The notes beneath the pieces are model-generated. The model was not told the DNA's origin and did no database searches. It worked only from the letters and a program-made list of their open reading frames with translations. The translations under genes and the position numbers were made by a program. Positions 1-64,000 of a DNA stretch of 64,000 nt are shown here, in pieces. Numbering within the stretch: the stretch's first letter is position 1; each line of letters opens with the position of its first letter. The DNA is from a virus. The DNA is taken from positions 64,001 to 128,000 of the IMG/VR virus record IMGVR_UViG_3300033153_009458; one strand, written 5' to 3'.

Positions 1-344
1 TTTGCTAACTCCCAACTCGCCATAATATGTTTTGGGAGTTTATTTTTTAATTCTTTATTACAAACAAAAAATGTGTGATGACCGGGTACTGTTGTAACAA
101 CTTCAATAATAAAATATGGATTATTATCTTCATTATCCAAATCGAATTTTATAAATCTTGGATTAATTTGAATATCGTCCAAAATAAATGTAAAATCTTC
201 TGGTCTTTCGTTATTAATTAATGGTATGTGAAAATTTGAAATCATTTTACCTTGATTTTTAGTGTGATGAATATTCCATGCTGACCATCCACTTTTTTCA
301 AAATATCTTTCAAAACCACTAAAACCCTGATCAACTATTTTTAT
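1..344 (-). CDS. Partial hypothetical protein running off the left edge; start is ATA at 344 or ATG at 245
   Basis: Manual translation: open frame from directly after the gp43 stop (IKIVDQGF...) to the window edge, ending ...KLPKHIMASWELA. Confidence 0.6.
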   Translation of the reverse strand, partial: MKIVDQGFSGFERYFEKSGWSAWNIHHTKNQGKMISNFHIPLINNERPEDFTFILDDIQINPRFIKFDLDNEDNNPYFIIEVVTTVPGHHTFFVCNKELKNKLPKHIMASWELA

Positions 345-345
345 T

Positions 346-2895
346 TTAGTACCACTCATCTGTTATTTTGTTTACTCTTTCAGTCTGCCATTTAAGTTTT
401 TCAAATATTCCGTCTAATGGTTTTTTCATTGTTTTTTGAAATTGTGTCTGATAATCAATTTCAATAGCATCTAAAATTTCTTTTGGCATTCTATCAATAC
501 ACGCGATCACATTCGACTTAAAAATATTTGGTTCTTTGATATAAGCGTACAGAATTTTGTCACCTTCGTTAATTTGAGCTTCATCCTCAATTTTAAAATG
601 TTTCAATGCTTTGTTGAAAATCTTACTTGCTCTGACATTGATAGGAACAGATTTTTGACCTAATTGGTATTTTGTCATTCCATTTACACCTGTTGGTCGG
701 GCTACTTGTTCAAACGGCATTTCAAAAAATTCTTTTTTATATTTTTCGATGAAGTCTAAACTCGCATCATTATCATCAGTATCTAGAATAACATTAATTG
801 CTTCCTTAAGTTTATCCCGTACTGTTTTTGGAGTATTTGATCGTACAACTTCTATACCTCTAATCTTCAATGGTAATTTATCAAGATCCTGATCAACACC
901 ATCTTTGTGAATCAATCGCATAATATATCGTTTTTTTGATGCAAATATACTCCGATCTGCAACCGCTTCAAATTCCATAACGTACGTATTTCGACGTAAA
1001 TTAAATGCATTCGCCAAGTCCGCAAAATATGACTTAATTACTGGTTCGACGTTACTCGCCATGTATTCTTTAATAAATTTCAGGATTTCTTTTCTATCGT
1101 CTGAATCACCAAACTTATCACGAATAGTTTTATCCATGTACAAAAAGATCGAATCAGTATCACCGTAAATATTTTTAATATCTGGAAAAGCATCTGTAAT
1201 CGTTTTTTTAGCACCTTTACTACATTGTTGACCAGTGGTTGTGATAGCTGATGCAATTTTAATATTGTAGTATCTTGAACCAACATTAGCTAGAGCACCA
1301 TAACCACTGTTCAGAAAAATTTTAAGTGCCATTTGTTCAACATGTAAAGTTGATTTTTTACTCTGTAATTTTTCAAGCTCATCTTCTGTAAGTGTATTTT
1401 TATTTGCATCGATGTATTGCCCGACCTTTTTCTTGTTGCTTTTTTTCTTTCTTCTTAAATCAAAATCGTGTTTGAACACAACCGGTAAAATACCTTCGAT
1501 GTCTGTTCTAAAAAACTCACCATTCGCCATAACACAAACTTTTTCTTGTTGCATAAGCTGTTTGTATTTTTTTAATTCTTCAATTTCAATAAAAGCAAAT
1601 TCAGCATTTTCCGGCATCCAGTTAATTTTTCTAATTTTATCTTGTAATTCTTTAAGACCGCTCGGTAACTGACTGCTTGGAACTATAGTTTCGGGTGATA
1701 CATTACCACTGATTAATTGATTTGGATAACTCGATACAATATCCCAAACAGAAACATATCTGTACAACCCCGGTATAGGACGTTGTGTATACCCACCCGG
1801 AAATGCTTCTTTTTGAATATTTTTCGGTCTAGGTGGAATAGCGATATCACGTTTTTTTAATTCGTTGTACAAGCGCACATCCCACGGCTTTACAGTTGCA
1901 AAACTGTCTTCATAAAGACTTTTGTTCATGTAAGTAAGCATCATGAACACTTCGAAAAAGTTTCGTTTTTTATCCATTTCTGGAATCAACTCAACATCTT
2001 GAATATTATAATCGATGTACGTTTCGAAATCGTTTTCGTACAACTCACTCAAATTTCGGAATGAATCGTGATAATCCAGTTTGCCTTTTCCTAATTCAGC
2101 ACTAGCGACTGTTTCAAGCCGGTAATTTTCTTGTGGTGTAAAAGACCAGTTCTTGTAAAGGGCCAAATAGTCGGCCATTGTAACACCAACAATATTGAAT
2201 TCAAATTCATTTTTATATAGACGCTCTTTGACTTCGTTCAATGGTGATAATTTGTGATGCATTCCTTCCGGTAATTGCCGCTTGATCCGATTGATTAAAT
2301 ACGGAATATCAAAATCATCAATATACCATCCCGAAATAATATCTGGTCTTTCTTTCCTAAAAAATAAAATAAATTTTTCTAAGAGATCGCATTCATCGTT
2401 GCATTTAAAATATGTTACGTTGTTTGCTTTCGGTTTGTAATCTTCTTTGAATCCGAAAGTATAAAATTGATTTTTGTAATGATCCTTTATAGTGATCGCA
2501 GTCACCGGGTACAACGCTTGACTAGCTTTAGGAAAGCCTTCAGTGCTATGACACTCAATATCTAAAATGAATATCTTGACTTTTGTGTAATCCGGGATAA
2601 TATCATATCTGTATCGATCAGATAAAAATTGGTATTTCGGCTCAATGTCATTGTAAATATCGGTGAACGTATCATTATCACGTCTCCATTTATACATTTC
2701 AGAGATGCTATCAAAATCAATCATGCCGATATTTTGGCCGAACATATCTTTGCATTTAGTTTGCTTACCAACTTTGATACCTAATGAAGGCTTGTACTTA
2801 ATAGTTTCTCTTTTTCGTTGTCCATGTTGGTCAACATAAAAATGAATAAGCGCATTTCCACGTTGAACAACATTTGTATAAAATGGTCGCATCAT
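346..2895 (-). CDS. 43: Family B DNA polymerase (T4 gp43-like)
   Basis: Exonuclease DIEC and YNIQD; polymerase DIVSSYP, KIFLNSGYG, YGDTDS, KKRY motifs; 849 aa. Confidence 0.97.
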   Translation of the reverse strand: MMRPFYTNVVQRGNALIHFYVDQHGQRKRETIKYKPSLGIKVGKQTKCKDMFGQNIGMIDFDSISEMYKWRRDNDTFTDIYNDIEPKYQFLSDRYRYDIIPDYTKVKIFILDIECHSTEGFPKASQALYPVTAITIKDHYKNQFYTFGFKEDYKPKANNVTYFKCNDECDLLEKFILFFRKERPDIISGWYIDDFDIPYLINRIKRQLPEGMHHKLSPLNEVKERLYKNEFEFNIVGVTMADYLALYKNWSFTPQENYRLETVASAELGKGKLDYHDSFRNLSELYENDFETYIDYNIQDVELIPEMDKKRNFFEVFMMLTYMNKSLYEDSFATVKPWDVRLYNELKKRDIAIPPRPKNIQKEAFPGGYTQRPIPGLYRYVSVWDIVSSYPNQLISGNVSPETIVPSSQLPSGLKELQDKIRKINWMPENAEFAFIEIEELKKYKQLMQQEKVCVMANGEFFRTDIEGILPVVFKHDFDLRRKKKSNKKKVGQYIDANKNTLTEDELEKLQSKKSTLHVEQMALKIFLNSGYGALANVGSRYYNIKIASAITTTGQQCSKGAKKTITDAFPDIKNIYGDTDSIFLYMDKTIRDKFGDSDDRKEILKFIKEYMASNVEPVIKSYFADLANAFNLRRNTYVMEFEAVADRSIFASKKRYIMRLIHKDGVDQDLDKLPLKIRGIEVVRSNTPKTVRDKLKEAINVILDTDDNDASLDFIEKYKKEFFEMPFEQVARPTGVNGMTKYQLGQKSVPINVRASKIFNKALKHFKIEDEAQINEGDKILYAYIKEPNIFKSNVIACIDRMPKEILDAIEIDYQTQFQKTMKKPLDGIFEKLKWQTERVNKITDEWY

Positions 2896-2907
2896 ATATT
2901 ATACCTT

Positions 2908-4320
2908 TTACGCCAGATCATCGTCAAATAAAATATCTTTCTCATCACCGTCTTCATCAAATTCATTAATTGCGCCTTTTTTTTGTTGATTTTGATAATC
3001 AAGTCTATCTTTAACAGCCACCGGTATTACTTGCTCAGATTCTTCTAAATCGTATAATGTCATTTTGTGTTTATTAACTCCAACTGTATAGTATTGATCT
3101 ACGTTTGCACCGAACCGAGTTTTTAAAACTTTAAAAACATATTTGTTTTGTTCAGCCATTTCATCATTTTGAAGAATCGACATCATACAATCAAGAGTCA
3201 TCGGAATACCGAATGAATCCGAAGTATCAGTCATTGAACTATCTTTGACTGTTTTCTCTGAACCGGCTCTATTTGTTTGAGTAGCCGTAAGCACTGCTAC
3301 ATTTTCTTCAACTGCAAGTGCTCTAAATTCTTCTGTGATTGCTTTAATATATCGATATGAGTCTGAACCCTGTGAAGCTGGTAATCTACAAGAACTAAAA
3401 ATATTCAGATAATCAATGATAATAACATCTGGTTTAAAATCGTTCTTTTTTAATTTAAGTTCTCGTAAAAAATTCTGAATGTGTAATTTGTTTGCTGTAC
3501 CGGTTGGGTATTCTTTAATCAACAACCTACCCATTTTTTTCGTTGTTAGAATCGACTTGATTCGTTCTTTATAACTTTTTTTACTTAAGTTTATATCGAA
3601 TTGATGCATATCCATATTCAGAATATTTGAGTCAATTCTTTGGTACAACATTTGTTCAGACATTTCACCCGACACGTAAAGAACATTATATCCTTGACGT
3701 GTAAAATCAGCGGCCATATGACAAAGAACAAGAGTCTTACCTATATTTGATCTACCTATGAAAGCCGATATAGTCTTTCTTGGCAAGCCGCCACAAAAAG
3801 CGTTATTAATAGCCTCAACACTTGTTTCGAATTTCTCTTCATCCGATATATAGAAATCATACTGGCTACCATAATCAAACATATATTCCATTCCTAAAGA
3901 ATGTTTAAAATCAATTGATATGGCTTCTTTTACTTTATCGTATATTTGAGTTTGTGATCCTTTTTCATCAATAATTTGAACTGATTCCAAAATAGCTTGT
4001 TTCAAAGATTCTTCTTGAACCCACTTTTCAGTTTCATCAATTACGAATTCTAGATTTTCTTTAATTGGAATTTTCTTTAATCTGTTTAATTCCTTAATTG
4101 TTTGAGCTGTTGAATCTAAATCAATATTTTGATCTCTCTCTAGTAATAATTTTACTTCGTCGTAATCTGGACGCTTCGAATATTTGTCAGTATAAATTTT
4201 TATTTTATCAAGTATGAATCGATACTCTTTATCATCTATTATTTTTTTATCTATGTACGGATATACTATTGAAAAAAATCTATCGTTACTGAGCAAATAA
4301 CTAAAAATAGTTTTTAGCAT
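2908..4320 (-). CDS. 41: DnaB-like replicative helicase (gp41-like)
   Basis: GRSNIGKT Walker A, YVSGEMSE, IKEYPTG, IIIDYLNI, TATQTNR, SDSFGIPMTLD. Confidence 0.95.
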   Translation of the reverse strand: MLKTIFSYLLSNDRFFSIVYPYIDKKIIDDKEYRFILDKIKIYTDKYSKRPDYDEVKLLLERDQNIDLDSTAQTIKELNRLKKIPIKENLEFVIDETEKWVQEESLKQAILESVQIIDEKGSQTQIYDKVKEAISIDFKHSLGMEYMFDYGSQYDFYISDEEKFETSVEAINNAFCGGLPRKTISAFIGRSNIGKTLVLCHMAADFTRQGYNVLYVSGEMSEQMLYQRIDSNILNMDMHQFDINLSKKSYKERIKSILTTKKMGRLLIKEYPTGTANKLHIQNFLRELKLKKNDFKPDVIIIDYLNIFSSCRLPASQGSDSYRYIKAITEEFRALAVEENVAVLTATQTNRAGSEKTVKDSSMTDTSDSFGIPMTLDCMMSILQNDEMAEQNKYVFKVLKTRFGANVDQYYTVGVNKHKMTLYDLEESEQVIPVAVKDRLDYQNQQKKGAINEFDEDGDEKDILFDDDLA

Positions 4321-4326
4321 TTTCTC

Positions 4327-4614
4327 CTATAATTTTATAAAATCCTTCGTTTGTTTCGTTATTTTTATTCGTCTTACTATGTCTTCACCAGACATTTTTT
4401 CTATATCTTGTGGTTTTAAATCTATACTTACTTCGTATGAATTTGGTTTATTCCGTAATAATTGAATATGCACCACAATTTTTTCAACATTATTCCAATC
4501 ATCATTATTATGATCACCGCTTTTGAAAATAATATCCAACCCATCCGGGCCGTACCCAAACGGATTCAATTTATCATAAATCATCTGTATTAAAGGATCG
4601 TCAATAAAATTCAT
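4327..4614 (-). CDS. Small hypothetical protein, C-terminal-motif family
   Basis: Ends QTKDFIKL; ATGA overlap with upstream gene. Confidence 0.8.
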   Translation of the reverse strand: MNFIDDPLIQMIYDKLNPFGYGPDGLDIIFKSGDHNNDDWNNVEKIVVHIQLLRNKPNSYEVSIDLKPQDIEKMSGEDIVRRIKITKQTKDFIKL

Positions 4615-4877
4615 AAATCTAAAAGATCCTTTGCTAATGATGTTGCTTTTACTAAACTTCTCAATTCATCCAACTCGAAATAATCACGGGCTGTTTGATG
4701 AATTATTTTACCTTTTTCGAATATTTCTATTCTTATCTGATCAAGATCATCTATTGTTTCAATCAATCCTGTATAAGTGTTAATTACAAATGACTGAACA
4801 CCTTTATTATACAGAGTTTCCTTTAAAATATCAATAGCTACATCATCAGGTATAACTTGTTTATCTATTTCTCCCAT
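4611..4877 (-). CDS. Small hypothetical protein, C-terminal-motif family
   Basis: Ends LAKDLLDL. Confidence 0.8.
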   Translation of the reverse strand: MGEIDKQVIPDDVAIDILKETLYNKGVQSFVINTYTGLIETIDDLDQIRIEIFEKGKIIHQTARDYFELDELRSLVKATSLAKDLLDL

Positions 4878-5027
4878 TTAATATCCTGTATATGAATTTT
4901 TTCTTGCCGTTTGTGATCGTTTAAGATCTTGTTTATGATGATATTCAGATAATTTGTATCCAAATGTTATTGCTAAAAAATTTGAAATTATATAAATTCC
5001 TATTAAAAGAAGCCATAACCACCACAT
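4878..5027 (-). CDS. 49-aa membrane peptide (not in ORF track)
   Basis: AGGAG SD then MWWLWLLLIGIYIISNFLAITFGYK...; fills the gap, TAAATG coupling to the next gene. Confidence 0.7.
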   Translation of the reverse strand: MWWLWLLLIGIYIISNFLAITFGYKLSEYHHKQDLKRSQTARKNSYTGY

Positions 5028-5036
5028 AATATTCTC

Positions 5037-5285
5037 CTATAAATTGATGAAATCGTACGCACTGCCTTCAATTCTATTGAATCTAAATATTTTTACGTAA
5101 TCATCTTTTGTGTACACTGAATTAAGAATTATTGTTTCGTAACCATCGGTTCTTTTATCGTAATAATGAACAAGTAAAAGTTGATGAACTTCATTCGGGA
5201 ATAATGTTTCCATTTTAACAATAATACAATCACCGAATTCTGTTAAAGCTTCATCAAAAATTGCAATTAACTGTTCTCCTTTCAT
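5037..5285 (-). CDS. Small hypothetical protein, C-terminal-motif family
   Basis: Ends SAYDFINL. Confidence 0.8.
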   Translation of the reverse strand: MKGEQLIAIFDEALTEFGDCIIVKMETLFPNEVHQLLLVHYYDKRTDGYETIILNSVYTKDDYVKIFRFNRIEGSAYDFINL

Positions 5286-5587
5286 TATAACTCCATAAAA
5301 TCGTGTGCGGCCATATGAATCTTAAATTTGGCATCAAGTAAACCCGCCATATCTTGTATGCATCCACCGTTCCAAATTTTCATTTCTTTTCGACTAACCG
5401 GTATTTTAATTTCTACTTTTGGTTTACTTGGAAAATGTAAATAAAAAATTAAATGATTATCCAGTACATCCCTAGCGTACGTAATACCACTCGGAAATAA
5501 TTTGTACTGTCGATTCGCAAAAAAATATGACATTATTTCTCTGTAAATCGGCATTCCTTTCTGAACTGTTATTTCTTTCCAAATCAT
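5285..5587 (-). CDS. Small hypothetical protein, C-terminal-motif family
   Basis: Ends AAHDFMEL. Confidence 0.8.
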   Translation of the reverse strand: MIWKEITVQKGMPIYREIMSYFFANRQYKLFPSGITYARDVLDNHLIFYLHFPSKPKVEIKIPVSRKEMKIWNGGCIQDMAGLLDAKFKIHMAAHDFMEL

Positions 5588-5862
5588 AATTCAATAAGAT
5601 CCTTCGCTGTATAGAATATTGCTGCTTTTCTAAGTTCTTCTATTATTTTATCTAATAAATCAACATCATCGAATTCAACTTTATAAATTTTGAGCGAATG
5701 AGATATACCATTTATTTCATCACGATAAATCATATTTAAATAAGCCGAATCCTTGTATATTTTATTAGACCATTCACAATATCTATAACTGAATCTTGGA
5801 TACTTTAATAAAGCATCATGACAACAAGCCCACACTTCATAAAGATTTCGATCTTCAATCAT
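5584..5862 (-). CDS. Small hypothetical protein, C-terminal-motif family
   Basis: Ends TAKDLIEL. Confidence 0.8.
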   Translation of the reverse strand: MIEDRNLYEVWACCHDALLKYPRFSYRYCEWSNKIYKDSAYLNMIYRDEINGISHSLKIYKVEFDDVDLLDKIIEELRKAAIFYTAKDLIEL

Positions 5863-6113
5863 AGTTCCATGAAATCTGAAGATGTTTGATAGACTCTTTT
5901 TTTTCGAATTTCATTTTCGAACATTTCAGCTGTAATCGAATCAGTATTATCAAAATATAAATGATTAATACTATTATTAAGCTCATCCATATAAATTAGC
6001 AAATACAACCCGTGTGTTGAAAGCTCTGAATCATCTATTTTTCCAAATTGTAAAAAACGAATTCCTTTGCATTTATTCATTGCTTCATAAAAAAGATCAG
6101 ATATATCTTTCAT
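5859..6113 (-). CDS. Small hypothetical protein, C-terminal-motif family
   Basis: Ends TSSDFMEL. Confidence 0.8.
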   Translation of the reverse strand: MKDISDLFYEAMNKCKGIRFLQFGKIDDSELSTHGLYLLIYMDELNNSINHLYFDNTDSITAEMFENEIRKKRVYQTSSDFMEL

Positions 6114-6367
6114 AACGACATTAATTCATTGGCTATTGTGTATCTACGTCTATCTATAATTAATTGTTCAAAATATTCAACCGTTGGTTCACTATCTGAT
6201 TGTACTCTTACAATTTCTAATTCTGTATAATCCGGCCTATAAAGAAAAGTAAGCATTGTGTCTAAATTGTCTATTTCGCTTAAATTTATTGGTACTAATA
6301 CTTCGCACTCGAACGACATATTTTCAATAGCTTTCCAAAAATTATTTTGAATTTGAGTCGCTGTCAT
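6110..6367 (-). CDS. Small hypothetical protein, C-terminal-motif family
   Basis: Ends IANELMSL. Confidence 0.8.
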   Translation of the reverse strand: MTATQIQNNFWKAIENMSFECEVLVPINLSEIDNLDTMLTFLYRPDYTELEIVRVQSDSEPTVEYFEQLIIDRRRYTIANELMSL

Positions 6368-6627
6368 AAATTTGCGAAATCCATCGCATCCATACCAATA
6401 TCAATCCGCCTTGCTGTTTCACCTTTATCGGCTACTAATATTTTGCTTAATTGAATATTTTTATGCACCACAAGAAATTTGCAAGGTAAATCTAATTCTC
6501 TAAATTTTTTTGCTAAATTTTTCATGTATTGTTCAGCTTTACTAGACATCATTCGTCCAGTGTCAACTTCAACAATTAATAAAGTTCCTTCTTCAATTTC
6601 ATCAAGTATTTTTGTTTTAATATTCAT
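6364..6627 (-). CDS. Small hypothetical protein, C-terminal-motif family
   Basis: Ends DAMDFANL. Confidence 0.8.
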   Translation of the reverse strand: MNIKTKILDEIEEGTLLIVEVDTGRMMSSKAEQYMKNLAKKFRELDLPCKFLVVHKNIQLSKILVADKGETARRIDIGMDAMDFANL

Positions 6628-6630
6628 TAT

Positions 6631-6951
6631 TTACTCTTCCATTAAATCTTGAGCTACCTGTAATAAATCCACTCTCGGTTTGAAAAAATTCTTTTTAGCT
6701 TCTTCTAATGCTTTTTCAATTTTTTCTTTGAATATTTTTGGATCTCTCTCATCTTCATCAACTACAATTAATTCTTGAAATTCTGTACCGTCTGAATCAC
6801 TATAACTAAAAAAACATTGGACAGTATCATTGTACCCGTTCATCAACATCAACGGTGTTAAAAAATAAAATTCTTTACAAGCATTCTCTAATAATTCCCA
6901 TGTATCCATATTCATAAACGGATCGACAGTCATTTTATCGTGTTCATTCAT
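6631..6951 (-). CDS. Small hypothetical protein, C-terminal-motif family
   Basis: Ends VAQDLMEE. Confidence 0.8.
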   Translation of the reverse strand: MNEHDKMTVDPFMNMDTWELLENACKEFYFLTPLMLMNGYNDTVQCFFSYSDSDGTEFQELIVVDEDERDPKIFKEKIEKALEEAKKNFFKPRVDLLQVAQDLMEE

Positions 6952-7220
6952 TACATCTCCATAAATGCTTTACCTAATTGTTCAGCTACCTTTTTTCGAA
7001 CTTTCCGAATAATCAATTCTATTGTTACTTTTCGATCAGCTTCGATTGTTATAAAATCACACATACCGTTACCAAAGCCACTTTCATACATATAAAAATA
7101 ACAACAATAACCTTTACTTGGACTATATGTCCTGTATAAAGGAGTAAAATTTTTTAATACTTTTCCAACTTGTTCAAAAACATCAAAATTGTGTAATTGC
7201 AAACTTGTATATTTTTTCAT
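6951..7220 (-). CDS. Small hypothetical protein, C-terminal-motif family
   Basis: Ends LGKAFMEM. Confidence 0.75.
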   Translation of the reverse strand: MKKYTSLQLHNFDVFEQVGKVLKNFTPLYRTYSPSKGYCCYFYMYESGFGNGMCDFITIEADRKVTIELIIRKVRKKVAEQLGKAFMEM

Positions 7221-7510
7221 AACTCAATAAACTCATCAGCAATAGCCAAAAGTAAAGATTTTTTAGCCATTTTGATTATTTCTTTTTCTTTGTATAATCT
7301 TTTAACAGATAATTTCATTTGCATTTCGACTTGGTTTTCATTATGAACAAAATAAATATAATCACCATCAAGAAGTCTAGGACCAATCCCACCTTTAGCA
7401 AGCACTGGATGCATGTTTAATTTTGGTAAACATTCGTACACCAGTGCTCTATTTTTCTTTACAATTTTTCTGTATTTCTGATGAGACTGCCTACGACTTG
7501 CTTGTTTCAT
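7217..7510 (-). CDS. Small hypothetical protein, C-terminal-motif family (start likely ATG 7510, one base after the uvsX stop)
   Basis: Ends IADEFIEL; track start 7564 overlaps uvsX by 53 nt. Confidence 0.75.
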   Translation of the reverse strand: MKQASRRQSHQKYRKIVKKNRALVYECLPKLNMHPVLAKGGIGPRLLDGDYIYFVHNENQVEMQMKLSVKRLYKEKEIIKMAKKSLLLAIADEFIEL

Positions 7511-7511
7511 T

Positions 7512-8681
7512 TCAATCAGAAATTTCGTCTTCTTCTGATTCTTGAATTCGTGCCTGAACGTCATCTTTTATCTCTTTAATATCACTGTCATCAAAAATAC
7601 CATCCGTTGCTGGTTGGTACATAAATAAATTTTTAATATCTTTTTCAAAACCACATTTAAACATTTCATCCCAAATGTGAGGATTAGCGGAACTAAAATC
7701 GGATTCTCTTTTACCTGTGACCCAACCTTTATTTTCTGGTTTTGGTAATTTTTTCTTTTCATCTTCTTTCGAATACGGAACAAATGTTTGTGCATCTGAA
7801 GAATTTTTATACGCTCGCCAACCCTTCTTTGGTGTAATAATATATCCAAGATGCTCACCTAAATCGTACAATCCTGAATATTTACTAAGCCCGTGAGTGT
7901 AATTAATCACTAAACGCACGACCATTTTTTCCTTAGCAAATCTATTTTTATAAGACATACATCTAGCACCAGAACCAATAATGGCTGATGATTCTTCTTC
8001 TTTAGATTTCGTCATAGTAATAATGATACTTGAATTATACTCTATTCCTTTCCCACCCGCAACAACTTCTTTACTAAAAGTATCTAAAGTTGAATATGTG
8101 TGATTTACCGCAATAACTGGAACATTTGATTTCATCGCTGGCATAATTAGTGTACGGAAAAGAGCTTTAATTTCTTTTGCTCTAGTCATATCAGTGATAT
8201 CTTTTCCTTCTCTAGTATCTGCATATTCTTTACTAGAAACTAAATTTCCGATTGAATCAATCACAATCAAAACTTTATCTTTTTTGGTTACTGACTCAAG
8301 GAAAACAACAATATCTGTTTTCAGATCGGATACTTTTTCAACTGGAATATGTATGAATAATTCTGGATCGATACCTCTTGTTATTAATGCATCAGCGTCA
8401 CCGGCACCACCTTCTGTATCGTAATAGAATATGGTGTATCCCTTGGCTTGCGCTTGTTTCATACACTCGATTGCAAGATACGTTTTACCAACTGAAGGCG
8501 GACCAGCAAATTGCATTACTCGACCGGTCGGAAACCCTTTGTTTATATCAGAAGATATAAGGGCGTTAAGAGCTAGATTCCCGGTGGAAATCCATTCTCG
8601 AATAGGGTATTTGTCTTCTTTTAAGACAAATGCGTATTTGTTTGTTGTTTGTTTTAAATATTTTTTAGCTATATCTGACAT
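7512..8681 (-). CDS. uvsX: RecA-like recombinase UvsX
   Basis: STGNLALN, GPPSVGKT, YDTEG, IDSIGNL, DMTRAKEIKALFR, VNHTY. Confidence 0.95.
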   Translation of the reverse strand: MSDIAKKYLKQTTNKYAFVLKEDKYPIREWISTGNLALNALISSDINKGFPTGRVMQFAGPPSVGKTYLAIECMKQAQAKGYTIFYYDTEGGAGDADALITRGIDPELFIHIPVEKVSDLKTDIVVFLESVTKKDKVLIVIDSIGNLVSSKEYADTREGKDITDMTRAKEIKALFRTLIMPAMKSNVPVIAVNHTYSTLDTFSKEVVAGGKGIEYNSSIIITMTKSKEEESSAIIGSGARCMSYKNRFAKEKMVVRLVINYTHGLSKYSGLYDLGEHLGYIITPKKGWRAYKNSSDAQTFVPYSKEDEKKKLPKPENKGWVTGKRESDFSSANPHIWDEMFKCGFEKDIKNLFMYQPATDGIFDDSDIKEIKDDVQARIQESEEDEISD

Positions 8682-8711
8682 TATTTCTCCTAAATTAATA
8701 TATTATTATTA

Positions 8712-8740
8712 ATTATACAGAAAAATATGTCTTAAGTCAA
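8712..8740 (-). promoter_or_regulatory. sigma70-type promoter for the uvsX-array-41-43 operon
   Basis: TTGACT-17-TATAAT upstream of AGGAG SD. Confidence 0.75.
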
Positions 8741-8744
8741 CTAA

Positions 8745-8779
8745 AAGGAAAGAAAGTGGCAAAAGGGGATTGCCACTTC
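8745..8779 (-). terminator. Intrinsic terminator
   Basis: AAGTGGCAA/TTGCCACTT stem followed by T-rich TCTTTCCTTTT on the minus strand. Confidence 0.7.
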
Positions 8780-8790
8780 ATAAGGTGTGT

Positions 8791-9387
8791 TTAATCCCAA
8801 ATTTCAGAAATCATTCCAGCCCAAACAATCTCTTGTACATCTATAAAATCAAAGATCCGTTTGTCTTCCATTCCTCTTGGCGGATCGTGTACAAGAATTT
8901 GTTTACCTGTAATTCTCCACCAATCTGAATTTCCATCTATCAATGTAACACCTAATCCTACAGTATCAATTGTAATTGTAAATCCTGTATTTATATCTAT
9001 AGCATCAGGTGCTCGGCCAGTATTTACTTGTGTTATGACTAAAGTAGGTGGTACAGTGTCTATAGATGTGAATATTCCCGCTAAACCATCAATAGCTATT
9101 TCTAAAGCAGCTGCAACTTCATCATCTGTATCATCTGTTGTTAAAGTAACAGGAACATATGTTACAATTTCTTTTACATCAGGTTGATTTCCGCCGCCAG
9201 CACAATCCATCCAAACACAATATAAAGTATCTGCATTTTCTCGCCATAGGTAAAAATAAGTTCCATCAAGACTACTAGATACGTTTGCAACACACACAAC
9301 ATCAGTAATTTGTGCGGCTGGTGTAGCAATGAATTTGGTTATTGTTTCAACTAAAATGGTTTTATATCCTTGTATTTTAACGTACAT
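8791..9387 (-). CDS. Putative virion structural/decoration protein, paralog 1
   Basis: T/D/G/V-rich; N- and C-termini nearly identical to 9411..10019; related to 19334..20683; function inferred. Confidence 0.65.
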   Translation of the reverse strand: MYVKIQGYKTILVETITKFIATPAAQITDVVCVANVSSSLDGTYFYLWRENADTLYCVWMDCAGGGNQPDVKEIVTYVPVTLTTDDTDDEVAAALEIAIDGLAGIFTSIDTVPPTLVITQVNTGRAPDAIDINTGFTITIDTVGLGVTLIDGNSDWWRITGKQILVHDPPRGMEDKRIFDFIDVQEIVWAGMISEIWD

Positions 9388-9410
9388 TGTTATCCTTTAA
9401 AATTATCTTA

Positions 9411-10019
9411 TTAATCCCACATTTCAGAAATCATTCCGGTCCAAACGATTTCTTCTACATCTACAAAGTCGAAAAGTCGTTTATCTTCCATTCCTCTTGG
9501 TGGATTATGATCAACAATCATTTTACCTGTAATTCTCCACCACACTGAATCAGTACCCGATAAAGTAGCACCAACACCTTCTGTAGTAGTTACCATTGTA
9601 AATCCAGTATTAAAATCAATAGGACTGCTACCCCTTCCATTTGCTTGATATGTTACTGTTACAGGTACGACACCACCACCACTATTAGCCGCCGAATAAG
9701 GTGTACCAGCAATACCATTTAAAGTTGTAACAATAGCATCTGATACATCTTGAGCTGCATCACCACTCGAAATATCAATAGATTCATAAGATGTGAACAA
9801 TTCATTTAGAACAGGTTGATTTCCGCCAACATCTACATTGACCCAAAGACAATAGAATTCTTTATTATTTTCAGACCACATATAGAAATATTTACCATCT
9901 AAATTTCCACCAACATCTGCAATAGGTGTTATAGTGTCAACCTGTGCACCGGGTGTTGCATCAAATTTAGTCATCGTATCAACTAAAATCGTTTTGTATC
10001 CTTGAATTTTTACGTACAT
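9411..10019 (-). CDS. Putative virion structural/decoration protein, paralog 2
   Basis: As above; near-late promoter CATAAATA at 10053-10060. Confidence 0.65.
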   Translation of the reverse strand: MYVKIQGYKTILVDTMTKFDATPGAQVDTITPIADVGGNLDGKYFYMWSENNKEFYCLWVNVDVGGNQPVLNELFTSYESIDISSGDAAQDVSDAIVTTLNGIAGTPYSAANSGGGVVPVTVTYQANGRGSSPIDFNTGFTMVTTTEGVGATLSGTDSVWWRITGKMIVDHNPPRGMEDKRLFDFVDVEEIVWTGMISEMWD

Positions 10020-10061
10020 AATTTTACCTAATTATTTTAAAAGTCTTTCAGTTATTTATGT

Positions 10062-11777
10062 TTATTCTTTAATTTCGTTTAATTGAGAAAATCCACGTTC
10101 AATAGATGCTTCAAACACCCGATCTATTTTATCTGGATCGATTGCTGTACTATGTGAAATGGTAATAACCTCAATATTACTGTTTTCAGCTAAATCTTTA
10201 AGGATTTCGTACAGGACGTTTTCACCATCGGGATCTAAACCAGACGCAAATTCGTCAATAACCAGAACATTTGTTTTTGCTTTTGAATGTTTGATTTTAC
10301 AAAAATCCAGAAACGTGAACAGCAAAGCTGTATCAATCCGTTTCTTTTCACCTTCTGAAAAATTAAAATAAGAAAATTTTTCTTTAAATTTTGTATTAAT
10401 CTTAATATCGAAATCTGATGTCAACTCAAGTTCTAAATTAATTGCAAATTTCTGAAGGTACGTATTCAAGATTTTGTTGATCAAAGGCAGATACTTTTTA
10501 ATAATATGCGCTCGGATTCCTTCATCTTTTAATAACATTCCGATAGCCTGTGAATATTTTAAAGTCTCTAAATTTTCACCTTTTTTATCTCTAACAGCTG
10601 TCAATTTTTGTTGATGTAGTTTGTAATTACTCTCATCAATTTTAATATCAATTTGTTTCTTGGCGTTGGTCACTTCTTTTCTTAAAATATTTATCGAATT
10701 TTTACTAACATTGAGCTTGGTTAATATCCCTTCACGATTTGATATTAATTGTGATAAACGATCCATCTCTTTTTGTACAAGGTGTTGATCGTCTTTCAAT
10801 TCTCCAAGTGATTTAACGAAATTATTAATTTGTTCTTTTGTGTTGAGTATTCCCGGATCGTCGATTAACTCAATTACTTTCGGGCATCCTTCACATTTAT
10901 CTTCCATAAAAGCAATTTTACTTTCAAATACAACGACATCCTTTTCTAGATCTGAAAGTATAGATCGCATCCCATCGATCTCTGATTGCTTTAATTTCAT
11001 TGAATTTTTTTGTTCGCTTAGATCTTTATCACACTGGCTTAACATGCCTAAACCAGTCTTGAATTTTTGAACTTTATCTTTGTGCTTTGTTATTTGATCT
11101 TCTTTCTCTTGAATTTCGGTCTTTGATTTTGTTTCTAATTCTTCTTTAATTCGTTTTAATTTATCGAGATTTTCTTCTTCTTGCTTAATAAGCATTTGAA
11201 ATTTTTTCTCTTCACTATCTAACAAGCTCAAATCAGTGTCCAACTCACGGATTTTTTCTTTATTCAGATCACGCAACACGGATAACTGACTCAACTCAAA
11301 TAAATTTTCAATTAGTTCTCGCTTACTGGCTTTCGGTAAACTCACAAATGATGAATGTCGAGTCAATGACTTAACACTTATTTGTTGAAAAATATCTTCG
11401 TTGAATCCCATGATATCTTCCAGCATTGATTGATAATCGTAAAAAGTTGAAGACTGATTAATCAGCGTACCGTCACGATAAATTTCAAAATTCTTTGGTG
11501 ATATGCTTCTGATTACTTTAAAATTGGTCCGGCCAATGGAAAAGGTTAGTGAAACCTCTAGATCACTTTTGTTAATATTATTAACGAGTGTATCCAATTT
11601 GGCTTTACGGTAGGGTTTGCCGAATAAACAGAAGTAAAGGGCATCCAATACTGTTGATTTACCTTTTCCATTTGGACCGGTTATGCGTGTGATATTTCCT
11701 GGACTAAAAATATATTCGTGTGGCGAATTTCCGTAACTCAGAAAATTTCTCCACGTTAATTTTTTAAATACAATTAT
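10062..11777 (-). CDS. 46: Recombination nuclease ATPase subunit (gp46/SbcC-Rad50-like); start extended to ATA at 11777
   Basis: In-frame WRNFLSYGN and GPNGKGKST Walker A upstream of the track start; CEGC hook, FSEGEKKRID signature, VIDE, ISH. Confidence 0.92.
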   Translation of the reverse strand: MIVFKKLTWRNFLSYGNSPHEYIFSPGNITRITGPNGKGKSTVLDALYFCLFGKPYRKAKLDTLVNNINKSDLEVSLTFSIGRTNFKVIRSISPKNFEIYRDGTLINQSSTFYDYQSMLEDIMGFNEDIFQQISVKSLTRHSSFVSLPKASKRELIENLFELSQLSVLRDLNKEKIRELDTDLSLLDSEEKKFQMLIKQEEENLDKLKRIKEELETKSKTEIQEKEDQITKHKDKVQKFKTGLGMLSQCDKDLSEQKNSMKLKQSEIDGMRSILSDLEKDVVVFESKIAFMEDKCEGCPKVIELIDDPGILNTKEQINNFVKSLGELKDDQHLVQKEMDRLSQLISNREGILTKLNVSKNSINILRKEVTNAKKQIDIKIDESNYKLHQQKLTAVRDKKGENLETLKYSQAIGMLLKDEGIRAHIIKKYLPLINKILNTYLQKFAINLELELTSDFDIKINTKFKEKFSYFNFSEGEKKRIDTALLFTFLDFCKIKHSKAKTNVLVIDEFASGLDPDGENVLYEILKDLAENSNIEVITISHSTAIDPDKIDRVFEASIERGFSQLNEIKE

Positions 11778-11778
11778 T

Positions 11779-12573
11779 TTATTTCTCCTTGCAATTTAAA
11801 TTATGATATCTTTCAAAATTGTTTATTCCTATTGCTTTTTTACAATAAGGGCATTGTTTTTTAATATATTTTAATCCTAATTTTGCTTTGGACACACTTT
11901 CAGAAATTTTTTGTTTATGTGCATCTGTCAATTTAATACCTTTTTTGCTTTTGCTAATATTTTTTTTATGTTCAGGACTTTTTACTTTACCTTTAGCCGA
12001 TTTGCTCATTTTTATTTTTGTTTCTTCAGAATGTTTTTTACCTAACATATTTTTGTTACCTAATTTCGATAAACTGACATTTTTATTCCATTTTTCTGTA
12101 TGAAAAATATTTTTGTGTGCATTACCAATTTTATCTTTAGTTTCTTTAGAAAAAATTCTTCCTAATGCTTTTTTCTTTATTTTATCTTTTGTTTCATTTG
12201 AATGAACATAACCACTTCTAGTTATTACCGCTTTTTTAATTATATCAGGATGTCTTAAATAAGTCAAATCACGTTGTTTTGCTATATTAGACATTTTTAT
12301 TTTTGTTTCTTCAGAATGTTTTTTACCTAACATAGAAGGTGTTTTATATGTCCTATTTTTTATAATTTGTTTTAATATTTCTTCTTTACCTATTTGACCA
12401 GATAGTGCTTTCCAAGCAAGTTTATCTTGCCAGCGATCATATTCTTCGTACAAATATAAATGCACAGCTGCGTGTCCTGATATTGTTAAATAAACAAGAT
12501 TTGATGGATCGTCGGTACCACCTAAATGCTTAGGAATAATATGGTGTTTGTGTTTATAGATAACATTTATCAT
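11779..12573 (-). mobile_element. Free-standing HNH homing endonuclease with NUMOD3 repeats
   Basis: HKHHIIPKHLGG..NLV.LT..H; MLGKKHSEETKIKMS twice; C-terminal CPYC. Confidence 0.88.
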
Positions 12574-12599
12574 TAATGTTTCTCCAATAATTATAATAG

Positions 12600-12607
12600 T
12601 ATTTATA
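12600..12607 (-). promoter_or_regulatory. T4-type late promoter
   Basis: TATAAATA (within palindromic TATTTATAAATA) just upstream of the HNH gene. Confidence 0.65.
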
Positions 12608-12625
12608 AATATTGAATTTTCTTAC

Positions 12626-13735
12626 TTATGGGATTCCTTTTTCCTTACTGCTTTTAATTAATTCTTCCATCATTGACTTAATAATCACTGGATCAATACC
12701 ATCTTGAAAAGTAGCCGTAGTTAAAAAATTTATTATTATATCTGATAATTCTAATCCTTTTTGAATGTCTTGCTCTAATTGATCTTCGTCAATCTCTTCA
12801 ATAAATCCACTTTCATCAAGAATATCAACCCTGTCGTACGAATTTTCAGTGATTGTCTCAAATGTATGGCTTAATAATCCTTGATCTTTACTCTTTAATA
12901 CTATAAATTTTACATAGTTTGACTCACATATGTCAATAGCTTCTGGTAATGAAATATTTTGCGTCTTCGAATTGAAGCCAGAACACGATAATTTTAGTTG
13001 CCCATTTTCTTCATAAAATAATTTAATATGTTTTGGACTCGTTTTGTTTTTAATGTACTTCATTTCGAGATTATCATCTAATAACCAGAACCCTTTGCCT
13101 TGTGAAAAATCACCCCAATTATTTTGATAAGGTGCTCCGAGATACGTAAAATTGTGTCTCGATGACATAGCGTGATAGTGTCCAGAAACCACCTTTTTAT
13201 AGTCCTTAAAAAGCTCATAAGGGCTACCAGATTTCGATAACGTCTTTCCCTGCATCAAGGCACCAACAATCTCGAAATGGCCAGCTAGTAGGTCTACATC
13301 AACAGGTCGGGGTAGTTTCATCGCATCTAAATCTGTTACCCACGGAACGAACCCAATTTTGTGTGGACCTATCCTTAAAATCTTATTTTCAGCGATTGGA
13401 TGGATGTATTTGTAATTTCCCATACTACTAGTCTGAAAATTACACTCGATAGTATTTTTGTAAAATGAATCGTGATTCCCTACAAGACTGTATAAATTCA
13501 CTTCGTTGTCATCGAACCATTGAAAGAATTCAGTTTTTAATGTATGTAACAAGTATAAGTCTATACTGTTTCTATTGTGCACCATATCACCGAGATGTAT
13601 AACATCTTTGATCTTGTGTTTTAAAATATACGGAAAAAAATCTTTTTTAAAATAATCCATTTGCATATTAAAAACCGGTTTTGAAAAGGACCGGCTACCA
13701 AAATGTGTATCACTGATCAGCACTATTTTATTCAT
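12626..13735 (-). CDS. 47: Recombination nuclease subunit (gp47/SbcD-Mre11-like)
   Basis: SDTHFG, GDMVHNR, GNHD, GHFE, SGHYH metallophosphoesterase motifs. Confidence 0.95.
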   Translation of the reverse strand: MNKIVLISDTHFGSRSFSKPVFNMQMDYFKKDFFPYILKHKIKDVIHLGDMVHNRNSIDLYLLHTLKTEFFQWFDDNEVNLYSLVGNHDSFYKNTIECNFQTSSMGNYKYIHPIAENKILRIGPHKIGFVPWVTDLDAMKLPRPVDVDLLAGHFEIVGALMQGKTLSKSGSPYELFKDYKKVVSGHYHAMSSRHNFTYLGAPYQNNWGDFSQGKGFWLLDDNLEMKYIKNKTSPKHIKLFYEENGQLKLSCSGFNSKTQNISLPEAIDICESNYVKFIVLKSKDQGLLSHTFETITENSYDRVDILDESGFIEEIDEDQLEQDIQKGLELSDIIINFLTTATFQDGIDPVIIKSMMEELIKSSKEKGIP

Positions 13736-13747
13736 TTTATTTATTTT

Positions 13748-14212
13748 TTAATATATTAAATAATTTATAACTTTTTCAAGTATTTCTAAAGTTTCAGTGG
13801 ATTTTTCTTTTTCAAAATGGGCTATCGATGTATTACATCTCATACATAACAATCCACGTATAACTATTTTGTCTTTAATATAATGATCATGATCGACAGC
13901 AAAATCATTACCACTGCTACATTTATTTGTTCCACATATAACACATTTATAATCTTGTTTTTTTAATAAAAAATTATAATCTTCTATTGTCATGTCATAT
14001 TGTTTCAAGTTTCTGATTTTATCTACTTTTTTTACTCTTTCTGCATTTTCTTTTTTCCATTTTTTAATTCGTTTAGGATGGCAAATTATACAATTAGAAC
14101 CCTTTGTAGTTTTTTCTGTTTGTCCACACCATTTACATGGTTTTCCATGATATGTTTTTAATCCTTTTTCAATAGCTTCTTGTTTATTTTTATTAAATTT
14201 TTCATTTCTCAT
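13748..14212 (-). mobile_element. Endonuclease VII-type HNH, probably a free-standing homing endonuclease
   Basis: CVICG...VDHDH...IRGLLCMRCN with N-terminal CKWC/CIIC zinc finger. Confidence 0.75.
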
Positions 14213-14802
14213 ATTTTAATTTGATCGGTGTTAGAAGTATGGTCTATATATTCACCGTCTTTGTCACGGTTGCTTTTAACAATATTATTCCAATTTAATT
14301 TTTCAGCGTTAGTCATACTTTCTTTGACTTGCTCAAATTTGTAATCGGCGTATTTTTTCTCTTTATTCAGGAATTGTTTAAAAGCATTGAAGACAACTTG
14401 TGAAAAGTAAGCAAACGCATTATTCGATTTCGTAGGATCGAAATTGTGTGCGTACTTCACACACAAGAACAATGCATCACCTTTCATATCTTCTAGATAG
14501 GTATAGCCCATGAAATTGGGTCTTGAGCCGATATGGTTCACTAATTTCATAAAGCTTTCGGCTACATCATTAGGCATATTAGCAACAGCTTGTTTATATG
14601 CTTCATCCCGGCGAGCTTCTAATTTCTTAATGAACATAGGATCTATTTTCAATAATTCTGCTTTTCTTCCTTTATCTTGTTTTATATTGAAAATTTCTTT
14701 CGAAATAATTTTCATACCCCGAATATCATCTGTCTGTACCCATCGAACTATTTTCTTCGTGAAATCAGCGTTATTGATGTAATGTGGCCTACGTTTTGCC
14801 AT
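14209..14802 (-). CDS. 55: Late-transcription sigma factor (gp55-like)
   Basis: HYINNADF, PNFMGYTYLEDM, KYAHNFD, NAFAYFSQVVFNAF. Confidence 0.93.
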   Translation of the reverse strand: MAKRRPHYINNADFTKKIVRWVQTDDIRGMKIISKEIFNIKQDKGRKAELLKIDPMFIKKLEARRDEAYKQAVANMPNDVAESFMKLVNHIGSRPNFMGYTYLEDMKGDALFLCVKYAHNFDPTKSNNAFAYFSQVVFNAFKQFLNKEKKYADYKFEQVKESMTNAEKLNWNNIVKSNRDKDGEYIDHTSNTDQIKI

Positions 14803-14830
14803 AGTTCTCCAAAAGTGTTGTCATACAATT

Positions 14831-14859
14831 ATTATACCAACAAATAGCACACAAGTCAA
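14831..14859 (-). promoter_or_regulatory. sigma70-type promoter for gene 55
   Basis: TTGACT-17-TATAAT with TGn extension. Confidence 0.75.
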
Positions 14860-14861
14860 CT

Positions 14862-15797
14862 TTATAATATTAAAGGAACAGTTGTTTGAGTTATGTCATC
14901 GTAACCTTCTTCTTTGTAAAATTTCTTACGCTCTTTGTAGTGTTTTAATCCATAATTTAGGTATTTTTTAACTCTTGTATTCTCTATATAAGAGTATTCA
15001 AGATCATCAATAAGATCATAAACAGTCACTTGATCTTTCGAATCATTTATTCTAAGACCACGGCCAATGCTTTGTATGACTTTGATTTTTGATTTGTAAT
15101 TAGCGGCCAGAACAATATTATGGATATTTTTAATACTAACACCTTGTGAAAAAGTACCGTACGACACAACAGAAACAATATTGTCGTTGTTTTCCATCGT
15201 GACCCTGACTTGCTCTCTGTCATCCTTGTGTACATCACCGTCTACGTACAGCACCTTTTTATTGCCTGTTAGTTTCAAAGCTTTTTCGATATTTTTTCCT
15301 TGCACAATCCGAGTGAATAACACAATTGTATTTCCTTTGAGTTTCCCAACAAGCATAGAAATAAACTTATCCCGGTGTTCCATATCGTTGATGTATTCGA
15401 TCTCTTGCATAAAGTTTTTTGAATTTTTTTCAAAATTATCCCTTGCAATTGCCAATGGATGTTTTAGGAATACGTCTTTAATTTTTAAACCAGCAACTCG
15501 TTTCTTTTCTCTTAGCTCTTTATAATTTGTGTATCTCTTTGTTGGACCCATTGCACCAACAATTGAAAACCAATCTAGCGAACGCTCATCAGGGTACGTT
15601 GCACTCAATCCAATTCTATAAAAAGCATTACTACATTTTTTTGATATTGTTTGAATCTCTTTAGCAGTGGCACCGTGGCACTCATCAATCATCAAAGCGT
15701 TGAATTGTTTGAAATAGTCTGGAGTCATTTTTTGCATAGACTGCCACGTAGAAATATAAATTTTTTGTTTTCTTTTAATTAATTTTTTAATTTTCAT
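14862..15797 (-). CDS. uvsW: UvsW SF2 helicase, C-terminal part
   Basis: ISTWQS, IDECH, GLSAT, SYGTFSQGVSI, QSIGRGLR. Confidence 0.92.
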   Translation of the reverse strand: MKIKKLIKRKQKIYISTWQSMQKMTPDYFKQFNALMIDECHGATAKEIQTISKKCSNAFYRIGLSATYPDERSLDWFSIVGAMGPTKRYTNYKELREKKRVAGLKIKDVFLKHPLAIARDNFEKNSKNFMQEIEYINDMEHRDKFISMLVGKLKGNTIVLFTRIVQGKNIEKALKLTGNKKVLYVDGDVHKDDREQVRVTMENNDNIVSVVSYGTFSQGVSIKNIHNIVLAANYKSKIKVIQSIGRGLRINDSKDQVTVYDLIDDLEYSYIENTRVKKYLNYGLKHYKERKKFYKEEGYDDITQTTVPLIL

Positions 15798-16593
15798 ATA
15801 TCCTTTCTATATAACAACCTTTATAATTACCTTTTGGGATCGCTATATTTTTCTTTAAAATAGTGTAAAAATAACTACTTGAAATACCTAAAAATTCATA
15901 TACTTTAAACATTCCATCTGATATATCTAACCGAATTCTATCATCTTTAGTTTTAAGAAAATATGAAAGTTTTTTTCTAGTATAATGATTGTTGCCAGAT
16001 GTTTTAGCGACTTTTTTTGCTATTGATTCATTATTATGCATAGGATTATTAAATTCAAATACATTTGTTCCCCTTTCTTTTCTTGTATTCATAGTTTTTT
16101 TATGAATTTCTTTATTTTTAAATGGGCTATGTTTTTTGAGATGATTACTATGGGCTATTTTTCTTTCTTCAGTCCAAGAATCTTTAATTTTAATACTGTG
16201 TAATTTTCTATTTTTTTCGTAAGAGAAAAATTCTTTCATTTTAACCGAGACTATTTTTGCTCTCTTTTTCTTTAAGTTTTCATATATAACAGAATTTATT
16301 TTATGATATCTTTCATAAGTTGATTTAGATTTCATTGACATTGCTGTAAAAGCACAAAGCATTTTATAGTAAAACGGTGATTTCACAGCCTTTACAAGCA
16401 AAAGATGTGCAATATAATGTTCTCTTGCTGATAATACAATTATATTATCTTTATCATTTGACCCCCCACAAGATTTAGGGATAATATGATGATGTTCTAC
16501 ATAAGTTGATATTAATTTTCTTTCTTTGGATACTAATTCAACATACCATTTTGAATATTTGTTATTTTTTAAAATATTGTGTAATCCATTCAT
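15787..16593 (-). mobile_element. MobE-like HNH homing endonuclease interrupting uvsW
   Basis: EHHHIIPKSCGGSNDKDNIIVLSAREHYIAHLLL; overlaps both uvsW parts. Confidence 0.88.
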
Positions 16594-17314
16594 CTTCTAT
16601 TTCATCTGTTTCTGATAAGTTTTTTGCATATATTATTTTTTTTTCAGTGTTATTTATAACAGTAAGAGAATCATTGCCATGTAATGAAATAGTTTTATTA
16701 TTTTCTAATATAATTTCAATATCTTTTGTTTTATTAAACTTATCTTGTCCACCATAAATCCGGTGACAATTATCATATGGATTAACTAGCCCATATTCCA
16801 TGAAGTCCTGAAACAGCTGATCTACCAAATGAATCGTCGGGACAATGATTAAAATTTTGTGATCGCTAAACGCAATAAAACATGCTATAATATATTGTAT
16901 AAGACTTTTTCCACCGGATGTTGGAACAGTAATGCATAATTTTGTTTTTGATACTGCTTCATAAGCTGCTTGTTCTTGGAATTCGTATAGATCAAATGGT
17001 AATTTAAGATCTTTTATATATTCGTTGAACTCATCTCGATCTACATCCTGTTTATCGTTAAAATCAATATAGATGGAATAATCACCACCAATGGCAAATT
17101 TCTGTAATTCTTTTAATAGACCAATTGGTAAAATATTTTTATGTAAGGCAGACATTTTTCCACTCCATCCCTTTTTGAATGCTGGCATGAATTGGTAATT
17201 GTCTACATAAGCACTAAAGTTTTCTTTAATTTCATTTAGTATTCTAGGATCTGTTTTTATGAGTACACTTGCTTCATCTCGTTTATGCACAGTTATATCA
17301 GATATTTTCTGCAT
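16562..17314 (-). CDS. uvsW: UvsW SF2 helicase, N-terminal part with Hint-like C-terminal extension
   Basis: YQFMPAFKKGWSG, LYEFQ, PTSGGKS Walker A, IIVPTIHLVDQ. Confidence 0.92.
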   Translation of the reverse strand: MQKISDITVHKRDEASVLIKTDPRILNEIKENFSAYVDNYQFMPAFKKGWSGKMSALHKNILPIGLLKELQKFAIGGDYSIYIDFNDKQDVDRDEFNEYIKDLKLPFDLYEFQEQAAYEAVSKTKLCITVPTSGGKSLIQYIIACFIAFSDHKILIIVPTIHLVDQLFQDFMEYGLVNPYDNCHRIYGGQDKFNKTKDIEIILENNKTISLHGNDSLTVINNTEKKIIYAKNLSETDEIEDEWITQYFKK

Positions 17315-17382
17315 TGTTTGACATACATCATTAAATATGATATTATTATTATTATGTTCTTAAATATAAAATATTATTTATG

Positions 17383-17562
17383 TTATTGAAAATTCATTCT
17401 TTTCTTTATGTACTCTCTGTGGTGTTTTTGTAATTCTATTTTAATTCTTTCTTTTTTGTATGGCTTTATTGTATTTTGAATCAATAATTTTAATTCATCA
17501 AGGGTTTTTATATTTTTTAATCTATAATTTATTTTTTGTTTTGTTCGTTTTCTTTTTTTCAT
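17383..17562 (-). CDS. 59-aa basic hypothetical protein (not in track)
   Basis: Manual translation MKKRKRTKQKINYRL...; very AT-rich, no clear SD. Confidence 0.35.
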   Translation of the reverse strand: MKKRKRTKQKINYRLKNIKTLDELKLLIQNTIKPYKKERIKIELQKHHREYIKKRMNFQ

Positions 17563-17617
17563 TATTTTTTAAACTTGTAAATTTATAAGTTTATTTAAAT
17601 CTCGAAGTTGTGCCTTT

Positions 17618-18109
17618 TTATCGGCCTTCTCTCCAATCTCTTTCTTTTTGGTATCTCTGAATTTCCCATTGTTTCTGATTCAAATTATTCACTGCATTTT
17701 CGCAGTACACCATCATAGCTTTCATTTGTTTGTGTAATGTAGATATATATTCATATCTCGGATCAGATTCAATGAACATGTTCATTTCGTCTTTATTGTC
17801 TATTTTGATGTCGTAGTCTTTTTTGTAAAATTCGAAGAGATCCCGACGAATCTTTTGCATATTCTGGTATACGTGGTTTCTTTTAGTCTCGAAGTCTGTC
17901 AATTTGTTAATCCATTTCCCTTTTAGTGATCCTAAATTAGATAAGACTTCACCCATATTAGTTTCATCAAAAGGTGCACAATCCTTTATATATTGCTCTT
18001 TTAGGCTTTCTATTTTCTGGTCTAATGTTTCGACAGATTTTTTTGATTGGTTAGATACTGATTGATACTTGGTATCAAGCTCATTTTCTTTATCTTGAAG
18101 TGTTTTCAT
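17618..18109 (-). CDS. uvsY: UvsY recombination mediator
   Basis: Helical, adjacent to uvsW; C-terminal ...NQKQWEI...WREGR resembles T4 UvsY ...SRGFAI...FEAGK. Confidence 0.75.
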   Translation of the reverse strand: MKTLQDKENELDTKYQSVSNQSKKSVETLDQKIESLKEQYIKDCAPFDETNMGEVLSNLGSLKGKWINKLTDFETKRNHVYQNMQKIRRDLFEFYKKDYDIKIDNKDEMNMFIESDPRYEYISTLHKQMKAMMVYCENAVNNLNQKQWEIQRYQKERDWREGR

Positions 18110-18141
18110 TAGTTTTACCTGTTTATGTGTTTCGTTATTTT

Positions 18142-18176
18142 TATTTATAACAGCAAATCGTCTGCTTTTATAAATA
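18142..18176. promoter_or_regulatory. Divergent pair of late promoters
   Basis: TATAAATA on minus (18142-18149) and plus (18169-18176) strands at the strand switch. Confidence 0.75.
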
Positions 18177-18201
18177 TATTAAACACTACTTTATATAAAC
18201 T

Positions 18202-18576
18202 ATGGATTACGAAATGATATCTTTTGAAGAAATGCTCGAAGAAGCTCACGAGCAAATATTAATAGAAAGGAGAACTGTTCAAAAACTGAAGAAAGTTCTT
18301 GCTTGGTCTAAAAAAATCACTAAATTAGGTGCTAGAAGGAATAGAGCAGCTTTTAAGAGAACACACGGCACATCAGGACAGAAAATTAAGACCAGATCGA
18401 AATCAACTATTCGTAAAATGGCTAGAAATCTTAAGAAAATTTCACGTCGAACAAAACAAAAAAGAAAAACTTCAGTAAGAGTAGGCAAAAATGTTGGACG
18501 GACTATCCGAAATTTGATCGGTAAAGAACGTCAAAAGCAAAGAAACAGAGGCGTTAAGAACATTGAACATCGGTAA
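18202..18576 (+). CDS. Basic protein, possibly gp68-like prohead core protein
   Basis: Acidic N-terminus ending ILIE, then K/R-rich body (RNRAAFKRTHG); late promoter. Confidence 0.45.
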   Translation: MDYEMISFEEMLEEAHEQILIERRTVQKLKKVLAWSKKITKLGARRNRAAFKRTHGTSGQKIKTRSKSTIRKMARNLKKISRRTKQKRKTSVRVGKNVGRTIRNLIGKERQKQRNRGVKNIEHR

Positions 18577-18579
18577 CTA

Positions 18580-19296
18580 ATGACTTTACCAGTTAGTGAA
18601 GCAAAAAAAATATTTCAAAATCCAAATTTTTTAGATTATAGAGAAAAATCAGCTTATCTATATTTTGCGGGTGATGGTAAAAAACTCAAAGTAGGCGATA
18701 TAGTGGCTGATCAGTATAACATACTAGGGTACGTGAAATTTATGTCTGAAGAAAAAGGGGCGTTTGTGCAATTCATTGATGGAATTGAAGGGTACACCAA
18801 AGAATTAAATTTAAAATTTAATCGGGTGCCGGGTGCAAATATCAATCAATTTTCACAACACGTAACTAAATTTGGTGAACTCGCCAAGGTGGGTCGAATT
18901 ATGGTGGAGTCCTTGAAAAAGACATTCCCACACGCTCATATGTTTAATAACGGTGAACAGATATTTGTAAGGGCATCAACAAATAAAAGAATAGTCACAC
19001 AATTTACTAAAGTGCAATTAGCGCACTCACATTCATTTTTTTCAGCTGTATTGATACCGAGATTTAAGGTTGTGATTGATTCTTTTATTGTTAAGTACGC
19101 TGATCAAAAAAGCCGGTTCTCTTACACAACTTTAAAAAATTTATTTCAAGATTTAGATCAAGGATTAGACAACAGATCAAGATTCAAATGGCATATAGAA
19201 ATAGGACACGATGACAGCTATAATTTATTCGTTTGGCGGGTAATTCACAAAACTTTTTCAAAATTTCAATTCAAAGATATAGAACACAAAAACTAA
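18580..19296 (+). CDS. Hypothetical protein
   Basis: 238-aa ORF in late operon. Confidence 0.7.
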   Translation: MTLPVSEAKKIFQNPNFLDYREKSAYLYFAGDGKKLKVGDIVADQYNILGYVKFMSEEKGAFVQFIDGIEGYTKELNLKFNRVPGANINQFSQHVTKFGELAKVGRIMVESLKKTFPHAHMFNNGEQIFVRASTNKRIVTQFTKVQLAHSHSFFSAVLIPRFKVVIDSFIVKYADQKSRFSYTTLKNLFQDLDQGLDNRSRFKWHIEIGHDDSYNLFVWRVIHKTFSKFQFKDIEHKN

Positions 19297-19333
19297 CTCA
19301 ATAAATGAAAACATATAATTTCTGGAGAAAAAC

Positions 19334-20683
19334 ATGTTAAAACTTACTATAAGAGGGCAAACAATATGGGTGAAAGAATGGGCTGCGTATCATCCAACAG
19401 CTGATGCTCATGAACAAGATATTACAATTCCTGTGACTACAGGTGCCGCAATTGATGGTCAATATATCACATTGACTGATGCTGGAGATGAAACAAAATA
19501 CGTTGTATGGTTTAATGTACCAACAGCCGCCGAAGTATCAACAGTTCAAGCAATTGACGATGTTGGTGGTGCACTAGGTGGAAAATATTTTACTTTAAAT
19601 TCACTGACTACCAAATATTATGTTTGGATGTCAATTGGTGAAAAACAACAAAATACTTATACAGCTAGAGCCGATTCGGGTGGTGATTTAGATAACAAAT
19701 ATTTTACTTTTTATACATTAGATGCAAACAACGGAACAAACGTTAAGTGGGGTGTTTGGTATGATGTAGATGACGCTGGTGGTGCACCTGTTATGTCAGG
19801 CGTATTAACAGCAAATGAAATCGAAGTAGATATTGCAACAGGTGAATTAATTGGTGCTGTATCCAGTTTAACTAAAGCCGCAATTGAAACCGCTCTGGGT
19901 TCACTCGCAACAGTTACATTATCAACTAATGATACAATTATCACGAATACTTATTTTGGTACAGTGACAGCACCTATCACGGATGGTGATGTAGGCGGTG
20001 GAGCCGTTTTTGATGATACAAACGCTGGTGTAGCTGATAGTACAGATCCGGCAATTGGTGGTTTAACAGGGCTTAAGGTTAATTTTGATGAAGATGCCGT
20101 TGCTAATACAACGATTGCTGATGCAATTGAAGTCATTGTACACGCACAAGCTGATTTTTCAGCTTCAGCCACTACTCATACCGTTACAATTACACATGCT
20201 GCAACTGGTAATCCAGTTGATTTACATGCTGCTAATAGTGGGTTTACAGTAGCCGTTACAACTGGTGGGTATACCGATCTTCTAACAACAAAAGATCCTC
20301 AATTAGCTTATACAACGAGTGTACCAGTTTCTTTAGTAGGTGATGACACAAACACTGAAATTGCTGCTAAACTTGCAACCGCATTAGATGCATTAGCAAA
20401 TTTTGGAGCAAGTGAATCTAGTAATGTTGTATCAATTGTAAATGCTGCTAATGGTGAATGCACAACAGCTGTAAAAGGAACAACTTCTGGATGGACATTT
20501 GCAAATACTACAGTTGGATCAGCTGGATATTTGCCGGGTACGTCTTCTGGTGATTGGATTAAAATTACTGGAAAAATACAAGGTACTGATACAAGTGGAA
20601 CTCCTATTGAAGGTAAATGGGATGCTATCACAAAATGGGTACCAGCGGTTACGCTTACTGAAATTGAAGAAACAAATATGTAA
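19334..20683 (+). CDS. Putative virion surface protein with three nested repeat domains
   Basis: T/A/G/D-rich; homologous to the 8791/9411 paralogs; GGAG SD. Confidence 0.7.
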   Translation: MLKLTIRGQTIWVKEWAAYHPTADAHEQDITIPVTTGAAIDGQYITLTDAGDETKYVVWFNVPTAAEVSTVQAIDDVGGALGGKYFTLNSLTTKYYVWMSIGEKQQNTYTARADSGGDLDNKYFTFYTLDANNGTNVKWGVWYDVDDAGGAPVMSGVLTANEIEVDIATGELIGAVSSLTKAAIETALGSLATVTLSTNDTIITNTYFGTVTAPITDGDVGGGAVFDDTNAGVADSTDPAIGGLTGLKVNFDEDAVANTTIADAIEVIVHAQADFSASATTHTVTITHAATGNPVDLHAANSGFTVAVTTGGYTDLLTTKDPQLAYTTSVPVSLVGDDTNTEIAAKLATALDALANFGASESSNVVSIVNAANGECTTAVKGTTSGWTFANTTVGSAGYLPGTSSGDWIKITGKIQGTDTSGTPIEGKWDAITKWVPAVTLTEIEETNM

Positions 20684-20700
20684 TTTCCTATAAGGTTTAA

Positions 20701-21324
20701 ATGGAAAGCTTTAAAAAATATATAGAAAAGCAAAATCTGAATGAATTTATTGAAGCAGATTTTGCTTTTATCAACAGTCTTGTTACATCAGGTATTCTTA
20801 GCCGGGGTTTAGACATCATTAGGTTGATGGGATCAGATAAAAAATTTAAAAAAATTATGTCTATTTTACAAAATAGCATTCCAAATATCGGTGTGTTCAG
20901 TATACAAAAAGCATTAGATTTAATAAAAAAAGCCTTGACAACAAAAGATTTTAAGTATATTCTTGGCCTACAAGAGAGTTATTCAACAGAAGAAGAACTT
21001 CTAGAGAGTGCTATGGCCGTAGATATAATGATCATTTTGATGTCAAGCTTAGGTCTATTTACACTCGGTGCTGGCCAATTTAAAGGTTGGTGGAAGCATT
21101 TTTCTAAAGATAGAAAAGCCAGTAAAATTGTAAAAGACCTTTTAAAAGATCCAGAAATTCAATCTATCGCTCAATCTAATACAAGTTTTAAAAGAGAAGA
21201 CAAAATTGCTCAAAGAGTCAAAGAAAGACTCGGCATCACTGATGAGATGTTCTTGCGTCAAGTAGGGCGTGAAGCAAGTTTTGCATTCCAAGGAAAAAAC
21301 ATCAGAAAAGTTATAAAGAGATAA
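20701..21324 (+). CDS. Putative internal head protein (CTS-like N-terminus) with hydrophobic segment
   Basis: MESFKKYIEKQNLNE. Confidence 0.6.
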   Translation: MESFKKYIEKQNLNEFIEADFAFINSLVTSGILSRGLDIIRLMGSDKKFKKIMSILQNSIPNIGVFSIQKALDLIKKALTTKDFKYILGLQESYSTEEELLESAMAVDIMIILMSSLGLFTLGAGQFKGWWKHFSKDRKASKIVKDLLKDPEIQSIAQSNTSFKREDKIAQRVKERLGITDEMFLRQVGREASFAFQGKNIRKVIKR

Positions 21325-21365
21325 AATAGACAATTTTAAATCAGACGTTGAACCATAAGGAAAAT

Positions 21366-21686
21366 ATGACAAACAATTTTGAAAGAGTAGCTGAAATTCT
21401 AAATGAAGAATATACACCAGAATTTTATATGATGGAGTATACCGGATCATCTATGTCCGGCTCAGAAAAAATATGGTACGTACTTGCGTACGATATGTTA
21501 AAAAACGGTAAGAAAAAAGGTTTAATTTACAATGCCGCAAATTTGAAAGTTACGATTGGTCCTGTAGCTTTTAATGGATTCACGAGAAAACCAGCAAAAT
21601 TTAATTCTATTCCACCAAAGATTCGGGCTAAGTTTGAGAAAAAAATTAGTCAGAAAAATTTGAATATTGATACAAGTCAATTATAA
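21366..21686 (+). CDS. Putative internal head protein
   Basis: AAGGA SD, MTNNFERVAEILNEE. Confidence 0.6.
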   Translation: MTNNFERVAEILNEEYTPEFYMMEYTGSSMSGSEKIWYVLAYDMLKNGKKKGLIYNAANLKVTIGPVAFNGFTRKPAKFNSIPPKIRAKFEKKISQKNLNIDTSQL

Positions 21687-21689
21687 AAA

Positions 21690-22094
21690 ATGAACAACTT
21701 TGAAAGACTATCAGAAGAGCTTGCGTTAGAACCAGTGCATTTAAAAGGTAATACAGCACCAGATTTTTTAAAGAAAGCACTTAAAGCAAATAAGATCAAA
21801 GGAAATACCGAATTAATGGTAACAAGAAATCCGTACTTCAATGCTTTTGGTGGTAAAGGAACAAGCAATACGATTGTTATTGAATTCAAAAAACAAAAAG
21901 CTGTTCGAAATGTAGTTATCAACCGAGTGTCTGATGATTCTAATGGTAAAAATAATAAAGATATTTCAATAACACTAAAAAATAAAGATCATATGGTACT
22001 AGAATTGACAACAGCGTTTTTTAGAAACAAAGAAATCAATACCGCTGAATTATACGTTCATCCCGATCTTGATACAACACAATGGTTTAAATAA
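21690..22094 (+). CDS. Putative internal head protein
   Basis: MNNFERLSEELALE. Confidence 0.6.
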   Translation: MNNFERLSEELALEPVHLKGNTAPDFLKKALKANKIKGNTELMVTRNPYFNAFGGKGTSNTIVIEFKKQKAVRNVVINRVSDDSNGKNNKDISITLKNKDHMVLELTTAFFRNKEINTAELYVHPDLDTTQWFK

Positions 22095-22100
22095 GGAAAT

Positions 22101-22409
22101 ATGAATAATTTTGAAAGATTGTTGGAAAAAATGAAAAGACCGGCTTCTTTAAAATTTAAAAAAGATCCAAGTAGAGATGATGGTTCTTCTAGAGTATATT
22201 ATATTGGACACATTAATGGTAAAGACGTAGTATATGAAGCTAACCAAGATGTTCCGGGGCGTTGGAAAGGAAAAGTTACTATTGATCATCAAGGTATACA
22301 AGGTGTATTTAAATATTTTACATCAGCAAACAAAAGAGAATTATCTAGAATGATGCTAATTTTTATAAATCAGAATTACTATGATGCATTAGACGCAATA
22401 CAGAAATAA
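22101..22409 (+). CDS. Putative internal head protein
   Basis: MNNFERLLE. Confidence 0.6.
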   Translation: MNNFERLLEKMKRPASLKFKKDPSRDDGSSRVYYIGHINGKDVVYEANQDVPGRWKGKVTIDHQGIQGVFKYFTSANKRELSRMMLIFINQNYYDALDAIQK

Positions 22410-22419
22410 TAAGGTAAAT

Positions 22420-22800
22420 ATGAATAATTTTGAAAAGGCTTTAAATATGTTAACCGAAGAAACAGTACCAAAATTTAAAGGTTACGCACTTGAACACACA
22501 TCAAATGATTATCCGTTTGGTCGCTTACGGACAACAGCTACGTGGAAGGTTGAAAACCGTGGTAGTAAATATAGAATATCCAGAACAACTGTTGATCCGA
22601 AAACTGGAAGAATTTCTAAACCTAAATCAACGGTATACGGAATAAGAGCAAAAATTGGAATTGCACAAGATGGAAAAGCGTACCCAATTATTTTACATTC
22701 TCCAACACAAATGTCCATCATGAGTGGAAATATGAAACACCAAATTGCTGCGTTGTTTGCTGGTAAAGGTGATTTCGAAGAAATAGTAATAAATTTATAA
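22420..22800 (+). CDS. Putative internal head protein
   Basis: MNNFEKALNMLTEE. Confidence 0.6.
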   Translation: MNNFEKALNMLTEETVPKFKGYALEHTSNDYPFGRLRTTATWKVENRGSKYRISRTTVDPKTGRISKPKSTVYGIRAKIGIAQDGKAYPIILHSPTQMSIMSGNMKHQIAALFAGKGDFEEIVINL

Positions 22801-22807
22801 GGTTATT

Positions 22808-23170
22808 ATGATTATATTTGCAGACATTTTATATCGTTTATTGTACGAGCAAGACGATGAAGAAAAAAACGGTAAGCCGAAGAAAATCGATAAAAACGGT
22901 AAAAAGAACGGTGAAAAAAAAGCTGAAGAACCAGAAAAAGAACCCGGAAATTCTGTACACGAACCCGGATCGATATTCGCACTAAAACTAAAAGATCCAC
23001 CAATGCCCGTTGATCCAGAAGCATCAGCTGAACGTGATGCTGTGCGGGATGACGAAAAAGCCGCCAAGGATGAAGATAGAGAAGCTGAGAAAGCCGCCAA
23101 GGATGATGAAAAAGCCAAGGAAAAAGAAGAAAAAGATAAAGATAAAGACAAGGAAAAAGATGAAAAATAA
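22808..23170 (+). CDS. Highly charged low-complexity protein, putative head core protein
   Basis: MIIFADILYRLLYE then K/E/D-rich; KAAKD repeated. Confidence 0.55.
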   Translation: MIIFADILYRLLYEQDDEEKNGKPKKIDKNGKKNGEKKAEEPEKEPGNSVHEPGSIFALKLKDPPMPVDPEASAERDAVRDDEKAAKDEDREAEKAAKDDEKAKEKEEKDKDKDKEKDEK

Positions 23171-23465
23171 TTTTGAAAAAGTATTAAGCGAATTGACCGA
23201 AGGCAAAAAGGATTACGAAATTCATCACAAAGCATACTACAAAGCGGTTGATGAAATTTTAGCTTTCATCAAGAAAAATGGATACGAAGTTTCAGACGAT
23301 GAAGTATTCAACCAAATTTCCACTGGTGGAAAGCCCGGACGTGAAAAAACAAAACGAATACGACTCGAATTAACCAAAAACGATAAGGTCCAGCGGAAAG
23401 CGATGAATGCACAAGTTTATCAGTTACCACACGGAACTTTTGAACTCAACATGTACATACAATAA
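23160..23465 (+). CDS. Putative internal head protein
   Basis: Internal ATG 23160 after AAGGA: MKNNFEKVLSELTE. Confidence 0.6.
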   Translation: MKNNFEKVLSELTEGKKDYEIHHKAYYKAVDEILAFIKKNGYEVSDDEVFNQISTGGKPGREKTKRIRLELTKNDKVQRKAMNAQVYQLPHGTFELNMYIQ

Positions 23466-23472
23466 GGATAAT

Positions 23473-23763
23473 ATGAAACAAACAGAAGAAGAAATTTTAG
23501 CATTACTTGAAGATAAAGACATCCTGAATGAAGGTGAAGATGTTATCCAGAAAGTAGCCGATATTGCAAAAGGAAAAACCCTTATGAATTTAAGGACACC
23601 ACTTCAATCAATATTCAAGAAAAAAGATATCGATTTTGTAATGAATCCAATTGCACATTTTAGGATTAAAGTCGGTGGAAAAACGCTCGTAATTGTAAAC
23701 AAAAAATACGCTGATGGTGCTGAACAGGTAGTCGGTGACATAGCAATAGGATATGACAGGTAA
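23473..23763 (+). CDS. Putative internal head protein
   Basis: AAGGA SD, MKQTEEEILALLEDKDILNE. Confidence 0.55.
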   Translation: MKQTEEEILALLEDKDILNEGEDVIQKVADIAKGKTLMNLRTPLQSIFKKKDIDFVMNPIAHFRIKVGGKTLVIVNKKYADGAEQVVGDIAIGYDR

Positions 23764-23766
23764 AAT

Positions 23767-24021
23767 ATGAAAACATTTAAAGAACAACTAGAAAAAAATC
23801 TTGAAGAAATATCAATGGGTGATAGTCTTAGTGTTTTTAATGAAAATGGAAAAGAATTAGGTGATATACTTTTAAAAGCCATTAGATTTACTAAAAGTGG
23901 GGGTAATTTTGAAAATCAAGCTAGAGATGTCACTGGTTCAACTTCTCAAATAAAAAATATCAATAAAAAATTGATTGAATGTTCAAGTGAATTAAAAAAA
24001 ATAATTAAAAAAGCTAAATAA
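23767..24021 (+). CDS. Putative internal head protein
   Basis: MKTFKEQLEKNLEE. Confidence 0.65.
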   Translation: MKTFKEQLEKNLEEISMGDSLSVFNENGKELGDILLKAIRFTKSGGNFENQARDVTGSTSQIKNINKKLIECSSELKKIIKKAK

Positions 24022-24261
24022 ATGTCCTTTAAACAATTTTTAGCGGGTGGTTACAAACAAGGAATTTTAACCCGTGATATGACTTTTTTTAGTGGTGGTG
24101 TTGGGAAGCTAAAAGTCGAAACAAACTCTATTGTCAATTTCAAAATTACAGACAACCGAGAAGTCAAAGGTTATAATTTGTACATGGAATTCCGGGATCA
24201 CAATTTACAAATAAATCTGAAAAGAGAAGAAGATTACAAAAAATACATAACAGAGATATAA
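24022..24261 (+). CDS. Small protein with CTS-like start
   Basis: MSFKQFLAG (no Glu cleavage site). Confidence 0.5.
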   Translation: MSFKQFLAGGYKQGILTRDMTFFSGGVGKLKVETNSIVNFKITDNREVKGYNLYMEFRDHNLQINLKREEDYKKYITEI

Positions 24262-24262
24262 T

Positions 24263-24562
24263 ATGGAAATATTCGAAAAAATATTAAAAAACCAGTTAAC
24301 CGAAGCTGGTATGTTGCAAAATTCTTTACCAGATTTACAAAAAATCGTTGCAAAAAGATTTATGTTAAATTTCAATGATTCTTTAGATATAGCAAATGCT
24401 CTTGTGAATATTCATAGAATTTCAAAACAAAAATCACTTAAAATTGCCGCTATACCCAATTGGATAAGTAAACAAAAAATGGATACTAGTTCTTCACCAC
24501 AATTAAAAGGAGCACCGGCAAACATGCAAGTCTATGACACAAAAAATGGAAAAAGGAGATAA
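24263..24562 (+). CDS. Putative internal head protein
   Basis: MEIFEKILKNQLTE. Confidence 0.6.
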   Translation: MEIFEKILKNQLTEAGMLQNSLPDLQKIVAKRFMLNFNDSLDIANALVNIHRISKQKSLKIAAIPNWISKQKMDTSSSPQLKGAPANMQVYDTKNGKRR

Positions 24563-24563
24563 T

Positions 24564-24818
24564 ATGAAAACATTTGAAGAATTAGTAAATAAGAATTTGA
24601 ATGAAGTGTTTGATGATAAAACATACAAAATGTTAATACAAACTCTGTCTATTCAATTCAAAAAAAACGGGTATGATTGGTTATCACAAAAGGCCGAATA
24701 TATATCCAAAAATCACAAAGATGCTATAAAATATTTGAAAAAATTTAGAAAAGAAACTGAATCAATAGCATATAAAATTATTCAAGACGTAAAACACGGT
24801 ATCAATAACCAACATTAA
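24564..24818 (+). CDS. Putative internal head protein
   Basis: AAGGAG SD, MKTFEELVNKNLNE. Confidence 0.6.
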   Translation: MKTFEELVNKNLNEVFDDKTYKMLIQTLSIQFKKNGYDWLSQKAEYISKNHKDAIKYLKKFRKETESIAYKIIQDVKHGINNQH

Positions 24819-24828
24819 AAGGAAAAAT

Positions 24829-25050
24829 ATGAACAACTTTGAAAGATTACACGAAGAATTAACAGAAAAAAGCTTATCAGATGGAGAAGTTACGAACATG
24901 CTGAATCAATTAGTATCAAAAACCAAAGACGCTAAAAGCGGATCGGGTGTTGATATTAACAAAATGGCAAAGTCTATGTTGTCTAAAGATGGAGATCTTT
25001 CACCTGATCAGGTGAAATGGGCTATGCAAACATCAAAATCATTATCGTAA
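24829..25050 (+). CDS. Putative internal head protein
   Basis: MNNFERLHEELTE. Confidence 0.65.
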   Translation: MNNFERLHEELTEKSLSDGEVTNMLNQLVSKTKDAKSGSGVDINKMAKSMLSKDGDLSPDQVKWAMQTSKSLS

Positions 25051-25059
25051 AAGGGTATC

Positions 25060-25284
25060 ATGAATAACTTTGAAAGACTTCATGAAGAATTGACAGAAAA
25101 TGCACGAGAAGATAAAGCCAAGGCTAAAAAACTTGCTAAATGGTATTACGATGAATACAAAGGCAATTATAAAAAGGCGCACAAAGCTATTTTAAGTAAT
25201 GTTGTGAATAGTGGCAATCCGAATAATTCTAATCAATTTGTCGCATTTCTTTGGGATGAAGTCAAGAAACTTTGGCCCTCTTAA
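25060..25284 (+). CDS. Putative internal head protein
   Basis: MNNFERLHEELTE, same 13-aa leader as the previous gene with an unrelated body. Confidence 0.65.
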   Translation: MNNFERLHEELTENAREDKAKAKKLAKWYYDEYKGNYKKAHKAILSNVVNSGNPNNSNQFVAFLWDEVKKLWPS

Positions 25285-25314
25285 TGTAATTGCAAAAAGT
25301 AGGCCATAAAGCTC

Positions 25315-25322
25315 TATAAATA
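25315..25322 (+). promoter_or_regulatory. Late promoter
   Basis: TATAAATA upstream of 25344. Confidence 0.7.
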
Positions 25323-25343
25323 GTCATTGTACTTTTCAAAGGA

Positions 25344-25655
25344 ATGATTATGCAAGAGCTAATAGAGCTATTTTTTAAGAAAGCAAGGAGATTTCGAACA
25401 ACCGAGTCGATCATCCTTGATATTAAAGCAATTAAGAAAGTGAATAATTTAATCACTAAATTTTTGCGATCAGACAACGAAAGAAAATATTACGAAGAAG
25501 TTATAAATACCTTTATATCGATGAATAACTCTTATAAATTGATGGATGTAATAAATCAGATAAAAGAATTATACATCGACGAAGAAAATAAACAATTTTT
25601 CGATGAACTCATAGATGAATATAAAAGAAGAAGGGACCGGAACAACGACAGGTGA
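25344..25655 (+). CDS. Hypothetical late protein
   Basis: 103-aa ORF after late promoter. Confidence 0.65.
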   Translation: MIMQELIELFFKKARRFRTTESIILDIKAIKKVNNLITKFLRSDNERKYYEEVINTFISMNNSYKLMDVINQIKELYIDEENKQFFDELIDEYKRRRDRNNDR

Positions 25656-25995
25656 TGTCGCTATTCCAACAGATGCATCAAAACTAGGGAAACCCAAAAA
25701 ACGGAAAAAAGATAAGGAAAATGACATGGAAAAAGTAACAAAAGAGAAATACGAAGTTTACCAGCAAGGTGACTACACAGTATTCGAAATTAAAGAACAA
25801 TACGATTTTGATCATTACATGGCTGGTTTGAAAAAAAATAACCTGAGATATTGGCGTCAAAACGAAACTGTATCTACTATGCTAGAATATTTTCAGCAAC
25901 ACAAACATGCTGGTTTCGTTGTAAAATTTCAAGACCAAGTTTCAGCTCCACAAAAGTATTTCAGAGAATACGATTCTGGATACTCAAAGATATAA
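25615..25995 (+). CDS. Hypothetical protein
   Basis: MNIKEEGTGTTTGDVA...; start uncertain. Confidence 0.6.
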   Translation: MNIKEEGTGTTTGDVAIPTDASKLGKPKKRKKDKENDMEKVTKEKYEVYQQGDYTVFEIKEQYDFDHYMAGLKKNNLRYWRQNETVSTMLEYFQQHKHAGFVVKFQDQVSAPQKYFREYDSGYSKI

Positions 25996-26023
25996 CCACT
26001 AAATTTGTCAGGGGATTTTTCCC

Positions 26024-26053
26024 TTGACAACATTTCAAACGTTCTGATAATAT
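26024..26053 (+). promoter_or_regulatory. sigma70-type promoter for the tRNA, overlapping a hairpin
   Basis: TTGACA-18-TAATAT with TGn; the -35 lies in the TTGTCAGGGG/CCCTTGACAA inverted repeat. Confidence 0.55.
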
Positions 26054-26083
26054 AATAATGTAGTGCCATACTATGTCCAAAAC

Positions 26084-26158
26084 AGGGGTGTAGCTCAGTG
26101 GTAGAGCATCTGATTCCAAACCAGAGTGTCGAGCGTCCGATTCGTTCCATCCCTGCCA
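26084..26158 (+). tRNA. trnW: tRNA-Trp(CCA)
   Basis: Acceptor AGGGGTG/CATCCCT, D arm GCTC/GAGC, anticodon loop TTCCAAA, T arm GAGCG/CGTTC, G discriminator, encoded CCA. Confidence 0.92.
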
Positions 26159-26178
26159 ACCTAAAAATTCCTTTTTAC

Positions 26179-26207
26179 TTGCAATTATCATCATTTTATT
26201 GTATAAT
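26179..26207 (+). promoter_or_regulatory. sigma70-type promoter
   Basis: TTGCAA-17-TATAAT. Confidence 0.65.
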
Positions 26208-26243
26208 ATACGTAATATGGCTAACTTTATTATATAATATATT

Positions 26244-27206
26244 ATGAGCGAAATGACAGAAAACCAAAAACATATTGATAGAAGATTAAACCAAGCAAAA
26301 TTCATCCTTAAAAAATTAGGATTAGCACCAGCACAATGTAATAATCGTTCCGGTTATGTATTTTTAGCTCTTGCAAATGTAACACCAGACAATATATGGA
26401 ATAAAGCTGAATCACGTTTATTACCTATACATCTTATAAATAAATTTCTAAAAAATTATTATAAAAAAGAATATGATCGAGAAAGTATAAGAAAAGACAC
26501 GTTACATCAATTTGAACAAGTACAAATAGTACAACGAAACCGAGACGATCCATTAAGATCTACAAGCAGCGCAAAAAATAATTATTCACTAAATCAGATT
26601 ATTATTGATATTTTACATCAATATCCGGGTGGTAATTGGCAAACAAAACTTGAGAAATATCATATATTAGCCCCGGTACTTGACGCTAAGTACGAAAAAG
26701 ACGTGGATAGTAAAAGAATACCAATAAAATTTCCAGATGATACAGAAATATTTTTATCACCCGGTATGCACAATCAACTTCACGCTGATATTATTCATGA
26801 ATTTTGTACTAGATTTATTGAAGAGGGTGGACATATTTTGTATATTGGTGATACAGCAAGCAGTAGAAATGAAGGTGGGAGATCTCTAATTTTAAAAACT
26901 GAATACTTAAAAAAATTGGGAATTGTTTTGTCATCTCATAGTAAACTTCCAGATGTTGTTATTCACGATGAATTAAAAAACCGGTTATTTATTATAGAAG
27001 CTGTAACTAGTTCTGGACCAGTATCACAAAAAAGACTTTTTGAATTAAAAAAATTATTTTCAAATTGTACAACAAAAATTGAATATATAACAGCATTTCC
27101 AGATTATAAAGAATTCAAAAAGCATATCGCTGATATTGCGTGGGAAACAAAAGTTTGGTTAGCTAGTCAACCTAATCACATAATTCATTTCAAAAATTCC
27201 CTTTAG
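26244..27206 (+). CDS. BsuBI/PstI-family type II restriction endonuclease-like protein
   Basis: RESIRKDTLHQF, LSPGMHNQL, LYIGDT, HSKLPDVV, IEAVTSSGPV, IAWETKVW. Confidence 0.85.
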   Translation: MSEMTENQKHIDRRLNQAKFILKKLGLAPAQCNNRSGYVFLALANVTPDNIWNKAESRLLPIHLINKFLKNYYKKEYDRESIRKDTLHQFEQVQIVQRNRDDPLRSTSSAKNNYSLNQIIIDILHQYPGGNWQTKLEKYHILAPVLDAKYEKDVDSKRIPIKFPDDTEIFLSPGMHNQLHADIIHEFCTRFIEEGGHILYIGDTASSRNEGGRSLILKTEYLKKLGIVLSSHSKLPDVVIHDELKNRLFIIEAVTSSGPVSQKRLFELKKLFSNCTTKIEYITAFPDYKEFKKHIADIAWETKVWLASQPNHIIHFKNSL

Positions 27207-27235
27207 TTGCAATTTTCATAAAAACTTGGTACAAT
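27207..27235 (+). promoter_or_regulatory. sigma70-type promoter for the 45-44-62 operon
   Basis: TTGCAA-17-TACAAT with TGn. Confidence 0.65.
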
Positions 27236-27259
27236 AAGATATAACTTAAAGGAGTTTTT

Positions 27260-27997
27260 ATGACAGAGATCAATAGATTTTCATTTAGTAGTCAAGAGAT
27301 TGATATCTTGACCAATTTTCAAGTAATTAATCCGTCTTTAGTATTCAAAGGAACAAAACTAGAAACTGAAAATGAATCAGGATCAGTAAGTGGTTTTTAC
27401 AATTTTGATAAAGATAAAGAATTTGGTGAGTTTGGAATATACTTACTTCAACAGTTCATTACGATTTTAAAAGAAATGAACGATCACGCTTTAGAAGTAA
27501 AACCAAGCGAACGAGAAGTAATTATTCACGATCAACTTAATAAATCAAAAACATCTTACAGAACAACACCGGTTGCTGATAGTGGAATGTTCAAAGATAT
27601 CAAATATCCAAAAAGCTTCAGTTCACAGCCAGAAGTAATCGATATTATTTTCCGGGCTGATAAGATCGCTCAGTTAAGAAAAATTGGTGATATTATTGGA
27701 TTTGATTGTGTGTACATCAATACAGAAATAAACGATATTGTTAGGTTCATCGGGGCTGATGAAGACCGACAGAACACCGAGAATGCGTACGAAGTAGAGA
27801 TCAACGAGATTGATGTCAAAACAAACGCACTCGATGAAACTCTTGTTATTAAACGACCAGAGTTTAACATGTTGCTTCCGGGGTACGATTACAGACTGAT
27901 AGTTGCGAAGTCCGCTAAGGGTAATTACATGACCAATTGGAGTAACGTAGGAATAAATTCTTTAGAATATTTTATAGGTATAGGAAAAGAAGACTAA
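27260..27997 (+). CDS. 45: Sliding clamp (gp45-like)
   Basis: ILTNFQVINPSL, EFGIYLLQQF, LLPGYDY, LEYFIG; precedes gp44. Confidence 0.85.
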   Translation: MTEINRFSFSSQEIDILTNFQVINPSLVFKGTKLETENESGSVSGFYNFDKDKEFGEFGIYLLQQFITILKEMNDHALEVKPSEREVIIHDQLNKSKTSYRTTPVADSGMFKDIKYPKSFSSQPEVIDIIFRADKIAQLRKIGDIIGFDCVYINTEINDIVRFIGADEDRQNTENAYEVEINEIDVKTNALDETLVIKRPEFNMLLPGYDYRLIVAKSAKGNYMTNWSNVGINSLEYFIGIGKED

Positions 27998-28938
27998 TGA
28001 AAGAATTCTCAATTTGGACGGAAAAATACAGACCACAAAGAATAGAGGATTTGATAGCTTCGGATGCGTTAACGAGTTTTTTACAACAATTAAAAATAGA
28101 TCAAAATTTGCCAAATTTATTATTTAGTGGATCGGCTGGTACAGGTAAAACAACAACAGCCAAGGTCATTATTAATGAACTGAATTTGACAAGAGCGTTT
28201 CGATTTTTAAATTGTTCAATGGACACATCAATTAATGATATCAGAAATAAAGTTAAAGGATTCGCTTCAACGTATTCTTTAGATGACAGTAACATTAAAG
28301 TATGTGTCCTTGATGAAGTTGACAGACTATCTCCACAGGCTATGGACTCTCTAAAGGGTTTTATTGAGGATACTTACAAGATATGTAGATTCATTTTTAT
28401 CACAAATCATCTATCCAAAATAATACCACCGTTGCTATCGAGATTGCAACATTTTTCTTTTGGTGATTCTATCGAAGACGCCCAAAAAATAAAAAAGAAA
28501 ATGCTTGCTCGATCATTTGATATACTGAAAGAAGAAGAAATAGAATTTGATTTAGAAGTAACATGGGATATTGTACAAGAACTTTATCCAGATTACAGAG
28601 CTGTTATTAACTCTTTACAAAAAGCATCAAAGGCTTTTGGTGAGATTGATGAACGTGCTATAAATATACTCGACAGCTCGAAAATAAATGAAGTAATAAA
28701 AGTTTTAAAAGATAGAAAATATTCTCATATGCGTGACCTTGCATCTCGACTAGATCCGAGTGGATTTTACGGTGCATTTTATGAACACATGGAATCGATT
28801 TTACAAGATTCATGTAAACCTGATATAATATATATACTAGCTAAAGGTTCTACGGATATGGGTGTAGCTGTCTATAAGGAAGTTGTACTATTCGAATCTT
28901 TATTAAGTTTAGCTAAAGCGGCAACATGGAAAACATAG
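27997..28938 (+). CDS. 44: Clamp loader AAA+ subunit (gp44-like)
   Basis: WTEKYRP, GSAGTGKTT, LDEVD, CRFIFITN, LLSR, YPDYR. Confidence 0.95.
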   Translation: MKEFSIWTEKYRPQRIEDLIASDALTSFLQQLKIDQNLPNLLFSGSAGTGKTTTAKVIINELNLTRAFRFLNCSMDTSINDIRNKVKGFASTYSLDDSNIKVCVLDEVDRLSPQAMDSLKGFIEDTYKICRFIFITNHLSKIIPPLLSRLQHFSFGDSIEDAQKIKKKMLARSFDILKEEEIEFDLEVTWDIVQELYPDYRAVINSLQKASKAFGEIDERAINILDSSKINEVIKVLKDRKYSHMRDLASRLDPSGFYGAFYEHMESILQDSCKPDIIYILAKGSTDMGVAVYKEVVLFESLLSLAKAATWKT

Positions 28939-29288
28939 AAGAAGATGCAAGGGATTTAACGCTTGTTGATGATATAACAGTTTGTACAGGTGAAAGAACA
29001 GATAAGCAATACTGCAATAAAAGCGGGTTGTTACTATCGATTTACAACAAAAAAATATTCGTGATGAAATTAGGTGATAATAAAATATCTATTTCTTTTT
29101 CGGTTTTGTTGAATCATCAAGAATGCTCAAAAATATTATTAAATTTAGTTAAAAAATATGACATAGAACCCGAAGAAGATTTTATGTATCACAATGAAGC
29201 GGGTCATGTTTTTGGATTAGAAAATATTATGTCTTACGCAAGAACGGTCAATAAAATGCATACATTAAAAAAATATGACATCAATTAA
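28926..29288 (+). CDS. Hypothetical protein inserted between 44 and 62
   Basis: 120-aa ORF overlapping both neighbours. Confidence 0.6.
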   Translation: MENIEEDARDLTLVDDITVCTGERTDKQYCNKSGLLLSIYNKKIFVMKLGDNKISISFSVLLNHQECSKILLNLVKKYDIEPEEDFMYHNEAGHVFGLENIMSYARTVNKMHTLKKYDIN

Positions 29289-29661
29289 AAAGTCACCGTT
29301 TGATTTTGTTAAGTCGATCAATAATAAAGAATACATCGAAGATATAAAAGGTTTTTCCCCTTATATTGTGACTAATGCTTTGAGTGCTAATAAATTGAAT
29401 GTCTTAGCAATCAACGCAATTAACAACATTGGTGCTGGTAAACTATCAGATCGGGCTATCTATGATTATTATTATCATTTAGTCCGTCAAACAGATAAGT
29501 ATTACCCGTATCCGAAATCTGTAAAAGATTCAAAAAATTTAGAATACATAATGAAGTATTTTCAACTGAACGAGCAAACCGCAAAGAGTTATCTAGAACT
29601 ACTGGAGACAGAAGAAATTGAAGAAATTCGATCTTTTTATGAAGACCACGGCGTAAAATGA
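29275..29661 (+). CDS. 62: Clamp loader small subunit (gp62-like)
   Basis: SPFDFVKSIN, FSPYIVTNALS, YDYYYH, IMKYF...AKSYLELL. Confidence 0.85.
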   Translation: MTSIKKSPFDFVKSINNKEYIEDIKGFSPYIVTNALSANKLNVLAINAINNIGAGKLSDRAIYDYYYHLVRQTDKYYPYPKSVKDSKNLEYIMKYFQLNEQTAKSYLELLETEEIEEIRSFYEDHGVK

Positions 29662-30700
29662 AAAGACTAAGAACAAAGAAAATGCACAAAAATACAAACA
29701 AGAATGAATACAGAGGTACAATTCTCAAAGCACTTTTTAAAAAACATAATACAGAATTTGATATGAAAAATAATCCTTTGTATTTTAGTGAATATTCAAA
29801 ACCACTCGGTGTTATCCGGGTACAGCCGCTCGAAGATCGGGCATGAACAAATACAAAAGAACTAAAAAATTAGTTAAAAAATTATCAAAAACAATTAAAC
29901 CAGATTGGATGAAGGAAATGATAGAGATGAGTAACAGAAATTGGAAATTGCATCGTGATGGTATAAAAGAAACAGTCGATGAAATGCTCAAAGATAACGA
30001 GTTTTTTTTTAATTCTGAAGATGATAATAAATTAAAGGAAAAAAATGAAACTAGCAACGATTAGAGTACAATGGGATAATAATGATCTTGGACCATATTG
30101 GTTCAATGAAGATACTTTAAAAACGTGTTTATTCAGTACAACATATACTGATCCAGATTTATTACATATCGTCGAATACAAAGAAGAAGAAAGTGAAATA
30201 AACGAATTTGAAGGAATCAAAACAGGTGAAAAATATATTCTTGGAATTTCTCAAACAGGATTAAGATTTCAACAAATTGATTTATTGTACCGGTTGAAGG
30301 AATACAATGGAGAAATAGGTTATGTAGTAGAATACTCAGGTAAACAATGGTTATCTTTTGGTAATAGTGCTTTTGAATTATCAGAAATACCAAGTATTTG
30401 GTTATTCGCAACGGATTTAAAATAATGAAATTCAGAAATTATTTGTTTTTCAAAAATTGGACTATCTTTAAACACGAATGGAACACCGTTGTTACGGATA
30501 TTGATATTTACAGTGATGAAGATGGAGAACAAAAAACTTATTCAGCCGAACACGATTATTTTGCTTTGTATTTTCATATGTGGCCAAGGATTAATTGGAA
30601 AAGATTAAAATATGATGGATGTTATTACAGAATAATTTCTTTTTTATTTTTTAGCATTTCTTTTGGTCAGCAAGGTAGTTGGTACGCAGTAGAAAATTAA
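29658..30700 (+). CDS. Four small hypothetical ORFs (29658-29846, 29843-30064, 30045-30425, about 30425-30700)
   Basis: Coupled ORFs on the operon strand; no recognised motifs. Confidence 0.55.
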
Positions 30701-30761
30701 TTTCATTCGTTCATAAATAAAATAGAATTAAACTAACTATTAATATGAACCAAGGAATTAT

Positions 30762-31016
30762 ATGAAATCAGTATGGACTGAATTTTTACAACAAAAGAAG
30801 GATTCTGGAGAACGTTGTAAAATTTACTTAAATGAAAAGTCTACAATCTTCCAATACGACAATTCTGGAAACGTAGAACAAGTGAAATTAAACAATATTA
30901 TGCTATCAGGTGTAATAGACAATTTCGACGAAAGTACGGTTCGACTCAAGAACCGAGAATGCCTTATTGAAAGACCAAACATCATGACAATAAAAAGTGA
31001 CAATGGTGGTGGATGA
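30762..31016 (+). CDS. Hfq/Sm-like RNA-binding protein
   Basis: EFLQQKK..ERCKIYLN..MLSGVIDNFDESTVRLKN..LIERPNIMTI aligns by eye with Hfq Sm1/Sm2; AAGGA SD; CATAAATA upstream. Confidence 0.6.
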   Translation: MKSVWTEFLQQKKDSGERCKIYLNEKSTIFQYDNSGNVEQVKLNNIMLSGVIDNFDESTVRLKNRECLIERPNIMTIKSDNGGG

Positions 31017-31510
31017 AAGAGTTAAGGCAGATCGAAAGCAAAGAACTCACCAAAATTCGTGGAGCAATTTTAGACGCACAGGGCTATAAATGTGCTATTT
31101 GCGGTCGTCCATTAAATATAGAAATTGCTAACGTTGATCATCAACACAAAACAAAAGCTGAAAAATTAGGTGTCAATGGTGCCGGGTTAATACGCGGTGT
31201 TTTGTGCCGAGCTTGTAATGTTTTCGAAGGGAAAATTTGGAATAATTCAAAGAGGTACAGCGCATACGATAATTTGGTTCAGTGGTTACACGCACTTGCT
31301 AATTATCTAAATGATGAGCCGTACCCGTGGATTCATCCAAATGAAAAACCAAGACCGCCGGACGTTTCAAAGAGAAATTACAATAAATTAGCTAAACTTT
31401 ACGCTGAAACTAAAAGAAGAAAAAAGTTTCCCGGATACCCGAAGTACAAAAAACTGACTAAGGATCTCGAAAAACTTTTTTATGAATTTGAAATTGAACC
31501 GTATAATTAA
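31013..31510 (+). CDS. 49: Recombination endonuclease VII (gp49-like)
   Basis: QGYKCAICG, VDHQH, IRGVLCRACNVFEGKI, YL...IHP. Confidence 0.85.
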   Translation: MKELRQIESKELTKIRGAILDAQGYKCAICGRPLNIEIANVDHQHKTKAEKLGVNGAGLIRGVLCRACNVFEGKIWNNSKRYSAYDNLVQWLHALANYLNDEPYPWIHPNEKPRPPDVSKRNYNKLAKLYAETKRRKKFPGYPKYKKLTKDLEKLFYEFEIEPYN

Positions 31511-31522
31511 TGAATTTTGTTG

Positions 31523-34500
31523 TTATGGTCGTTCTTCACCGATTGCTTCATATAAATCGTCTAGCACCATTTCATAGGTTTCGGCCATAGCCATATAATG
31601 ACCGGCTATATTATTTACAGCATTTTTAGCCGATTCATTCGCCCATGCAAGTTCTTTTTCCCATTTTTCAATGAGTTCTATGATTTTAGCTTCCATGTTG
31701 TTTCCTCTTTTAGCCAGTTTTACTTTTTCAGCCGAATCGTCATTAAACACTGGATCATCATTGAGCATTTCTGAAACTTTTGCCCAATCTTTTGGCGTTT
31801 TGTATGTATCGGTCATTTAGTCTCCTTTTGGATCACAGATTGCTTTAACAAAATCGGCTTTTTCACCATTGATGTAAAAAAACGTGTCTACGTACGGCCA
31901 GCAATTCGGATTATCGTCAAGTGCTTTTTTGAAAACACCAGAGATGCCTTTGCGAGTGTTTGTACCTTCAATCGTTTTACCTTTCAAAACAATTTTGTAT
32001 TTGCACAAACCGGTGGGGCGTGGAGTTTCAACATTCGGGCAAAAACTGAATTTTCCGAGAGTAGCCATTTGTCTCCTTATGTAGTTGTGAAAAAATGCAA
32101 GTAATAACCTTCTGTCACACTACACAAATGAAATGTCATTCTATCAACAAACTCTTCAAAGTCCACATCACGTGGAATCAAAATTTCAGAAATGAAATGA
32201 CCACTTTTGCAAGGTTTTAAATACACATCAGAACCTTCTTCAAAAAGTCTTTTTGCCTTTCTTTTGTTAATTTTTAGCATTTCGTGTCCTTTGAAGGAGT
32301 TTTTTAACTCATTACAATTATAATATGCTCCTTCAAAACAACTATGTCAAGGAAAAAACGTAATTATTTTTCACTTGTCCATCTTTTTTCATTTTCGGCG
32401 TATTCTTCAAACAGCCGGGTTACATCGTAGAAAGTTTGTTTTTCAACGACTAATAGAATTTGACCTTTTTCCAGTCCATCTAATTCTACATCAGGTTCAA
32501 AATGATGCGTATTTTTGAAGTCCAGCCAAGCATCATAATCGAATGTATATGGTATCGCTTCGGACCAAGGTAAGTCTTGAAGATCATCTTCGGCAATCAA
32601 TTTATCAGTTTCAGAAATTTGTACGTACACAACATCTTCAGAACATTCAAAACCAGTGTCATCAACTGTAATTAAATAAGCTTTTGCCATTTTGTTTCCT
32701 ACGTGTAATAACCAGTTAACAAATTTCTGAATGTAAACATGTTATCATTCAGTTCACGAACAACGTCTGAAAGTTCATCTTCAACAGATTCATAGCCGTT
32801 TGTTTTACCGAGTTTTAGTTGAACTAATAAACTATTAGCCAATTTTTCCATCATATCGGCACGTAAAATAACGTCCGGGTGTCCGTTCAGTTCAGAAACT
32901 CTTTTTCCTTTTTCTTCCGGGGTTACTAAACAACCATGCATTCGCATCAATGATTTTAACTCATCAACGATTTCCTGTTCAGTTACATCGTCTTTAAGGT
33001 CATCATAATTACTGCAAAAACTAGCATCGAATATATCACAAATTGTTCCAAACGACAGTGCATCAAGTTCTTCTTCTGTGTATAAATCTACTGGCATTTT
33101 GTCTCCTTTGGGGACCATAGACCTTCGTTAAAACGTTTACGTGATGGTACAAACACCGGGAACCAAACAGGCCCGGTCTTACTGTAATGAACTTCGCATT
33201 TATTCCAATGGGTTTCGAACGTTCCATCTTCGTGAATTGTATACGCCATTTTAAATTCGTAGTACGTGTCGTGATTCAATGCGATGTGCTGTGCTAACCG
33301 AGTTTCACCGGGATGTGGATTCATGATATACAAATTATGTTCTTTTTTCATAAATCGAATGAACTTACCGGGTGTCATTTATCCTCTTAACTCGTGTTTG
33401 CATTTAGGACAAAAAATGTATTTTCCAAGTCTACTATCATAATATTCTATTGGTGTGTTTATAGCTGTCAATTCAATATGATCACCGGGTTTTTCATCTA
33501 CTTCTTTTCCGCATTTGTCACAGGTCATTTTTTTCCTTAATGAGAGATTCCGGCAACGTAATCACCGTCATTGTGATATTTCATGTGATTCACATAGCCT
33601 TTCGAGTTTTTTCCTTTGATAAGAACATCAGGATTTTTACGACCAATTAACTTCTTAATGCGTTTACCTCTAGCTAAGAATTCTTTTGTTGCTTTTTCGA
33701 TGTCTATTTCATCTACTGTGGCCATTCTTGTTCTAAGAACTTCTGGAAGTTCTTTTACACCAGCACCGTCTTCCGGTTTATTTTCAGAGAAAAGTTTAGT
33801 CATTGTGTCTCCTTAAAGGGTTTGAAGAAATTTCTGACTCATTACAATTTAATACTACGGGTATAAAATCACTCTGTCAAGAAGAATCTTTTTAGTCTCT
33901 TTAAATTTTTGAATATATTTTGATTTTATCATTTGGTAGCATCCAATGAAAAACACTTTCATTGTGTGTTACACCCCACAATTTTGCATCTTTACAATGT
34001 TCAGTAATATCACTTTTGTCTTTTGTGATGATCAGCCACCAATCACGACCGTCATCAAAACAATCTTTGTATTCTATGACATCCAGAGCTTTGACAATTT
34101 TTGTGTATTCTATTTCAACGTAACAATCAAAAATGTTTTTACTCATTGAGTCTCCTAGAGTTTAGCCGCTTTACTCATTAATCGGTAAAGCCCGATTGAA
34201 GTAAGATCAGGATCAGGATCATACAATAGTTCTTCAATGACATTCAACAAACCAGCTTCTACACATTCACTATGCCTAGAACCGTGTTTGATTAAATGTT
34301 TTATCGCTTCGAGAAGTTCTTTTTCTTTACGAGATCTGGACATTTTGTGTCTCCTAGTTCAAATTTGAAAGAGTGCTGTGCTCAACCAGTTCGTTAATTC
34401 TGTCACTTTCTATCATATGTCTTATGTGCCGCCTAGCATCAGCGGACCAAGCGAAGTTTGAAGTATCGTAATCGTAATACTTACCACCCCACTTAAATGA

Positions 34501-34659
34501 AAAATTTCCGTGGCATTTAACACCACAATCATAAAAAGAACCATAATATCTGACAAACTCGATTTCACCGATTTCAACTTCATTCAGAAAAACTTTTTTG
34601 CCTTTTATCTTTACTTTGTTTTCCATTTGTTTCCTTTCGAAGGGGTTTTTTCTTATCAA
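31523..34659 (-). CDS. Cluster of small early hypothetical genes (31523, 31817, 32077, 32364, 32699, 33088, 33379-33528 zinc ribbon, 33537, 33901, 34155, 34354)
   Basis: Short ORFs with GGAG/AGGA SDs downstream of repeated sigma70 promoters. Confidence 0.7.
32322..32350 (-). promoter_or_regulatory. Early promoter cassette
   Basis: TTGACA-17-CATATT. Confidence 0.75.
33852..33880 (-). promoter_or_regulatory. Early promoter cassette
   Basis: TTGACA-17-TAGTAT. Confidence 0.7.
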
Positions 34660-34669
34660 TTACACTTTT

Positions 34670-34698
34670 AATATGCGCCTTCAAAACAACTATGTCAA
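34670..34698 (-). promoter_or_regulatory. Early promoter cassette
   Basis: TTGACA-17-CATATT, near-identical to the 32322 and 37922 copies. Confidence 0.75.
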
Positions 34699-34718
34699 GA
34701 AAAAAACGTAATTATTTT

Positions 34719-35090
34719 TTAATCTAAATATGCTGGATTTTTAATTGTTTGCCATTTAGGTTTCTTTTTAAAGTATCGGTGTTGTTTTATTTTATTTTTT
34801 GATTTAGTTTTGATGTAAACAGGATACTTACGTGTTTTGGGATATGGATTACCAAGCAATACAAAATTTTTAGAATTACTAATTAAAATAAAATCAGTGC
34901 AAATTGTTCTACATAATCCTTCTAAACTTTTCCAAGCTGAGTAATCAAATTTTTGATTATATTTTTCAAATAATAATTTATGAGCATTAGCGTGATCTTT
35001 GATTGATAAAAATTTTAGGTTTGACTTATCATCAGTTCCACCCATATGTTTAGGGACTATATGATGTACGTGATAAGTAGTGTTATGCAT
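34719..35090 (-). mobile_element. Short HNH endonuclease, possibly degenerate
   Basis: HVHHIVPKHMGGTDDKSNL..LS..DHANAH; late promoter TATAAATA at 35155-35162. Confidence 0.75.
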
Positions 35091-35291
35091 GACTGTTCTC
35101 CTTAATAGAATAGTTGTGTTCGAAGACAGCGTTTTACATGAACGTTGTCTTTTTTATTTATAGTTTTGGTATAAAAATTGAATGTATTAATATAAACAGC
35201 TTTGAATAATGAAAAATGCTGTTTTATGGTACATGTTTGGCCTATTTTGGTTATAAAAATTGATTTAAATTAATTCAGTGTGCCATATTTG

Positions 35292-35346
35292 CACTCGCCT
35301 AATTTAGGGAGTGAACTAATCTTGCTTAATATAAGGAGAAGCAATG
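35292..35346 (+). ncRNA. ROSE-like RNA thermometer in the hsp20 leader
   Basis: Upstream hairpin plus CUUGCUU pairing with SD AAGGAG leaving a bulged G. Confidence 0.6.
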
Positions 35347-35766
35347 AAACGTAATATTTTATACCCGTACGTAATCGACAACGCTTTGAGTAGATTTTTC
35401 AAAGAGTTTGAACCTTTCATTAATACAGTTGACAGGATGACAAAATACCCACCGTACAACATCGTGCGAGTAGATGACGATAATTATACTCTTGAAATGG
35501 CTGTAGCCGGATTCGAGAAGGATGAAATTGACATCACTTGGAAGAAAGATACCCACGAACTTTGGGTTGAAGGTAAGAAGAAAGACGATGAAAAAGAACC
35601 TGAGTATATACACCGTGGGATCGCTGGAAGGGGGTTTAAAACGAAACTTCCAATCGCTAAAGACATCGAGCCTAGAGAAACCAAATTCGAAAATGGGATG
35701 CTTACAATGCGTTTTAAGCGTGTAATTCCAGAAGATAAACAGTCCGTAAAGATCAAAATTGACTAA
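35344..35766 (+). CDS. Small heat-shock protein Hsp20 (IbpA-like)
   Basis: YPPYNIVR, LEMAVAGF, YIHRGIAGRGF, FENGML, C-terminal IKI. Confidence 0.95.
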   Translation: MKRNILYPYVIDNALSRFFKEFEPFINTVDRMTKYPPYNIVRVDDDNYTLEMAVAGFEKDEIDITWKKDTHELWVEGKKKDDEKEPEYIHRGIAGRGFKTKLPIAKDIEPRETKFENGMLTMRFKRVIPEDKQSVKIKID

Positions 35767-35833
35767 CCATTTTGACCTGTGTATAAAGCACGAATACGTC
35801 AAATGGCTTATACACAGGCCAAACGATTTTTTC

Positions 35834-35862
35834 TTGACAGAGTTATTCAATAAGTTCATATT
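35834..35862 (+). promoter_or_regulatory. Early promoter cassette
   Basis: TTGACA-17-CATATT; ATG only 6 nt downstream, so likely a leaderless mRNA. Confidence 0.7.
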
Positions 35863-35868
35863 GTAAAT

Positions 35869-36162
35869 ATGGAAAAATATTATTATTTTTTTTATGGAAT
35901 TGATTCTGGTCCGAGTGCTGGTGTATGGATGAATAAATTTGAAAACACTGATAAAGGATCTTCATACTACCTTTGGCAAAAACCCGCTGAAGATTGTTCT
36001 GATGATGATTTAATTGATTGTTTTAGGTATATTAAAAATCAAAGTAATTATAATGCCCAATGGAAACAAATACACGGAAAAACTCATTTCGAACACTGCA
36101 AAGAAATCCTACCTGAAAGTAAAAAATACATTATACATATTCTTGAATTTATAGACTTATAA
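35869..36162 (+). CDS. Early hypothetical protein
   Basis: 97 aa, ends ILEFIDL. Confidence 0.7.
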   Translation: MEKYYYFFYGIDSGPSAGVWMNKFENTDKGSSYYLWQKPAEDCSDDDLIDCFRYIKNQSNYNAQWKQIHGKTHFEHCKEILPESKKYIIHILEFIDL

Positions 36163-36178
36163 TAATTACATTTTTTCC

Positions 36179-36207
36179 TTGACAGAGTGATTTTAAAGGC
36201 ACATATT
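36179..36207 (+). promoter_or_regulatory. Early promoter cassette
   Basis: TTGACA-17-CATATT. Confidence 0.75.
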
Positions 36208-36249
36208 AAAGGTGTACTCAGTTGATAAAACCTTTCAAAAGGAAACAAA

Positions 36250-36701
36250 ATGATCAAATACAAAGGATATGGCATTTACCGGAATTCAAAAACAGTGTGG
36301 AAACACAATAAAATATCCGGGCATAGTTGGCCTGAAAGTATTCCTTTGAAATCTTTTTATATTTCTGGATCTGGTGCCAGTGTAAATGATAGATTCATGA
36401 AAGTCGAAAAAGCCAAAGAGCACATTGATTATATTATTAAATTTAAACTTTTTAATAAGGAATCAGTATGAACAACATGACAACTAAAAACGGATACATC
36501 GTACGAAAAAATCACCTAGAAGGTGATGCAATTTGTCTGAATTGTAAATCCTGTTATGTTGTCAATGGCCTTTTTCTTTGTGGTCGAAACTCTGGTTCAG
36601 TGTCATTAATTGGATGTTGTAGTAAATTTGAACCTATTGACGTAAGCACAATGATTGATCGTATCAATAGTCTTGATGGAAAATGGAACGAAGATAACTA
36701 A
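36250..36701 (+). CDS. Two small early proteins (36250-36471; 36468-36701 Cys-rich)
   Basis: SD-preceded coupled ORFs. Confidence 0.65.
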
Positions 36702-36711
36702 AAGGATAAAA

Positions 36712-36987
36712 ATGGCAACAGATATAGTTACGATGCAGATGTGTTCTGATTTAGAACATTACAAAAATTTCGAAATCAACGGTCATTCAATTTTTTACGA
36801 TGGTCATGAAAATCACTTCAAATGTGATTGTACAGGATTTAAATTCAGAAAACATTGTAAACATATAATCGAAGTTATGAATACTATGTGTTCTTGGCAC
36901 GAGCAGTATTCAGATGCGCCGATTGTAACAGACGGTGTTTGTCCGAAATGCGGTAAAGAAACTATTTATGTCCGAGTTGCTGTTTAA
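36712..36987 (+). CDS. SWIM zinc-finger protein
   Basis: CDCTGFKFRKHCKH plus CPKCG; AAGGA SD before MATDIV. Confidence 0.75.
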   Translation: MATDIVTMQMCSDLEHYKNFEINGHSIFYDGHENHFKCDCTGFKFRKHCKHIIEVMNTMCSWHEQYSDAPIVTDGVCPKCGKETIYVRVAV

Positions 36988-37010
36988 CCAAAAGGGGCTG
37001 GCTTTTTTTC

Positions 37011-37039
37011 TTGACAGAATGATCTTAAAGGAACATATT
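37011..37039 (+). promoter_or_regulatory. Early promoter cassette
   Basis: TTGACA-17-CATATT. Confidence 0.75.
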
Positions 37040-37082
37040 AAAGGTGTAGTCAATTGATAAAACCCTTCCAACTGGAGACAAA

Positions 37083-37903
37083 ATGGTAAATTTTTTATAT
37101 TTGTTTAGAGAAGAACACACTTATTCTGATGATGATCCGAGATATTATGTTCGATCAGAAAAAAGATTTCGTGAAATTACACCAGAAATTTATGATGGTT
37201 TTTTAGATCGAATTTCTGAAAATGAATCTAAAATGGTTATCAGAGACGATGATGCTGGTTATAATACAGTAACAACGTTTTTTGAAGATTTTCATTTTTT
37301 ACCATTAGAGTGTTTAATTGACATCATGAAAATATATCATGAAGATTACCATAATTCTTTTTCTCTTATTAAAAAAACCTTATTTAAATAAAAGGAAAAA
37401 TGTGGATTAAAATCTGTGATCATTGTCAGAAACCATTCATTGATGGTGGATGGTTTCTGAATCTCAATAATGACAAAAAAAATCCGCTTAAATACGACAT
37501 GCATTTTCACAATGATTGTTTTTTGCTTTCTGATAAGGTGCCGAACGATCAGAAAATTGCAGCTGTTAAAGAGCATCCAGAAAGATACACAAATTTAAAT
37601 AAACTCACAGCCCCGTACGAATTAATGGATTTATAGGAGAAAAAAATGCCATCTAACAACGAAATAGATTATACAGATAAACACGCTTTTATGGATATTT
37701 TGGATTATGAATTTAATAGTTTTTTAGAAAGATATAAAAATTATGGTGGCGAATTTATATCCAAAGAAGAAATGAGAGGTATTTGTCATGGTTTATATTT
37801 AGCAAAAAAAGATTTCAAGAGTTTCTTTTATGAAATCAAAGATAAAAAACCGTACAAGAAAAGGCATCCGAGATCCTTTCATATCCCGTGGATAAAAAAT
37901 TAA
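37083..37903 (+). CDS. Three early hypothetical proteins (37083-37391, 37400-37636, 37646-37903)
   Basis: SD-preceded ORFs; 37400 has CDHC/HNDC and ends APYELMDL. Confidence 0.7.
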
Positions 37904-37921
37904 AATAATTTCATTTTTTTG

Positions 37922-37950
37922 TTGACATAGTTGTTTTGAAGGCGCATATT
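37922..37950 (+). promoter_or_regulatory. Early promoter cassette
   Basis: TTGACA-17-CATATT. Confidence 0.75.
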
Positions 37951-38003
37951 ATAGGTGTATTGAGTGAGAAAACTCTTTCAAAAACCCTTGATTAGGAGAC
38001 ATC

Positions 38004-38531
38004 ATGGATGACATGTATAAAAGATACTACGGCGACAAATACGACACTTCATTAGGAATCAAAGATATTGCCAAATTGGTTCGTGCTGACATCAAAACCG
38101 CTGTTAAAGAAAAGCGGATCGTCGATGGTAAATACTCTGTCAGGATTGAGCGGTATTCTGGTGGTTGCGCCTTACATGTGTATCTCAAAAATTGTAAAGT
38201 CAACATGCTGAATGTTTGGGCTGTAAAATTCAGCGAAGAAAGTCCTTATGTGAATTCAGGTCGAATGCCGAAAGAACACCCGGCTTACGGACGTTATACC
38301 CCTTTTGTTACTAAGACTTTTGAAGAACTGAAAGACATCTGTGATGCGTACAATCACGATGGTAGTAACTCCATGATTGATTATTTCGACGTTAACTTTT
38401 ATGCACACATCGGTATCTGGTGGGAAGACGAATCCGCCGAAAGAGATATGCTGATAGAAAAATCCAAGACTTTAGAATGGCCGAAAGCTTGGAAAAATTA
38501 CTTCGAAATTGAAGATTTCAGAAACCTGTAA
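38004..38531 (+). CDS. Early protein, LPD29-like (large polyvalent protein-associated domain)
   Basis: KDIAKLVRADIK..KYSVRI..YSGG; AYNHDGSNSMIDYFDVNFY; family assignment from memory of the motif. Confidence 0.55.
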   Translation: MDDMYKRYYGDKYDTSLGIKDIAKLVRADIKTAVKEKRIVDGKYSVRIERYSGGCALHVYLKNCKVNMLNVWAVKFSEESPYVNSGRMPKEHPAYGRYTPFVTKTFEELKDICDAYNHDGSNSMIDYFDVNFYAHIGIWWEDESAERDMLIEKSKTLEWPKAWKNYFEIEDFRNL

Positions 38532-38543
38532 TCGGTTAAAACT

Positions 38544-39468
38544 ATGTGGGTTGATATTGATAGTCACAAATCTTTGGCTTCGCTAAAAAAAGGTGACAAA
38601 ATTAGATACGCTATGCACAACGATGACGATTTCAGCAAATTTATAATTTCTGAAGTTGAGGATTTAGGAAATAATGCGTATCGACTGTACTTGAAAAAAA
38701 GCATAATCTCAATAGACGTTGAATATCTCTTGATTAATAAACCAACAGGTTACAGTATACCGAAAGATGGTTCGTACAGATTATTTTTGCACAAAAAAAT
38801 ATAACGGTTAAAACCATGACCACTACTTTCATTGGCGAAAATTTCAATCACGAATACGATGCGGTTGAAATAGCCGCAAAAATTCGAAAAGAGATCTGGA
38901 GAAAGGTTGGTATATCGGAATTGCCGGATTACAAATACACCGTCCGCACGAAACGAAAAACGGATATGTACGAAAACGGCTTAAGAAAAGGTGATGAATA
39001 TTTTAACTACGAATGGTCGGATCATATCTTTGTTTATATCCGTGATTCCGGCGATCTCGATCTGTACAAATACCGTGATGAAGATGTTGACGGTGATTAC
39101 ACCGATCACGCAAAAAATGTTTTAAAAGAAATTATGAAAATCATGAAGAGTTACAATTACCGAGCTGTTAAAGGTACAAAAGTGTTCACCCGGTTTGAAA
39201 TGGTTACAGGTATTTCAGCTGTATGGATCAGAAATTTCGCAAAGCATACGAGTTAAAAATGCCACCACCCGGAAAACTTGAAGGTTATGTTAATGTAAAT
39301 TGTAAACAATACGATAGCCGTGTTGGTTTGTGCAATAAGAAAGACAAAAAATTTGGTGTTTTTAGAAGAGGATGTGAAGAATTAAAACCTACTAAGACTT
39401 GTGATATAGCTGAACGATATCCAAGACCTAAGATTTATTCGTCAAATCACGTACTGAAGAGTTTTTAA
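38544..39468 (+). CDS. Three early hypothetical proteins (38544-38804; 38816-39256, a distant paralog of 38004; 39259-39468 Cys-rich)
   Basis: 38816 has EIAAKIRKEI..YKYTVRT..IMKSYNY, parallel to 38004. Confidence 0.6.
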
Positions 39469-39573
39469 ATCATAATATAAAACCCTGCCAAACCGAAGAG
39501 GTACAGAAATGTAAAATTGGAAGCTGAAGAGCTAATAATACCTATAAAAAATATAATCTAAGAAAAGAATAAA

Positions 39574-39602
39574 AAAAAGCCGCTAAGTGTTAGCGGCTTT
39601 TT
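39574..39602. terminator. Bidirectional intrinsic terminator
   Basis: AAAAAGCCGCTAA-GTG-TTAGCGGCTTTTT between convergent early genes and gene 23. Confidence 0.9.
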
Positions 39603-39622
39603 CTGTTAGGTATTACTTAACC

Positions 39623-41212
39623 TTATGCAAGCTGAGAATTACTGAAATCCAGTGTCATAAGTGTATAGTAATTAGAAGTTCCCCACAAGTTATGCATAAT
39701 TGCACTTCTTGTCATAGCACCGATTACCGGTTGGAAGTTCTTTTCATGTACTGTTTTTTGCAACATAACAGGTACGTATGGGCAATAAACCAGACCTGTA
39801 TCGAATGCGCTCGGTCCTTTATACCCGATTAAGGCATAATCTTTGTTAGGAGCACTAGCCGGTGCAAGTGATTCAAACAGTGTATCAACATAAACTTTAA
39901 AACGTCCGTCGAGTGTTCCAACGAAAGTAAAAGTTCCTAATTGTCCGATATCATTTCCTACATTACTGTAAGTAAAGTTATTCAGACATTCCAGAGCTGT
40001 CAAGGCATTAGTAGTAACAACGATAAAGTTACCAGCACCTTTTCTAGTTCTACGTGCAATTTGATTAGCTTCTTTTACAAGCCGTGTATACATACTTCTA
40101 AATTTCATAATCTCATCACGTCCATCAGCGGCACCAGTAACATTTAATTGTTCTAAAGCAGCACTAGGTTTCAGACCAGCGGCACCTTGATTACCAAATA
40201 CCCATGCTCCACCATTGTAAGCATTTGCTCGCATAGTATCGATCAACTCACGGTCGATTTCAGCTGCAATTTCTGTTTGGATTGTGTTCATAAGTTCCGC
40301 TTCAGCGTCTAAATTATGAACGGCTTTTAAATCTTGAGCCATTTCGATTGAATATTCTGCTTTCAATTTTCGAGTCCTTGCAGTAACAGTTGCCTGTTCC
40401 AAGGTACCTTTGATTGTCGGAATATCGTCATCAGTATAACCTAATGCTTCACCTTGAGCTGTACTGTAACCATTAGCGTTTCCACCACCAGCAAAGCGTG
40501 TCAGAACCATGTTGTACAGTTGCTCGTTGTTTATAATACTGTCGTATTGAGCGGCTGTAGAAGAACCAGCTGGCCAGAAGTCAGTTGAAGCGGCGAAAGG
40601 CCGTACAGGTGTTCCATCAGAATCTTGAATGTACTCAATTAATACTTTTGAGAATCCATTTGATTGCTCAATATAACGAACATAACCGTGATCCGCACCA
40701 GATACTTGAAGTGAACCAGCACCAGTTACATCATAAATTACTGAACCTTTAGTTGAAGCTTCATTTGCTGCTACTTCAGTATGAAAACTCGAATAAGTTG
40801 TATCATTTACTAAAATAATAACTGAAGTAAATTCAACAACGTTTGCACTATCGCCACGATCAAGCGGTTTAGTCAAAGCATTTGTAACTTCGTTATCATT
40901 AGCACCAGCGTATCCAACTCTCCAAGCAAAAGCTTGTCCAGTAGGTCCAAGCAAAGGCTGAACACCTACTAATTGGTTAGCTAGTAAATTTGGTGCAATC
41001 CGTCTGGATACAGGCATGATGATTGGTCGGAAAATCCCCAAATCAGCTGTTCCAGTTCCATTATCCTCAGTCAACCAATTTTTAGTATTTTCGAGAATCA
41101 TGGCCATATTTTTTCTTGAACTTTTGTCAACAATCGGCTTAACAAATGGCCCTTCGGCATCTAATGTTTTTCCCCAATTTTCAACTAAAAGTTTTTCTTC
41201 TTGTTTATCCAT
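39623..41212 (-). CDS. 23: Major capsid protein (gp23-like)
   Basis: VGVQPLLGPTGQAFA, ARTRKLKAEYSIEMAQDLKAVH, GAGNF, GYKG..FDTGLVYCPYVP, FQPVIG. Confidence 0.97.
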   Translation of the reverse strand: MDKQEEKLLVENWGKTLDAEGPFVKPIVDKSSRKNMAMILENTKNWLTEDNGTGTADLGIFRPIIMPVSRRIAPNLLANQLVGVQPLLGPTGQAFAWRVGYAGANDNEVTNALTKPLDRGDSANVVEFTSVIILVNDTTYSSFHTEVAANEASTKGSVIYDVTGAGSLQVSGADHGYVRYIEQSNGFSKVLIEYIQDSDGTPVRPFAASTDFWPAGSSTAAQYDSIINNEQLYNMVLTRFAGGGNANGYSTAQGEALGYTDDDIPTIKGTLEQATVTARTRKLKAEYSIEMAQDLKAVHNLDAEAELMNTIQTEIAAEIDRELIDTMRANAYNGGAWVFGNQGAAGLKPSAALEQLNVTGAADGRDEIMKFRSMYTRLVKEANQIARRTRKGAGNFIVVTTNALTALECLNNFTYSNVGNDIGQLGTFTFVGTLDGRFKVYVDTLFESLAPASAPNKDYALIGYKGPSAFDTGLVYCPYVPVMLQKTVHEKNFQPVIGAMTRSAIMHNLWGTSNYYTLMTLDFSNSQLA

Positions 41213-41226
41213 AATCTATAACTCCT

Positions 41227-41949
41227 TTAGTTTTGTAGATAACTTAAAATTTCGTCTTGGTCATCTTTAGATGCACTTGCAGACTCTTCTAAATTTTTGT
41301 CTTGTTGTTCTTCAAGCTCTTTATCTTTTAGATCGTCGGCATTATCGTCATCGTCACCAGAACTATTAATAGTTTCTTTAAGTGTTTGTAATTTTGCTTC
41401 GAAAGTCTCTTCACCTTCGAATGACAATCCCTCTGCTAAATCTTCAAACTTTTTACGTTGAGAATCAATTTGAATCGACTCACCTTTTTTCTCAATCAGT
41501 TTTGTGATTTGCATTTCCTTAAGTTTTTCTTCCAATTCAATTTTTGCATTAACAGCATCGTTTAATTGTTCTTTTAAAGTATCAGATTGTAGTTCATCAC
41601 CTACGGCATCCTCAGAAAGGACCATATTGAACTCTGAAACCAAAGATTTAAAATGTTCTAAAACTTTTTCAGCTGTTTTAACTTTCACAGATTCGTTGAT
41701 CTGTTCAGTATTTTTTTCAACAAATTCGGAAGTAAACTCATTCAGGTAATTGTCTAATTGTGTTTCTAAGAATTGTTTGTATTCTTTCAATTCTTGTGCG
41801 TTCTCATCGGCTAATTCCTCTTTGAGTTTGTCTCTTTCATCAGAAAGTTTAGTCTCCATAATAACTGCCATTTTTTCGACTACTTCTTCTGTGAAAACCT
41901 TCTCATCGAGTTTTAAGCTTTTAATGAGATCTTTAAACTCTTTATCCAT
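41227..41949 (-). CDS. 22: Prohead core scaffold (gp22-like)
   Basis: Acidic coiled coil between 21 and 23; LDNYL, KFEDLAEGLSF. Confidence 0.85.
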   Translation of the reverse strand: MDKEFKDLIKSLKLDEKVFTEEVVEKMAVIMETKLSDERDKLKEELADENAQELKEYKQFLETQLDNYLNEFTSEFVEKNTEQINESVKVKTAEKVLEHFKSLVSEFNMVLSEDAVGDELQSDTLKEQLNDAVNAKIELEEKLKEMQITKLIEKKGESIQIDSQRKKFEDLAEGLSFEGEETFEAKLQTLKETINSSGDDDDNADDLKDKELEEQQDKNLEESASASKDDQDEILSYLQN

Positions 41950-41995
41950 ATCTTAACTCCTAAAATGAATTTAGTATCTTTAATTTAATTTTTGT

Positions 41996-42670
41996 TTACT
42001 CATTATCACGTCGATTTTTCCACGTAGTATTCAAAATCTTTTCGAATACATCCAGTAAAACCTCGTCTTTTGTCCGGCCTTTAAAATTGGCCAAATCGTC
42101 TTGTAGTTCTTCTAGTTGTTTTTCAACTAGTAATCCGTTTTCTAGAACCCATTCTGTTTTTGTTTCCATGATGTTATCAACCATACATCCTGTGGCTGAA
42201 GGTTCCCAAACAACATCATTGCATACGTATCGGTAATCGTTTTGTACAACACCTTCTTTGAGTGTACCAGTACCCCTTGTGGATACTCCAAAAGTGAAAC
42301 CGTCATCGATCAATCCTCTTAAAACTAGTCCTTTTCCCATTGATGTTATATTTGCTTCACCTATCACTGTGTGTTTATCCTTCCAGAAAAGTTTTTCAAT
42401 TTTTATGGCTATATTTTCCATATTAATTTCCATACTTTGTGGATGATTTAATTCACCAGCGGCTCGATTAGCTTTAATTAAAGCTTGATATTTTTCTACC
42501 TGTGGTTCAACCACTTGCCTAGGGTAAACTCTGTTATTTCTGTTTTTGATATCACACTCGATAAATGGACCTTTAATTTTATACTGTTTGTCTTTACCTT
42601 CACCAATAACGGGATTCTCGACAAGTCCGAAATCTATCTCTTCAATCAACAATTGAGGATCTGATTGCAT
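41996..42670 (-). CDS. 21: Prohead protease (gp21-like)
   Basis: KNRNNRVYP, GELNHP, GVSTRGTG, DVVWEPS. Confidence 0.95.
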   Translation of the reverse strand: MQSDPQLLIEEIDFGLVENPVIGEGKDKQYKIKGPFIECDIKNRNNRVYPRQVVEPQVEKYQALIKANRAAGELNHPQSMEINMENIAIKIEKLFWKDKHTVIGEANITSMGKGLVLRGLIDDGFTFGVSTRGTGTLKEGVVQNDYRYVCNDVVWEPSATGCMVDNIMETKTEWVLENGLLVEKQLEELQDDLANFKGRTKDEVLLDVFEKILNTTWKNRRDNE

Positions 42671-42703
42671 TTTTTACCTATTTAAATTACTTTAAGATTT
42701 TCG

Positions 42704-43030
42704 TTATTCTTTATCTTTCTTATCTTTACCGAACAAAGGCTTTTTATTGTCTTTACCTTTATCTTCATCGTCTTTATCATCACCCGAATCATCACCATCG
42801 GCGTCTTTTTCTTCTGGTTTAGCATCACCATCGGCGTCTTTTTTGTCATCGTCGCCTTCATCGTCTTCTTCCTTGACTTTCTTTTCGGCAAAAAGTTCAT
42901 CTTCGTAATGCTTAATTTTATCGCCTATTGCATCTTCAAACTTTTCTTCCATAGCATTTGCAATAAATTCTTTAAATGATACGTAGTCTTTTTTTGATGC
43001 ACCTAAAATCATTTGTTTGATCTCATCCAT
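42704..43030 (-). CDS. Prohead core protein (gp67-like) with acidic tail
   Basis: Position between 20 and 21; helical N-terminus, D/K-rich tail with KDADGD repeat. Confidence 0.65.
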   Translation of the reverse strand: MDEIKQMILGASKKDYVSFKEFIANAMEEKFEDAIGDKIKHYEDELFAEKKVKEEDDEGDDDKKDADGDAKPEEKDADGDDSGDDKDDEDKGKDNKKPLFGKDKKDKE

Positions 43031-43042
43031 AACACACTCTTA

Positions 43043-43225
43043 TTAAGGTTGTTTACTTTTCTCTGTTTTATTTATGTCTAAACGCTTTTTTATGTCTTTT
43101 TCAATTTCCAAATAGTGATTCCAAGCTATTTTTTCAATTAATTTCGACTTAGCTGATTCTTCAAAAGCCAAATAATCATTCTCTGACAGGATATCTATCA
43201 AAGATTTCTTTGATTTTTCATTCAT
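43043..43225 (-). CDS. Small prohead-core-like protein
   Basis: ENDYLAFEE parallels KKDYVSFKE of the neighbour; late promoter TATAAATA at 43251-43258. Confidence 0.5.
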   Translation of the reverse strand: MNEKSKKSLIDILSENDYLAFEESAKSKLIEKIAWNHYLEIEKDIKKRLDINKTEKSKQP

Positions 43226-43283
43226 AAAAGCGTTTGAATAGTATTAGTATTATTTATAAAGGTAGTTCATTTTTTGGTTTTTA

Positions 43284-44828
43284 TTAAAATCCACCTTCTT
43301 CTTTCGGTTCAGCGTCTTTTTCTGCTTGAATCTGTACAGACATTTTATTCATTTCTTCTTCGGTGAATCCTAAAATTTCAGATGCAATATATTGTTTACT
43401 GATCAGTCCACCCTCTTGATACAGTCGGAATGCAGAATCAGCAATATTAAATATCCCTTCTAAATTTTGAAGTTTCTTTAATCGTGCATAATCGTTATTA
43501 TTTTTGAATTTGTATTTGATTAAATCTTCAATATCATTCCAATCATTTAGAGCAAATACTTTAGTAATAATCAGTTCTTTTTTAAGTAAATCAGTAAAAA
43601 GAACCATGAATCTTTTTCTTAAATTCAAAATAAATTTAAAAAATTTAATTTCTTCGTTTTCAATTTCTATATTCTGAATATTAAGTGAATTTCCACGAGA
43701 TTCAGGATCACGTCTTGATACCGGAACGTTTAATGCTCGCCAAAGTTTTCGCCACATATAATCTAAATCAGCAATTTCTCCAACATCCATACCAGATCCT
43801 TCTAATCGTTCAACTTTAGTACCCCGGCCTTCAGAGTTTACAGCAAACCACATATCCTCTTGCATAGGAATTGATTTTTTACGATTTTCAACTTCACCGG
43901 TTGCTGTATTGTACGTTATCTTATTTCTAAAACGAGTCATTAGTTGTTTAATGTACTGTTCCGCTTTAGTTTTAGTCATCCGACCAGTGTCAACGTATAT
44001 TGCGTTTCTTGATGGTGAACGGGTCCACCTATAAATGATTAAAGATTCTTCAATCATATTTAAATCATTGACAACTTTAGCCGCTTTCTGTAAATTACTA
44101 ATAGAGAATAATCTGTCTTTTGAATAGATACCTGAATCAATATAAGCGATTTGTTCTGGTATATATTTGACTTTTGCCTTTTGGTAAAGACTAGTGAACG
44201 TACTTTGTGTAAAAGCCTGTCCATCCTGTTGGACTAATTGAGTATCCAGAAAATATCTTTTTTGCTTTGTTTCTGGATCAATTACACCGTAAAATCCTTT
44301 TGGTGGTAAGACTTCTAGATTTCTGATTCCTAATTTTGGTTGTGCGTTGTTGTATATAACTTCGAATGCTAGTGAACCGTCCACATACCAACGTTTGAAA
44401 AGATCTTCACCTTTAATTTTGAACTTCATCAGATTGTAAACTTTTTCAAAAGCTTCTTCTAATGATTTTTTCAATGTTTCGTTCATTTCGATATCTTCAA
44501 TATCTAATTCGAACGGTCTATCACCTGTTTCATCAAAAACAAATACTTCGTTGATAATTTCACCTAATGCATCGTCAACTTCGGGTGAGTACGTTAAATG
44601 CCGCCACTGATCAATCAATCGACTTTTTTCGGATACAATAAGAGCTATATCGAATCCGTACGAAAAGCTTTGATTGAGATTGGATGTTACAATTCCATCT
44701 TCGGTTGTAATTTCAGCCGGTGTGCTCGTTGAAAGCTTTTTATCATCGTTTGCAAGAATCTTGGCTTCACGCTCAGAGTAAAAAGATTTTTTTAACTCTT
44801 CTTTGAGTACATCTACTAATTTAGTCAT
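43284..44828 (-). CDS. 20: Portal protein (gp20-like)
   Basis: PEVDDALGEIINE, FKRWYVDG, IYRWTRSPSR..YVDTG, KAEQY, RGTKV, ALNVPVSR; late promoter at 44846-44853. Confidence 0.96.
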   Translation of the reverse strand: MTKLVDVLKEELKKSFYSEREAKILANDDKKLSTSTPAEITTEDGIVTSNLNQSFSYGFDIALIVSEKSRLIDQWRHLTYSPEVDDALGEIINEVFVFDETGDRPFELDIEDIEMNETLKKSLEEAFEKVYNLMKFKIKGEDLFKRWYVDGSLAFEVIYNNAQPKLGIRNLEVLPPKGFYGVIDPETKQKRYFLDTQLVQQDGQAFTQSTFTSLYQKAKVKYIPEQIAYIDSGIYSKDRLFSISNLQKAAKVVNDLNMIEESLIIYRWTRSPSRNAIYVDTGRMTKTKAEQYIKQLMTRFRNKITYNTATGEVENRKKSIPMQEDMWFAVNSEGRGTKVERLEGSGMDVGEIADLDYMWRKLWRALNVPVSRRDPESRGNSLNIQNIEIENEEIKFFKFILNLRKRFMVLFTDLLKKELIITKVFALNDWNDIEDLIKYKFKNNNDYARLKKLQNLEGIFNIADSAFRLYQEGGLISKQYIASEILGFTEEEMNKMSVQIQAEKDAEPKEEGGF

Positions 44829-44864
44829 AAGTTGCCATTTTTAATTATTTATACTTTCGTTTAA

Positions 44865-45275
44865 TTACGTACCCGGTCCACCCTTAACTTTCGCAGCTCG
44901 CCACTTGATTGCAAGTGTGTATGAACTTATATCTTGTCTTGATATTAGTTTGGCTGATGAAAATCTTTTCTTGATATATTGTCGAATCATGCGGTCAGCC
45001 AATTTTTTCGCATGTCCCATTTGTTGAATGAGTTTCCAAGTCCACCGAACAAAGATTCTTGGATTTTTTATTCGTTTTGATGCTCGGTCTAGATACCCAA
45101 CAAATCGAACTCTATCTTTTAGTGGTATCCAGTGTAAATTTAGAGCGAAAAGATGGCGGTTAGTCACACTTAAAACATATATTAAAGGTTTTTTATCCCA
45201 AATTGGAAGAATTTCTTTATATTTAGCTGAATATCGTCCATAATATACATAACCTCTTTCAAAATTAATTGTCAT
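44865..45275 (-). CDS. 2: DNA end protector (gp2-like, short)
   Basis: YSAKYKEILPIWDKKPL, ALNLHWIP. Confidence 0.75.
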   Translation of the reverse strand: MTINFERGYVYYGRYSAKYKEILPIWDKKPLIYVLSVTNRHLFALNLHWIPLKDRVRFVGYLDRASKRIKNPRIFVRWTWKLIQQMGHAKKLADRMIRQYIKKRFSSAKLISRQDISSYTLAIKWRAAKVKGGPGT

Positions 45276-45747
45276 TTAGTCTCTTAAATTTATATTTTTT
45301 TCTAACATAGTAATTTCGTTGTATCGATTCTGGTATTGTTGAATACCTTACTCCAATATATTTAGAAGCATCAAACATTGTATCAAATTTCATTAAAAGA
45401 ATTCCTTTTCGATCATACATAGCAACTGGTGTACATAAATTTCTTTTTTTTCTTGTTTCTTTAATTTTTTGTTTTGATTCTATTGTATGATTCTTATTAT
45501 ACATTGGATGATTTTCTTTATTTCTAAATCTTTTTTTAGCTGATAATTGGGCATTAAGCCTTACAATTTCTTCTTTACCTATTAATCCAGTTAATCCTTG
45601 CCAAGCAAATTTATCTTGATATCTTCCATATTCTTCGTACATAAATTTATGAACAGCTGCATGGCCGGGTATTGTAAGTTTAACTAAATTAGATTCATCA
45701 TCAGACCCGCCTAATGATTTTGGAATAATGTGATGTTTGTGTTTCAT
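45265..45747 (-). mobile_element. HNH homing endonuclease with NUMOD3/NUMOD1-like C-terminus
   Basis: KHKHHIIPKSLGG; HPMYNKNHTIESK; VAMYDRKG..F..M.DAS. Confidence 0.85.
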
Positions 45748-45755
45748 AATTTATA

Positions 45756-48700
45756 TTAACCTACGTATTTTTGAATCAACATTTGTAATTGACTTAATTT
45801 TCCTTCTGGATCTGTATGTAAAAATTCGTATAGATTAGTGATATCGATCACATCATTCAAGTCTGAATCGTTGTGAAACATCAGAACTGGTCCCTTTTGT
45901 GAATATTCGATATGCACGTTTGGTACGTTCTCTAATTTTTTGTTGAACTCTTCAAATTCGATTAACTCTCCTTTGTACGGTATTTGACCCGCCCGGAATA
46001 CAAACGATATACAATCTATATTTTCTTCTTTTCTTTTTTCCATTAGATAATCACTGAATGAAGCTAATCGATTATGGTATTCTTGTTGCGCTACATTAAC
46101 ACCATGCTTTTTAGCTAATTTTAACATTTCTGTCTTTTTGGTTAATCTAACTTTATGTACTTTTTTAATATCTAGTTGTGCTCTAGGATCAAATACAACC
46201 CATTCAGGTGAACGAATGCTATCTTTACCAGTTCCAGCCTCTTTAGAATCTCTACCTTTCTCACCAAGATAAGCTTCCATCTCAAAAATGTATCCTATAT
46301 TTCCTTGTCTTCTAGTGCCAGCACTCGCAAATGATCCAGTTCCTCTTAGATATTGTGCGCACTTGTCAAGTATATTTGAAAAATAAATACCATTTCCCAT
46401 CATTCGACCATTAACATTCATAATAGCACGATCTACAATAGCGAATCCGAACCTCAAAATGAATGAAGCGGCTACTGGATCTGTACCATGAAAAGCTGGT
46501 ACAATTGTCGGTGTTGGATACTGAGCTTTAAATATTTCGTGCTCTTTGTGTTTAAAAGTCACATTAAAAGAATCTATAATTTCAACACCTACGTTTCCAT
46601 GTGTAAATTTAGGTGAATAGTGAACAGAAAGATTGGCAGTAGCTTGTTCTTTTTCGAGATCTGTCATGACAATTTCTTCAGCTTGCAAAGGTGGAATAGT
46701 ATCGTCTCCATGAACTTCTTTTAATTTGGCAACAAATCTTTTTACAAATTCTTTTGTTGTTTCATCTTTCTTTAATCGCATTCGTGTTTCTTTAGTATTC
46801 GATACCTGAAAATTATTAATTGATAAAATTTGTTTCAATTTTTCAGGTTTCATTCTCTCTAACGGTGCAATTTTCGAATCATATAAACTTGTTTTTGATA
46901 ACACTTCAGTAAAAAAAGCTTCATCGATCATCTTCTTTCTTTTTTCGTAGTAGTAATTCGCATTCATCGGTCGAATTGTATCTAATTGATCTGAAAATGC
47001 ATCTTCATCATCTAAGTACAATTTATCCAGATATTTACTATAATATATACTTTCTTTGAAAAAATACGTATCTAATTTAGATATATGTTTTGCTATCTCT
47101 TTGTGTATTTCTTTAAAAAATTCAGAATAATCTCTTGTTTTTTTCTTTTTTTCATCTCGGCGTTTTTTCTGATCATTAATTTGTAAGAATAATTTTGTTA
47201 ATGTGTTTACTTGTGCCGAATCAAATCGTTCTGTTTTGATTTCTGATATCCAATCTGCTTGAAATAATTTAAATTCGTGATCGCTTAATTTTTCTAAAAA
47301 AGCAAGTGTAGTATCTTTTATTCCATTTACTCTCATACTGTTAATAAATAATTCTCTTCCTTTATATAAAGTATAATTTTTTACTTGGATGAAATTTTTC
47401 TCATCAATTTGACCTTTATCTAAAAAATCTGTTACGGTTGAACTTTCATCTTGAGTTAACCATATAGAAGCATTGTGTATGTTTTCAGGCTTGTCAGTGA
47501 GAAGATCACTAATTTGATCATTAAAATGTTCTGAAAAATATCCACTTAATATTGCAACTTCATCTCTTGATAAATTTTGAAATGTATCACTTTTATCAAA
47601 ATCAACTGATTCTTGATTTGCTCGTATACTGTATAAATCTGCCCATGCATAAAAACTATCTTTGTCAATATCAAGATACCAATATTTCATTCCACCACCA
47701 TATCGACTTGGTTTTGATTTTAGTAAGCGGCTCATTCTTTCAACAATAGGAATTATACCCCTTAATATATTTAGAAAGTCGCTAAATCTCCATGACGGTG
47801 TTCTCGAAGTTGCTTCATAATTTAAAATTCTTTGAAAATACGATTCTGGGTATTGGCGCATTTGTTCAGCTATTAAATTTTTTAAAGCTGTTTTTCCTTC
47901 TGGTTCAAATGGAGAATAGAAAAAATCATCTAGAAAATTATTACCAGATAATTGTAAATACAGATTTAAAAATTTTAGTCCGTAGACTTCATATAACCAC
48001 TTAATAATTGGTATTTCTTTATTATAAAGCCGACTTACATTTAGTCTTTTTTCGTCTTCTTCGCTGATATCTTCTAGGTGATTCGTTATATTGAAAAAAT
48101 TAAGTACATTTATATTTCCATTACCGTCTTTATCAACCCCGTACATAGTAAAAGGTATTCCTTGACCTTTTAGAATATCTAATTGACCAGCTTTTTTATA
48201 AAAATGGTATACATCACCACCGTTATCAATTATTGTTTGGTATCCTTTAATAGTTGTAACATCAAGCAAATTGATATTTGCAAAATACGCCTGATCTTGC
48301 ATAACTTCTCTTAAATATCTGAAGTATAATTGGTCTGGTTTGACATCATCATCAGTGATTCCCATGTGCAATAATTTTAGGGTTTCTTCTACTCTTACAC
48401 GATGTACGGCATAAGCATTACTGGCACCCATTTTAACAACTTTATCAATAAAACTCGGCATTGCCTTTTTTACAGCATTTACTTCATCAGGAAAATTTAT
48501 TGAACTTGATTCGCTCATATAATTGAAAATGAACCACGATAATAATTCTCTATCACTTAAACCCCATACTCGGTTAAGATCAACTAAATTTAATACTTGA
48601 CCTATTTTAACGTATTGATGATGGTCATCAATAAAGACTTTCATCATCATTGGTTTATCTGCTCTTAAAATACGTTGAATAGCTTCAAGATTTTGCATAT

Positions 48701-49910
48701 AATATAAATTGTCCATTATTTCCGATAACATGACAGTAGTATTATTTTTTTTAGCGGCTGTCATATTGTACGTTGAATTTTTAGACCAAAACTCCATAAA
48801 AGTATTTTTGTTCCATTTGAAATATTCTATTAAAAAATTATCAAACAATGGAGACGGTTTGAAAAATTTCATAATATTATCCATTACGTACGGTGTAAAA
48901 ACATCTGTTTCCTGAATAGCTTTCATGAATACACTTGTTCTTGTTACCGTTGTATTTCCTTTATCATCTTTATTTCTTGTTTTTACATCAACATTTTGGT
49001 GCTTCATGATATCACGTCGAATTAAAGTATAATTCGATTCTTTTTTAATATCTGTTACACTATGATATTTTATATTACTAACAAAATCTTTAATTTCTTG
49101 GTACGGTTTATCTTTGAATTTTCTAAAAAATACAGCATACCATGTATCACCTAACCAATTATCCGAAAAATCGTAATCTTCGATCATTTGTTGTTCATCG
49201 GACTTTGAGTCTTGTTTTGGTGGTACATTAGCCGGATCATCTTGTACCTGAACTGTCGGTGATATTATGATTACTGGATCAACTATGGTATCGGGTACTA
49301 AAGGGGCATTAGGGGCATCAACTATAGTTGGTGATTGATGAGCTTTGTCAACTTCGTCTTTATCATCAATATCAAGCCCCGGAAAACCGAGTCTTCGAAC
49401 CATCTTGATAAAATCGTTGTTAATTTTGTGCTTCCTAGAATACGCAAAAAAGAACTTCATCAATTCATTCAGAGTAAGATCCGCCCGCATAAAACTGAAC
49501 AAATGCACTCGAAGAATACCGTCTATTTGAATCATCCTGTACTTGATTTGATCTAGCATCTTTCTAATCTGGATTTCATCTATTGATATAATTTTATCCT
49601 TTTTAATCAGTGCTAAAAATCTAGTAATCTTATTAATCCCGGCTATCGGTGCAAGCTTATTATCTACAAGAAATTTGATAGTCCACATCAAATCATTGCT
49701 TGTATCTGTTATAGCTTTTGGAACGAGTTTTTCACGTTTAATGTATTGCTTAACGTAATTATTGTCTGGATGTTCTTTGAACATAGCAATGTATCCAAGA
49801 AAATTAATGAAAAAAGAAGTCGCAATAACTGTATCTTTTTTCAGTTTGTCCTTGATAGGATCGATAAAATTTTCTCTTCCTTCAGCAATATACGTCTTAA
49901 ACGATTCCAT
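45756..49910 (-). CDS. 1384-aa putative virion-packaged protein with C-terminal PARP-type ADP-ribosyltransferase domain
   Basis: MESFKTYIAE leader; FHGT, GRMMGNGIYFS, KCAQY, PEWVVFD. Confidence 0.8.
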   Translation of the reverse strand: MESFKTYIAEGRENFIDPIKDKLKKDTVIATSFFINFLGYIAMFKEHPDNNYVKQYIKREKLVPKAITDTSNDLMWTIKFLVDNKLAPIAGINKITRFLALIKKDKIISIDEIQIRKMLDQIKYRMIQIDGILRVHLFSFMRADLTLNELMKFFFAYSRKHKINNDFIKMVRRLGFPGLDIDDKDEVDKAHQSPTIVDAPNAPLVPDTIVDPVIIISPTVQVQDDPANVPPKQDSKSDEQQMIEDYDFSDNWLGDTWYAVFFRKFKDKPYQEIKDFVSNIKYHSVTDIKKESNYTLIRRDIMKHQNVDVKTRNKDDKGNTTVTRTSVFMKAIQETDVFTPYVMDNIMKFFKPSPLFDNFLIEYFKWNKNTFMEFWSKNSTYNMTAAKKNNTTVMLSEIMDNLYYMQNLEAIQRILRADKPMMMKVFIDDHHQYVKIGQVLNLVDLNRVWGLSDRELLSWFIFNYMSESSSINFPDEVNAVKKAMPSFIDKVVKMGASNAYAVHRVRVEETLKLLHMGITDDDVKPDQLYFRYLREVMQDQAYFANINLLDVTTIKGYQTIIDNGGDVYHFYKKAGQLDILKGQGIPFTMYGVDKDGNGNINVLNFFNITNHLEDISEEDEKRLNVSRLYNKEIPIIKWLYEVYGLKFLNLYLQLSGNNFLDDFFYSPFEPEGKTALKNLIAEQMRQYPESYFQRILNYEATSRTPSWRFSDFLNILRGIIPIVERMSRLLKSKPSRYGGGMKYWYLDIDKDSFYAWADLYSIRANQESVDFDKSDTFQNLSRDEVAILSGYFSEHFNDQISDLLTDKPENIHNASIWLTQDESSTVTDFLDKGQIDEKNFIQVKNYTLYKGRELFINSMRVNGIKDTTLAFLEKLSDHEFKLFQADWISEIKTERFDSAQVNTLTKLFLQINDQKKRRDEKKKKTRDYSEFFKEIHKEIAKHISKLDTYFFKESIYYSKYLDKLYLDDEDAFSDQLDTIRPMNANYYYEKRKKMIDEAFFTEVLSKTSLYDSKIAPLERMKPEKLKQILSINNFQVSNTKETRMRLKKDETTKEFVKRFVAKLKEVHGDDTIPPLQAEEIVMTDLEKEQATANLSVHYSPKFTHGNVGVEIIDSFNVTFKHKEHEIFKAQYPTPTIVPAFHGTDPVAASFILRFGFAIVDRAIMNVNGRMMGNGIYFSNILDKCAQYLRGTGSFASAGTRRQGNIGYIFEMEAYLGEKGRDSKEAGTGKDSIRSPEWVVFDPRAQLDIKKVHKVRLTKKTEMLKLAKKHGVNVAQQEYHNRLASFSDYLMEKRKEENIDCISFVFRAGQIPYKGELIEFEEFNKKLENVPNVHIEYSQKGPVLMFHNDSDLNDVIDITNLYEFLHTDPEGKLSQLQMLIQKYVG

Positions 49911-50454
49911 GTACTTTTTTACCTAGCTCTATTTTTTTGTGAATTTCTTTTATTATTTTTTTGTGTATTGGATTTAACGATCTTTTCATTAATCTAAAAA
50001 TTTCAAGTGTTTCATCTGTGTATTTTTGAACCCATTTTTTAGGCGCACGAGCAAAATCACTTACATTGTCAAGTCGATCAGCCAATTTGATGAGTAATTC
50101 TTCATCGGACATTTTATTCATTTTGTGCGCGTAGTATTCCGGCTTGCCGTATTTCTTTTCCGCTTTAGTATTCTTAGTTAAAGTTTGAACCAAGTCGGCT
50201 ACACGTTTACCGAAAGTTGCTTCTATCTCTTCGTAAGTTGCCGGTGTATCTTCAATTGTATCGTGTAACTGAGCGGCTGATATTATATCTTTGTCGGCTG
50301 TGAATTTCGCAACCATTTTGGCTACTCGATTCGGGTGTGATATAAACGGCTCAAAAGTAAATCTTCGATTCTGTCCACTATGCCTGAATTGAGCAACACT
50401 AGCTGCGTGATCTGGTGTCGTCATTTCTTTTACTATTTGTTTAAATGTTCTCAT
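49897..50454 (-). CDS. RelA/SpoT-type HD hydrolase (small alarmone hydrolase/Mesh1-like)
   Basis: EPFISHP, AAQLHDTIEDT, FGKRVADLV..LTK, IKLADRLDN; MRTFKQIVKE leader. Confidence 0.88.
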   Translation of the reverse strand: MRTFKQIVKEMTTPDHAASVAQFRHSGQNRRFTFEPFISHPNRVAKMVAKFTADKDIISAAQLHDTIEDTPATYEEIEATFGKRVADLVQTLTKNTKAEKKYGKPEYYAHKMNKMSDEELLIKLADRLDNVSDFARAPKKWVQKYTDETLEIFRLMKRSLNPIHKKIIKEIHKKIELGKKVHGIV

Positions 50455-51375
50455 GTTGCATTTATAGCTGTTTTTACCATGTCCTTAAAGCTGAAATTCG
50501 TTAGATTTTTTGCTTTGGTTTTATTCCTATTTACTATATCTTGATATTCTGGTGACTTAACGATCTTGATTATATCTTTGTAATCCCTTGATCCTTTTTG
50601 TACTTCTTGCTTTTTGTTTTTCATCCATTGGTAAAACTTCACAACTATATCGTCGAGTCCTTTTTTATGAAGACACGCAATAAACTTACTTGAGTCACCT
50701 TTTGCGTTTACTTTACACGCTTGCATATCTGTTTTTGCGTCTTCTTCGAGCAAGCTATTTTCAAACTCTTCTATAAAATTCATATTTAACCTTTTGGTAA
50801 ATCTGTTTTCATTTTCTTTAGAAGTTTTATTAAATCATCTATTTGTTTTTGTACTACAAACTCTATTGTATTATTACCTTGTTTAATAAATAATTCATCA
50901 GCTTCACCTATTCCAATTTTTGTTAATGGTGAAACTCCTGATAAAACGACATTTTTGGTTTCTAACATATCTTTAAAAGTTTTCATATTGTAAATTTCCT
51001 GTCAGCTGTTTTAAAATTTTTCTTTCGCATAACCGTCTTACCTACTAAATCGAACATCTTTGATCGCCTGTTGTATTCAAAAACAAACGGCATGTTTAAA
51101 TCAGTCATCATATCATTAATAACCGCTTGTGTTTTGTGTGATAATTTAGCTATTTCTTTACCATATTTTCTGTACGATTCCTTAAATAATCGCATCAATT
51201 CAGCAACGGTAATAAGTTGTCTTTCATTTCGTTTATCATTAACCCGCTTTAAAAAATGACCAGTAAAAGCAACATCAATTCCTAAAGTTTGAAAGAGCTT
51301 ATCAGCGTATTTTTCAATACCTTTTAACTCTTGTTGCGATACTTCTTCATTTAAAAATTGCTTGAAAGTTTTCAT
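50451..51375 (-). CDS. Three putative internal head proteins (50451-50783, 50786-50986, 50983-51375)
   Basis: MNFIEEFENSLLEE, MKTFKDMLE, MKTFKQFLNEE. Confidence 0.65.
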
Positions 51376-51611
51376 ATATTTTTCAAATTTACTGATAAAA
51401 TTTTTGACTGAGTTAAAAAACCTGTATCGATTGCAAAACGGATCATATCTTCATCATTGTCTTCAAAAATATCTAAACAAATACGATGTGCAAAATAATG
51501 TCCATCTAAATTACCAAGATTATTAGTATTCCAACCAAAATATGCTTGATGGGTATCTGTAAATTTTTTACCACACCAACGGCACCTTGATTCTTTTCCT
51601 TCGTCTATCAT
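51372..51611 (-). CDS. Small zinc-finger-like protein
   Basis: CRWC...HRIC. Confidence 0.55.
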   Translation of the reverse strand: MIDEGKESRCRWCGKKFTDTHQAYFGWNTNNLGNLDGHYFAHRICLDIFEDNDEDMIRFAIDTGFLTQSKILSVNLKNI

Positions 51612-52000
51612 TCTTTAAGAAACCGTATTTGACTTTTAAGATCTTTTACTGAATTATTAACGTACCGCTTACTCGCCTTTTTTTCTTGTAATTCTTTTAT
51701 TTTTAGGTTTATACGCTTTTCCATAGCTTCTATATTTCTATCAAATTCTTCAATATCTTTTTCAAGATCACTTACATCTATTTTTCCTGAATTTTGTATA
51801 TCTGTGATATCTTTAGAATTACCTTGAATCTGAAGTTGATAAAATACGGCTGTCGAAACAAAAAAAGCTACTACAATAATAATTTTAAGTACTGTAGGCA
51901 TATCGAATTCTAATTCAGTAACATCTACTCGACCATCGCCTTTACGTTTGTCTTCTCCTTCGAACTTTTCTTTTTTTATCCGTTTTTCTTTTTTTACCAT
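51608..52000 (-). CDS. Single-pass membrane coiled-coil protein
   Basis: VLKIIIVVAFFVSTAVFY then heptad-rich region. Confidence 0.65.
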   Translation of the reverse strand: MVKKEKRIKKEKFEGEDKRKGDGRVDVTELEFDMPTVLKIIIVVAFFVSTAVFYQLQIQGNSKDITDIQNSGKIDVSDLEKDIEEFDRNIEAMEKRINLKIKELQEKKASKRYVNNSVKDLKSQIRFLKE

Positions 52001-52011
52001 TTGATTTCCCC

Positions 52012-52179
52012 CTACTTAAATCTATTGTGCATCCAATATTCGTATTCAATGTATTCGTTCAGTTCTTTGGGTGTCCATCCGTTTTTAATCATTAAATACA
52101 ATATATGTCCTAACGATAGTGATATATACAAACAATACAAACCGCCGATATAAAGAAGCGCACTTATAATAAAACTCAT
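52012..52179 (-). CDS. 55-aa membrane peptide (not in track)
   Basis: MSFIISALLYIGGLYCLYISLSLG...; ATGA overlap with upstream gene. Confidence 0.55.
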   Translation of the reverse strand: MSFIISALLYIGGLYCLYISLSLGHILYLMIKNGWTPKELNEYIEYEYWMHNRFK

Positions 52180-52538
52180 CTGACAATTTTTCCTGTATTT
52201 GGAATAATTTGTATAGCTCTATCATCCCAAAATTCACGCATCCCGTTATCTTTTATATTCGTTACTTCAAGCCCGCCTATACCATGAAGCTCTAACCATT
52301 TTTCAATATATGGTATTGCTTTTGGATCTGTTGCCCTAGCAGTAAAAATTTTTATTGTTTTTCCTTCTTGTATCCATTTACGCACTCGTGCAAGCATAGC
52401 TGGTATCGGTTCACCGATATGGCCTTCACCTTTCCAACCATCGTAATACGCCAACGTCCTGTCTAAATCAACTGCGATTGATTCGGTGTACGTCTTTAAT
52501 GTGTCACTTTCCATAATATATTCTTTAAAAGTTTTCAT
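52176..52538 (-). CDS. HAD-superfamily phosphatase with CTS-like leader
   Basis: IAVDLDRTLA, IFTAR, TNIK, WDDRA; MKTFKEYIME. Confidence 0.8.
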   Translation of the reverse strand: MKTFKEYIMESDTLKTYTESIAVDLDRTLAYYDGWKGEGHIGEPIPAMLARVRKWIQEGKTIKIFTARATDPKAIPYIEKWLELHGIGGLEVTNIKDNGMREFWDDRAIQIIPNTGKIVR

Positions 52539-52762
52539 AGAACACTTTTTTCCTGTTTTTCACAATACGGACAAGGATGCCCACTCGGTAATTTTTTATT
52601 TAAATCAATAGTTGTTTCTTTAGTCCATTTAGAACAAATTAAACGCATTTTGTTATCGTCTAGTAATTCGAATGGATGATTACGTTTCCAATTCGGGCTG
52701 TATTTTTTATCGAACATGTCCGATACTTCTTGAATATTTAAATATTCTCTAAATGTTTTCAT
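52535..52762 (-). CDS. Small protein with CTS-like leader and CPYC
   Basis: MKTFREYLNIQE. Confidence 0.6.
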   Translation of the reverse strand: MKTFREYLNIQEVSDMFDKKYSPNWKRNHPFELLDDNKMRLICSKWTKETTIDLNKKLPSGHPCPYCEKQEKSVL

Positions 52763-53763
52763 TTAAATTTTACTCTCCATTTATTTAAATCAAACCAACC
52801 TTCATAATCATAATCATCGTACATAATTCCTTTTGTTAAAATATTACCACTTACGGCTCTTTGCATTTTTTTAACAAAACCATTACAATCTAGGACCGAA
52901 AATTTGTATTTTTTATCTAATACTTCTTCAATTATATCGTAAACTAAACCACCATCGTTTAAATGCCATTCTAAGAATTCGGTGTACTCACCTTCTGGAT
53001 AACTATCTGATAAAGCCTTCATATTGCTGTGTCTAAGTTCTACTTGTCCTAAGTTCAAATGTCGAACTCCAATTTTATCAATAATTGGCAACATTTCAAA
53101 TAATTCTTTTCGATGGTTAGGCCAAGAAGGTGTTTCTATACTCACCGTGTTGAGTATTCCAACTGCTTCTTCTATTGTACGGTATATCTTTTCTGAAAAA
53201 TTTGATGCACCGATATGAATTCGAATTTCATCAAAACCTATTTCTTTTAAAAAAAGAAGTTTTTCATTGGTTAAGCTCATTCCATTTGTGTATACATAAT
53301 ACCAAATTGGACTTTTCAATTCGGGTTCAATAAAATTTTTAAAATATTTTGTACCGTGTGCAATCATATCTAAATGTAAAATTGGATCACCACCACCAGA
53401 AAATGATAATGAATGAACTTTACTTTTTTCATTTATAACTCTACTTAAAGCCCACTCAACCTCTTGTTTAAAAATATCGGGGATAGTGTGAATCTTTGTT
53501 TTTTTTTCGTTATTGTGTGATTCACGATTATCAGTACAATAATCACAATTTGCTTGGCATAAATTTGGCTGCCCAAATAAAGATGGACCAACATTCATTT
53601 TTAATTGGCCGTACGCAAAGCATCCAACACATCCCGGTGATAATTTACCTGTGTGAGCGCAATGTCCATTAGCGTGTATTCGTAAACCTTTAAGTTTTAA
53701 TTTATTTTGTCGATCAAATATTTTTTGGTATGCTTCTTGTATTGGTAATAATTTCATATTCAT
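52759..53763 (-). CDS. Radical SAM protein
   Basis: CQANCDYC, SGGGDP, YTNG, DEIRIH; extra N-terminal SPGCVGC. Confidence 0.88.
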   Translation of the reverse strand: MNMKLLPIQEAYQKIFDRQNKLKLKGLRIHANGHCAHTGKLSPGCVGCFAYGQLKMNVGPSLFGQPNLCQANCDYCTDNRESHNNEKKTKIHTIPDIFKQEVEWALSRVINEKSKVHSLSFSGGGDPILHLDMIAHGTKYFKNFIEPELKSPIWYYVYTNGMSLTNEKLLFLKEIGFDEIRIHIGASNFSEKIYRTIEEAVGILNTVSIETPSWPNHRKELFEMLPIIDKIGVRHLNLGQVELRHSNMKALSDSYPEGEYTEFLEWHLNDGGLVYDIIEEVLDKKYKFSVLDCNGFVKKMQRAVSGNILTKGIMYDDYDYEGWFDLNKWRVKFK

Positions 53764-53780
53764 TTTATTAAGTTAGTTAG

Positions 53781-54293
53781 TTAATGTATTTTTGCTCTTT
53801 GTTTTATATATTCATTGAATTGACTTTTTCCTGTGTGGTTTTTTGTTAATTCTATTAAAAAATCTTGTGTAACTAATAAATGCCAAAAAATACCTTTTTT
53901 ATTTTTTGGATTCAATAGTTTTGAATTGTTTAATACTTTTTGGTGATCTTTTTCAACTATTGCTGCTAATTTATTATGCCCGATGAATATACTATTTTCA
54001 TTTTTTGGATTAAATAAATCTTCTAAAAAATCGATTCTTTCAATAGCACCTTTTCGAGTTTTCATTAATTTTGATGGAGCATTTCTTAATAAATCCCATT
54101 GTGTTGTATCTCGTGTTTCTAAAAGACTTACTCTTTGGCTTAATACATCAATTTGTTTATTGTTGTTTGATATCACCACTGTTACTGAAGTAACAGCCGT
54201 TGCAGTGACGAATACAACAAATAAAATAATTGCAATTAATTGTCGTACTGTTATTGTGGCCTTATCAGCGGCTATTGTTTTATCTGTTGTCAT
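53781..54293 (-). CDS. N-terminally anchored membrane protein
   Basis: LIAIILFVVFVTATAVTSVTVVI; LFNPKN/LLNPKN repeat. Confidence 0.65.
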   Translation of the reverse strand: MTTDKTIAADKATITVRQLIAIILFVVFVTATAVTSVTVVISNNNKQIDVLSQRVSLLETRDTTQWDLLRNAPSKLMKTRKGAIERIDFLEDLFNPKNENSIFIGHNKLAAIVEKDHQKVLNNSKLLNPKNKKGIFWHLLVTQDFLIELTKNHTGKSQFNEYIKQRAKIH

Positions 54294-55090
54294 TATGCGT
54301 ACTTGAATTCGTATTCTTTGATTTCAATTTTAATTCTTTTCATTAGATGATCCCAAAAGCCGGTTAGTCTTTTAATCCATTTTTTCTTGTATTTTTCATC
54401 GTATCGATCTATATCAGCGTATTTTCTAATCAAATCAAGAAACCATATATAATCTTTTTCTCTAAGTTTTACTAAATTCATACGTTGCTCTAAAGACATT
54501 TCATTATAAACAACTTTTTCAAAATAACTTACAGCCGCTTGATAAAATGCGTTGAATTCTTTAGGATTACTCATATAATCACTAGTAGATTGATAAACTT
54601 TATCTATCTTATCAAAATAATTATCTGGATTTTTCCAACGTTTTTTGTCCATCAAATGTATAACTTCATGAATAAAAGTTTCACGTTGTTTTTTAAATTT
54701 ACCTGCTACTTTTCCATCATTAGATCTTTTGTTAAAATCCCATGCCGGTGGTAATGCGTATATAATTATTAAGTCTTTATTTTCAATAGTAGTGCTGAAC
54801 GAACCATGTGTAAATTTTTTTTCACCTGATGGTCTAATTGTACTACCTTCTTTCATTTCAATTGTTAAATTTAATTTGTTAAATCGCTCACTAGCTCCTT
54901 GTACTTTAATTAATTCAAGACAATAAAATAACGGTCCTTCGTCTGAACGTTTACCAAGAAAAACATATTTAAATCTTTGTGATGGGTTTTTAAGCAAATT
55001 GTAAACACGTATGTATAACTTGTCCGCTATTACACGAAAAGCCGTATCCCGTTTTGCATCTTCTTCTAAGTATTGTCTAAATCGCTTCAT
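54293..55090 (-). CDS. HExxH putative zinc metallopeptidase with CTS-like leader
   Basis: MKRFRQYLEE; TFIHEVIH...PKEFNA. Confidence 0.65.
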   Translation of the reverse strand: MKRFRQYLEEDAKRDTAFRVIADKLYIRVYNLLKNPSQRFKYVFLGKRSDEGPLFYCLELIKVQGASERFNKLNLTIEMKEGSTIRPSGEKKFTHGSFSTTIENKDLIIIYALPPAWDFNKRSNDGKVAGKFKKQRETFIHEVIHLMDKKRWKNPDNYFDKIDKVYQSTSDYMSNPKEFNAFYQAAVSYFEKVVYNEMSLEQRMNLVKLREKDYIWFLDLIRKYADIDRYDEKYKKKWIKRLTGFWDHLMKRIKIEIKEYEFKYA

Positions 55091-55563
55091 AATTTAATTC
55101 CTAAATCACTCTCAGTAAAAATTTGAAAATATAATTTTCTACCAGTTTCTCGCCTCACCTTTGCACAAAAAAGTTTAGCGGCATCGAATTTGTTCTCATT
55201 CTTTACCCATTCAGCTAGTCTTTTATTATATGCTTTCGTTACTCTTTTAGGTTTTTTTGGCTTTTGTAATTTAGCTTTTGGTTTAACTTCAACAAGATAT
55301 TCTTTTATATCTCCATCGTTATCATTTACCTTCACCCAAAAATCAATAAAATATCTGTGTATTTTTTTATCAATATCGTATTTGTATTTTATGTGATCTT
55401 CAGAACTCCATTCCATAACTGAAGGATTTGAGTCTAAAAATCCCTTAACAAATTTTATCTCGTACGAACTCCTTAACGTAATTGGTCTTCTTCCGGTGTA
55501 TTTTTCCGGGTGTTTCAAATACGGGTAATACTCTGCTATTTGTTTATATTTGGACCTGTTCAC
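55087..55563 (-). CDS. 4: Head completion nuclease (gp4-like)
   Basis: HPEKYTG, RSSYE, WSSE, HRYFIDFW, LVEVKP. Confidence 0.9.
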   Translation of the reverse strand: MNRSKYKQIAEYYPYLKHPEKYTGRRPITLRSSYEIKFVKGFLDSNPSVMEWSSEDHIKYKYDIDKKIHRYFIDFWVKVNDNDGDIKEYLVEVKPKAKLQKPKKPKRVTKAYNKRLAEWVKNENKFDAAKLFCAKVRRETGRKLYFQIFTESDLGIKL

Positions 55564-56042
55564 TAAGCAATCCTAGAATAAGTGTAATAATCACAATTCA
55601 TAGCTACGTCAACCGTGATATTCGTATTATCTGAGTCCGAAGAATTAAAATTGATATCACTTATACTTTCAAACCACGAACTATGAAACTGAAACTCCAT
55701 AATTGGATGATTCATATTATCCATTAACTGCAAGATCCCTAGAAATGTGTGTTCAGGATCTTGCATGTTAGTTTCCATATTTTTTATCTGACTCATATGA
55801 TCTAAGATTTGTTCTAAAGCAAGCAATCTATCGTCGAGTATAACAGTCAAATTAATCGGATTTACAGTGATAGAATCACCAGGATACTTCCTAGGTATAC
55901 CCATATCATTGTGTTCAGTTAATCCTAGTGTAATACCTAATCCACTGATTTGTTGACACTGAAAATCTATATTTTCGTGACCCGGTTCAGCGATAGTAAA
56001 ACTGAAATTTGTTGAACTAAATTGTGCCGCTGTAAATCCCAT
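55563..56042 (-). CDS. 3: Tail completion/tube terminator (gp3-like, tail-tube fold)
   Basis: STNFSF, FQCQ..SGLGITLG, PGD, ILDDRL, F...WFESISDINF. Confidence 0.7.
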   Translation of the reverse strand: MGFTAAQFSSTNFSFTIAEPGHENIDFQCQQISGLGITLGLTEHNDMGIPRKYPGDSITVNPINLTVILDDRLLALEQILDHMSQIKNMETNMQDPEHTFLGILQLMDNMNHPIMEFQFHSSWFESISDINFNSSDSDNTNITVDVAMNCDYYTYSRIA

Positions 56043-56050
56043 TTATATCC

Positions 56051-56449
56051 TTATGTTATTTCTGCTTTGACTTCTTCTAGATTCAAAAACGGTCTTAAAG
56101 CATTTATTTGACGCCCGGATAATTGAAAATTTTCCTTGTATACTAAAGGTTCAACTTCAAATTTTATTTTGATAGCGTGTAAAGCTTTTAATTCTTTTAA
56201 GAATGTTTCAGCTTTTTCTTTTGCTACTCTCCAGCGTCTTTGCTCTTTATCTTCTGGATCAATTTCACCGTATTGTTGAAGAAGTTTAGCCTTCGCTTGA
56301 AAAAAAGCAAAACTCTTATCACCTACTTTTTGAAAAACTTCAGCGATCAAATACGTTGTTACTGCATCCAAATCGTCTTTATCGTAAATCTTTTTTAACG
56401 CTTCGCCAAAAACATCGTTATCGAAAATTTCATTCGTAACTTCTATCAT
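56051..56449 (-). CDS. Hypothetical protein
   Basis: 132 aa with SD. Confidence 0.65.
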   Translation of the reverse strand: MIEVTNEIFDNDVFGEALKKIYDKDDLDAVTTYLIAEVFQKVGDKSFAFFQAKAKLLQQYGEIDPEDKEQRRWRVAKEKAETFLKELKALHAIKIKFEVEPLVYKENFQLSGRQINALRPFLNLEEVKAEIT

Positions 56450-56458
56450 TATTTTCCT

Positions 56459-56695
56459 TTATTTTTTTGGTTGGTATACTGAAAACTTTGAAACAACTGC
56501 TTTAATTATTTTGAACAGAATATTTCCTTCAATTGCGGCCCAAATTTTATTATCTCTTTCACCGGGTATAATTTTAACGATTGTAGGCATAACAATCGTT
56601 GCAATAACGACGATAGTACCTATAAGTGTTAATATCATAACTCCGTAAGGACTTGCGGCAACTATACCAGCAAACCATAATGCTAATGCTTCCAT
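56459..56695 (-). CDS. Holin candidate
   Basis: 78 aa, strongly hydrophobic, basic C-terminus, directly after the endolysin. Confidence 0.6.
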   Translation of the reverse strand: MEALALWFAGIVAASPYGVMILTLIGTIVVIATIVMPTIVKIIPGERDNKIWAAIEGNILFKIIKAVVSKFSVYQPKK

Positions 56696-57328
56696 TTATT
56701 CTCCTTTAGCTATATTAATTATTTTACTTAATTTTTCTCTGAGATCTTCATTTTCTTTTTCGAGCAACATAGCTCTTTCTTTAAAAATCACGAGAGATTT
56801 TACATCAAACGGATTAGATAAACCTGACAATCTTTCGGTCGATACTAATTCAAAATGTGGAAAATCTACAAATTTGGTTTCTTTAAGATCCCAATCTTGA
56901 TCCCAATCTGTACCGTTTTTTACTTGAATACCCATTGCTTGTGCTAAACCTAAAACAAACCCGGCAAAAATAGCAAATTCTACTTCTTCTTCCCAATCAA
57001 TATGTGGTGTTCGATGCCCGTAATACGGTACCGCATCAACAGCCATTGATGGTGTTGAATTATGCTTAGAGTCCGGCCATTTAACTTTTGTTATTTGTGG
57101 TACTGCGTTAAAAAATCTATTTTGAGTTTCTTCATTTCTGTGACCACAAATAACCGAACAATCAAACCATTTAACTACTTCTTCAAACAATTCTTGTAAT
57201 AGTGGATGAGCTTCACTTAAATTTCTTGCTGATGTACTTCCGAAACTTGGCATAACTTTCTCCTTTGAATTTGTTCGTTTCGAGAACACTTGGAGTATTT
57301 TAAATAATATTTCAAGTATTTTTCTCAT
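56696..57328 (-). CDS. Endolysin, M15-family L-Ala-D-Glu peptidase (alternative start MPSFG at 57253)
   Basis: SARNL..AHP.L, CGHR, SKH...AVD, DW...DFPHFEL. Confidence 0.88.
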   Translation of the reverse strand: MRKILEILFKILQVFSKRTNSKEKVMPSFGSTSARNLSEAHPLLQELFEEVVKWFDCSVICGHRNEETQNRFFNAVPQITKVKWPDSKHNSTPSMAVDAVPYYGHRTPHIDWEEEVEFAIFAGFVLGLAQAMGIQVKNGTDWDQDWDLKETKFVDFPHFELVSTERLSGLSNPFDVKSLVIFKERAMLLEKENEDLREKLSKIINIAKGE

Positions 57329-57336
57329 GTTTTTAT

Positions 57337-57915
57337 TTATAGTTTATTTTTTAGCTTCTCTATATCAAGTTTAATTTTATTATGATTTTCAGTATTTTTT
57401 TCTTTATATTGCTTCAAATCTTTTTCTGATTCGTCAATATCTTCTTTTATATCTTCAACTTGAATATTTACTGATTTTCTAAATTGTGCGCAGCCTTGAA
57501 TATGTGCCTTGAAATCCCCTTGTAAATCAAAATAAGAAAATAAACCCCCGGCTGTAAAGATAACAAACATAATAATAACAATAAGCCAAGGTGCCCATTT
57601 ACGCTCTGATCGTTGGTTCATTTGATTCTCGACATCGGTGGCTGTTACGTAGTGACCTTTTTCAAAAGTTTCGAGTTGTTTTCTGAGGCTTTTAAATTCT
57701 TCACCAGCTAGTAATTTTTTAGTATCTTGAAGTTCTTGATTATGCGAGAATTCGGTTAAAACTTCTTGTTTTAAGTGTTCGAAAGCTTGTGAGATTTGTT
57801 CAAATTTTGAATCTGTGTAATCTTTTTGATTAGATTCAACTAATTTTTGAATTTTTGTGATGGTTTCGTTAATTTGTTGTAAAGAACCATTTCCGTTATT
57901 GTCATTAGGTGGCAT
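57337..57915 (-). CDS. Membrane coiled-coil protein
   Basis: Central WAPWLIVIIMFVIFTAGGLFSYF flanked by coiled coils. Confidence 0.65.
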   Translation of the reverse strand: MPPNDNNGNGSLQQINETITKIQKLVESNQKDYTDSKFEQISQAFEHLKQEVLTEFSHNQELQDTKKLLAGEEFKSLRKQLETFEKGHYVTATDVENQMNQRSERKWAPWLIVIIMFVIFTAGGLFSYFDLQGDFKAHIQGCAQFRKSVNIQVEDIKEDIDESEKDLKQYKEKNTENHNKIKLDIEKLKNKL

Positions 57916-58363
57916 AATTTTGTATTGTTATATTCTGTAGTCGTGACTCAAAATTAATCTTACTTTCTTCAAGATCTTTATAATAAGTCAACCAGCGTTT
58001 CATAGAATCGATTAATAGTTCTTCCCACGGGTCGTTTTTATGTATAAATGACAACGCACCTTTTTCGACAGAATTAAATGCATCTCCTATTTTATCTGTT
58101 TTCGATAATACAATGAATTGTAATTTTTCACAGTGTGTTCTGACTTCTTGAATAAAATCAAGACCGGTCATCGCATTCAAATAAAATTCAGTAATAATTA
58201 AATATGGCTTATCTTGACTATTACAATAAGTAATTGCTTTTTTGCACGTACTCGCTATTTTAACGTTCTTAAATCCGTTTTTTTCTAGTAAAGAACTAAC
58301 ACGTTTGAGAAAATTTATATCGTTATCAATCAATAGGATTAGAGTGTCATATAATGTAAACAT
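57905..58363 (-). CDS. CheY-like receiver-domain protein (atypical)
   Basis: LLIDND, PYLIITEFYLNAMTGLDF, IVLS, GALSFIHK; late promoter TATAAATA at 58451-58458. Confidence 0.85.
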   Translation of the reverse strand: MFTLYDTLILLIDNDINFLKRVSSLLEKNGFKNVKIASTCKKAITYCNSQDKPYLIITEFYLNAMTGLDFIQEVRTHCEKLQFIVLSKTDKIGDAFNSVEKGALSFIHKNDPWEELLIDSMKRWLTYYKDLEESKINFESRLQNITIQNYAT

Positions 58364-58511
58364 TTTTATTTATTCAATTTCATCTGTTTATTAAGACGAA
58401 GAAATTTCGAACTTAATTTAAAGGATTGTAGAGAGAAAAGTGTTACTACTTATTTATAAGAGTTGTTGTTAATGTAAGAGAGTAAGCTATTAACTTACTC
58501 TTAAAGGATGG

Positions 58512-59279
58512 TTATCTTCGGTGGAACATTAAGCCTACACCAATTCGTTCAATGTCTTGATCCCATTGAAGTTGGTTATCTCCTTTCCCACGTTGGTAAG
58601 AATAAACTGTTTTTAAACTATTTGGAAAGATCCAATTCGGGTGTGAAAAACTTATATATCCACGATTAGAACCGCCATTCAGAGTCCACCAATTATCACC
58701 AAACTTGATAATTACAGTTCCATCGAAGTTACCCAAATCTCTAGCCATTTGTTCATGTTCATATAGAAGCACATTCCAAAACTTTCCACGCAAAACAAAC
58801 GTTTCATTTTCCCATGTAGATTCAAAAAAAAATCGATCCCACGATCTACTGAACAGCTCTGTTTGTCCGTTTGATTCGTGCCAATACCCGACATCGAACT
58901 GAAATCCGTTCCATTTGGGAGTCCGTATAAACACTTGTGGGTTGTAGTTTGTTTCCCTGAATGGTCTGGAGTTTTCTTTATTGTAAACATCCCACCAAGA
59001 TTCCTGAGTAAATGCAACTACTAATTGCCAATCTTTATAATTTAGTAATTCTGTTTTTACTGATATCTGAAATTTAGCTTCTGTGAATTCATCTATTACT
59101 TCACCTTGTTCATCGTAAATTATGTACTTACTGGCCGGTACGAAATAATTATCGTAATGTGGAACTAACGAAATTGTAGGTTCTTCACCTTTGGCTTCAT
59201 TAATCCACATAATACTTACCAAAATAGCTAATAACCCAAAAAATAGTATAATTAATCTAATTTTTATTTTTTCAGACAT
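58512..59279 (-). CDS. pldA: Outer-membrane phospholipase A (OMPLA/PldA-like)
   Basis: Signal peptide; EAKFQISVK, FTQESWW, SRPFRETNYNPQ, WHESNG, SRSWDR, terminal IGVGLMF. Confidence 0.88.
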   Translation of the reverse strand: MSEKIKIRLIILFFGLLAILVSIMWINEAKGEEPTISLVPHYDNYFVPASKYIIYDEQGEVIDEFTEAKFQISVKTELLNYKDWQLVVAFTQESWWDVYNKENSRPFRETNYNPQVFIRTPKWNGFQFDVGYWHESNGQTELFSRSWDRFFFESTWENETFVLRGKFWNVLLYEHEQMARDLGNFDGTVIIKFGDNWWTLNGGSNRGYISFSHPNWIFPNSLKTVYSYQRGKGDNQLQWDQDIERIGVGLMFHRR

Positions 59280-60285
59280 TTATTTTCTCCCAATTAATTG
59301 ACGTACTGTATAGATATTTTTCTGATCTTGAATCACTACCAATATGATTTGTTGGTGTCTCATGTGTACAACAAAATTCTAAATTGCAATCCATAATCAT
59401 TTCTATTTCACTAAAAAAAGTTAAAATCATTCTATCAAATGATAAAAATTGTTTTATGTATTCTTTTGTTAAAGGATGCAGCAACATTTTAAAATTGATA
59501 TCCTTAATTATGTCTTCTATTGTGTCAAAAGAATTATCAAATGGTAATATTTCATGTAACAGCCCGCTTAAGCACGAAACATAATGATTATTATTTAAAA
59601 CTATAGGTATACAACCACAAGCTAATCCTTCTCTTATAGTCATGGATAAACATTCATCCAAAGAAAACAACCACAAAAATTTATGTTCATTATATACTTG
59701 CAAAAGATCTTTACGGCTTACCATTCCTTGATAGTCTATAACATCTTTATGCTTTTCATAATACGATTCATCTACCATAGGCCCGTAAAATTTTATCTTT
59801 TTGTTTTGTTTTCTGATGAATGAAATGAAATTTGGTAAAATTTTTCTTTCATTTAATCTTCCAATATATAAAATATCATCACTTCTATCTTCCCACGGTG
59901 TAATATTTTCCCAAATATTACTTGAAACAAATTCCATCCGTTTTCTTTTTTTTAATAATTGGGCGTGATGCGTGGTAAATGATAGATTGAAATCTAGCAC
60001 CGAAGTTACACACTCAGGATCACCATGTGTAATTCCACCAGCTGCTAAATTGATCACAGGAAGATTAATACGATTTAAAGTTTCAAAATAATGACCATCA
60101 TCGAAGTCGTTCAGTAATATCAAATCATACGGTGAAAAATCTACTGATTTAATTTCCATCCCGCATTGAGATGCATATATATCGATATTATCAATTCCTT
60201 TTGTTCGTTTTAATATTTCAATAAAAATTTGTCCGGTATACTCAACACCATAACTAGTATCCCGGTTCCAAAAAAATACGTTCAT
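59272..60285 (-). CDS. GT-B glycosyltransferase (GT4-like)
   Basis: YIGRLNERK, YQGMV, E-x7-E (ECLSMTIRE) then GLACG. Confidence 0.8.
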   Translation of the reverse strand: MNVFFWNRDTSYGVEYTGQIFIEILKRTKGIDNIDIYASQCGMEIKSVDFSPYDLILLNDFDDGHYFETLNRINLPVINLAAGGITHGDPECVTSVLDFNLSFTTHHAQLLKKRKRMEFVSSNIWENITPWEDRSDDILYIGRLNERKILPNFISFIRKQNKKIKFYGPMVDESYYEKHKDVIDYQGMVSRKDLLQVYNEHKFLWLFSLDECLSMTIREGLACGCIPIVLNNNHYVSCLSGLLHEILPFDNSFDTIEDIIKDINFKMLLHPLTKEYIKQFLSFDRMILTFFSEIEMIMDCNLEFCCTHETPTNHIGSDSRSEKYLYSTSINWEKINV

Positions 60286-60290
60286 TTATT

Positions 60291-62216
60291 TTAATTGTTA
60301 ATTGTTTCTAGATACGCAAAAAGTTCTTTTTCTTTTTGTATAAATTCATTGCTAATATTTGTTAATGTATTATATCTGGTTTGAGAATCAGGATCATTCA
60401 TAACATCGGCTAATTTATTCTTCCTTGCCAAATTAACAGCATCTTTTAATTCTTGATTAAAATTATTTTCATCAACCATGTCTCTTAAATGCCCATCTTC
60501 CATGATAAATGGTTCATCAGGGTATTGCTCTTTAATAAGTAAATCCGCCGTTAAATAATCACCAAATTCATTTATTTTAAACTTATAATCTTTAGAATCT
60601 ATTGTGCTTAATTTAATTATAAAAGGCGTATATGTAATAAACCCTTTCCAAATAGGCCAAACTTGATGAGTTTCAGAAATATCAATATTTTTACCGTAAC
60701 GGTATATCGTCGTATCTATATTATAAGATTCTAATATTTCTTTTTTATCATAATTGCCATCCAGCATAAATTTATAAAAATCATCTGACATTTTCAAAAA
60801 ATCAAGAATTTGTTCACGATTTAAATAAGACATGAATTTTTTCATTGAATTGTTAATATAATTAAAATTAAAATCAAAAAATCGTTTATTTGCTGGCTCA
60901 CCTGGAATCCATGATGTAGGAATCAAACATCTTCCGATAATAACATCAATACGTTCTATATTATCAAAATCGGTATTAGTACACATCCAAAAATTTCCCA
61001 TTTTTTCTATAAATTCTTCATAAAGTTGATACATACCTGTATCTAAAAATTTAACTTTTAGAAATCGAGTTTCTTCTTCAAAGCCCATATTTAAAAATTT
61101 TTCTTTTTCTTGAAGATATATTGAAGCAAAATTGAAATAATATACATCTTTAGAAGGTACTAAAGTATATATATCAATATTAATATCAAAAATATTTTTT
61201 ACCTCATAAATAAAATGACTTAATTTTTGAACTTCTATTATTTTTTCTATTTTTCCGGCCGCCATCTTTGGATCTCTCTTAAATCTAATTCTTCATTTTT
61301 AAAATAAGAAATAATTCTATCAAAAATAAGTAAAAATCTATCTGTAAAACTTCGACGCCTAGTTTTACTATCGTATCCTACATATTGTATATTCCAAATT
61401 TTTGTTTTTAAACCTTCTCCAAATATTTCATTTTCTTCAAGATTATTAATCGCATCTTCATAAAAAGGAAAAGTAATAATATTACTGTTTGGATCACCAT
61501 TAAACCAATTTAATAATGTATATGCTTGTATAACTTGTCTAGTATTATATTCGTCTTTAATTGAAGTATTTATAAAAGTTAAATCAGGTGGTATGGTAAA
61601 TGACCAAGCAAATATTTCGGAGTCTAAATCAAAATTTTTAATTTTTTGTAATATTTCATCCGCTGTTTGCATTTTATTTACCTGTTTTTATTTTTGTCAA
61701 TACATGGTCTGGATTATCAACATCTTTCATAATTTCATCATCATCTTCAAGATACTGTAGATAATGTTTTGCAATATCTATACTTGGCGGATTCCAATGT
61801 CTGAATTCTCTTAAACGTTTTGATAAATTTTTAAGAATGTCTATAGCATCTTTTGTAGCCAAATATCCTTGAAGTAATCTTGTTATTAACGCTACATTGT
61901 GTTTAATTTTAGAATCTTTAAATGTATTCAAATTCCAATTATGCACTAAATAAATCCACGCATTTGAAAAATCACAAAATACTTGATCAATTTCTTCATA
62001 CAGAATTAAATTTAATAAATTTTCTAAAGTACCTCTTACTTTATCTATATCTATTTCACTTAATTCTTCATCTTTTCCCAATAATTCAATATGGTTTCTT
62101 ATAGCTTCATATGAATATATAAATCTATCAAAAGTATCGTGCCCTAATATGATTTCAGTTTCAACCCTATTGCAAAATAATCCATTAATTGTATCATAAC
62201 ATAATTTTTCATCCAT
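60291..62216 (-). CDS. Three hypothetical proteins (60291-61265, 61247-61672, 61674-62216)
   Basis: Coupled ORFs in operon with the radical SAM and GT genes. Confidence 0.7.
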
Positions 62217-62222
62217 AATTCT

Positions 62223-63608
62223 TTATTCTCCTAATGTTTTTTTAATTTTTTTATATGAAACTGCTTGCTCTAAACTTAGAAAATTTACAAAAAATTCAAA
62301 CAATCCGTGTTCAGATAAAAATTCTATTTGAGCTTTAACTTTTCCGAATTCAAGTAAACAGACTGAAGGATCGGGTAAAAAAGGATCACCTGTTGCTTCA
62401 TATTGTGCACCCATACAACCACCTAAACATATTTCTTTAATTCCACAACTGACACAATACGGCCAATTTGTGTGATCTGTTGTCATTGTTCCTATATAAT
62501 ATTCAACGTTTTTTGGTTCTATATCAATGATGTTTTCACCATCATGTATAAATTTAAATCCATTGAAAGAATCATAAGATTGTCTATGACAAGGTGTAGC
62601 TGCTAAATCACTAAGCCGAAGTTGCATTGTTGTCTGTAAACTACACCCAATTCCTCTACCAATTTTTCCTATGTTATTAAACATATTCATACGGCTAACA
62701 TTACACGATGCTTTATCACCGTATCCACCAAATACGAAACCAAGGATAAAAGTTTCAGGATTTCTATTTAATTTATTGTACGCAAATTCTAATACTTTTT
62801 TATAAAAATCTATATATAAATTTACAGTTTTTTTTGTCCATCCTTTATTTCTAACTTCTAATAGATATATATTATTCCAATTAATACCAAATTCTTCAAA
62901 TTTTTCTTGAAACCACATAAAATTTTTGAAAGCATTTTCAATATTATCGTAATGAATCATAGGATGAAAACCACATCCATATTGTTTTGAATATTCAAAT
63001 ATTTTATCGTAAAATTCATCTGTATAATAATCGTGCTGATCTAGTGTATTAATATAAGGTCGATTAACATGATCCATATATTTACCATCAAAAGATGCAC
63101 TAAGTCCAAAATGTATACCAGCTTCTTTAGCTCTTTTACCAATATTTACTACTTTTTCTGTTATAGTATTACTACGTATCCACCCAAAATTTGTTGGTAC
63201 TACAATGTCTGGTTTTTTATCTGTATTTTTATAGAAATCAAATACCATATCAAAAATTTTAAATGTTGATGGTTGTAAAAATATTTCACCCCCAAAAAGT
63301 TCAAATACAGCTGGATAATAATTATTCTTACTTAAAAAATTAAACATAATTTCTGCATTTTTTAGAAGAGTTTTGGTATCAGCCAATTCTGATGGGTGTA
63401 ATTCTTTTCCATGCCCACTGCGATCATTATAATAACAGTAAGTACAATTTAGATTGCACCTAGGTTTTAATTGAAATTCTAAATTATCGTATAATTTATG
63501 ACTGTGGTCTAAGTCACCTTCGAATCTAGGAGTTTTCCAATCTTTAAAATGAGTATTCTCTAAATACGTCCACAATAATTCTTTTTGTTCATCTTGGTGT
63601 GTTTTCAT
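62223..63608 (-). CDS. Radical SAM/SPASM-domain protein
   Basis: CNLNCTYC, FGGE, SFDG; GIGC...PCHR...CVSC..KEICLGGC...C. Confidence 0.9.
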   Translation of the reverse strand: MKTHQDEQKELLWTYLENTHFKDWKTPRFEGDLDHSHKLYDNLEFQLKPRCNLNCTYCYYNDRSGHGKELHPSELADTKTLLKNAEIMFNFLSKNNYYPAVFELFGGEIFLQPSTFKIFDMVFDFYKNTDKKPDIVVPTNFGWIRSNTITEKVVNIGKRAKEAGIHFGLSASFDGKYMDHVNRPYINTLDQHDYYTDEFYDKIFEYSKQYGCGFHPMIHYDNIENAFKNFMWFQEKFEEFGINWNNIYLLEVRNKGWTKKTVNLYIDFYKKVLEFAYNKLNRNPETFILGFVFGGYGDKASCNVSRMNMFNNIGKIGRGIGCSLQTTMQLRLSDLAATPCHRQSYDSFNGFKFIHDGENIIDIEPKNVEYYIGTMTTDHTNWPYCVSCGIKEICLGGCMGAQYEATGDPFLPDPSVCLLEFGKVKAQIEFLSEHGLFEFFVNFLSLEQAVSYKKIKKTLGE

Positions 63609-63989
63609 TTAATTTATTTTCCTTTCTGTTATATATCGTTTCAAAAATGACTCTACCATTCCATTTCCAAATAATTTGAAATACGAATTAAAATTTAATT
63701 GCATAGAACCTAAAAACATTTGTGCATCAACATTACAAGAATGCCTAGAATTACAAAAAAAGGCCAATACTTCTGCCATTTCAGTTTCTTTATAACATTT
63801 TGAAACTTGACCAGCTTTTGCTAATAATTTTATCATTGCAACAGAAAGTGATAAACGATTTTTTGGAAAATCATGAAAACTTCGCATAAAATAAAGATAT
63901 TCTGTCAATTTTTTATCTGTCAATTCATCAAATTTAATTGTAAGATTTTTTTCTGCCATTTTACTTCTTCCACTAACAATACTATCCAC
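63609..63989 (-). CDS. Hypothetical protein (start probably MAEKNL)
   Basis: ORF at the window end, coupled to the radical SAM gene. Confidence 0.6.
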   Translation of the reverse strand: MDSIVSGRSKMAEKNLTIKFDELTDKKLTEYLYFMRSFHDFPKNRLSLSVAMIKLLAKAGQVSKCYKETEMAEVLAFFCNSRHSCNVDAQMFLGSMQLNFNSYFKLFGNGMVESFLKRYITERKIN

Positions 63990-64000
63990 ATTTTTTATGC

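Follow-up and report, generated by a model that had tools for sequence, protein, structure and literature searches.

In bacteria, many clients of the beta sliding clamp carry the motif QL[S/D]LF or QLxLxL, and AAA+ proteases respond to C-terminal signals that include the ssrA degron (..LAA) and the ClpX-binding tail of SspB. Degrons of the ssrA type are non-polar, end in ..(L/V)AA-COOH and are read by ClpX or ClpA. In phage T4, three clients of the sliding clamp gp45 (gp43, gp33 and gp55) carry a gp45-binding epitope; the hydrophobic, acidic C-termini that bind the clamp are mutually interchangeable, and that of gp55 hangs on a flexible linker (PMC2988020). We analysed a 64,000-nucleotide window of a 151-kb genome from an uncultured T4-like phage, in which a row of small replication-region genes ends in one short peptide that recurs on many other small proteins of the same phage. 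We found no published description of such a shared-tail protein set in the literature.

The array between uvsX and gp41

The interval between uvsX and gp41 holds 11 co-oriented small ORFs, all on the minus strand and each with a C-terminal tail (Table 1), for which the consensus is [A/S/T/G]-x-[D/E]-[F/L]-[I/M/L/A]-x-L-COOH; ORF9 and ORF10 carry variant tails. Seven of the junctions are ATGA overlaps, two are overlaps of 1 nt and the remaining ones are gaps of 3–9 nt, and the 11 ORFs are genuine small genes that appear to be co-transcribed with uvsX, gp41 and gp43. The terminal peptides listed in a preliminary description of this DNA, from TKDFIKL to ADEFIEL, are all present exactly as given, and its array of 11 tailed ORFs stands with two amendments: an additional tail-less ORF of 49 aa lies inside it, and the start of ORF11 is most likely at 7510, directly past the stop codon of uvsX, and not at 7564.

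Table 1. Features of the array, its surroundings and other loci discussed here (positions in the window)
Feature	Position	Strand	Remarks
gp43 DNA polymerase	346..2895	-	C-terminus ..NKITDEWY, a tail type seen on no other protein of the genome
gp41 replicative helicase	2908..4320	-	immediately 3' of the array; C-terminus ..ILFDDDLA
ORF1	4327..4614	-	95 aa, tail TKDFIKL; TAG stop, then SD of gp41
ORF2	4611..4877	-	88 aa, tail AKDLLDL; overlaps ORF1 by ATGA
Tail-less ORF within the array	4878..5027	-	49 aa, single hydrophobic helix
ORF3	5037..5285	-	82 aa, tail AYDFINL
ORF4	5285..5587	-	100 aa, tail AHDFMEL
ORF5	5584..5862	-	92 aa, tail AKDLIEL
ORF6	5859..6113	-	84 aa, tail SSDFMEL, closing helix 62-83 in the a1-b1-b2-b3-a2 model
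ORF7	6110..6367	-	85 aa, tail ANELMSL
ORF8	6364..6627	-	87 aa, tail AMDFANL; body unlike the rest of the array
ORF9	6631..6951	-	106 aa, variant tail AQDLMEE; GGAAGAG is the SD of ORF8
ORF10	6951..7220	-	89 aa, variant tail GKAFMEM; GGAG is the SD of ORF9
ORF11	7217..7510	-	97 aa from ATG at 7510 (115 aa if the start is 7564), tail ADEFIEL
uvsX recombinase	7512..8681	-	first gene of the operon; PF00154
Sigma-70-like promoter, TTGACT-17-TATAAT	8712..8740	-	upstream of uvsX
Terminator-like hairpin	8753-8779		promoter of uvsX sits just downstream
gp45 sliding clamp, candidate tail reader	27260..27997	+	adjoins gp44 (27997-28938) and gp62 (29275-29661)
Tailed ORF away from the array	35869..36162	+	97 aa, ..LEFIDL; next gene 87 nt off
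Cys/His-rich tailed ORF away from the array	37400..37636	+	78 aa, ..APYELMDL

Eight of the 11 array ORFs align as one family with a common alpha-beta-beta-beta-alpha pattern, which suggests that most of the array consists of tandem paralogues that have diverged. The body of ORF8 is of another kind, and residues 19–43 of this protein are 60% identical to residues 277–301 of the phage's own portal protein. A homolog search of 5.8 billion proteins found none for ORF5, and phmmer searches with the bodies only linked array members neither to each other nor to other tailed proteins.

Other tail carriers include Cys/His-rich proteins, two-TM membrane proteins in the relative L020 and a family of tailed proteins that we call family A. 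The structural model of ORF6 (pLDDT 82) follows the order a1-b1-b2-b3-a2, with the tail as the end of a 22-residue helix (residues 62–83) within the fold, whereas that of family A (pLDDT 82) has a beta-rich body with a separate terminal helix (residues 64–74) right after the last strand. In both models the tail forms the final two turns of the C-terminal helix, and in many tailed proteins a cap-like S/T-x-x-E pattern precedes it. When the array profile was compared with that of family A by hhalign, the alignment was limited to the last 12 columns, and with the family A look-alikes in Atlas the aligned stretch mostly stops at residue 63–67, short of the tail. Given this 12-column alignment, the two folds and bodies that are non-homologous across carriers, we rejected a single paralogous family in which the tail was kept by descent only. 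The tail is a portable module, selected as a peptide and carried on varied bodies. The bodies had been thought variable and their structures worth predicting; the models and the peptide-level portability agree with variable bodies among carriers at large, though the array itself looks mostly like one diverged paralogous family.

Spread of the tail and selection on its peptide

The strict motif [AST]x[DE][FL][IML]xL is C-terminal in 12 of 295 called genes and occurs at 1 of 46,186 internal positions, an enrichment of approximately 1900-fold, and Leu makes up 26% of the last residues of small ORFs as against 7.8% of residues overall. A matrix trained on the 11 array tails alone and applied with a cut-off of at least 4 bits detected 15 non-array C-termini across the 151-kb genome, where 0.56 were expected. 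With a looser pattern, 38 small ORFs in the whole genome have the tail, all confined to early-type regions (genome positions 20–30, 43–50, 60–72 and 99–102 kb), and the tail is absent from the late regions. Residue preferences are A/S/T/G at −7, D/E at −5, F/L at −4, I/M/L at −3, often E/D/N at −2, and L at −1.

Three related uncultured T4-like contigs (scaffold_198, L020 and L007) also carry dozens of tails, one of them in a dialect of its own, and two different dialects are seen across related T4-like contigs. We counted about 35 tails in the 34.5 kb of scaffold_198 that were read, where about 17 consecutive tailed ORFs lie immediately upstream of gp43 and the dialect is [P/A]-K-L-x-L-M-x-hydrophobic, and about 15 tails in L020; in L007, members of family A end in ..EMMAFL and ..EMIAFL. 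Small ORFs within the 26 kb of T4 that we examined had no tail in common. The tail system, presented in the preliminary description as an array of 11 genes, is genome-wide and clade-wide.

The same description had named translational coupling as the reading that could overturn its own, with the final codons bound by the SD and ATGA start of the next gene and the tail arising as a by-product. Traces of such coupling are present: TTATGA occurs at seven array junctions, ATGGAG (Met-Glu) supplies a well-spaced SD at three, A is enriched at position 3 of the final codon (0.76 bits), and the core motif is found in 13 of the 57 genes with an overlap of 1 or 4 nt into their downstream neighbour, compared with 3 of the 113 whose downstream gap exceeds 15 nt. 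The motif is nevertheless missing from the other 44 of those 57 genes, among them the coupled genes of a late cluster (genome positions 114–120 kb), and tails are also found where the next gene lies 26, 58 or 87 nt away and at one convergent gene end. The distance from tail to downstream start varies with no fixed spacing, tails at TAG-plus-SD junctions lying about 10 nt farther from the next ATG, and the C-termini of HTVC008M, an AT-rich relative, show no tail enrichment. Across the last seven codons, information amounts to 4.3 bits at codon position 1, 5.8 bits at position 2 and 1.75 bits at position 3; at −7, the position of the small residue and one left out of the criteria by which the set was chosen, the second-position C signal is 0.57 bits and the third position holds 0.08 bits. 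Tail codons vary synonymously, including those at −7, −5 and −4, which lie outside any SD window. Because third codon positions are free, tails occur without a next gene and most ATGA-coupled genes are tail-less, SD/ATGA coupling is not the explanation; the by-product reading is largely refuted, and we regard it as extremely improbable.

Candidate readers of the tail

The mechanism we favour is that the tail serves as a portable docking tag for one common partner, whose hydrophobic pocket would receive the free carboxylate along with the hydrophobic side chains at −4, −3 and −1. That the tail docks on some common reader we consider slightly probable. Among candidates for the partner the best at present is gp45, the sliding clamp that the phage itself encodes, by which the variable bodies would be brought to clamp-loaded, replicating phage DNA, as gp43, gp33 and gp55 are in T4; a docking tag for gp45 specifically is possible, at somewhat less than an even chance.

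The identity of gp45 is given by a 65-homolog profile that matches RB69 gp45 (1b77) at 8e-38 and T4 gp45 at 1e-33. The LDFL-type tails that had prompted comparison with T4 are there, gp43 and gp55 of T4 both carrying SLDFL-type C-termini, and RB69 gp43 ends in ..SLFDMFDF, so that its F-D-M-F-D-F and the array's x-D-F-M-E-L share the same hydrophobic/acidic register. Co-folding of three gp45 copies with ORF6 scored 0.56 (best of three controls, 0.00), which lends weak support, as this score falls at or below 0.60, where passes comprise only 7 of the 80 solved complexes plus both passing mismatches, and describes the gp45/ORF6 pair as a whole without placing the contact at the tail or the pocket. 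With all scores counted, 58 of 80 solved complexes pass, as do 2 of 110 mismatched pairs. Contact agreement between runs was at least 92% and partner pLDDT at least 69. Since gp45 complexes with peptide ligands have already been solved, the pass may mirror mere likeness to these.

The phage's own polymerase does not carry the epitope. Its C-terminus, ..ITDEWY, is of a type unique in the genome that is kept in relatives (..NLEEWF in scaffold_198 and ..NLEDFF in HTVC008M), whereas the small-protein tails switch dialect between these same phages; a conserved polymerase tail beside shifting small-protein dialects is not what one shared pocket predicts. The clamp, which the preliminary description had offered as a partner, gains weak support from the co-fold, and the polymerase tail weakens this reading. 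The C-terminus of the phage's gp55, ..NTDQIKI, is a partial fit, with D(−5), I(−3) and I(−1) as its sole matches; among relatives, gp55 C-termini show no conservation, and no gp33 was identified in this phage. The ORF6 tail extends a packed helix in the model, unlike the epitope of T4 gp55 on its flexible linker, and 30–40 clients, some of them membrane proteins (in L020), would be unusual for a clamp.

An address tag might also be read by something other than gp45, such as the beta clamp of the host, one of the host's AAA+ proteases or the adaptor of such a protease, or another phage hub; with a protease, the tail would be either a C-terminal degron timing the early proteins or an adaptor tail delivering bound host targets for degradation. 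All arguments for a common reader hold equally for such a partner, the strict C-terminal placement is what recognition of a free carboxylate would lead one to expect, and the contrast between polymerase and small-protein tails fits a separate, faster-evolving reader. If the tailed L020 membrane proteins have their tails in the cytoplasm, as we presume, that reader would need access to soluble and membrane proteins alike, an ability that FtsH-type proteases have. The tails, however, are helical and acidic, unlike ssrA-type ..LAA degrons, and to our knowledge their sequence is unlike any known degron; none ends in AA and Leu is last in nearly all, so we rejected the ssrA type. The scaffold_198 dialect looks like QL[S/D]LF, the pentapeptide by which bacterial proteins bind the beta clamp, yet Gln is missing from the first position of the motif there too, and in our phage −7 is A/S/T/G and the spacing is hydrophobic-hydrophobic-x-hydrophobic, which led us to reject a match to QL[S/D]LF or QLxLxL. 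We hold a reader other than gp45 to be rather unlikely.

Quite unlikely is a tail with no reader at all, namely a helix cap, complete in itself, that lends stability to small domains and spreads when ORFs swapped at gene junctions by recombination inherit the last 20–30 nt of the resident gene. The long terminal helix of the ORF6 model would suit it, S/T-x-x-E resembles an N-cap in many tails and G-x-L a C-cap in some, to judge by sequence, and pairs of junction DNA are 72–89% identical across 19–31 nt, which could support the cassette exchange for which the PeSL cassettes of T4-type phages are a precedent. With third codon positions free, though, DNA identity is not the conserved thing, and a tail that is uniform across unrelated folds in one genome and of a different dialect in a relative needs a shared constraint. 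A structural cap, moreover, needs no exact Leu-COOH ending, yet nearly every tailed protein has it, and the proteins most similar in structure to family A leave the tail uncovered. Tails might also bind one another, forming homo- or hetero-oligomers via the common amphipathic C-terminal helix, which has a conserved hydrophobic face in the ORF6 and family A models and is carried by many proteins co-expressed from the same operons; a stable coiled coil, however, needs more than two helical turns, and the strict C-terminal anchoring would be left without a reason, making this very improbable.

Extended to its full scope, the docking-tag explanation would have an uncultured T4-like lineage run a proteome-scale address-tag system, with a genome-specific C-terminal plug on about one-sixth of its small proteins, unrelated in fold and some of them in the membrane, and a single hub reader, whether the clamp or another protein, which we place on the unlikely side. 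If true, the phage could handle an entire class of host-takeover proteins as a unit, for recruitment or for disposal, and a new gene would join that class merely by insertion ahead of an existing tail.

Comparison with known systems

The gp45 epitopes of T4 and RB69 are, like the tail, short peptides of hydrophobic and acidic character that lie at the C-terminus of unrelated proteins or close to it, and the genes concerned lie among replication genes. Three clients carry them in T4, compared with 26–38 candidates here, nearly all small and without assigned function. The epitopes also differ in that the polymerase of our phage has another tail (ITDEWY), and the flexible linker of T4 is replaced in our models by a tail that is part of a helix. 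The bacterial beta-clamp motif likewise provides one short hydrophobic peptide, often C-terminal, with which many unrelated clients reach one hub, and K-L-x-L-M of scaffold_198 is similar to it; its clients, though, are DNA enzymes rather than phage orphan proteins, and the tail has an extra x-hydrophobic-COOH after the motif.

With the degrons and tails of adaptors that AAA+ proteases use, the tail shares portability and the capacity to mark a whole protein class, and it would share recognition of the extreme C-terminus, whereas the tail described here is acidic and, in the models, helical. The capsid-targeting sequence of T4 internal proteins is N-terminal, belongs to late proteins and undergoes cleavage by the prohead protease, while the tail is C-terminal, is encoded by genes of early-type regions and does not extend to late ones; in both, one short peptide on unrelated bodies would serve as an address label within a phage.

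The C-terminal tail within and beyond the array

The tail pattern is neither a product of chance nor limited to the array, the 11 small minus-strand ORFs (ORF1–ORF11) between uvsX and gp41. The array tails TKDFIKL, AKDLLDL, AYDFINL, AHDFMEL, AKDLIEL, SSDFMEL, ANELMSL, AMDFANL, AQDLMEE, GKAFMEM and ADEFIEL matched the preliminary description to the letter and lie on co-oriented ORFs, with ATGA overlaps at seven junctions; ORF11 most likely starts at 7510, and a twelfth ORF inside the array encodes 49 aa with one hydrophobic helix and lacks the tail. The strict motif, [AST]x[DE][FL][IML]xL, ended 12 of 295 called genes, as opposed to 1 of 46,186 internal positions. That description had also proposed scanning all C-termini with a tail profile, and this placed the tail well beyond the array: a position matrix trained on the 11 array tails alone, with the expectation taken from internal positions, found 15 non-array C-termini at ≥4 bits (0.56 expected) and 11 at ≥6 bits (0.20 expected), examples of non-array tails being ..YELINL, ..WEFMRL, ..YEFMNL, ..REFMEL, ..WELANL, ..LEFIDL and ..YELMDL. 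By a looser pattern, 38 small ORFs in the genome carried the tail, including 16/33 at genome 20–30 kb, 8/28 at 40–50 kb, 12/21 at 60–72 kb and two more on the plus strand near 100 kb, and late regions held no tail-bearing small ORFs. A longer form, [P/L]-[T/S]-x-x-E-x-x-A-aromatic-[E/D]-[L/F]-x-x-L-COOH, looks in sequence like an N-capped amphipathic helix. The acidic residues at −5 and −2 speak against contact with membranes, and on that ground a membrane-targeting helix was dismissed.

We weighed whether the tail could be a by-product of translational coupling through Shine-Dalgarno (SD) and ATGA sequences, a reading that the preliminary description had named as a possible refutation. ATGGAG (Met-Glu) does also work as a well-spaced Shine-Dalgarno at three junctions, and TTATGA yields Leu-stop at seven, but coupling acts only at −3, −2 and the last base and leaves the tail itself unexplained, because synonymous codons vary, gaps follow some tails and many coupled genes lack the motif. 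Leu(−1) is encoded by TTA, CTA, CTG or CTT, the small residue at −7 by GCN, TCN, ACN or AGT, and the acidic residue by GAT, GAC, GAA or GAG. Over the last seven codons, information amounted to 4.3, 5.8 and 1.75 bits at the first, second and third codon positions, which partly reflects selection of the set by its amino-acid pattern; position −7, which was left out of that selection, held 0.57 bits at the second base versus 0.08 at the third. Gaps of 26, 58 and 87 nt follow some tails, another tail stands at a convergent gene end, and TAG-plus-SD junctions place the tail ~10 nt farther away from the following ATG. Of 57 genes sharing 1 or 4 nt with the gene that follows, 44 lacked the core motif, among them the coupled genes in the late cluster (genome 114–120 kb). 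We consider coupling as the full explanation highly improbable.

Phage, locus and neighboring features

The IMG/VR virus record, a single contig of 151,141 bp (completeness estimate 88%, G+C ~31%) of which the window covers bases 64001–128000, belongs to a deep-branching T4-like phage. Its gp41 is only ~36% identical to those of the nearest cultured relatives (cyanophages, Caulobacter phage Cr30 and Sinorhizobium phages), Pelagibacter phage HTVC008M gave the only DNA-level match outside uvsX, and a gp41-based search for related loci in viral contigs found none. The minus-strand gene order runs from a predicted sigma-70-like promoter through uvsX, the array and gp41 to gp43. Internal regulatory sites may precede gp41, since ORF1 contains a terminator-like hairpin and ORF2 a sequence that strongly matches a sigma-70-like promoter; an Rfam search of window 2800–9000 returned no RNA family match. 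The C-terminus of gp41 itself (..DILFDDDLA) is acidic and hydrophobic and recalls docking tails of the SSB and T7 gp4 type; a relative's gp41 ends in ..YDKELQFD. Upstream of uvsX are two tandem paralogues that start MYVKIQGYKTILV.. and end ..EIVW.GMISE.WD, with homologs, some of 319–347 aa, in the same position in loci L005, L006 and L007. Just upstream of the clamp gene is a full-length BsuBI/PstI-type restriction endonuclease gene (Pfam E 8e-54 and 1e-33), and a scan of genome contigs with this PstI-like nuclease found no relative.

Positions of features in the window and, where indicated, in the whole record or related contigs
Feature	Position	Strand	Remarks
gp43	window 346–2895	−	
gp41	window 2908–4320	−	
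Array	window 4327–7510	−	ORF1–ORF11
Terminator-like hairpin	window 4538–4566	−	within ORF1; 13 pairs
Sigma-70-like promoter match	window 4834–4806		within ORF2
49-aa ORF	window 4878–5027		inside array
ORF5	window 5584–5862	−	
ORF6	window 5859–6113	−	
ORF8	window 6364–6627	−	
ORF11	window 7217–7510	−	
uvsX	window 7512–8681	−	
Sigma-70-like promoter	window 8740–8712	−	predicted
Paralogue of ~200 aa	window 8791–9387	−	
Paralogue of ~200 aa	window 9411–10019	−	
HNH/NUMOD3 homing endonuclease	window 11779–12573	−	recombination module
Endonuclease VII	window 13748–14212	−	recombination module
tRNA-Trp	window 26084–26158	+	
BsuBI/PstI-type endonuclease	window 26244–27206	+	
gp45 sliding clamp	window 27260–27997		adjoins gp44 and gp62; found by BLASTP to HTVC008M gp45, then profile
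Portal	window 43284–44828	−	
673-aa protein	genome 30751–32772		L008:751–2772
146-aa protein	genome 47198–47638		L002:5199–5639
149-aa ORF	L006:11360–11809		scaffold_198

Bodies of the tail-bearing proteins and tails of related phages

Database searches recovered little for the bodies that precede the tail. The array gave no Pfam match above the curated cut-off and weak PHROG matches, as did ten other, mostly tail-bearing, proteins; ORF5 matched only itself among 5.8 billion proteins, and an ESM Atlas feature search with ORF5 gave scores ≤0.77 that are leads only. Eight of the 11 array proteins align in a common helix, three-strand, helix pattern, and this alignment together with a structural model suggests paralogy within the array; neither body-only phmmer nor an HMM iteration within the genome linked the members to one another. 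The ORF6 model (AlphaFold2 with the array paralogues as alignment; pLDDT 82, pTM 0.67) comprises H4–14, E18–26, E36–43, E48–55 and H62–83, with the tail as the final two turns of the long C-terminal helix. The strings that had been described as hairpin-like map to the second strand of this model. Fold searches with it yielded nothing informative (Foldseek PDB E ≥ 0.12, VIA-align Z ≤ 5.8, BFVD E ≥ 0.016), nor did a PDB search with a model of family A (E ≥ 1), a group of about a dozen paralogues at genome 24.6–29.8 kb; this absence of matches does not show a new fold. ORF8 has a different body, in which residues 19–43 share 60% identity with portal residues 277–301 of the same phage (pairwise E 3e-8) and also match Pfam Portal_T4. 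This stretch could be a mimic of part of the portal or a fragment that was captured and joined to the common tail.

Elsewhere in the genome the bodies differ again. Family A is modeled as a beta-rich domain with a separate terminal helix at 64–74 (pLDDT 82); among Atlas structures it comes closest to DUF551- and DUF3310-like phage domains, in alignments that mostly stop at residue 63–67, ahead of the tail. When the array and family A profiles were compared by hhalign, only the last 12 columns aligned (~i~~~A~dfMEL versus k~E~~a~el~~L). The tail also occurs on Cys/His-rich proteins at genome 21492, 43215 and 101400 and on two proteins of 146 and 121 aa. Because the bodies of the array, family A, the Cys/His-rich proteins and others differ, the tail is modular. 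The earlier proposal of variable bodies with one constant tail thus holds across the genome, but less well inside the array, where eight of 11 bodies follow one pattern. The 146-aa protein (..REFMEL) has a weak match to Pfam Gp23 (major capsid) at residues 17–48, and a 149-aa tail-bearing ORF of the related scaffold_198 has a precomputed PF07068 match; BLASTP found no similarity between the two.

Among UvsX proteins, the closest matches are 48–51% identical, and related T4-like contigs carry such tails as well. Scaffold_198 (ENA ERZ23498525; loci L006, L011 and L015, 34.5 kb covered) has uvsX, three small ORFs and gp41, then at some distance ~17 consecutive small ORFs directly upstream of gp43, and ~35 tail-bearing proteins by manual count over the 34.5 kb, in its own dialect (PKLELMLV, PKLKLMLL, PALDLMQI, PKIDLMRI, TLDIFDI, ILDIMNL). 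Locus L007 encodes family A members ending in ..EMMAFL and ..EMIAFL. On IMG/VR contig 3300033153_008411, recovered by a degenerate DNA pattern of the tail, ~15 of 21 small ORFs (manual count) end in the dialect of the present genome; four of its tail-bearing proteins contain a pair of hydrophobic helices (..EFMKL, ..EFMHL, ..AHDFMEL, ..DFQEL), and P-T-x-x-E-x-x-A-x-x-L-G-x-L is found on helical bodies. As controls, the hydrophobic pattern ended 1/25 and 2/22 small ORFs of HTVC008M, near the internal rate, and small ORFs in 26 kb of T4 had no common tail. Orthologs of the tail-bearing small proteins were not detectable among these phages, suggesting that the tail is retained as the bodies are rapidly replaced. 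In a tblastn search of 50,697 phage records for cultured phages with homologs, neither a family A member nor a tail protein of contig 3300033153_008411 found a match. At the array junctions (window 4300–7600), DNA pairs are 72–89% identical over 19–31 nt (e.g. 4319–4349 with 5029–5059, and 4608–4635 with 5581–5608) and could provide microhomology for cassette shuffling; cassette exchange as the route by which the tail reaches new bodies would fit these pairs under any reading of its function.

Candidate readers of the tail

The tail is fixed at the free C-terminus, uniform over unrelated bodies within a genome and different between related genomes, features that in sequence terms characterize a short docking motif recognized by a single partner. 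Its nearest known parallel is the clamp-binding epitope of the T4 family: gp43, gp33 and gp55 bind gp45 through hydrophobic, acidic C-termini that can replace one another, and in the RB69 gp45–peptide structure described there the peptide occupies the C-face pocket (PMC2988020). T4 gp43 ends in ..SLDFLFG, T4 gp55 in ..SLDFLYEAND and RB69 gp43 in ..SLFDMFDF (from the RB69 record); in one register, the RB69 end and the array tail share an acidic residue at −5, hydrophobic residues at −4, −3 and −1, and an acidic or polar residue at −2. The clamp of this phage escaped the Pfam gp45 models and a word-based homolog search returned only the clamp itself, but a profile of 65 homologs from an exhaustive search matched RB69 gp45 at 8e-38 and T4 gp45 at 1e-33. 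Co-folding of the gp45 trimer with full-length ORF6, using alignments for both, weakly supported an interaction, with scores of 0.56, 0.56 and 0.59 versus 0.00 in all three controls; the runs shared ≥92% of contacts with a partner pLDDT ≥69, and the output contained no interface. In calibration the mark was attained by 58/80 solved complexes and 2/110 mismatches, with scores ≤0.60 comprising only 7/80 solved complexes and both passing mismatches. Complexes of gp45 with ligands have already been solved, so the pass may reflect likeness only.

Several observations argue against the clamp. The phage's own gp43 ends in ..ITDEWY, a type found on no other protein of the genome, and this polymerase type is kept in scaffold_198 (..NLEEWF) and HTVC008M (..NLEDFF) whereas the small-protein tails switch dialect. 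The end of gp55 (..NTDQIKI) is only a partial fit, the tail of the ORF6 model is helical and continuous with the fold, and 30 or more clients, some of them membrane proteins, would have no precedent for a clamp. Given these arguments, we lean slightly toward the existence of some common reader and hold gp45 in that role to be a tentative assignment with the odds against it. The remaining probability is spread over a different reader (a protease, an adaptor or the beta clamp of the host), a capping element that has no reader and is passed on by junction recombination, self-association of the tails and, with a very small share, translational coupling. Directly upstream, in the sense of transcription, of the largest tail-gene cluster (20–30 kb), the early region encodes a protein of 673 aa with a match to the Reg_prop beta-propeller repeat; since beta-propellers are common peptide-docking hubs, it is by analogy a candidate reader.

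Bioinformatically, the tail marks these ORFs out as genuine genes that form a single functional class. In large phages most early genes are orphans without a handle for study, and a common tag would offer a single experimental handle on 26 or more early orphan proteins. With the sliding clamp as reader, the clamp toolbelt, known from three clients in T4, would expand to dozens, and functions in host takeover would become linked to DNA under replication; with a protease or other hub as reader, the tag would be an undescribed phage-wide sorting or timing signal. Our literature search found no description of a genome-wide library of small orphan proteins with one tail. It is textbook knowledge that several clients of a hub can have a docking tail in common; the apparent novelty here is the counterpart on the scale of a genome, a set of small orphan proteins with one tail.

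Follow-up and report, generated by a model that had tools for sequence, protein, structure and literature searches.

A MobE-like HNH endonuclease gene splits a phage uvsW, and non-splicing intein remnants at the new ends most likely aid non-covalent assembly of the halves

In the present study, we analysed the uvsW locus in a stretch of 64,000 nucleotides of viral DNA (positions 64,001 to 128,000 of the IMG/VR record IMGVR_UViG_3300033153_009458), which is called the window here. At this locus the two halves of uvsW and an HNH gene form three ORFs on the minus strand, each in its own frame. The features, with positions counted in the window, are the following:

16562 to 17314, minus strand: uvsW N-part, 250 aa and a stop codon; UvsW N-terminal domain, Walker A (PTSGGKS) and motif Ia, then the tail
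16565 to 16723, minus strand: tail of the N-part, aa 198-250, DIEIILENNKTISLHGNDSLTVINNTEKKIIYAKNLSETDEIEDEWITQYFKK; by profile comparison homologous to the C-terminal (block-B) half of N-inteins, with TxxH lost
15787 to 16593, minus strand: free-standing MobE-like HNH homing endonuclease gene, 268 aa, with an intact HNH motif EHHHIIPKSCGGSNDKDNIIVLSAREH
16562 to 16593, minus strand: overlap of the N-part end and the HNH start, 32 nt
14862 to 15797, minus strand: uvsW C-part, 311 aa and a stop codon; head, TWQS, DECH, SAT and Helicase_C motifs IV-VI
15765 to 15797, minus strand: head of the C-part, aa 1-11 (MKIKKLIKRKQ), with a net charge of about +7; probably homologous to the first C-intein strand
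15787 to 15797, minus strand: overlap of the HNH end (..YEN, then stop) and the C-part start (MKIK..), 11 nt

Both halves belong to the SF2 helicase UvsW, with matches to PF21241, PF00270, PF04851 and PF00271, and motifs I-VI are all present in the alignment when the halves are taken together. The T4 UvsW structures 1rif/2oca were matched at E=1e-26 (Z 14.4). The N-part spans UvsW_N and the first half of DEAD/ResIII, corresponds in the alignment to residues 2-208 of T4 UvsW and was modelled by AF2 with a mean pLDDT of 91.6; the C-part, a single unbroken ORF, contains the remainder of ResIII (TWQS, DECH, SAT) and Helicase_C. The gene is broken between ...GGQDKFNK and KIYISTWQS, exactly where the original prediction had placed it, and the three overlapping ORFs are at the stated coordinates. 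The prediction had also held that there is no room for an intron, and this agrees with our results. A group I intron carries its ribozyme core in non-coding flanks, and here the three conserved ORFs overlap by 32 and 11 nt, so that no non-coding core is possible; in addition, an Rfam scan of 14000-18500 gave no intron family at E<=10.

The ATG of the HNH gene is found in the +1 frame of the acidic motif of the tail (GAT GAA), and the final 10 or so codons of the tail are shared with the HNH ORF. Near the start of the C-part there is a Shine-Dalgarno-like word, AAGGA, at 15801-15805, and the frame of the C-part has a stop four codons ahead of its ATG. Sigma-70 and terminator scans remained at chance level, and the late-promoter word TATAAATA, which occurs in the tail at 16651-16658, was uninformative (16 occurrences in the window against 12.6 expected). 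No match was obtained by megablast against phages, and searches with the N-part for related loci and homologous proteins returned distant relatives only. The middle ORF encodes a homing endonuclease of the HNH type (PF01844; phrog_655 at 5e-37) that is 34% identical to T4 MobE. The locus therefore has the layout of a fractured gene, with gene halves on one strand and a free-standing homing endonuclease gene between them, and also that of the Aeh1 nrdA type, in which a MobE-like HNH gene stands between the halves and AT-rich foreign tails are present at both new ends.

The tail has a GC content of 20%, against 30-36% over most of uvsW. When a profile of the tail was compared with one of 14 real UvsW N-inteins, hhalign placed tail columns 2-42 on IntN columns 54-94 of 102 (Prob 97%, P=7e-11). 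The best of 60 column shuffles reached a score of 18.6, against 53.5 for the real profile, and the best P was 0.0026; the reversed tail profile gave P=0.077, and the profile of intact UvsW did not match that of the tail (P=0.31). Furthermore, an HMM of the tail matched real IntNs at values from 1e-5 down to 2e-12. The predicted structure agrees with this placement, as AF2 modelled the tail with four strands and a helix at pLDDT 91-94, and Foldseek aligned it with the mini-inteins 2jmz and 5o9i/5o9j over 38-40 residues with an rmsd of 1.4-1.8 A. Single sequences gave much less. One tail against Pfam Intein_splicing (positions 49-92) reached E=0.07 only, pairwise comparison of tail and IntN gave p=0.019 and 0.19, and phmmer of the PDB with a single tail found no intein. 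No intein family was among the 25 Pfam families listed for the 39 tail members, nor among the 25 listed for a control set of 149 low-GC peptides of the window, and a six-frame Pfam scan of the phage found no PF14890. A wide VIA-align search was uninformative on the tail, the matches listed being filled by the helicase domain, and looking for longer proteins that carry the tail gave no match, which is weak evidence. An alignment by MAFFT and long tblastn extensions had suggested a degenerate copy of the TWQS...DECH segment; this was rejected, because pairwise shuffles gave p=0.24-0.6 and the comparison with the intact UvsW profile was negative. Taken together, an intein-derived origin of the tail, rather than chance read-through, is well supported by these profile comparisons, for part of the HINT fold. 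The tail also has a conserved DDxWL motif and a C-terminal helix, which real N-inteins do not have.

The residues needed for splicing are gone. As the alignment of the tail covers only IntN columns 54-94, Cys1 and block A are missing, and no conserved C, S or T is found at the extein-tail junction in the 39 members. The position of the block-B His is never His in these members (E in 17, Q in 8 and D in 7, also T, A, V or L). Of TGNH, the G is kept in 27 of 39 and the N in 20 of 39, while the T position is variable; the motif in the window is HGND. Blocks F and G, the terminal (H)N and a +1 Cys, Ser or Thr are all absent, and the head of 11-12 aa runs directly into the native strand xIxxSTWQS. 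Hence neither the block A nucleophile, TxxH and blocks F/G of a canonical trans-splicing split intein nor the complete split-intein halves of Dassa 2009 are present on the fragments, and with block A/Cys1, the block-B His, F/G and the terminal Asn absent, splicing would not be expected. The head is a plausible but weak candidate for a homologue of the first C-intein strand. Heads such as MKIKKIEHKEP and MKYTSKEIKEP may be compared with MKLIKRTEIxKP at the start of the real UvsW C-intein, and against the profile of that IntC the heads gave P=0.024, with shuffles scoring alike. The end of the tail is acidic and the head is basic, with one exception among the heads (L038). The original prediction had named the likeness of the tail to Hint block B, the loss of Cys1/block A, the block-B His and the terminal HN, and the likeness of the head to the first IntC strand; the first two were borne out by the profiles, the structural match and the family, and of the third the basic sequence MKIKKLIKRKQ is there and the likeness is plausible, but it is weak when taken alone.

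We propose that a mobile cassette, made of the half N-intein tail, the HNH homing endonuclease gene and the first C-intein strand, sits in a surface loop in the first RecA domain of uvsW, where it ends the reading frame of the first half with its stop codon and opens that of the second with its start codon. As a consequence of this insertion, UvsW would be made as two polypeptides from three overlapping ORFs, which are probably translationally coupled. Judged by alignment position, the tail would correspond to about the last 45 N-intein residues, that is strand beta4 and the globular part of the second C2-related HINT unit, and the head to about the first 12 residues of the C-intein. Since all the requirements for splicing are missing, the halves would not be ligated. 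The models predict a small beta domain for the tail, whose most likely role, shared with the basic head, is to promote a non-covalent, possibly co-translational, assembly of the halves into an active helicase. If assembly is aided in this way, the element would bring its own antidote to the damage that it causes. The drive to assembly may be binding of tail to head or another one, and we infer that the split helicase is active. Two findings count against docking of the tail on the head. In solved inteins, the charge network of the first IntC strand pairs with beta3 of the first unit (10.1101/546465), and this strand of the first HINT unit is absent from the tail. In addition, in the model of the relative P0124, in which the tail is fused in cis and in frame, the head-like linker (264-271) has a pLDDT <50.

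The tail forms a module that is widespread and conserved, recurs in several contexts and evolves under purifying selection. No fewer than 38 more cluster representatives (about 240-268 aa) align over the full N-part including the tail, and the tail is followed by a homologous HNH gene or an HNH remnant in 16 of the 37 IMG/VR loci found by pattern. A second site in uvsW carries the tail in P0009, L033 and others, and in L042 it is found on a DnaE fragment with a different endonuclease; leads from the ESM Atlas add TerL, PolB and NrdA fragments. In the 35 codons outside the overlap the dN/dS of the tail was 0.07-0.39, except for one pair at 0.67, and that of the extein was 0.07-0.32. Across the family, identity was 33% in the tail and 35% in the helicase core. 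The dS of the tail was lower than that of the extein, and its conservation may therefore partly reflect recent spread of the cassette. The original prediction had described an intermediate state; such a module is not transient, and this part of the prediction is not upheld. The heterodimerisation clasp that it also proposed is a candidate function of the remnant.

Among the alternatives, the one that survives best, though we consider it unlikely, is that tail and head are functionless leftovers, kept as parts of the cassette that supply a translation start, a stop and a start, with the halves pairing through the large RecA-domain interface alone. The HNH gene opens, with its ATG and first codons, within the conserved acidic motif of the tail, and its end overlaps the head, which would hold both in place, yet the low dN/dS was obtained in codons outside this overlap for all pairs but one. 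Retention of the same junction beside a different endonuclease in L042, the low dS of the tail and the co-variation of tail identity with HNH identity (rho 0.83) would also be expected of passive cassette parts. However, L018, whose HNH gene has stops and a deletion, and L033, from which that gene is gone, both retain an intact tail and head, and the tail stays in frame in the cis-fused P0124. The poorly modelled linker of the latter, and the Aeh1 halves that dimerise without tails (PMC3045599), fit leftovers, whereas a tail that is confidently folded and conserved like the helicase core does not.

A second alternative, likewise improbable and ranked after the first, is that the tail is a folded domain with another job, such as tethering or regulating the HNH protein, touching DNA or modulating the helicase, and does not dock on the head. 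The confident prediction of a fold for the tail by itself, the DDxWL motif and C-terminal helix foreign to real N-inteins, and the missing partner strand of the first IntC strand would suit this, but the tail persists where there is no HNH at all, and its recurrence beside another endonuclease and on another host protein favours a generic part in assembly over one confined to the helicase or to the HNH protein. That the halves are still joined covalently, by unconventional trans-splicing or an RNA-level intron, is highly improbable: the tail is intein-derived and real trans- and cis-splicing uvsW inteins sit only about 35 codons downstream, at DE/CH, but no member of the 39 has a position-1 nucleophile, block A, block-B His, F/G or terminal Asn, the head is just 11-12 aa long, the three conserved overlapping ORFs leave no non-coding core, and Rfam gave no intron at E<=10.

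Assembly aided by the remnants, without splicing, thus remains the reading that we favour. Homing endonucleases in essential genes usually hide in self-splicing introns or inteins. Aeh1 nrdA represents a third way, in which tails reassemble the broken protein, and an intein origin was only guessed there; at the present locus the intein origin is visible in the sequence, and the remnant is exactly the part that adjoins the endonuclease gene. Should tail and head dock, the locus would offer a natural case of a split intein pared down to its recognition half, with a bearing on the origin and decay of split inteins, the assembly of fragmented enzymes and small non-covalent docking tags. More tentatively, and with somewhat less than even confidence, the cassette may be a portable one that fractures and clasps, landing in different loops and genes, swapping its endonuclease and bringing a splicing-free heterodimerisation module derived from one HINT C2 unit. 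If so, it would stand beside introns and inteins as a third solution to neutralise insertion in essential genes, and it would offer a natural small docking pair.

Several known systems resemble this arrangement. In T4, gene 39 / mobA / gene 60 likewise has an essential enzyme gene, that of the topoisomerase, split by a Mob-family HNH gene, and tail-like extensions have been noted in the split enzyme (PMC3045599). It differs in that no intein similarity was reported and gene 60 uses translational bypass, whereas the C-part here is unbroken. The fractured genes of Dassa et al. 2009 (PMC2677866) also have an N-fragment with an intein-derived end, an endonuclease gene and a C-fragment with an intein-derived start, and they share with uvsW here the single strand and the phage replication and repair functions. 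In that type the IntN (about 97 aa, with Cys1 and TGNH) and the IntC (35 aa, ..VVSN/C) are complete and splicing is expected. We found 38 loci with a real split-intein fractured uvsW at DE/CH, in which the IntC has 35 aa and ends in VVSN/CH. At the present locus only IntN about 54-97 and IntC about 1-12 are left, the site is about 35 codons upstream, and ligation would not be expected. Naturally split inteins assemble by electrostatic 'capture and collapse' (reviewed in PMC11766414; gp41-1 structure, 10.1101/546465). The pieces kept in uvsW similarly flank the natural split site and have opposite charges, as in the regions said to start fragment recognition. Unlike split inteins, they have neither the first HINT unit, which is pre-folded, nor the final two strands; the known HINT fold cannot be completed, and any docking would therefore need a reduced or altered interface.

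The closest precedent is the Aeh1 nrdA-a / mobE / nrdA-b 'genes in pieces' (Friedrich 2007; Crona et al. 2011, PMC3045599). There too, a MobE-type HNH gene inside an essential gene of DNA metabolism leads to two polypeptides, with AT-rich C- and N-terminal tails of opposite charges that came with the insertion. The tails are essential for NrdA activity; they are dispensable for heterodimer formation and needed for higher assembly and activity (PMC3045599). The authors speculated that they are remnants of a degenerate intein, and their own database searches found nothing (PMC3045599). The Aeh1 NrdA tails did not match our tail and IntN profiles either, and they differ from the tail and head of uvsW in being shorter and of opposite charge polarity. 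In contrast to Aeh1, the intein origin in uvsW can be demonstrated by profile comparison, and the tail belongs to a large family that occupies several sites and is not confined to one gene.

Taken from a 151-kb IMG/VR virus record, the window has the gene order uvsW, gp55-like, EndoVII-like ORF and gp47, which matches T4-like cyanophages and one related contig. The split uvsW occupies three ORFs in three different frames:

16562..17314, minus strand: N-part, 250 aa
15787..16593, minus strand: HNH ORF, 268 aa
14862..15797, minus strand: C-part, 311 aa

The N-part, which holds UvsW_N and the first half of DEAD/ResIII, was aligned to T4 UvsW residues 2-208. The C-part holds the rest of the helicase (TWQS, DECH, SAT, Helicase_C) at 37-40% identity to UvsW of many phages from residue 16 onward, and its frame has a stop four codons upstream of the ATG. 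The middle ORF encodes an HNH homing endonuclease of Mob type (phrog_655 at 5e-37; 34% identity to T4 MobE). The original prediction that an HNH gene divides uvsW in this way was borne out in every observed detail. Its view that no room is left for a group I intron core was supported as well, as neighbouring ORFs share 32 nt and 11 nt and an Rfam search of 14000-18500 gave no intron at E<=10.

Other endonuclease-like sequences were seen in the same phage. A recombination endonuclease VII domain (PF02945, 1e-16) was found in a 154-aa ORF (13748-14212, minus strand) that separates the gp55-like gene (14209-14802) from the gp47-like gene (12626-13735). Because these two genes adjoin each other in related phages, the ORF appears to be a further free-standing endonuclease insertion. 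Four weaker relatives of the HNH protein (E 8e-15 to 7e-5) lie at window 34932-35084 and 45640-45792 (minus strand) and at G000 51213-51497 and 136488-136589; one has a TAA within the match, and the tail HMM detected no tail-like sequence beside any of the four.

The tail, about 50 aa at the C-terminus of the N-part (aa 198-250), is the most AT-rich stop-free 62-codon stretch of the window (20% GC), which fits foreign cassette DNA. Its coding sequence contains a T4 late-promoter-like word (TATAAATA, 16651-16658, minus strand) 58 nt upstream of the HNH ATG; this word is not enriched (16 in the window vs 12.6 expected). As a single sequence, the tail gave only a weak Pfam match (Intein_splicing, E=0.07, profile positions 49-92 of 155). 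In an exhaustive HMMER search with the N-part as query, we found intact UvsW (~480-520 aa) and two other protein classes. The first comprises N-fragments of ~320-337 aa with a complete N-intein at the end, after DE|C(H), such as P0002 (Pfam Hint and Intein_splicing). The uninterrupted uvsW at L010 4965-6494 (plus strand) is identical to P0002 over residues 1-230, whereas P0002 has a split intein after DEAHN, and the pair shows a presence/absence polymorphism of the real intein in the same phage lineage. The second class comprises dozens of proteins of ~240-268 aa aligning to the full N-part including the tail. The alignment of 39 of them (A3) gave the tail consensus xIxLExGxxxxLxGNxxIKxINxxxKxAKDLxExDEIDDxWL. 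Chance read-through thus does not account for the tail.

When the tail profile was aligned by hhalign to one built from 14 real UvsW N-inteins, tail columns 2-42 matched N-intein columns 54-94 of 102 (Prob 97%, P=7e-11). Among the controls, the reversed tail gave P=0.077 and the best of sixty column shuffles scored 18.6 vs 53.5 for the real tail. Against the intact UvsW profile the tail gave P=0.31, which rejects the alternative of a decayed copy of the uvsW segment that follows. Furthermore, the tail HMM directly found real N-inteins down to 2e-12. These results confirm the proposed resemblance to the Hint block-B region. The noted loss of the N-terminal nucleophile block and of TxxH was also found: block A is wholly absent, no nucleophile is conserved among the 39 members at the extein-tail junction, and in the block-B motif TGNH, G and N are mostly kept, Thr is variable and no member has His at the His position (E17, Q8, D7).

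The AF2 model of the N-part made with A3 had a mean pLDDT of 91.6 (tail 91-94), with tail strands at 199-202, 208-211, 216-221 and 224-229 and a helix at 241-249. Foldseek returned UvsW and SF2 helicases, a few poor high-rmsd matches and the mini-inteins 2jmz, 5o9i and 5o9j (38-40 residues at rmsd 1.4-1.8 A; E ~0.7, alone not significant). The nearest ESM Atlas models, taken as leads only, included viral DnaE, PolB, TerL, RecA-like and NrdA fragments, several with intein domains.

In addition, real UvsW inteins at DE|CH occur in 38 further loci, in three forms: split with a ~0.9-kb gap, split with none, and contiguous. The C-intein sequence of these loci is MKLIKRTEIxKPxxVYNLHIxxDHNYIVEGAVVSN|CH. 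The heads compared with them were as follows:

Heads (first 11 aa of the C-part in the window) by site
uvsW site 1 (the break seen in the window): MKIKKIEHKEP
window: MKIKKLIKRKQ
uvsW site 2 (a second break, in other phages; L033): MKYTSKEIKEP
dnaE (L042): MALVKAVRTSTP

The predicted likeness of the C-part start to the first IntC strand holds as a weak resemblance of sequence; homology is likely, not proven, because the profile comparison gave P=0.024 only, over 12 columns. Most heads are basic (+7 in the window); the 16 tail residues that precede the Trp are acidic (mean charge -3.2).

DEIDDxW(L) was found at 37 loci when IMG/VR was scanned for it, and 16 of these have the tail followed by a homologous HNH gene or its remnant and, where they extend far enough, by a C-part of ~300 aa. 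In related loci MKLTIDGY, with which the HNH begins, is DEIDDRWL read in the +1 frame, and the last HNH codons (..IKNEN*) overlap the beginning of the C-part (..KMKIKKIEHKEP..). In the window a TAG closes the ancestral ATG, and translation of the C-part would use the ATG that follows 12 nt later. In L018 the decayed HNH gene (2295-2547, minus strand) has stops and an internal deletion of ~500 nt, but tail and head are intact; this locus stands late in the homing-endonuclease life cycle. L033 has two tail-type breaks, with the endonuclease gone from both, and a real mini-intein at DE|C in the same gene. There, uvsW (7491-10216, minus strand) lies in at least three pieces, with site 1, the contiguous mini-intein, a second tail-type break before motif V, and an apparent one-base frameshift in the last piece directly after ..IIVAS. 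P0124 (516 aa) continues in frame from the site-1 tail into the C-part and ends in another tail at site 2, the single chain running N-extein, tail, short linker (GLGISNVEKIYTK), C-extein; in its model the tail is ordered (pLDDT 73-89) and the head-like linker is disordered (below 50). Site 2, in the second RecA domain, is represented by six fragments of ~430-460 aa with the tail at the end. The same tail ends a 755-aa DnaE fragment in L042. Next come a Vsr-like endonuclease, which at its start again overlaps DEIDDDWL, and then the DnaE remainder. In this locus (6814-12913, plus strand; PolIII alpha, tail ..AKDIIEGDEIDDDWL) the overlapping endonuclease ORF has 654 aa, and the next DnaE fragment ends with a complete N-intein (CREDM...TLDHKF...).

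Across eight related loci, dN/dS in the 35 tail codons overlapping no other ORF was 0.07-0.39 in all pairs but one (0.67), and 0.07-0.32 in the exteins. Conservation in A3 was alike (mean identity 33% for the tail vs 35% for the helicase core). The half-intein remnant is thus recurrent and under purifying selection. From the lower dS in the tail than in the extein and the correlation of tail identity with HNH identity (rho 0.83; 0.63 with exteins), the cassette seems to move as one unit.

The split gene encodes two separate helicase polypeptides with a half-intein remnant that lacks splicing chemistry, and we infer that this remnant aids assembly of the helicase halves. The HINT fold consists of two C2-related units (gp41-1 structure paper, bioRxiv 10.1101/546465). 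By alignment position, the tail corresponds to strand beta4 and the second unit's globular part; the head corresponds to the first long strand of that unit. The simplest origin would be ectopic movement of an endonuclease gene with intein-coding DNA immediately on both sides.

A natural half-intein remnant on endonuclease-split genes was not found described in our literature search; complete split inteins on fractured genes were already known (Dassa et al. 2009, PMC2677866). The closest case is Aeh1 nrdA/mobE. Crona et al. (PMC3045599) found nothing in databases that matched its tails, and went no further than to speculate about a degenerate intein; these tails gave no match to our profiles either. 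By eye, the NrdA-b head (MIEHERIYEVYEDEEYTTVEIEVD...; L131, Aeh1 NC_005260 40058-43885) is slightly like the C-intein block-F strand, a likeness supported by no profile used. In gp41-1, the first long strand of the second unit makes its charge network with beta3 of the first unit (10.1101/546465). This beta3 is missing in the split uvsW remnant. The Aeh1 tails are needed for activity, not for heterodimer formation (Crona et al., PMC3045599).

Follow-up and report, generated by a model that had tools for sequence, protein, structure and literature searches.

The P0001 protein of an uncultured T4-like phage is likely to be an accessory protein, expressed late and probably displayed by the virion, in which a split beta-barrel base carries three copies of a domain of ~125 residues, nested one inside another. 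Support for the nesting is indirect, and at the level of the protein family it is strong. The P0001 gene (19334..20683, + strand) encodes 449 aa in an open frame with a GGAG ribosome site upstream, and lies in the window (the whole 64-kb stretch of DNA that was analysed), which is part of the 151-kb record of the phage.

Tiling of P0001 by half domains

The phage encodes two shorter paralogs of P0001. These are P0002 (9411..10019, - strand, 202 aa), with a P0001-type base and one unit, and P0003 (8791..9387, - strand, 198 aa), also with a base and one unit and sharing 53% aa identity with P0002; a six-frame HMM search that covered the phage record in full confines the unit to these three genes. 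The ~125-residue unit consists of a first half, A (strands b0-b1-b2), a crossover loop that opens with G-x-D-P, and a second half, B (b3-helix-b4-b5-b6). HMMs for the two halves were built from 129 contiguous unit copies, that for A running to '..YYVWFNVD' and that for B starting from 'G.DP..', and they give six matches in P0001, all of them significant: A at residues 23-62 (E 1.3e-8), 63-100 (3.8e-16) and 103-146 (1.6e-10), and B at residues 148-234 (E 1.8e-6), 235-319 (1.1e-18) and 320-398 (6.3e-20). The remainder of the protein is residues 1-22 and 399-449 only, and the tiling is complete in the order base-N, A1, A2, A3, B3, B2, B1, base-C.

The first half of the outermost unit, A1 (b0-b2), occupies 19400..19519 and that of the middle unit, A2, occupies 19520..19633, both on the + strand as are all of the segments that follow. 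The six-frame search noted above, which is independent of this tiling, describes the gene as a succession of model positions 9-64, 23-63, 24-143, 65-147 and 67-158, and its pieces for A1 and A2 lie at 19358-19525 and 19523-19639 respectively. The innermost unit, A3+B3 (19640..20035, residues 103-234), is matched by the A and B HMMs and is contiguous, with model positions 24-143 unbroken in the genome search. The second half of the middle unit, B2 (b3, helix, b4-b6), follows at 20036..20290 and that of the outermost unit, B1, at 20291..20527. The host domain in P0001 is discontinuous around a contiguous and complete insert (A1 A2 [A3B3] B2 B1).

BLASTP comparison of P0001 with P0002 gives the same picture. 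Residues 105-192 of P0001 align with 26-104 of P0002 (E 4e-9), such that A3 is continuous with B3; residues 2-60 align with 1-60 (E 2e-4); and residues 326-415 align with 75-167, which places B1 and 'WIKITGK' on the domain end and 'WWRITGK' of the paralog. The first-pass annotation had described three A halves followed by three B halves in this 449-aa protein, and both the HMM tiling and the BLASTP alignments to P0002 bear this out. The three unit copies are only 13-36% identical to each other in pairwise comparisons, and an assembly artefact is therefore excluded.

The same annotation placed all of these segments inside a split base domain, and here the outcome is mixed: the N-terminus and the 'WIKITGK' segment of P0001 do match P0002 by BLASTP, but P0001 matches the base HMM only weakly. 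The N-terminal part of the base (19334..19399, residues 1-22) would provide two strands, and the C-terminal part (20528..20683 including the stop codon, residues 399-449) contains the 'WIKITGK' motif at 403-421. A base-only HMM matches P0001 with an E-value of 3.6e-4 in a search space of one sequence, and the C-terminal end of P0001, 'VPAVTLTEIEE', resembles the 'IVPE..I..I.E' of the base family. P0002 and P0003 are clear members of this base family (M.vKi.G ... f.ki.G ... iVpe..i..i.E), and the split base is the weakest part of the P0001 assignment. In structural comparisons the base portion of P0002 (~55-60 aligned residues across 1..202) matches only small barrels of the Sm/SH3/Tudor-like type, with generic Z scores of 4-5, and as modelled the base resembles a small barrel of the SH3/Sm-like kind.

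A family with single, tandem and nested units

When 1.8 billion representative proteins were scanned in full with P0002, 284 relatives were recovered. Among ~300 distinct proteins the unit is mostly single, but it is also found in tandem (to 8 copies), nested, and in mixtures of these, with nesting depths of 1, 2, 3, 4, 6 and 7. The nested forms include AABB, AAABBB and AAAABBBB proteins, one protein that is six deep (L085), and the 943-aa P0023, which is seven deep and has the same base as P0001. In every complete protein, whatever its depth, the number of A halves equals the number of B halves, and mixed strings such as AAAAABAABBBBBB are balanced too. A search for homologs with zero, two, or four or more nested copies, as the first-pass annotation had suggested, thus recovered depths 2, 4, 6 and 7; no base-only (zero-level) protein was present among the 9,543 ORFs in the loci that were retrieved, which is a small sample.

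The 276-aa P0006 has a different arrangement, in which a complete unit lies within a host unit after b3 (residues 58-77 and 197-255) and not before the G.DP loop. Insertion of a whole unit therefore does occur, and there is a second site that tolerates a whole domain. In three other proteins a segment of ~128 aa, different from the unit, is placed precisely where the innermost A and B halves meet: residues 267-394 of P0005 (three levels), 271-398 of L088 (three levels; ORF 3557-5692) and 304-432 of L085 (six levels; ORF 3-2951). These segments are 82-93% identical to each other whereas the units of the same proteins are only 36-68% identical, as if a variable stalk carried a tip domain that is conserved. 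The segment has no Pfam match. Mirrored indels were sought between the three-level and six-level proteins with this common tip domain, among which the orthology of the units is ambiguous.

The unit is also inserted in major-tail-protein-like and baseplate-J-like proteins of other phages, and it is present in long, possibly fibre-like proteins that have sub-threshold Pfam matches to a YadA stalk and an endosialidase barrel.

Database searches provide little by way of names. No Pfam-A family matches P0001, P0002 or P0003 at E<=1, and tblastn searches with P0002, P0046 and P0004 found no match in 50,697 GenBank phage records. A word-indexed search with P0002 returned its two paralogs only, and the same type of search with the family alignment returned 59 proteins, none of which is informatively named; a cluster look-up gave no names, and the few names available at source are 'hypothetical protein'. 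Sequence profiles do not place the unit in Pfam Phage_sheath_domII or a related model and give weak matches only (PHROG 165 tail sheath, E 0.005; Milano sheath, E 0.1), and its structural neighbours in the ESM Atlas include a Phage_sheath_domII cluster. No nested phage or sheath domains of this kind were found in the literature searched, and neither the nested unit family, nor the span of depths within it, nor its proposed use on a phage particle appears to have been described there.

Genomic setting and probable role

The genes for P0001, P0002 and P0003 are surrounded by homologs of UvsX, gp46, gp47, UvsW and UvsY. The P0002 and P0003 genes are sited between gp46 and uvsX, and the P0001 gene is near the recombination genes uvsY and uvsW, ahead of an array of small genes without assigned functions and outside any tail or head module. 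The P0001 gene comes third in an operon on the + strand (with genes starting at 18202, 18580 and 19334) that is headed by a T4-type late-promoter-like box, TATAAATA, at 18169..18176 on the + strand. This motif occurs 16 times in the AT-rich window where 12.6 are expected, which is no enrichment, and late expression of the operon is therefore only suggested. The first gene of the operon (18202-18576, +) encodes an extremely basic, K/R-rich protein of 124 aa without a PHROG match, and the second (18580-19296, +) a 238-aa protein that likewise lacks one. Elsewhere in the window there is a homing-endonuclease gene (11779-12573, -; PHROG 655/314) that separates the gp47-like gene from the gp46-like one.

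A second T4-like contig, L161 (IMGVR_UViG_3300005264_000030), has the gene order gp55, gp47, gp46, an 859-aa gene, a 204-aa gene, uvsX and gp41. The two genes between gp46 and uvsX (L161:5422-8615) are base-family members, with the 859-aa product having many levels and the adjoining 204-aa product having one. They share the gp46-uvsX slot with P0002 and P0003, again as paralogs that differ in depth, and the slot looks like a conserved late cassette within the replication and recombination module.

We favour a role for P0001 as a decoration or projection of the virion whose reach would be set by nesting depth. Depth differs between the paralogs of one phage, and also between proteins with a nearly identical tip domain. 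The presence of the unit in major-tail-protein-like and baseplate-J-like proteins, the differing depth of paralogs in one slot and the conserved segment between divergent units all point to a surface structure that is exposed, modular and fast-changing. The virion location, and the 'spike' function proposed in the first-pass annotation, are inferred.

The alternative that best survives accepts the nesting but not the projection: P0001 could be a late protein that acts on the host envelope or in the cell interior, or a scaffold that is absent from mature particles. It would fit with a gene that lies amid uvsY, uvsW and small genes of no assigned function with no tail or head module, with a base of generic fold, and with a late-promoter motif that is not statistically enriched. 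We think it unlikely, since every good structural match to the unit is an exterior domain of a virion or flagellum, and the unit is inserted elsewhere into major-tail-protein-like and baseplate-J-like proteins. The location of the gene also loses some of its force in that the T4 decoration genes hoc and soc are themselves outside the main structural clusters.

Pairing of the half domains

If the units are nested then the halves must pair in mirror order, with A1 to B1, A2 to B2 and A3 to B3, and the two types of evidence available at the level of the family, similarity matrices and co-variation, both favour mirror pairing of the flanking pieces. In the seven-level P0023 the matrix of identities among A halves correlates with that among B halves with r 0.79 when they are paired in mirror order, ranking 2 of 5040 possible pairings, and with r 0.19 when they are paired in parallel. 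Mirror pairing ranks 2 of 24 in the same test of the four-level P0004. The test is powerless at n=3, and hence for P0001 and the other three-level proteins.

A Potts co-variation model was trained on contiguous units from non-nested proteins only. By its score the nested pairing in P0001 ranks first of six and each A prefers its mirror B, with B2 the best partner of A2 and B1 the best partner of A1; the margins are small for units 1 and 3, and the result is not significant alone. Nested pairing also ranks first in P0004 (1/24), L085 (1/720), P0005 (1/6), P0024 (1/6) and five AABB proteins (1/2 each), and third in P0023 (3/5040) and L087 (3/24). It is thus first in ten of the twelve nested proteins including P0001 (Fisher p 2e-4). 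As a control, the true pairing was recovered in 18 of 20 tandem proteins with two units (ABAB); the score fails for two tandem arrays of eight similar copies. Part of the co-variation signal may reflect shared ancestry and not physical contact.

Other pairings of the halves are very improbable by comparison, whether these are parallel (A1 with the first B) or exchanged between the subunits of an oligomer. The small co-variation margins of units 1 and 3 in P0001 leave some room for them, and swapping is beyond the reach of sequence tests; but parallel pairing ranks 1732/5040, 22/24 and 218/720, in addition to its low correlation noted above, and it would split A3 from B3, which are contiguous and jointly match an unbroken unit. 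Moreover, in P0123, P0038 and P0006 a complete AB lies within an outer pair, an arrangement that fits nesting only. The first-pass annotation had argued that the order A1A2A3B3B2B1 reflects recursive insertion at one loop and not tandem repetition, and that argument is upheld by the tiling, the balanced composition of the family, the mirror co-inheritance and co-variation of the halves, and the interleaving of A and B strands described below.

Structure prediction for P0001 itself is less informative. AlphaFold2 (AF2) with the single sequence gives a pLDDT of 33, and the ESM Atlas model of P0001 has a pLDDT of 0.76 and a pTM of 0.46. Single-unit proteins that match P0002 across residues 21-160 match the Atlas model of P0001 across 57-329 or 78-326, with no more than 140-159 residues aligned (end points only being available), and these spans are suggestive of A2 and B2 folded around a skipped A3B3. 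Alignment with MAFFT puts the A half of single-unit homologs on A3 of P0001 and their B half on B1 or B2, and it shifts the nested homologs. Because such an alignment would dictate the wrong pairing, AF2 was applied to the one-level P0002 instead. More generally, automatic alignments of nested-repeat proteins can supply structure predictors with wrong couplings.

Fold of the unit and proposed path of the chain

The AF2 model of P0002, computed from an alignment of 23 proteins of the base family plus 103 contiguous units, has a pLDDT of 93.9 and a pTM of 0.82. It begins with two base strands, followed by b0 (24-31), b1 (44-48), b2 (55-62), a 13-residue loop, b3 (76-83), a helix (89-102), b4, b5 and b6 (141-146), and it ends with three further base strands. 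Residues 23-146 of the model superpose best on the outer domains of contractile sheath proteins, including those of cyanophage A-1(L) (residues 91-185; Z 9.7, 2.1 A over 92 aligned residues, VIA), of Mu, PhiTE and Sf14 (Z 8.7-9.3; Mu alone 8.7-8.8) and of Milano (Z 8.6, 26% identity), with the outer domain of the E217 sheath likewise among the systems matched. Further matches are to T4 gp11 residues 80-188 (Z 7.8-8.0), to outer domains of flagellin and FliD (Z 6-8; Stenotrophomonas maltophilia and Pseudomonas aeruginosa flagellins, and FliD D2-D3), and, at Z values of about 7, to nozzle proteins of the T7 type and the auxiliary capsid protein of crAss001. The superposed partners are compact single domains in solved structures, the aligned part of the sheaths being one contiguous stretch of 95-118 residues, and the unit has the fold of the sheath and flagellin-FliD outer domains, with a b-hairpin plus b-a-b-b-b in one compact domain. 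The likeness to outer domains of tail sheaths and flagellins proposed from the letters of the sequence was thus well founded, these and FliD being the best structural matches of the unit.

Co-variation provides separate support. A mean-field analysis covered 286 non-redundant units. Of its 45 strongest pairs, 10 correspond to b2 and b3 in parallel register, and others link b2 with the helix, b0 with b5, and b1 with b4 and b6. The strands of A are woven into those of B, so half A cannot form a domain of its own, and on the P0002 model together with these contacts the A and B halves form one domain.

That A and B are instead separate modules, with an A meander domain and three beta-alpha-beta B domains in tandem produced by two tandem expansions, is scarcely credible: the AAABBB order by itself is compatible with this and the pairing statistics of P0001 on its own are weak, but in the confident P0002 model the two halves jointly match single solved domains of 95-115 residues, co-variation puts b2 beside b3, b0 beside b5 and b1 beside b4 and b6, the A and B counts are equal at every depth in complete proteins, and the A and B copies have a common duplication history in mirror order.

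Taking the halves as one nested domain, the strand geometry from co-variation (a b1-b2 hairpin, b0 antiparallel to b5, and b2 parallel to b3) is such that b0 runs out from the base, b1 back and b2 out again. The site of insertion, where b2 ends, would therefore be at the far end of the unit, distant from its termini. The chain would leave the base after the second base strand to form half A of unit 1, exit at the end of b2 into half A of unit 2, and exit once more to build unit 3 whole, and it would return through half B of unit 2 and half B of unit 1 to the last three base strands. With the insertion point far from the unit termini, each level would stack on the tip of the previous one and depth would set the reach of the projection, which in some relatives would be extended by the foreign domain of ~128 aa placed at the innermost junction. 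Docking on the capsid or the tail would be through the base.

Comparison with known systems

In structure the unit is distantly related to the outer domains of sheath, flagellin and FliD proteins, but P0001 is neither a sheath protein nor a flagellin. It has the same unit fold as the outer domain of contractile sheaths, which is also an externally exposed insertion. However, P0001 lacks the conserved sheath core (Phage_sheath_1 plus C-terminal domain) and has no Pfam match, and the host of the insertion in its family is a barrel of ~60 residues rather than a sheath, with ~70 residues outside the nested units. The levels of T4 gp18 have unlike folds, and in contrast to P0001 it is not a self-nested repeat. 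It is said, in work of Aksyuk et al. from 2009, to be a four-level nest with domain I in II, II in III and III in IV. The finger domain of T4 gp11 matches the unit as one contiguous stretch (80-188) and similarly has no self-nested repeat.

The nested D1, D2 and D3 domains of flagellins are mostly unlike each other, whereas in the P0001 family one unit is re-inserted at one loop, up to seven times. The whole P0002 model, base and unit, lies loosely on D2/D3 of P. aeruginosa FliC (13-197, Z 5.5); P0001 is without the D0/D1 helices and is therefore not a flagellin. Flagellins also extend outward with successive domains enclosed by those that precede them, and they differ in size through the gain of domains; giant flagellins enlarge by duplication and insertion, with duplicated DE regions in tandem, the fold of which is left open (PMC6248924).

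The closest architectural precedent is SI3 of the cyanobacterial RNA polymerase beta' subunit, in which a single small beta domain recurs, each copy lying within another: these are sandwich-barrel hybrid motif domains in a recursive A1-B1-C-B2-A2 arrangement with six levels (PMC13114784). SI3 differs from P0001 in fold, host protein and biology (transcription machinery as opposed to a phage surface protein), and also in that depth in the P0001 family is variable (1, 2, 3, 4, 6 and 7 overall, and 1, 1 and 3 among the paralogs of a single phage). Given this precedent, recursive self-insertion is known as a principle and the P0001 family is a further variant of it.

As to function, a possible analogue is Hoc, a string of small beta domains encoded outside the structural clusters. 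T4 Hoc is a non-essential tandem array of Ig-like domains, variable in length and anchored at one end, with one covalent link between beads. The levels of P0001 are in contrast joined by two chain crossings, and there is no sequence or fold match between the two proteins.

Tandem duplication accounts for nearly all growth of repeat proteins and deep self-insertion is rare, with SI3 the sole well-described case that we found. We raise as a tentative possibility, on balance doubtful, that proteins such as P0001 form a class of surface proteins that grow outward by self-reinsertion at a distal loop, with depth (1-7) acting as an evolvable setting of length; this would be the second deep homotypic case after SI3 and the first virion ruler. 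Each level would be doubly linked and the projection consequently stiff, and it could carry a binding domain at its tip. Together the tandem, nested and mixed forms at depths 1-7 offer a natural series in which to address folding (presumably from the innermost unit outward), the origin of such genes, and stiffness as compared with beads on a string. For annotation and design, there is a loop in an outer domain of the sheath and flagellin type that tolerates insertion of whole domains, and standard aligners mis-pair the halves.

The unit domain is widespread yet unannotated in phages, and it may also be used on bacterial cell surfaces. Five proteins of about 250 aa (P0008, P0094, P0113, P0191 and P0197) have a signal-peptide-like N-terminus, the unit, and a Cys-containing C-terminal region, and ESM Atlas neighbours of ~250 aa are Bacteroidota proteins.

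Follow-up and report, generated by a model that had tools for sequence, protein, structure and literature searches.

Leader-tagged enzymes as putative head cargo in a T4-like phage

An uncultured T4-like phage places a common N-terminal decapeptide on several unrelated enzymes and probably ships them, along with its DNA, into the host cell. The genes occupy positions 45756-55090 of the window, the 64,000-nucleotide stretch of DNA that was analyzed. The reading favored here, with fair confidence, is that the decapeptide serves as this lineage's T4-type capsid targeting sequence (CTS) and that the tagged enzymes are loaded into the head, trimmed, and injected. The proposed cargo would comprise a 160-kDa PARP-class ADP-ribosyltransferase (ART), a small alarmone hydrolase (SAH), a minimal HAD phosphatase, a putative HExxH...E metallopeptidase, and four small proteins (Table 1).

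Table 1. Leader genes, their leaderless neighbors, and the associated head genes.
Feature	Coordinates	Strand	Leader	Remarks
First leader cluster	20701..25284	+	two dialects	~12 small basic proteins
gp22-like head scaffolding protein	41227..41949	-		phrog_237, 1.6e-21; 18 hydrophobic-x-E sites
T4 gp21-type prohead protease	41996..42670	-		Pfam Peptidase_S77 1.4e-26; phrog_207 6.9e-51
Portal	43284-44828			downstream of leader cluster
gp2-like DNA end protector	44865..45275	-		phrog_429, 1.3e-23; downstream end of operon
PARP-class ART	45756..49910	-	MESFKTYIAE (strict)	1384 aa; leader, long uncharacterized N-terminal region, PARP-class domain
SAH	49897..50454	-	MRTFKQIVKE (strict)	185 aa; RelA/SpoT-type HD domain
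Basic protein	50451..50783	-	MNFIEEFENSLLEE (looser)	110 aa; no Pfam or PHROG family
Small protein	50786..50986	-	MKTFKDMLE (strict)	66 aa
Basic protein	50983..51375	-	MKTFKQFLNE (strict)	130 aa; phrog_23027, 8.5e-22, from residue 12
Three small ORFs (51372-51611, 51608-52000, 52012-52179)	51372..52179	-	none	one Cys-rich 79-aa protein; two (51608-52000, 52012-52179) with hydrophobic, membrane-like stretches (by eye)
HAD-type phosphatase	52176..52538	-	MKTFKEYIME (strict)	120 aa, minimal; leader plus short linker
Small protein	52535..52762	-	MKTFREYLNIQE (strict)	75 aa; Cys-containing C-terminus; directly downstream of radical SAM gene
Radical SAM enzyme	52759..53763	-	none	Pfam Radical_SAM 3.4e-5, below cut-off; CxxxCxxC present
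Membrane-like protein	53781..54293	-	none	170 aa; hydrophobic stretch (by eye)
HExxH...E protein	54293..55090	-	MKRFRQYLEE (strict)	265 aa, basic
gp4-like head closure protein	55087..55563	-		phrog_218, 1.4e-35; upstream end of leader cluster

A shared leader on unrelated proteins

The strict motif M[KRE][TSR]F[KR]xx[ILVM] opens seven genes in the interval, while the eighth leader gene has a looser variant that recalls the MNNFERLxEELxxE dialect of the first leader cluster. All eight N-termini that the initial annotation had quoted as T4-like leaders are present at their genes. Across the whole 151-kb phage genome (281 ORFs, 46,825 residues), the strict motif has 11 matches, every one of them at residue 2 and none internal to a protein. 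At the DNA level, the pattern ATGAARACNTTYARR occurs five times in the window, against 0.08 copies expected. Codons nevertheless vary between the leader copies (AAA/AAG, ACA/ACT, TTT/TTC, AAA/AGA); the conservation therefore lies at the level of the peptide, and these synonymous differences point to selection acting on it. Residues 8-14 of every leader also contain [ILVMFY]-x(1-2)-E, a putative prohead-protease site. The proteins that follow the leaders belong to different, unrelated families, as judged by Pfam and PHROG searches. A single consensus of this kind cannot by itself prove targeting.

In total, about 21 of the 281 ORFs bear the leader, in two dialects. The median pI of the leader proteins is 9.45, compared with 6.57 for the remaining proteome (p = 3e-5); the HAD protein and the ART, both with a pI of 6.7, are not basic. 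The tag is selective, since five ORFs within the interval lack it (Table 1). One of these encodes the radical SAM protein, for which NCBIfam returned weak maturase matches and PADLOC only weak viperin-like ones. Furthermore, the leader is absent from every annotated replication or metabolism gene, as would be expected if it were confined to virion proteins. A lone leader gene, MRSFSAFIADLNEA, lies outside the window among early-strand genes and away from the structural clusters. A near-identity DNA search with positions 43000-56000 against 50,697 phage records gave no match, and related-locus searches of IMG/VR, in which the HD protein and gp4 served as queries, returned no relatives; protein searches did find relatives.

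Genomic setting and kinship with T4

The leader cluster is embedded among head genes. As the initial annotation had described, gp2 and the portal lie downstream of it, and gp4 lies upstream; the MCP, prohead protease, and scaffold genes flank it as well. An HNH gene is also found downstream, with gp2 and the portal. From gp4 through gp2, all genes are co-directional, and their starts and stops overlap or are spaced by no more than 17 nt; at the upstream end, the HExxH gene begins before gp4 has ended. Boxes of the T4-type late promoter, TATAAATA, stand upstream at 57334 and 58451, with none inside the cluster, while over the whole window 16 boxes were found against 12.6 expected, which is not a statistically significant enrichment. 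Searches for sigma-70-like sites and terminators likewise revealed no enrichment. Together, the gene packing and the promoter boxes suggest that the cluster may be transcribed late. The genome holds three leader clusters: one after a late-promoter-like site following uvsY, one between gp4 and gp2, and one upstream of gp15. All three run co-directionally with late or structural genes. The cluster at 20701..25284 belongs to the same leader system.

The leaders closely resemble the T4 CTS, MKTYQEFIAE, which is removed after targeting (bioRxiv 10.1101/2021.01.19.427310). The leader of the HAD protein is identical to it at five of ten positions (M1, K2, T3, I8, and E10), while positions 4 and 7 show Y/F and F/Y exchanges, and MESFKTYIAE and MKTFKQFLNE show a similar likeness. 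In T4, gp21 trims short N-terminal peptides off IPI-III and gpAlt; the head core contains about 40 copies of Alt, which are delivered with the DNA (PMC9958956). The internal proteins (IPs) of T-even phages have only the leader in common (PMC12373910; PMC3012670). The parallel with the T4 CTS/IP system thus extends to an N-terminal leader of approximately 10 residues, a Glu site, and clustered, unrelated, mostly basic proteins, and this phage also encodes homologs of gp21, gp22, gp20, and gp23. The two systems differ in cargo: this phage and related contigs place the leader on SAH, HAD, HExxH, NUDIX, and nucleotidyltransferase proteins, an assortment predicted from sequence.

Proteases of the gp21 type cleave at hydrophobic-x-Glu sites. 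According to the favored reading, the tagged proteins would be produced late in infection, at the same time as the head and neck proteins, and the leader would anchor them in the scaffold core of the prohead as it grows, for which the gp22-like protein is presumed to be the docking matrix. The Peptidase_S77 protease, presumed to be the enzyme that removes the leaders, would then cut after the Glu of the site (YIAE|G, IVKE|M, YIME|S, YLEE|D). Once mature, the mostly basic proteins would stay inside the head alongside the DNA and accompany it into the next host cell. We infer each of these steps, namely late co-expression, docking, cleavage, head retention, and injection, as well as all substrates. 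The structural proteins carry compatible sites: in the MCP, WLTE|D precedes GVQPL by 36 residues, and the N-terminus of the protease, MQSDPQLLIEE, fits gp21-like self-trimming.

Comparable strategies exist in other phages. In P1 (DarA, DarB, and Hdf) and in phiKZ and SPN3US, whose ejection proteins have propeptides that the prohead protease cuts, N-terminal signals load enzymes or anti-restriction proteins into the head, and after processing by this protease they are ejected (PMC12810830, PMC9024508, PMC7411985, PMC10052503). Their signals, head architecture, and cargo differ from those of the present phage, and those systems are backed by proteomic proof. Closer to this phage, leader arrays recur beside uvsY or structural genes in the contigs L003, L004, and L009 and in the cultured phage PANV1, where the bodies behind the leaders include NUDIX, HD_4, PolyA_pol-type, and cytidylyltransferase-like domains. 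Neither for this phage nor for any relative did the literature yield a virion proteome, the PANV1 paper included, and none bearing on these proteins came to light for pf16, which has an ART homolog, or for phiM9/phiM12; a literature search on the virion proteomics of marine T4-like phages produced nothing useful.

The tagged proteins and their relatives

The PARP, HD_4/SpoT, HAD, and HExxH domain calls of the initial annotation all hold, and the substrates proposed for these enzymes are those suggested by the domain families, which are the only guide to them. In the SAH, the Pfam HD_4 domain (1.8e-21) begins at residue 17, and TIGR00691 spoT_relA covers residues 18-153. Comparison with the PDB entries for Lmo0812 and Mesh1 (E ~1e-17) aligns the HD and ED motifs, and the alignment to 4yf1 and 3nqw retains SHP, LHDTIEDT, and ADRLDN. 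The protein thus has the His, HD, ED, and Asp motifs of a RelA/SpoT small alarmone hydrolase and is predicted to be one, its likely substrates being (p)ppGpp, (p)ppApp, or related 3'-pyrophosphates. Like Mesh1, Lmo0812, the P. aeruginosa SAH, Aph1, and the SAHs of other phages, it consists of a single RelA/SpoT hydrolase domain with HD and ED motifs. Cultured phages often encode SAHs (131 records), and copies such as that of ACP17, which stands among metabolism genes, are leaderless. While these other phage SAHs start at the domain, the window SAH and a clade of at least seven relatives combine strong basicity with a CTS-like leader: the tagged SAHs have a pI of 9.49 against 6.53 for the untagged ones (p = 4e-4), a shift seen in two separate clades. 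The nearest homologs carry the leader and the distant ones do not; the first conserved His lies at offset 22-29 in leader-bearing homologs and at approximately 12-17 in leaderless ones. The leader is hence an extension of about 10 residues that most homologs lack.

The HAD protein follows the same pattern. Although the single sequence has no Pfam match, the family profile matches PDB 1xpj (E 1.3e-5) with the motifs aligned, and all four HAD motifs (DxDxT, a Ser/Thr, a Lys, and an acidic pair) are present, with D24, D26, T66, K96, D105, and D106 invariant and T28 nearly so among 40 relatives. The nucleophile Asp, at offset 23 from the start here, has a median offset of 9 in 119 homologs and lies within 12 residues of the start in 92 of them. 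Most homologs are leaderless, and the distance from their start to the first catalytic motif is about 14 residues shorter. The earlier description of the leader as an add-on in front of the HD and HAD domains is borne out by these comparisons.

For the HExxH protein, a word-based homolog search gave only the protein itself, whereas an exhaustive search found 77 distant relatives. Residues H141, E142, H145, Y172, E178, N180, and R241 are invariant in 50 relatives, with E178 the putative downstream Glu that would act as third ligand beside the HExxH helix, and the protein is a candidate gluzincin-like metallopeptidase. A single-sequence AF2 model was unusable (pLDDT 43.6), an alignment-based one good (pLDDT 85.8); in the latter, residues 2-6 are disordered, and the HExxH helix follows a beta sheet. 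Its best Foldseek match is the predicted zincin 3e11, at an E value of only 0.17, VIA-align 2 matched only the helical C-terminus of the model, and the leads to M78 and SprT from the Atlas are weak. PHROGs holds no family for any of 50 members. The Atlas neighbors of the family are 88-100% viral, and the one long contig with a member that was examined, L009, is a T4-like structural module. Nearly all members have a hydrophobic-x-Glu leader 4-5 residues ahead of a conserved Asp, and the family looks phage-borne.

In the ART, the catalytic domain spans approximately residues 1080-1270 and has an H-Y-E triad. The Pfam PARP match has an E value of 1.6e-6 (28.2 bits, against a curated cut-off of 26.7), and the protein also matches phrog_18612 (E 1e-69). 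In the alignment with PARP1, the catalytic His (FHGT) and Tyr (GIYFS) fall within the scoring part, whereas the catalytic Glu (PEWVVFD on NEYIVYD) falls in a second, non-significant stretch, so that its placement rests on the motif. An Atlas search with the first ~1000 residues returned nothing. Membership of the R-S-E class of T4 Alt, marked by Arg, Ser-x-Ser, and Glu motifs, was rejected, since the sole family match is to PARP with H-Y-E, and a tblastn search of phages yielded no Tequatrovirus record among 37 matches. The ART therefore appears to be a functional analog of Alt rather than an ortholog or family member: both are large NAD+-using enzymes with an N-terminal peptide, which gp21 removes from Alt, but the window protein is twice as long and PARP-class. 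In its relatives in Stenotrophomonas and Aeromonas phages, the gene lies near gene 32, dexA, and NAD-salvage genes. Delivery of a 160-kDa protein would require its exit via the tail.

The initial annotation had proposed that leaders accrete on captured enzymes. This fits the HD and HAD proteins; "capture" does not fit the HExxH protein, because leaders are almost universal in its family. For the ART, the claim must be qualified: it belongs to a family of ~1200-aa proteins in T4-like phages of Stenotrophomonas, Aeromonas, Ralstonia, and Pseudomonas, and the N-terminal stretch is particular to each of the members examined. Among the small proteins, the body of the 130-aa protein is common to marine and soil T4-like phages, namely Melnitz (like PANV1, a cultured phage), PANV1, whose copy begins MKSFEQYIEE, and Sinorhizobium phiM12. 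A 603-aa leader protein of L003 was compared with it and is unrelated.

Alternative readings and significance

Could the leader bring proteins into the prohead core only for them to work there, in scaffolding, DNA condensation, or head maturation, rather than to be delivered as active enzymes? Most T4 core proteins (gp22, gp67, and gp68) are degraded after assembly (PMC9958956), and in their small size and high basicity most leader proteins recall internal proteins that bind DNA. The HExxH protein, whose phage-borne-looking family occurs in structural modules and almost universally has the leader, could in that case be an accessory maturation protease. Such a role nevertheless leaves unexplained the tag on catalytically intact SAH, HAD, NUDIX, and nucleotidyltransferase domains, whose substrates are cytoplasmic small molecules or RNA and are absent from the head. 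Moreover, T4 injects its IPs and Alt, whose leaders are of this kind, into the host, where they are active (PMC12373910; PMC9958956). A purely in-head function is thus considered improbable.

Still less probable is a leader that is no sorting signal at all but a feature by which A-rich late genes promote translation initiation, such as a downstream box, or a RiPP-like recognition peptide for the radical SAM enzyme. The leader DNA is indeed A/T-rich, and the radical SAM gene belongs to the cluster and immediately precedes the gene of a tagged protein that contains Cys. T4, however, has its CTS without a radical SAM enzyme, and no homolog of the enzyme was found in the whole PANV1 and Melnitz records or in the ~20-kb parts searched of L003, L004, and L009 (contigs of 25-167 kb); since enzyme and leader do not travel together in these sequences, a radical SAM tag was rejected. 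An initiation feature is equally hard to reconcile with a peptide whose residues are kept while its codons vary, which is conserved across phages of different composition, and whose invariant terminal Glu is a trait of protease sites rather than of initiation. Finally, although the genes lie in a cluster and recombination could be promoted by short stretches of identical DNA at their starts, a functionless remnant of recent duplication or recombination between neighbors was rejected as highly implausible, given that the bodies are unrelated, the leaders differ at synonymous sites and are never internal, and the same leader type opens homologs in distant phages.

Head loading followed by injection remains the preferred reading, and a broader proposal can be attached to it tentatively. 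Throughout one lineage of T4-like phages, marine and freshwater, the addition of the decapeptide and basicity might turn cytoplasmic enzymes into co-injected effectors. The SAH might then erase (p)ppGpp/(p)ppApp signaling or reverse toxSAS-type pyrophosphorylation at DNA entry, before phage expression, and the PARP-class ART might represent a second, independent origin of the Alt strategy.

The T4 CTS and small injected inhibitors are textbook knowledge, and the cargo characterized is limited to Alt and GmrSD inhibitors, the T-even proteins Ip1-3 being small binding inhibitors of GmrSD nucleases (PMC12373910). If the preferred reading is correct, a portable head-loading leader would be a general T4-like route for delivering working enzymes at time zero, including alarmone hydrolases, phosphatases, NUDIX hydrolases, nucleotidyltransferases, a PARP-class ART, and a putative protease. 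The stringent response or a toxSAS defense layer may then be targeted by pre-made phage proteins. Injected effectors would also become predictable from their sequences, the leader together with a basic shift providing a simple recipe, open to testing, for protein packaging in non-model phages.

Leader distribution and the head module

The window covers bases 64001-128000 of a single 151,141-bp contig and has a GC content of about 31%. No near DNA match was found among 50,697 phage records, and the major capsid protein shares just about 30% identity with its cyanophage and Vibrio T4-like counterparts; on these grounds, the phage is placed in the T4 superfamily as an uncultured and remote member.

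The initial annotation described T4-like leaders on eight genes of a cluster between gp4 and gp2, and this observation is confirmed. All eight quoted N-termini are present in the sequence; seven fit the strict motif M[KRE][TSR]F[KR]xx[ILVM], and the eighth, MNFIEEFENSLLEE, is a looser match, similar to the MNNFERLxEELxxE dialect found in the first cluster (20701-25284). Across a crude whole-genome gene set (281 ORFs, 46,825 residues), the strict motif occurs 11 times, always at residue 2 and never internally. A degenerate DNA version is found five times in the window versus 0.08 expected, and synonymous codons differ between copies, which indicates that the leader is conserved as a peptide. 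The tag is also selective, since five ORFs in the interval lack it; one encodes a radical SAM enzyme, and three have a membrane-associated look, read by eye from hydrophobic stretches. With both dialects counted, about 21 ORFs in the genome carry a leader, distributed over three clusters and one isolated gene. A 250-aa protein (genome 57054-57806; L006, 555-1307; phrog_37685) has the leader-like start MRSFSAFIADLNEA, and its gene stands alone on the plus strand amid minus-strand early-type genes.

Features of the head module and the leader clusters (window positions)
Feature	Position	Strand	Remarks
Major capsid protein	39623-41212	-	T4-type head module
Scaffold	41227-41949	-	T4-type head module
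Prohead protease	41996-42670	-	phrog_207; Pfam Peptidase_S77, 1.4e-26
Two small core-like proteins		-	Between prohead protease and portal
Portal	43284-44828	-
gp2-like DNA end protector	44865-45275	-
HNH homing endonuclease	45265-45747	-
Leader cluster 1			After uvsY, behind late-promoter-like box
Leader cluster 2	45756-55090	-	Between gp4 and gp2
ADP-ribosyltransferase (ART)	45756-49910	-	In cluster 2
Small alarmone hydrolase (SAH)	49897-50454	-	In cluster 2
Protein with looser leader	50451-50783	-	In cluster 2
130-aa protein	50983-51375	-	In cluster 2
HAD protein	52176-52538	-	In cluster 2
Radical SAM enzyme	52759-53763	-	In cluster 2; leaderless
HExxH protein	54293-55090	-	In cluster 2
gp4 head closure	55087-55563	-
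Tail tube	55563-56042	-
Leader cluster 3			Immediately upstream of gp15 tail sheath stabiliser

From gp4 to gp2, genes overlap or lie no more than 17 nt apart. T4-type late promoter boxes (TATAAATA) are located upstream of the cluster at 57334 and 58451 and before the portal gene at 44846; none occurs inside the cluster, and neither sigma-70-like sites nor terminators are enriched. Late co-transcription of the cluster can reasonably be inferred. At just 136 aa, the gp2-like protein covers positions 62-167 of a profile 210 positions long. The start of its gene overlaps the end of the HNH endonuclease gene (44865-45747), which may have shortened or split it.

The T4 capsid targeting sequence, MKTYQEFIAE, is removed by one cut, and the remainder of the protein stays in the head (bioRxiv 10.1101/2021.01.19.427310). 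T4 gp21 cuts short N-terminal peptides off IPI-III and gpAlt, and also sheds nine residues of its own (PMC9958956). In T-even internal proteins, the leader is the sole common feature, and Ip1-3 are injected GmrSD inhibitors (PMC12373910; PMC3012670). The window leaders MKTFKEYIME, MESFKTYIAE and MKTFKQFLNE match the T4 sequence closely, each ending in hydrophobic-x-Glu. The same type of site is found in the capsid protein (WLTE|DNGTG, 36 residues before GVQPL), where it likely marks the propeptide boundary, and many hydrophobic-x-Glu sites are present in the scaffold. The prohead protease begins MQSDPQLLIEE, which contains such a site (LLIEE) and is consistent with an enzyme that, like T4 gp21, trims roughly 10 residues from its own start. 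Beside the protease, a 108-aa core-like protein (42704-43030) contains an internal CTS-like SFKEFIANAMEE (residues 18-29); its long Asp/Glu/Lys tail is strongly acidic.

Protein bodies behind the leader

The alarmone hydrolase (185 aa) is of the RelA/SpoT type (HD_4, 1.8e-21; TIGR00691; PDB matches to Lmo0812 and Mesh1 at about 1e-17), with metal and catalytic motifs intact in sequence alignment. The leader had been described as an add-on to an ordinary domain in this protein and in the HAD phosphatase, and both descriptions hold. Distant SAH homologs are leaderless and open with the first helix, which lies roughly 10 residues closer to the start. With SAHs from cultured phages, the alignment begins near residue 17; in ACP17, the single case examined, the SAH gene is located among metabolism genes. 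The nearest homologs are themselves leader-bearing (MVNFKELVLE, MKTFKTILDE, MKSFKQLLE, MKTFKDFIQE and others). In a tree from which the N-terminus was excluded, seven tagged proteins cluster together and other tagged ones branch elsewhere, which requires at least three gains or losses of the leader. The HAD protein (120 aa) belongs to a minimal phosphatase family whose profile matches PDB 1xpj and whose four motifs show no variation among 40 relatives. Its nucleophile Asp has an offset of 23, versus at most 12 residues from the start in 92 of 119 homologs; a handful of other homologs have hydrophobic-x-Glu extensions of their own.

The add-on description fails for the HExxH protein (265 aa, 77 distant relatives), because hydrophobic-x-Glu stands four to five residues before a conserved Asp in nearly every member. 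By sequence, the family appears to be one of dedicated head proteins whose leader is ancestral. The invariant residues H141, E142, H145 and E178 form a gluzincin-like pattern; the label "metallopeptidase" rests on this motif, as fold searches gave no clear match. An alignment-based model has a pLDDT of 85.8, with residues 2-6 disordered. In five members from other contigs (P0115, P0120, P0142, P0156, P0175), a conserved YR(Q)AADPxRD start replaces the leader and may be the form of cleavage site used by another prohead protease. Single proteins of 771-1439 aa (P0105, P0107, P0111, P0130) contain two or three copies of the HExxH module and look like multi-module cargo polyproteins.

The ART (1384 aa) contains a PARP catalytic domain above the Pfam cut-off and corresponds over its full length to phrog_18612. 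FHGT and GIYFS align on the catalytic His and Tyr of PARP1, and PEWVVFD falls on the catalytic Glu in a second, weaker part of the alignment. It is predicted to work like T4 Alt but falls in another ART class, the PARP class. Homologs of about 1200 aa are found in T4-like phages of Stenotrophomonas, Aeromonas, Ralstonia, Xanthomonas and Pseudomonas; in the two that were read, the body is alignable from about residue 12 and the first residues differ. In Stenotrophomonas phage Moby (L001) and Aeromonas phage Aeh1 (L002), the vicinity of such homologs includes NAD-salvage genes (NMN adenylyltransferase/Nudix, nicotinamide phosphoribosyltransferase), and one homolog in Aeh1 adjoins an ADP-ribosylglycohydrolase-like gene.

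The body of the 130-aa protein is common to proteins of the cultured Methylophilales phage Melnitz, of PANV1 and of Sinorhizobium phage phiM12. The radical SAM enzyme has CxxxCxxC and a second N-terminal Cys cluster, and its gene is directly upstream of that for a 75-aa protein that bears a leader and has Cys in its C-terminus (52535-53763); the two are a possible enzyme-substrate pair.

Charge and recurrence in related phages

Leader proteins are basic, as are T4 internal proteins, with a median pI of 9.45 versus 6.57 for the rest of the proteome (p = 3e-5). Among alarmone hydrolases, the medians are 9.49 for tagged and 6.53 for untagged proteins (p = 4e-4, a test inflated by relatedness), and the shift is present in two separate clades.

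Leader arrays recur in related contigs. In L003 (96.9 kb), about 12 leader-bearing genes follow uvsY (7863-18132), with NUDIX, HD_4, PolyA_pol-type nucleotidyltransferase and cytidylyltransferase-like bodies; uvsW of this contig has Hint/intein matches. In L004, leaders head an HD_4 protein and others, and in L009 they occur throughout a structural module that includes an HExxH homolog. In the cultured Paraglaciecola Antarctic GD virus 1 (PANV1, MW805361; L011, 2379-10231), about 11 genes starting MKSF/MKTF...E follow a recombination-protein gene. The PANV1 paper makes no mention of leader genes and reports no virion proteome.

Probable head loading and its alternatives

We consider it fairly probable that the enzymes and small basic proteins of this set enter the head by means of a T4-type capsid-targeting and cleavage leader, which would then be cut off. 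Delivery and early action in the host, as the initial annotation proposed, are less certain than loading. The substrates it named (NAD+, alarmones, phosphorylated ends and proteins) plausibly fit the domain families. The tagged proteins, above all the HExxH protein, could instead be loaded and act solely inside the head. A further explanation attributes the tag to the radical SAM enzyme, whose gene does lie inside the cluster; however, leader arrays in other phages come without this enzyme, since no homolog was found in the complete records of PANV1 and Melnitz or in the roughly 20-kb stretches analysed from the L003, L004 and L009 contigs. Neither a translation signal nor a duplication remnant fits the peptide-level conservation across phages.

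Head loading through such a leader is a principle already known from T4, and no papers describing leader sets of this kind in T4-related genomes were found. What is new is the proposed enzyme cargo, above all the clade of tagged alarmone hydrolases, together with a PARP-class analog of Alt, a family of leader-bearing HExxH proteins not represented in PHROGs, and the shift to a basic pI that goes with the tag.
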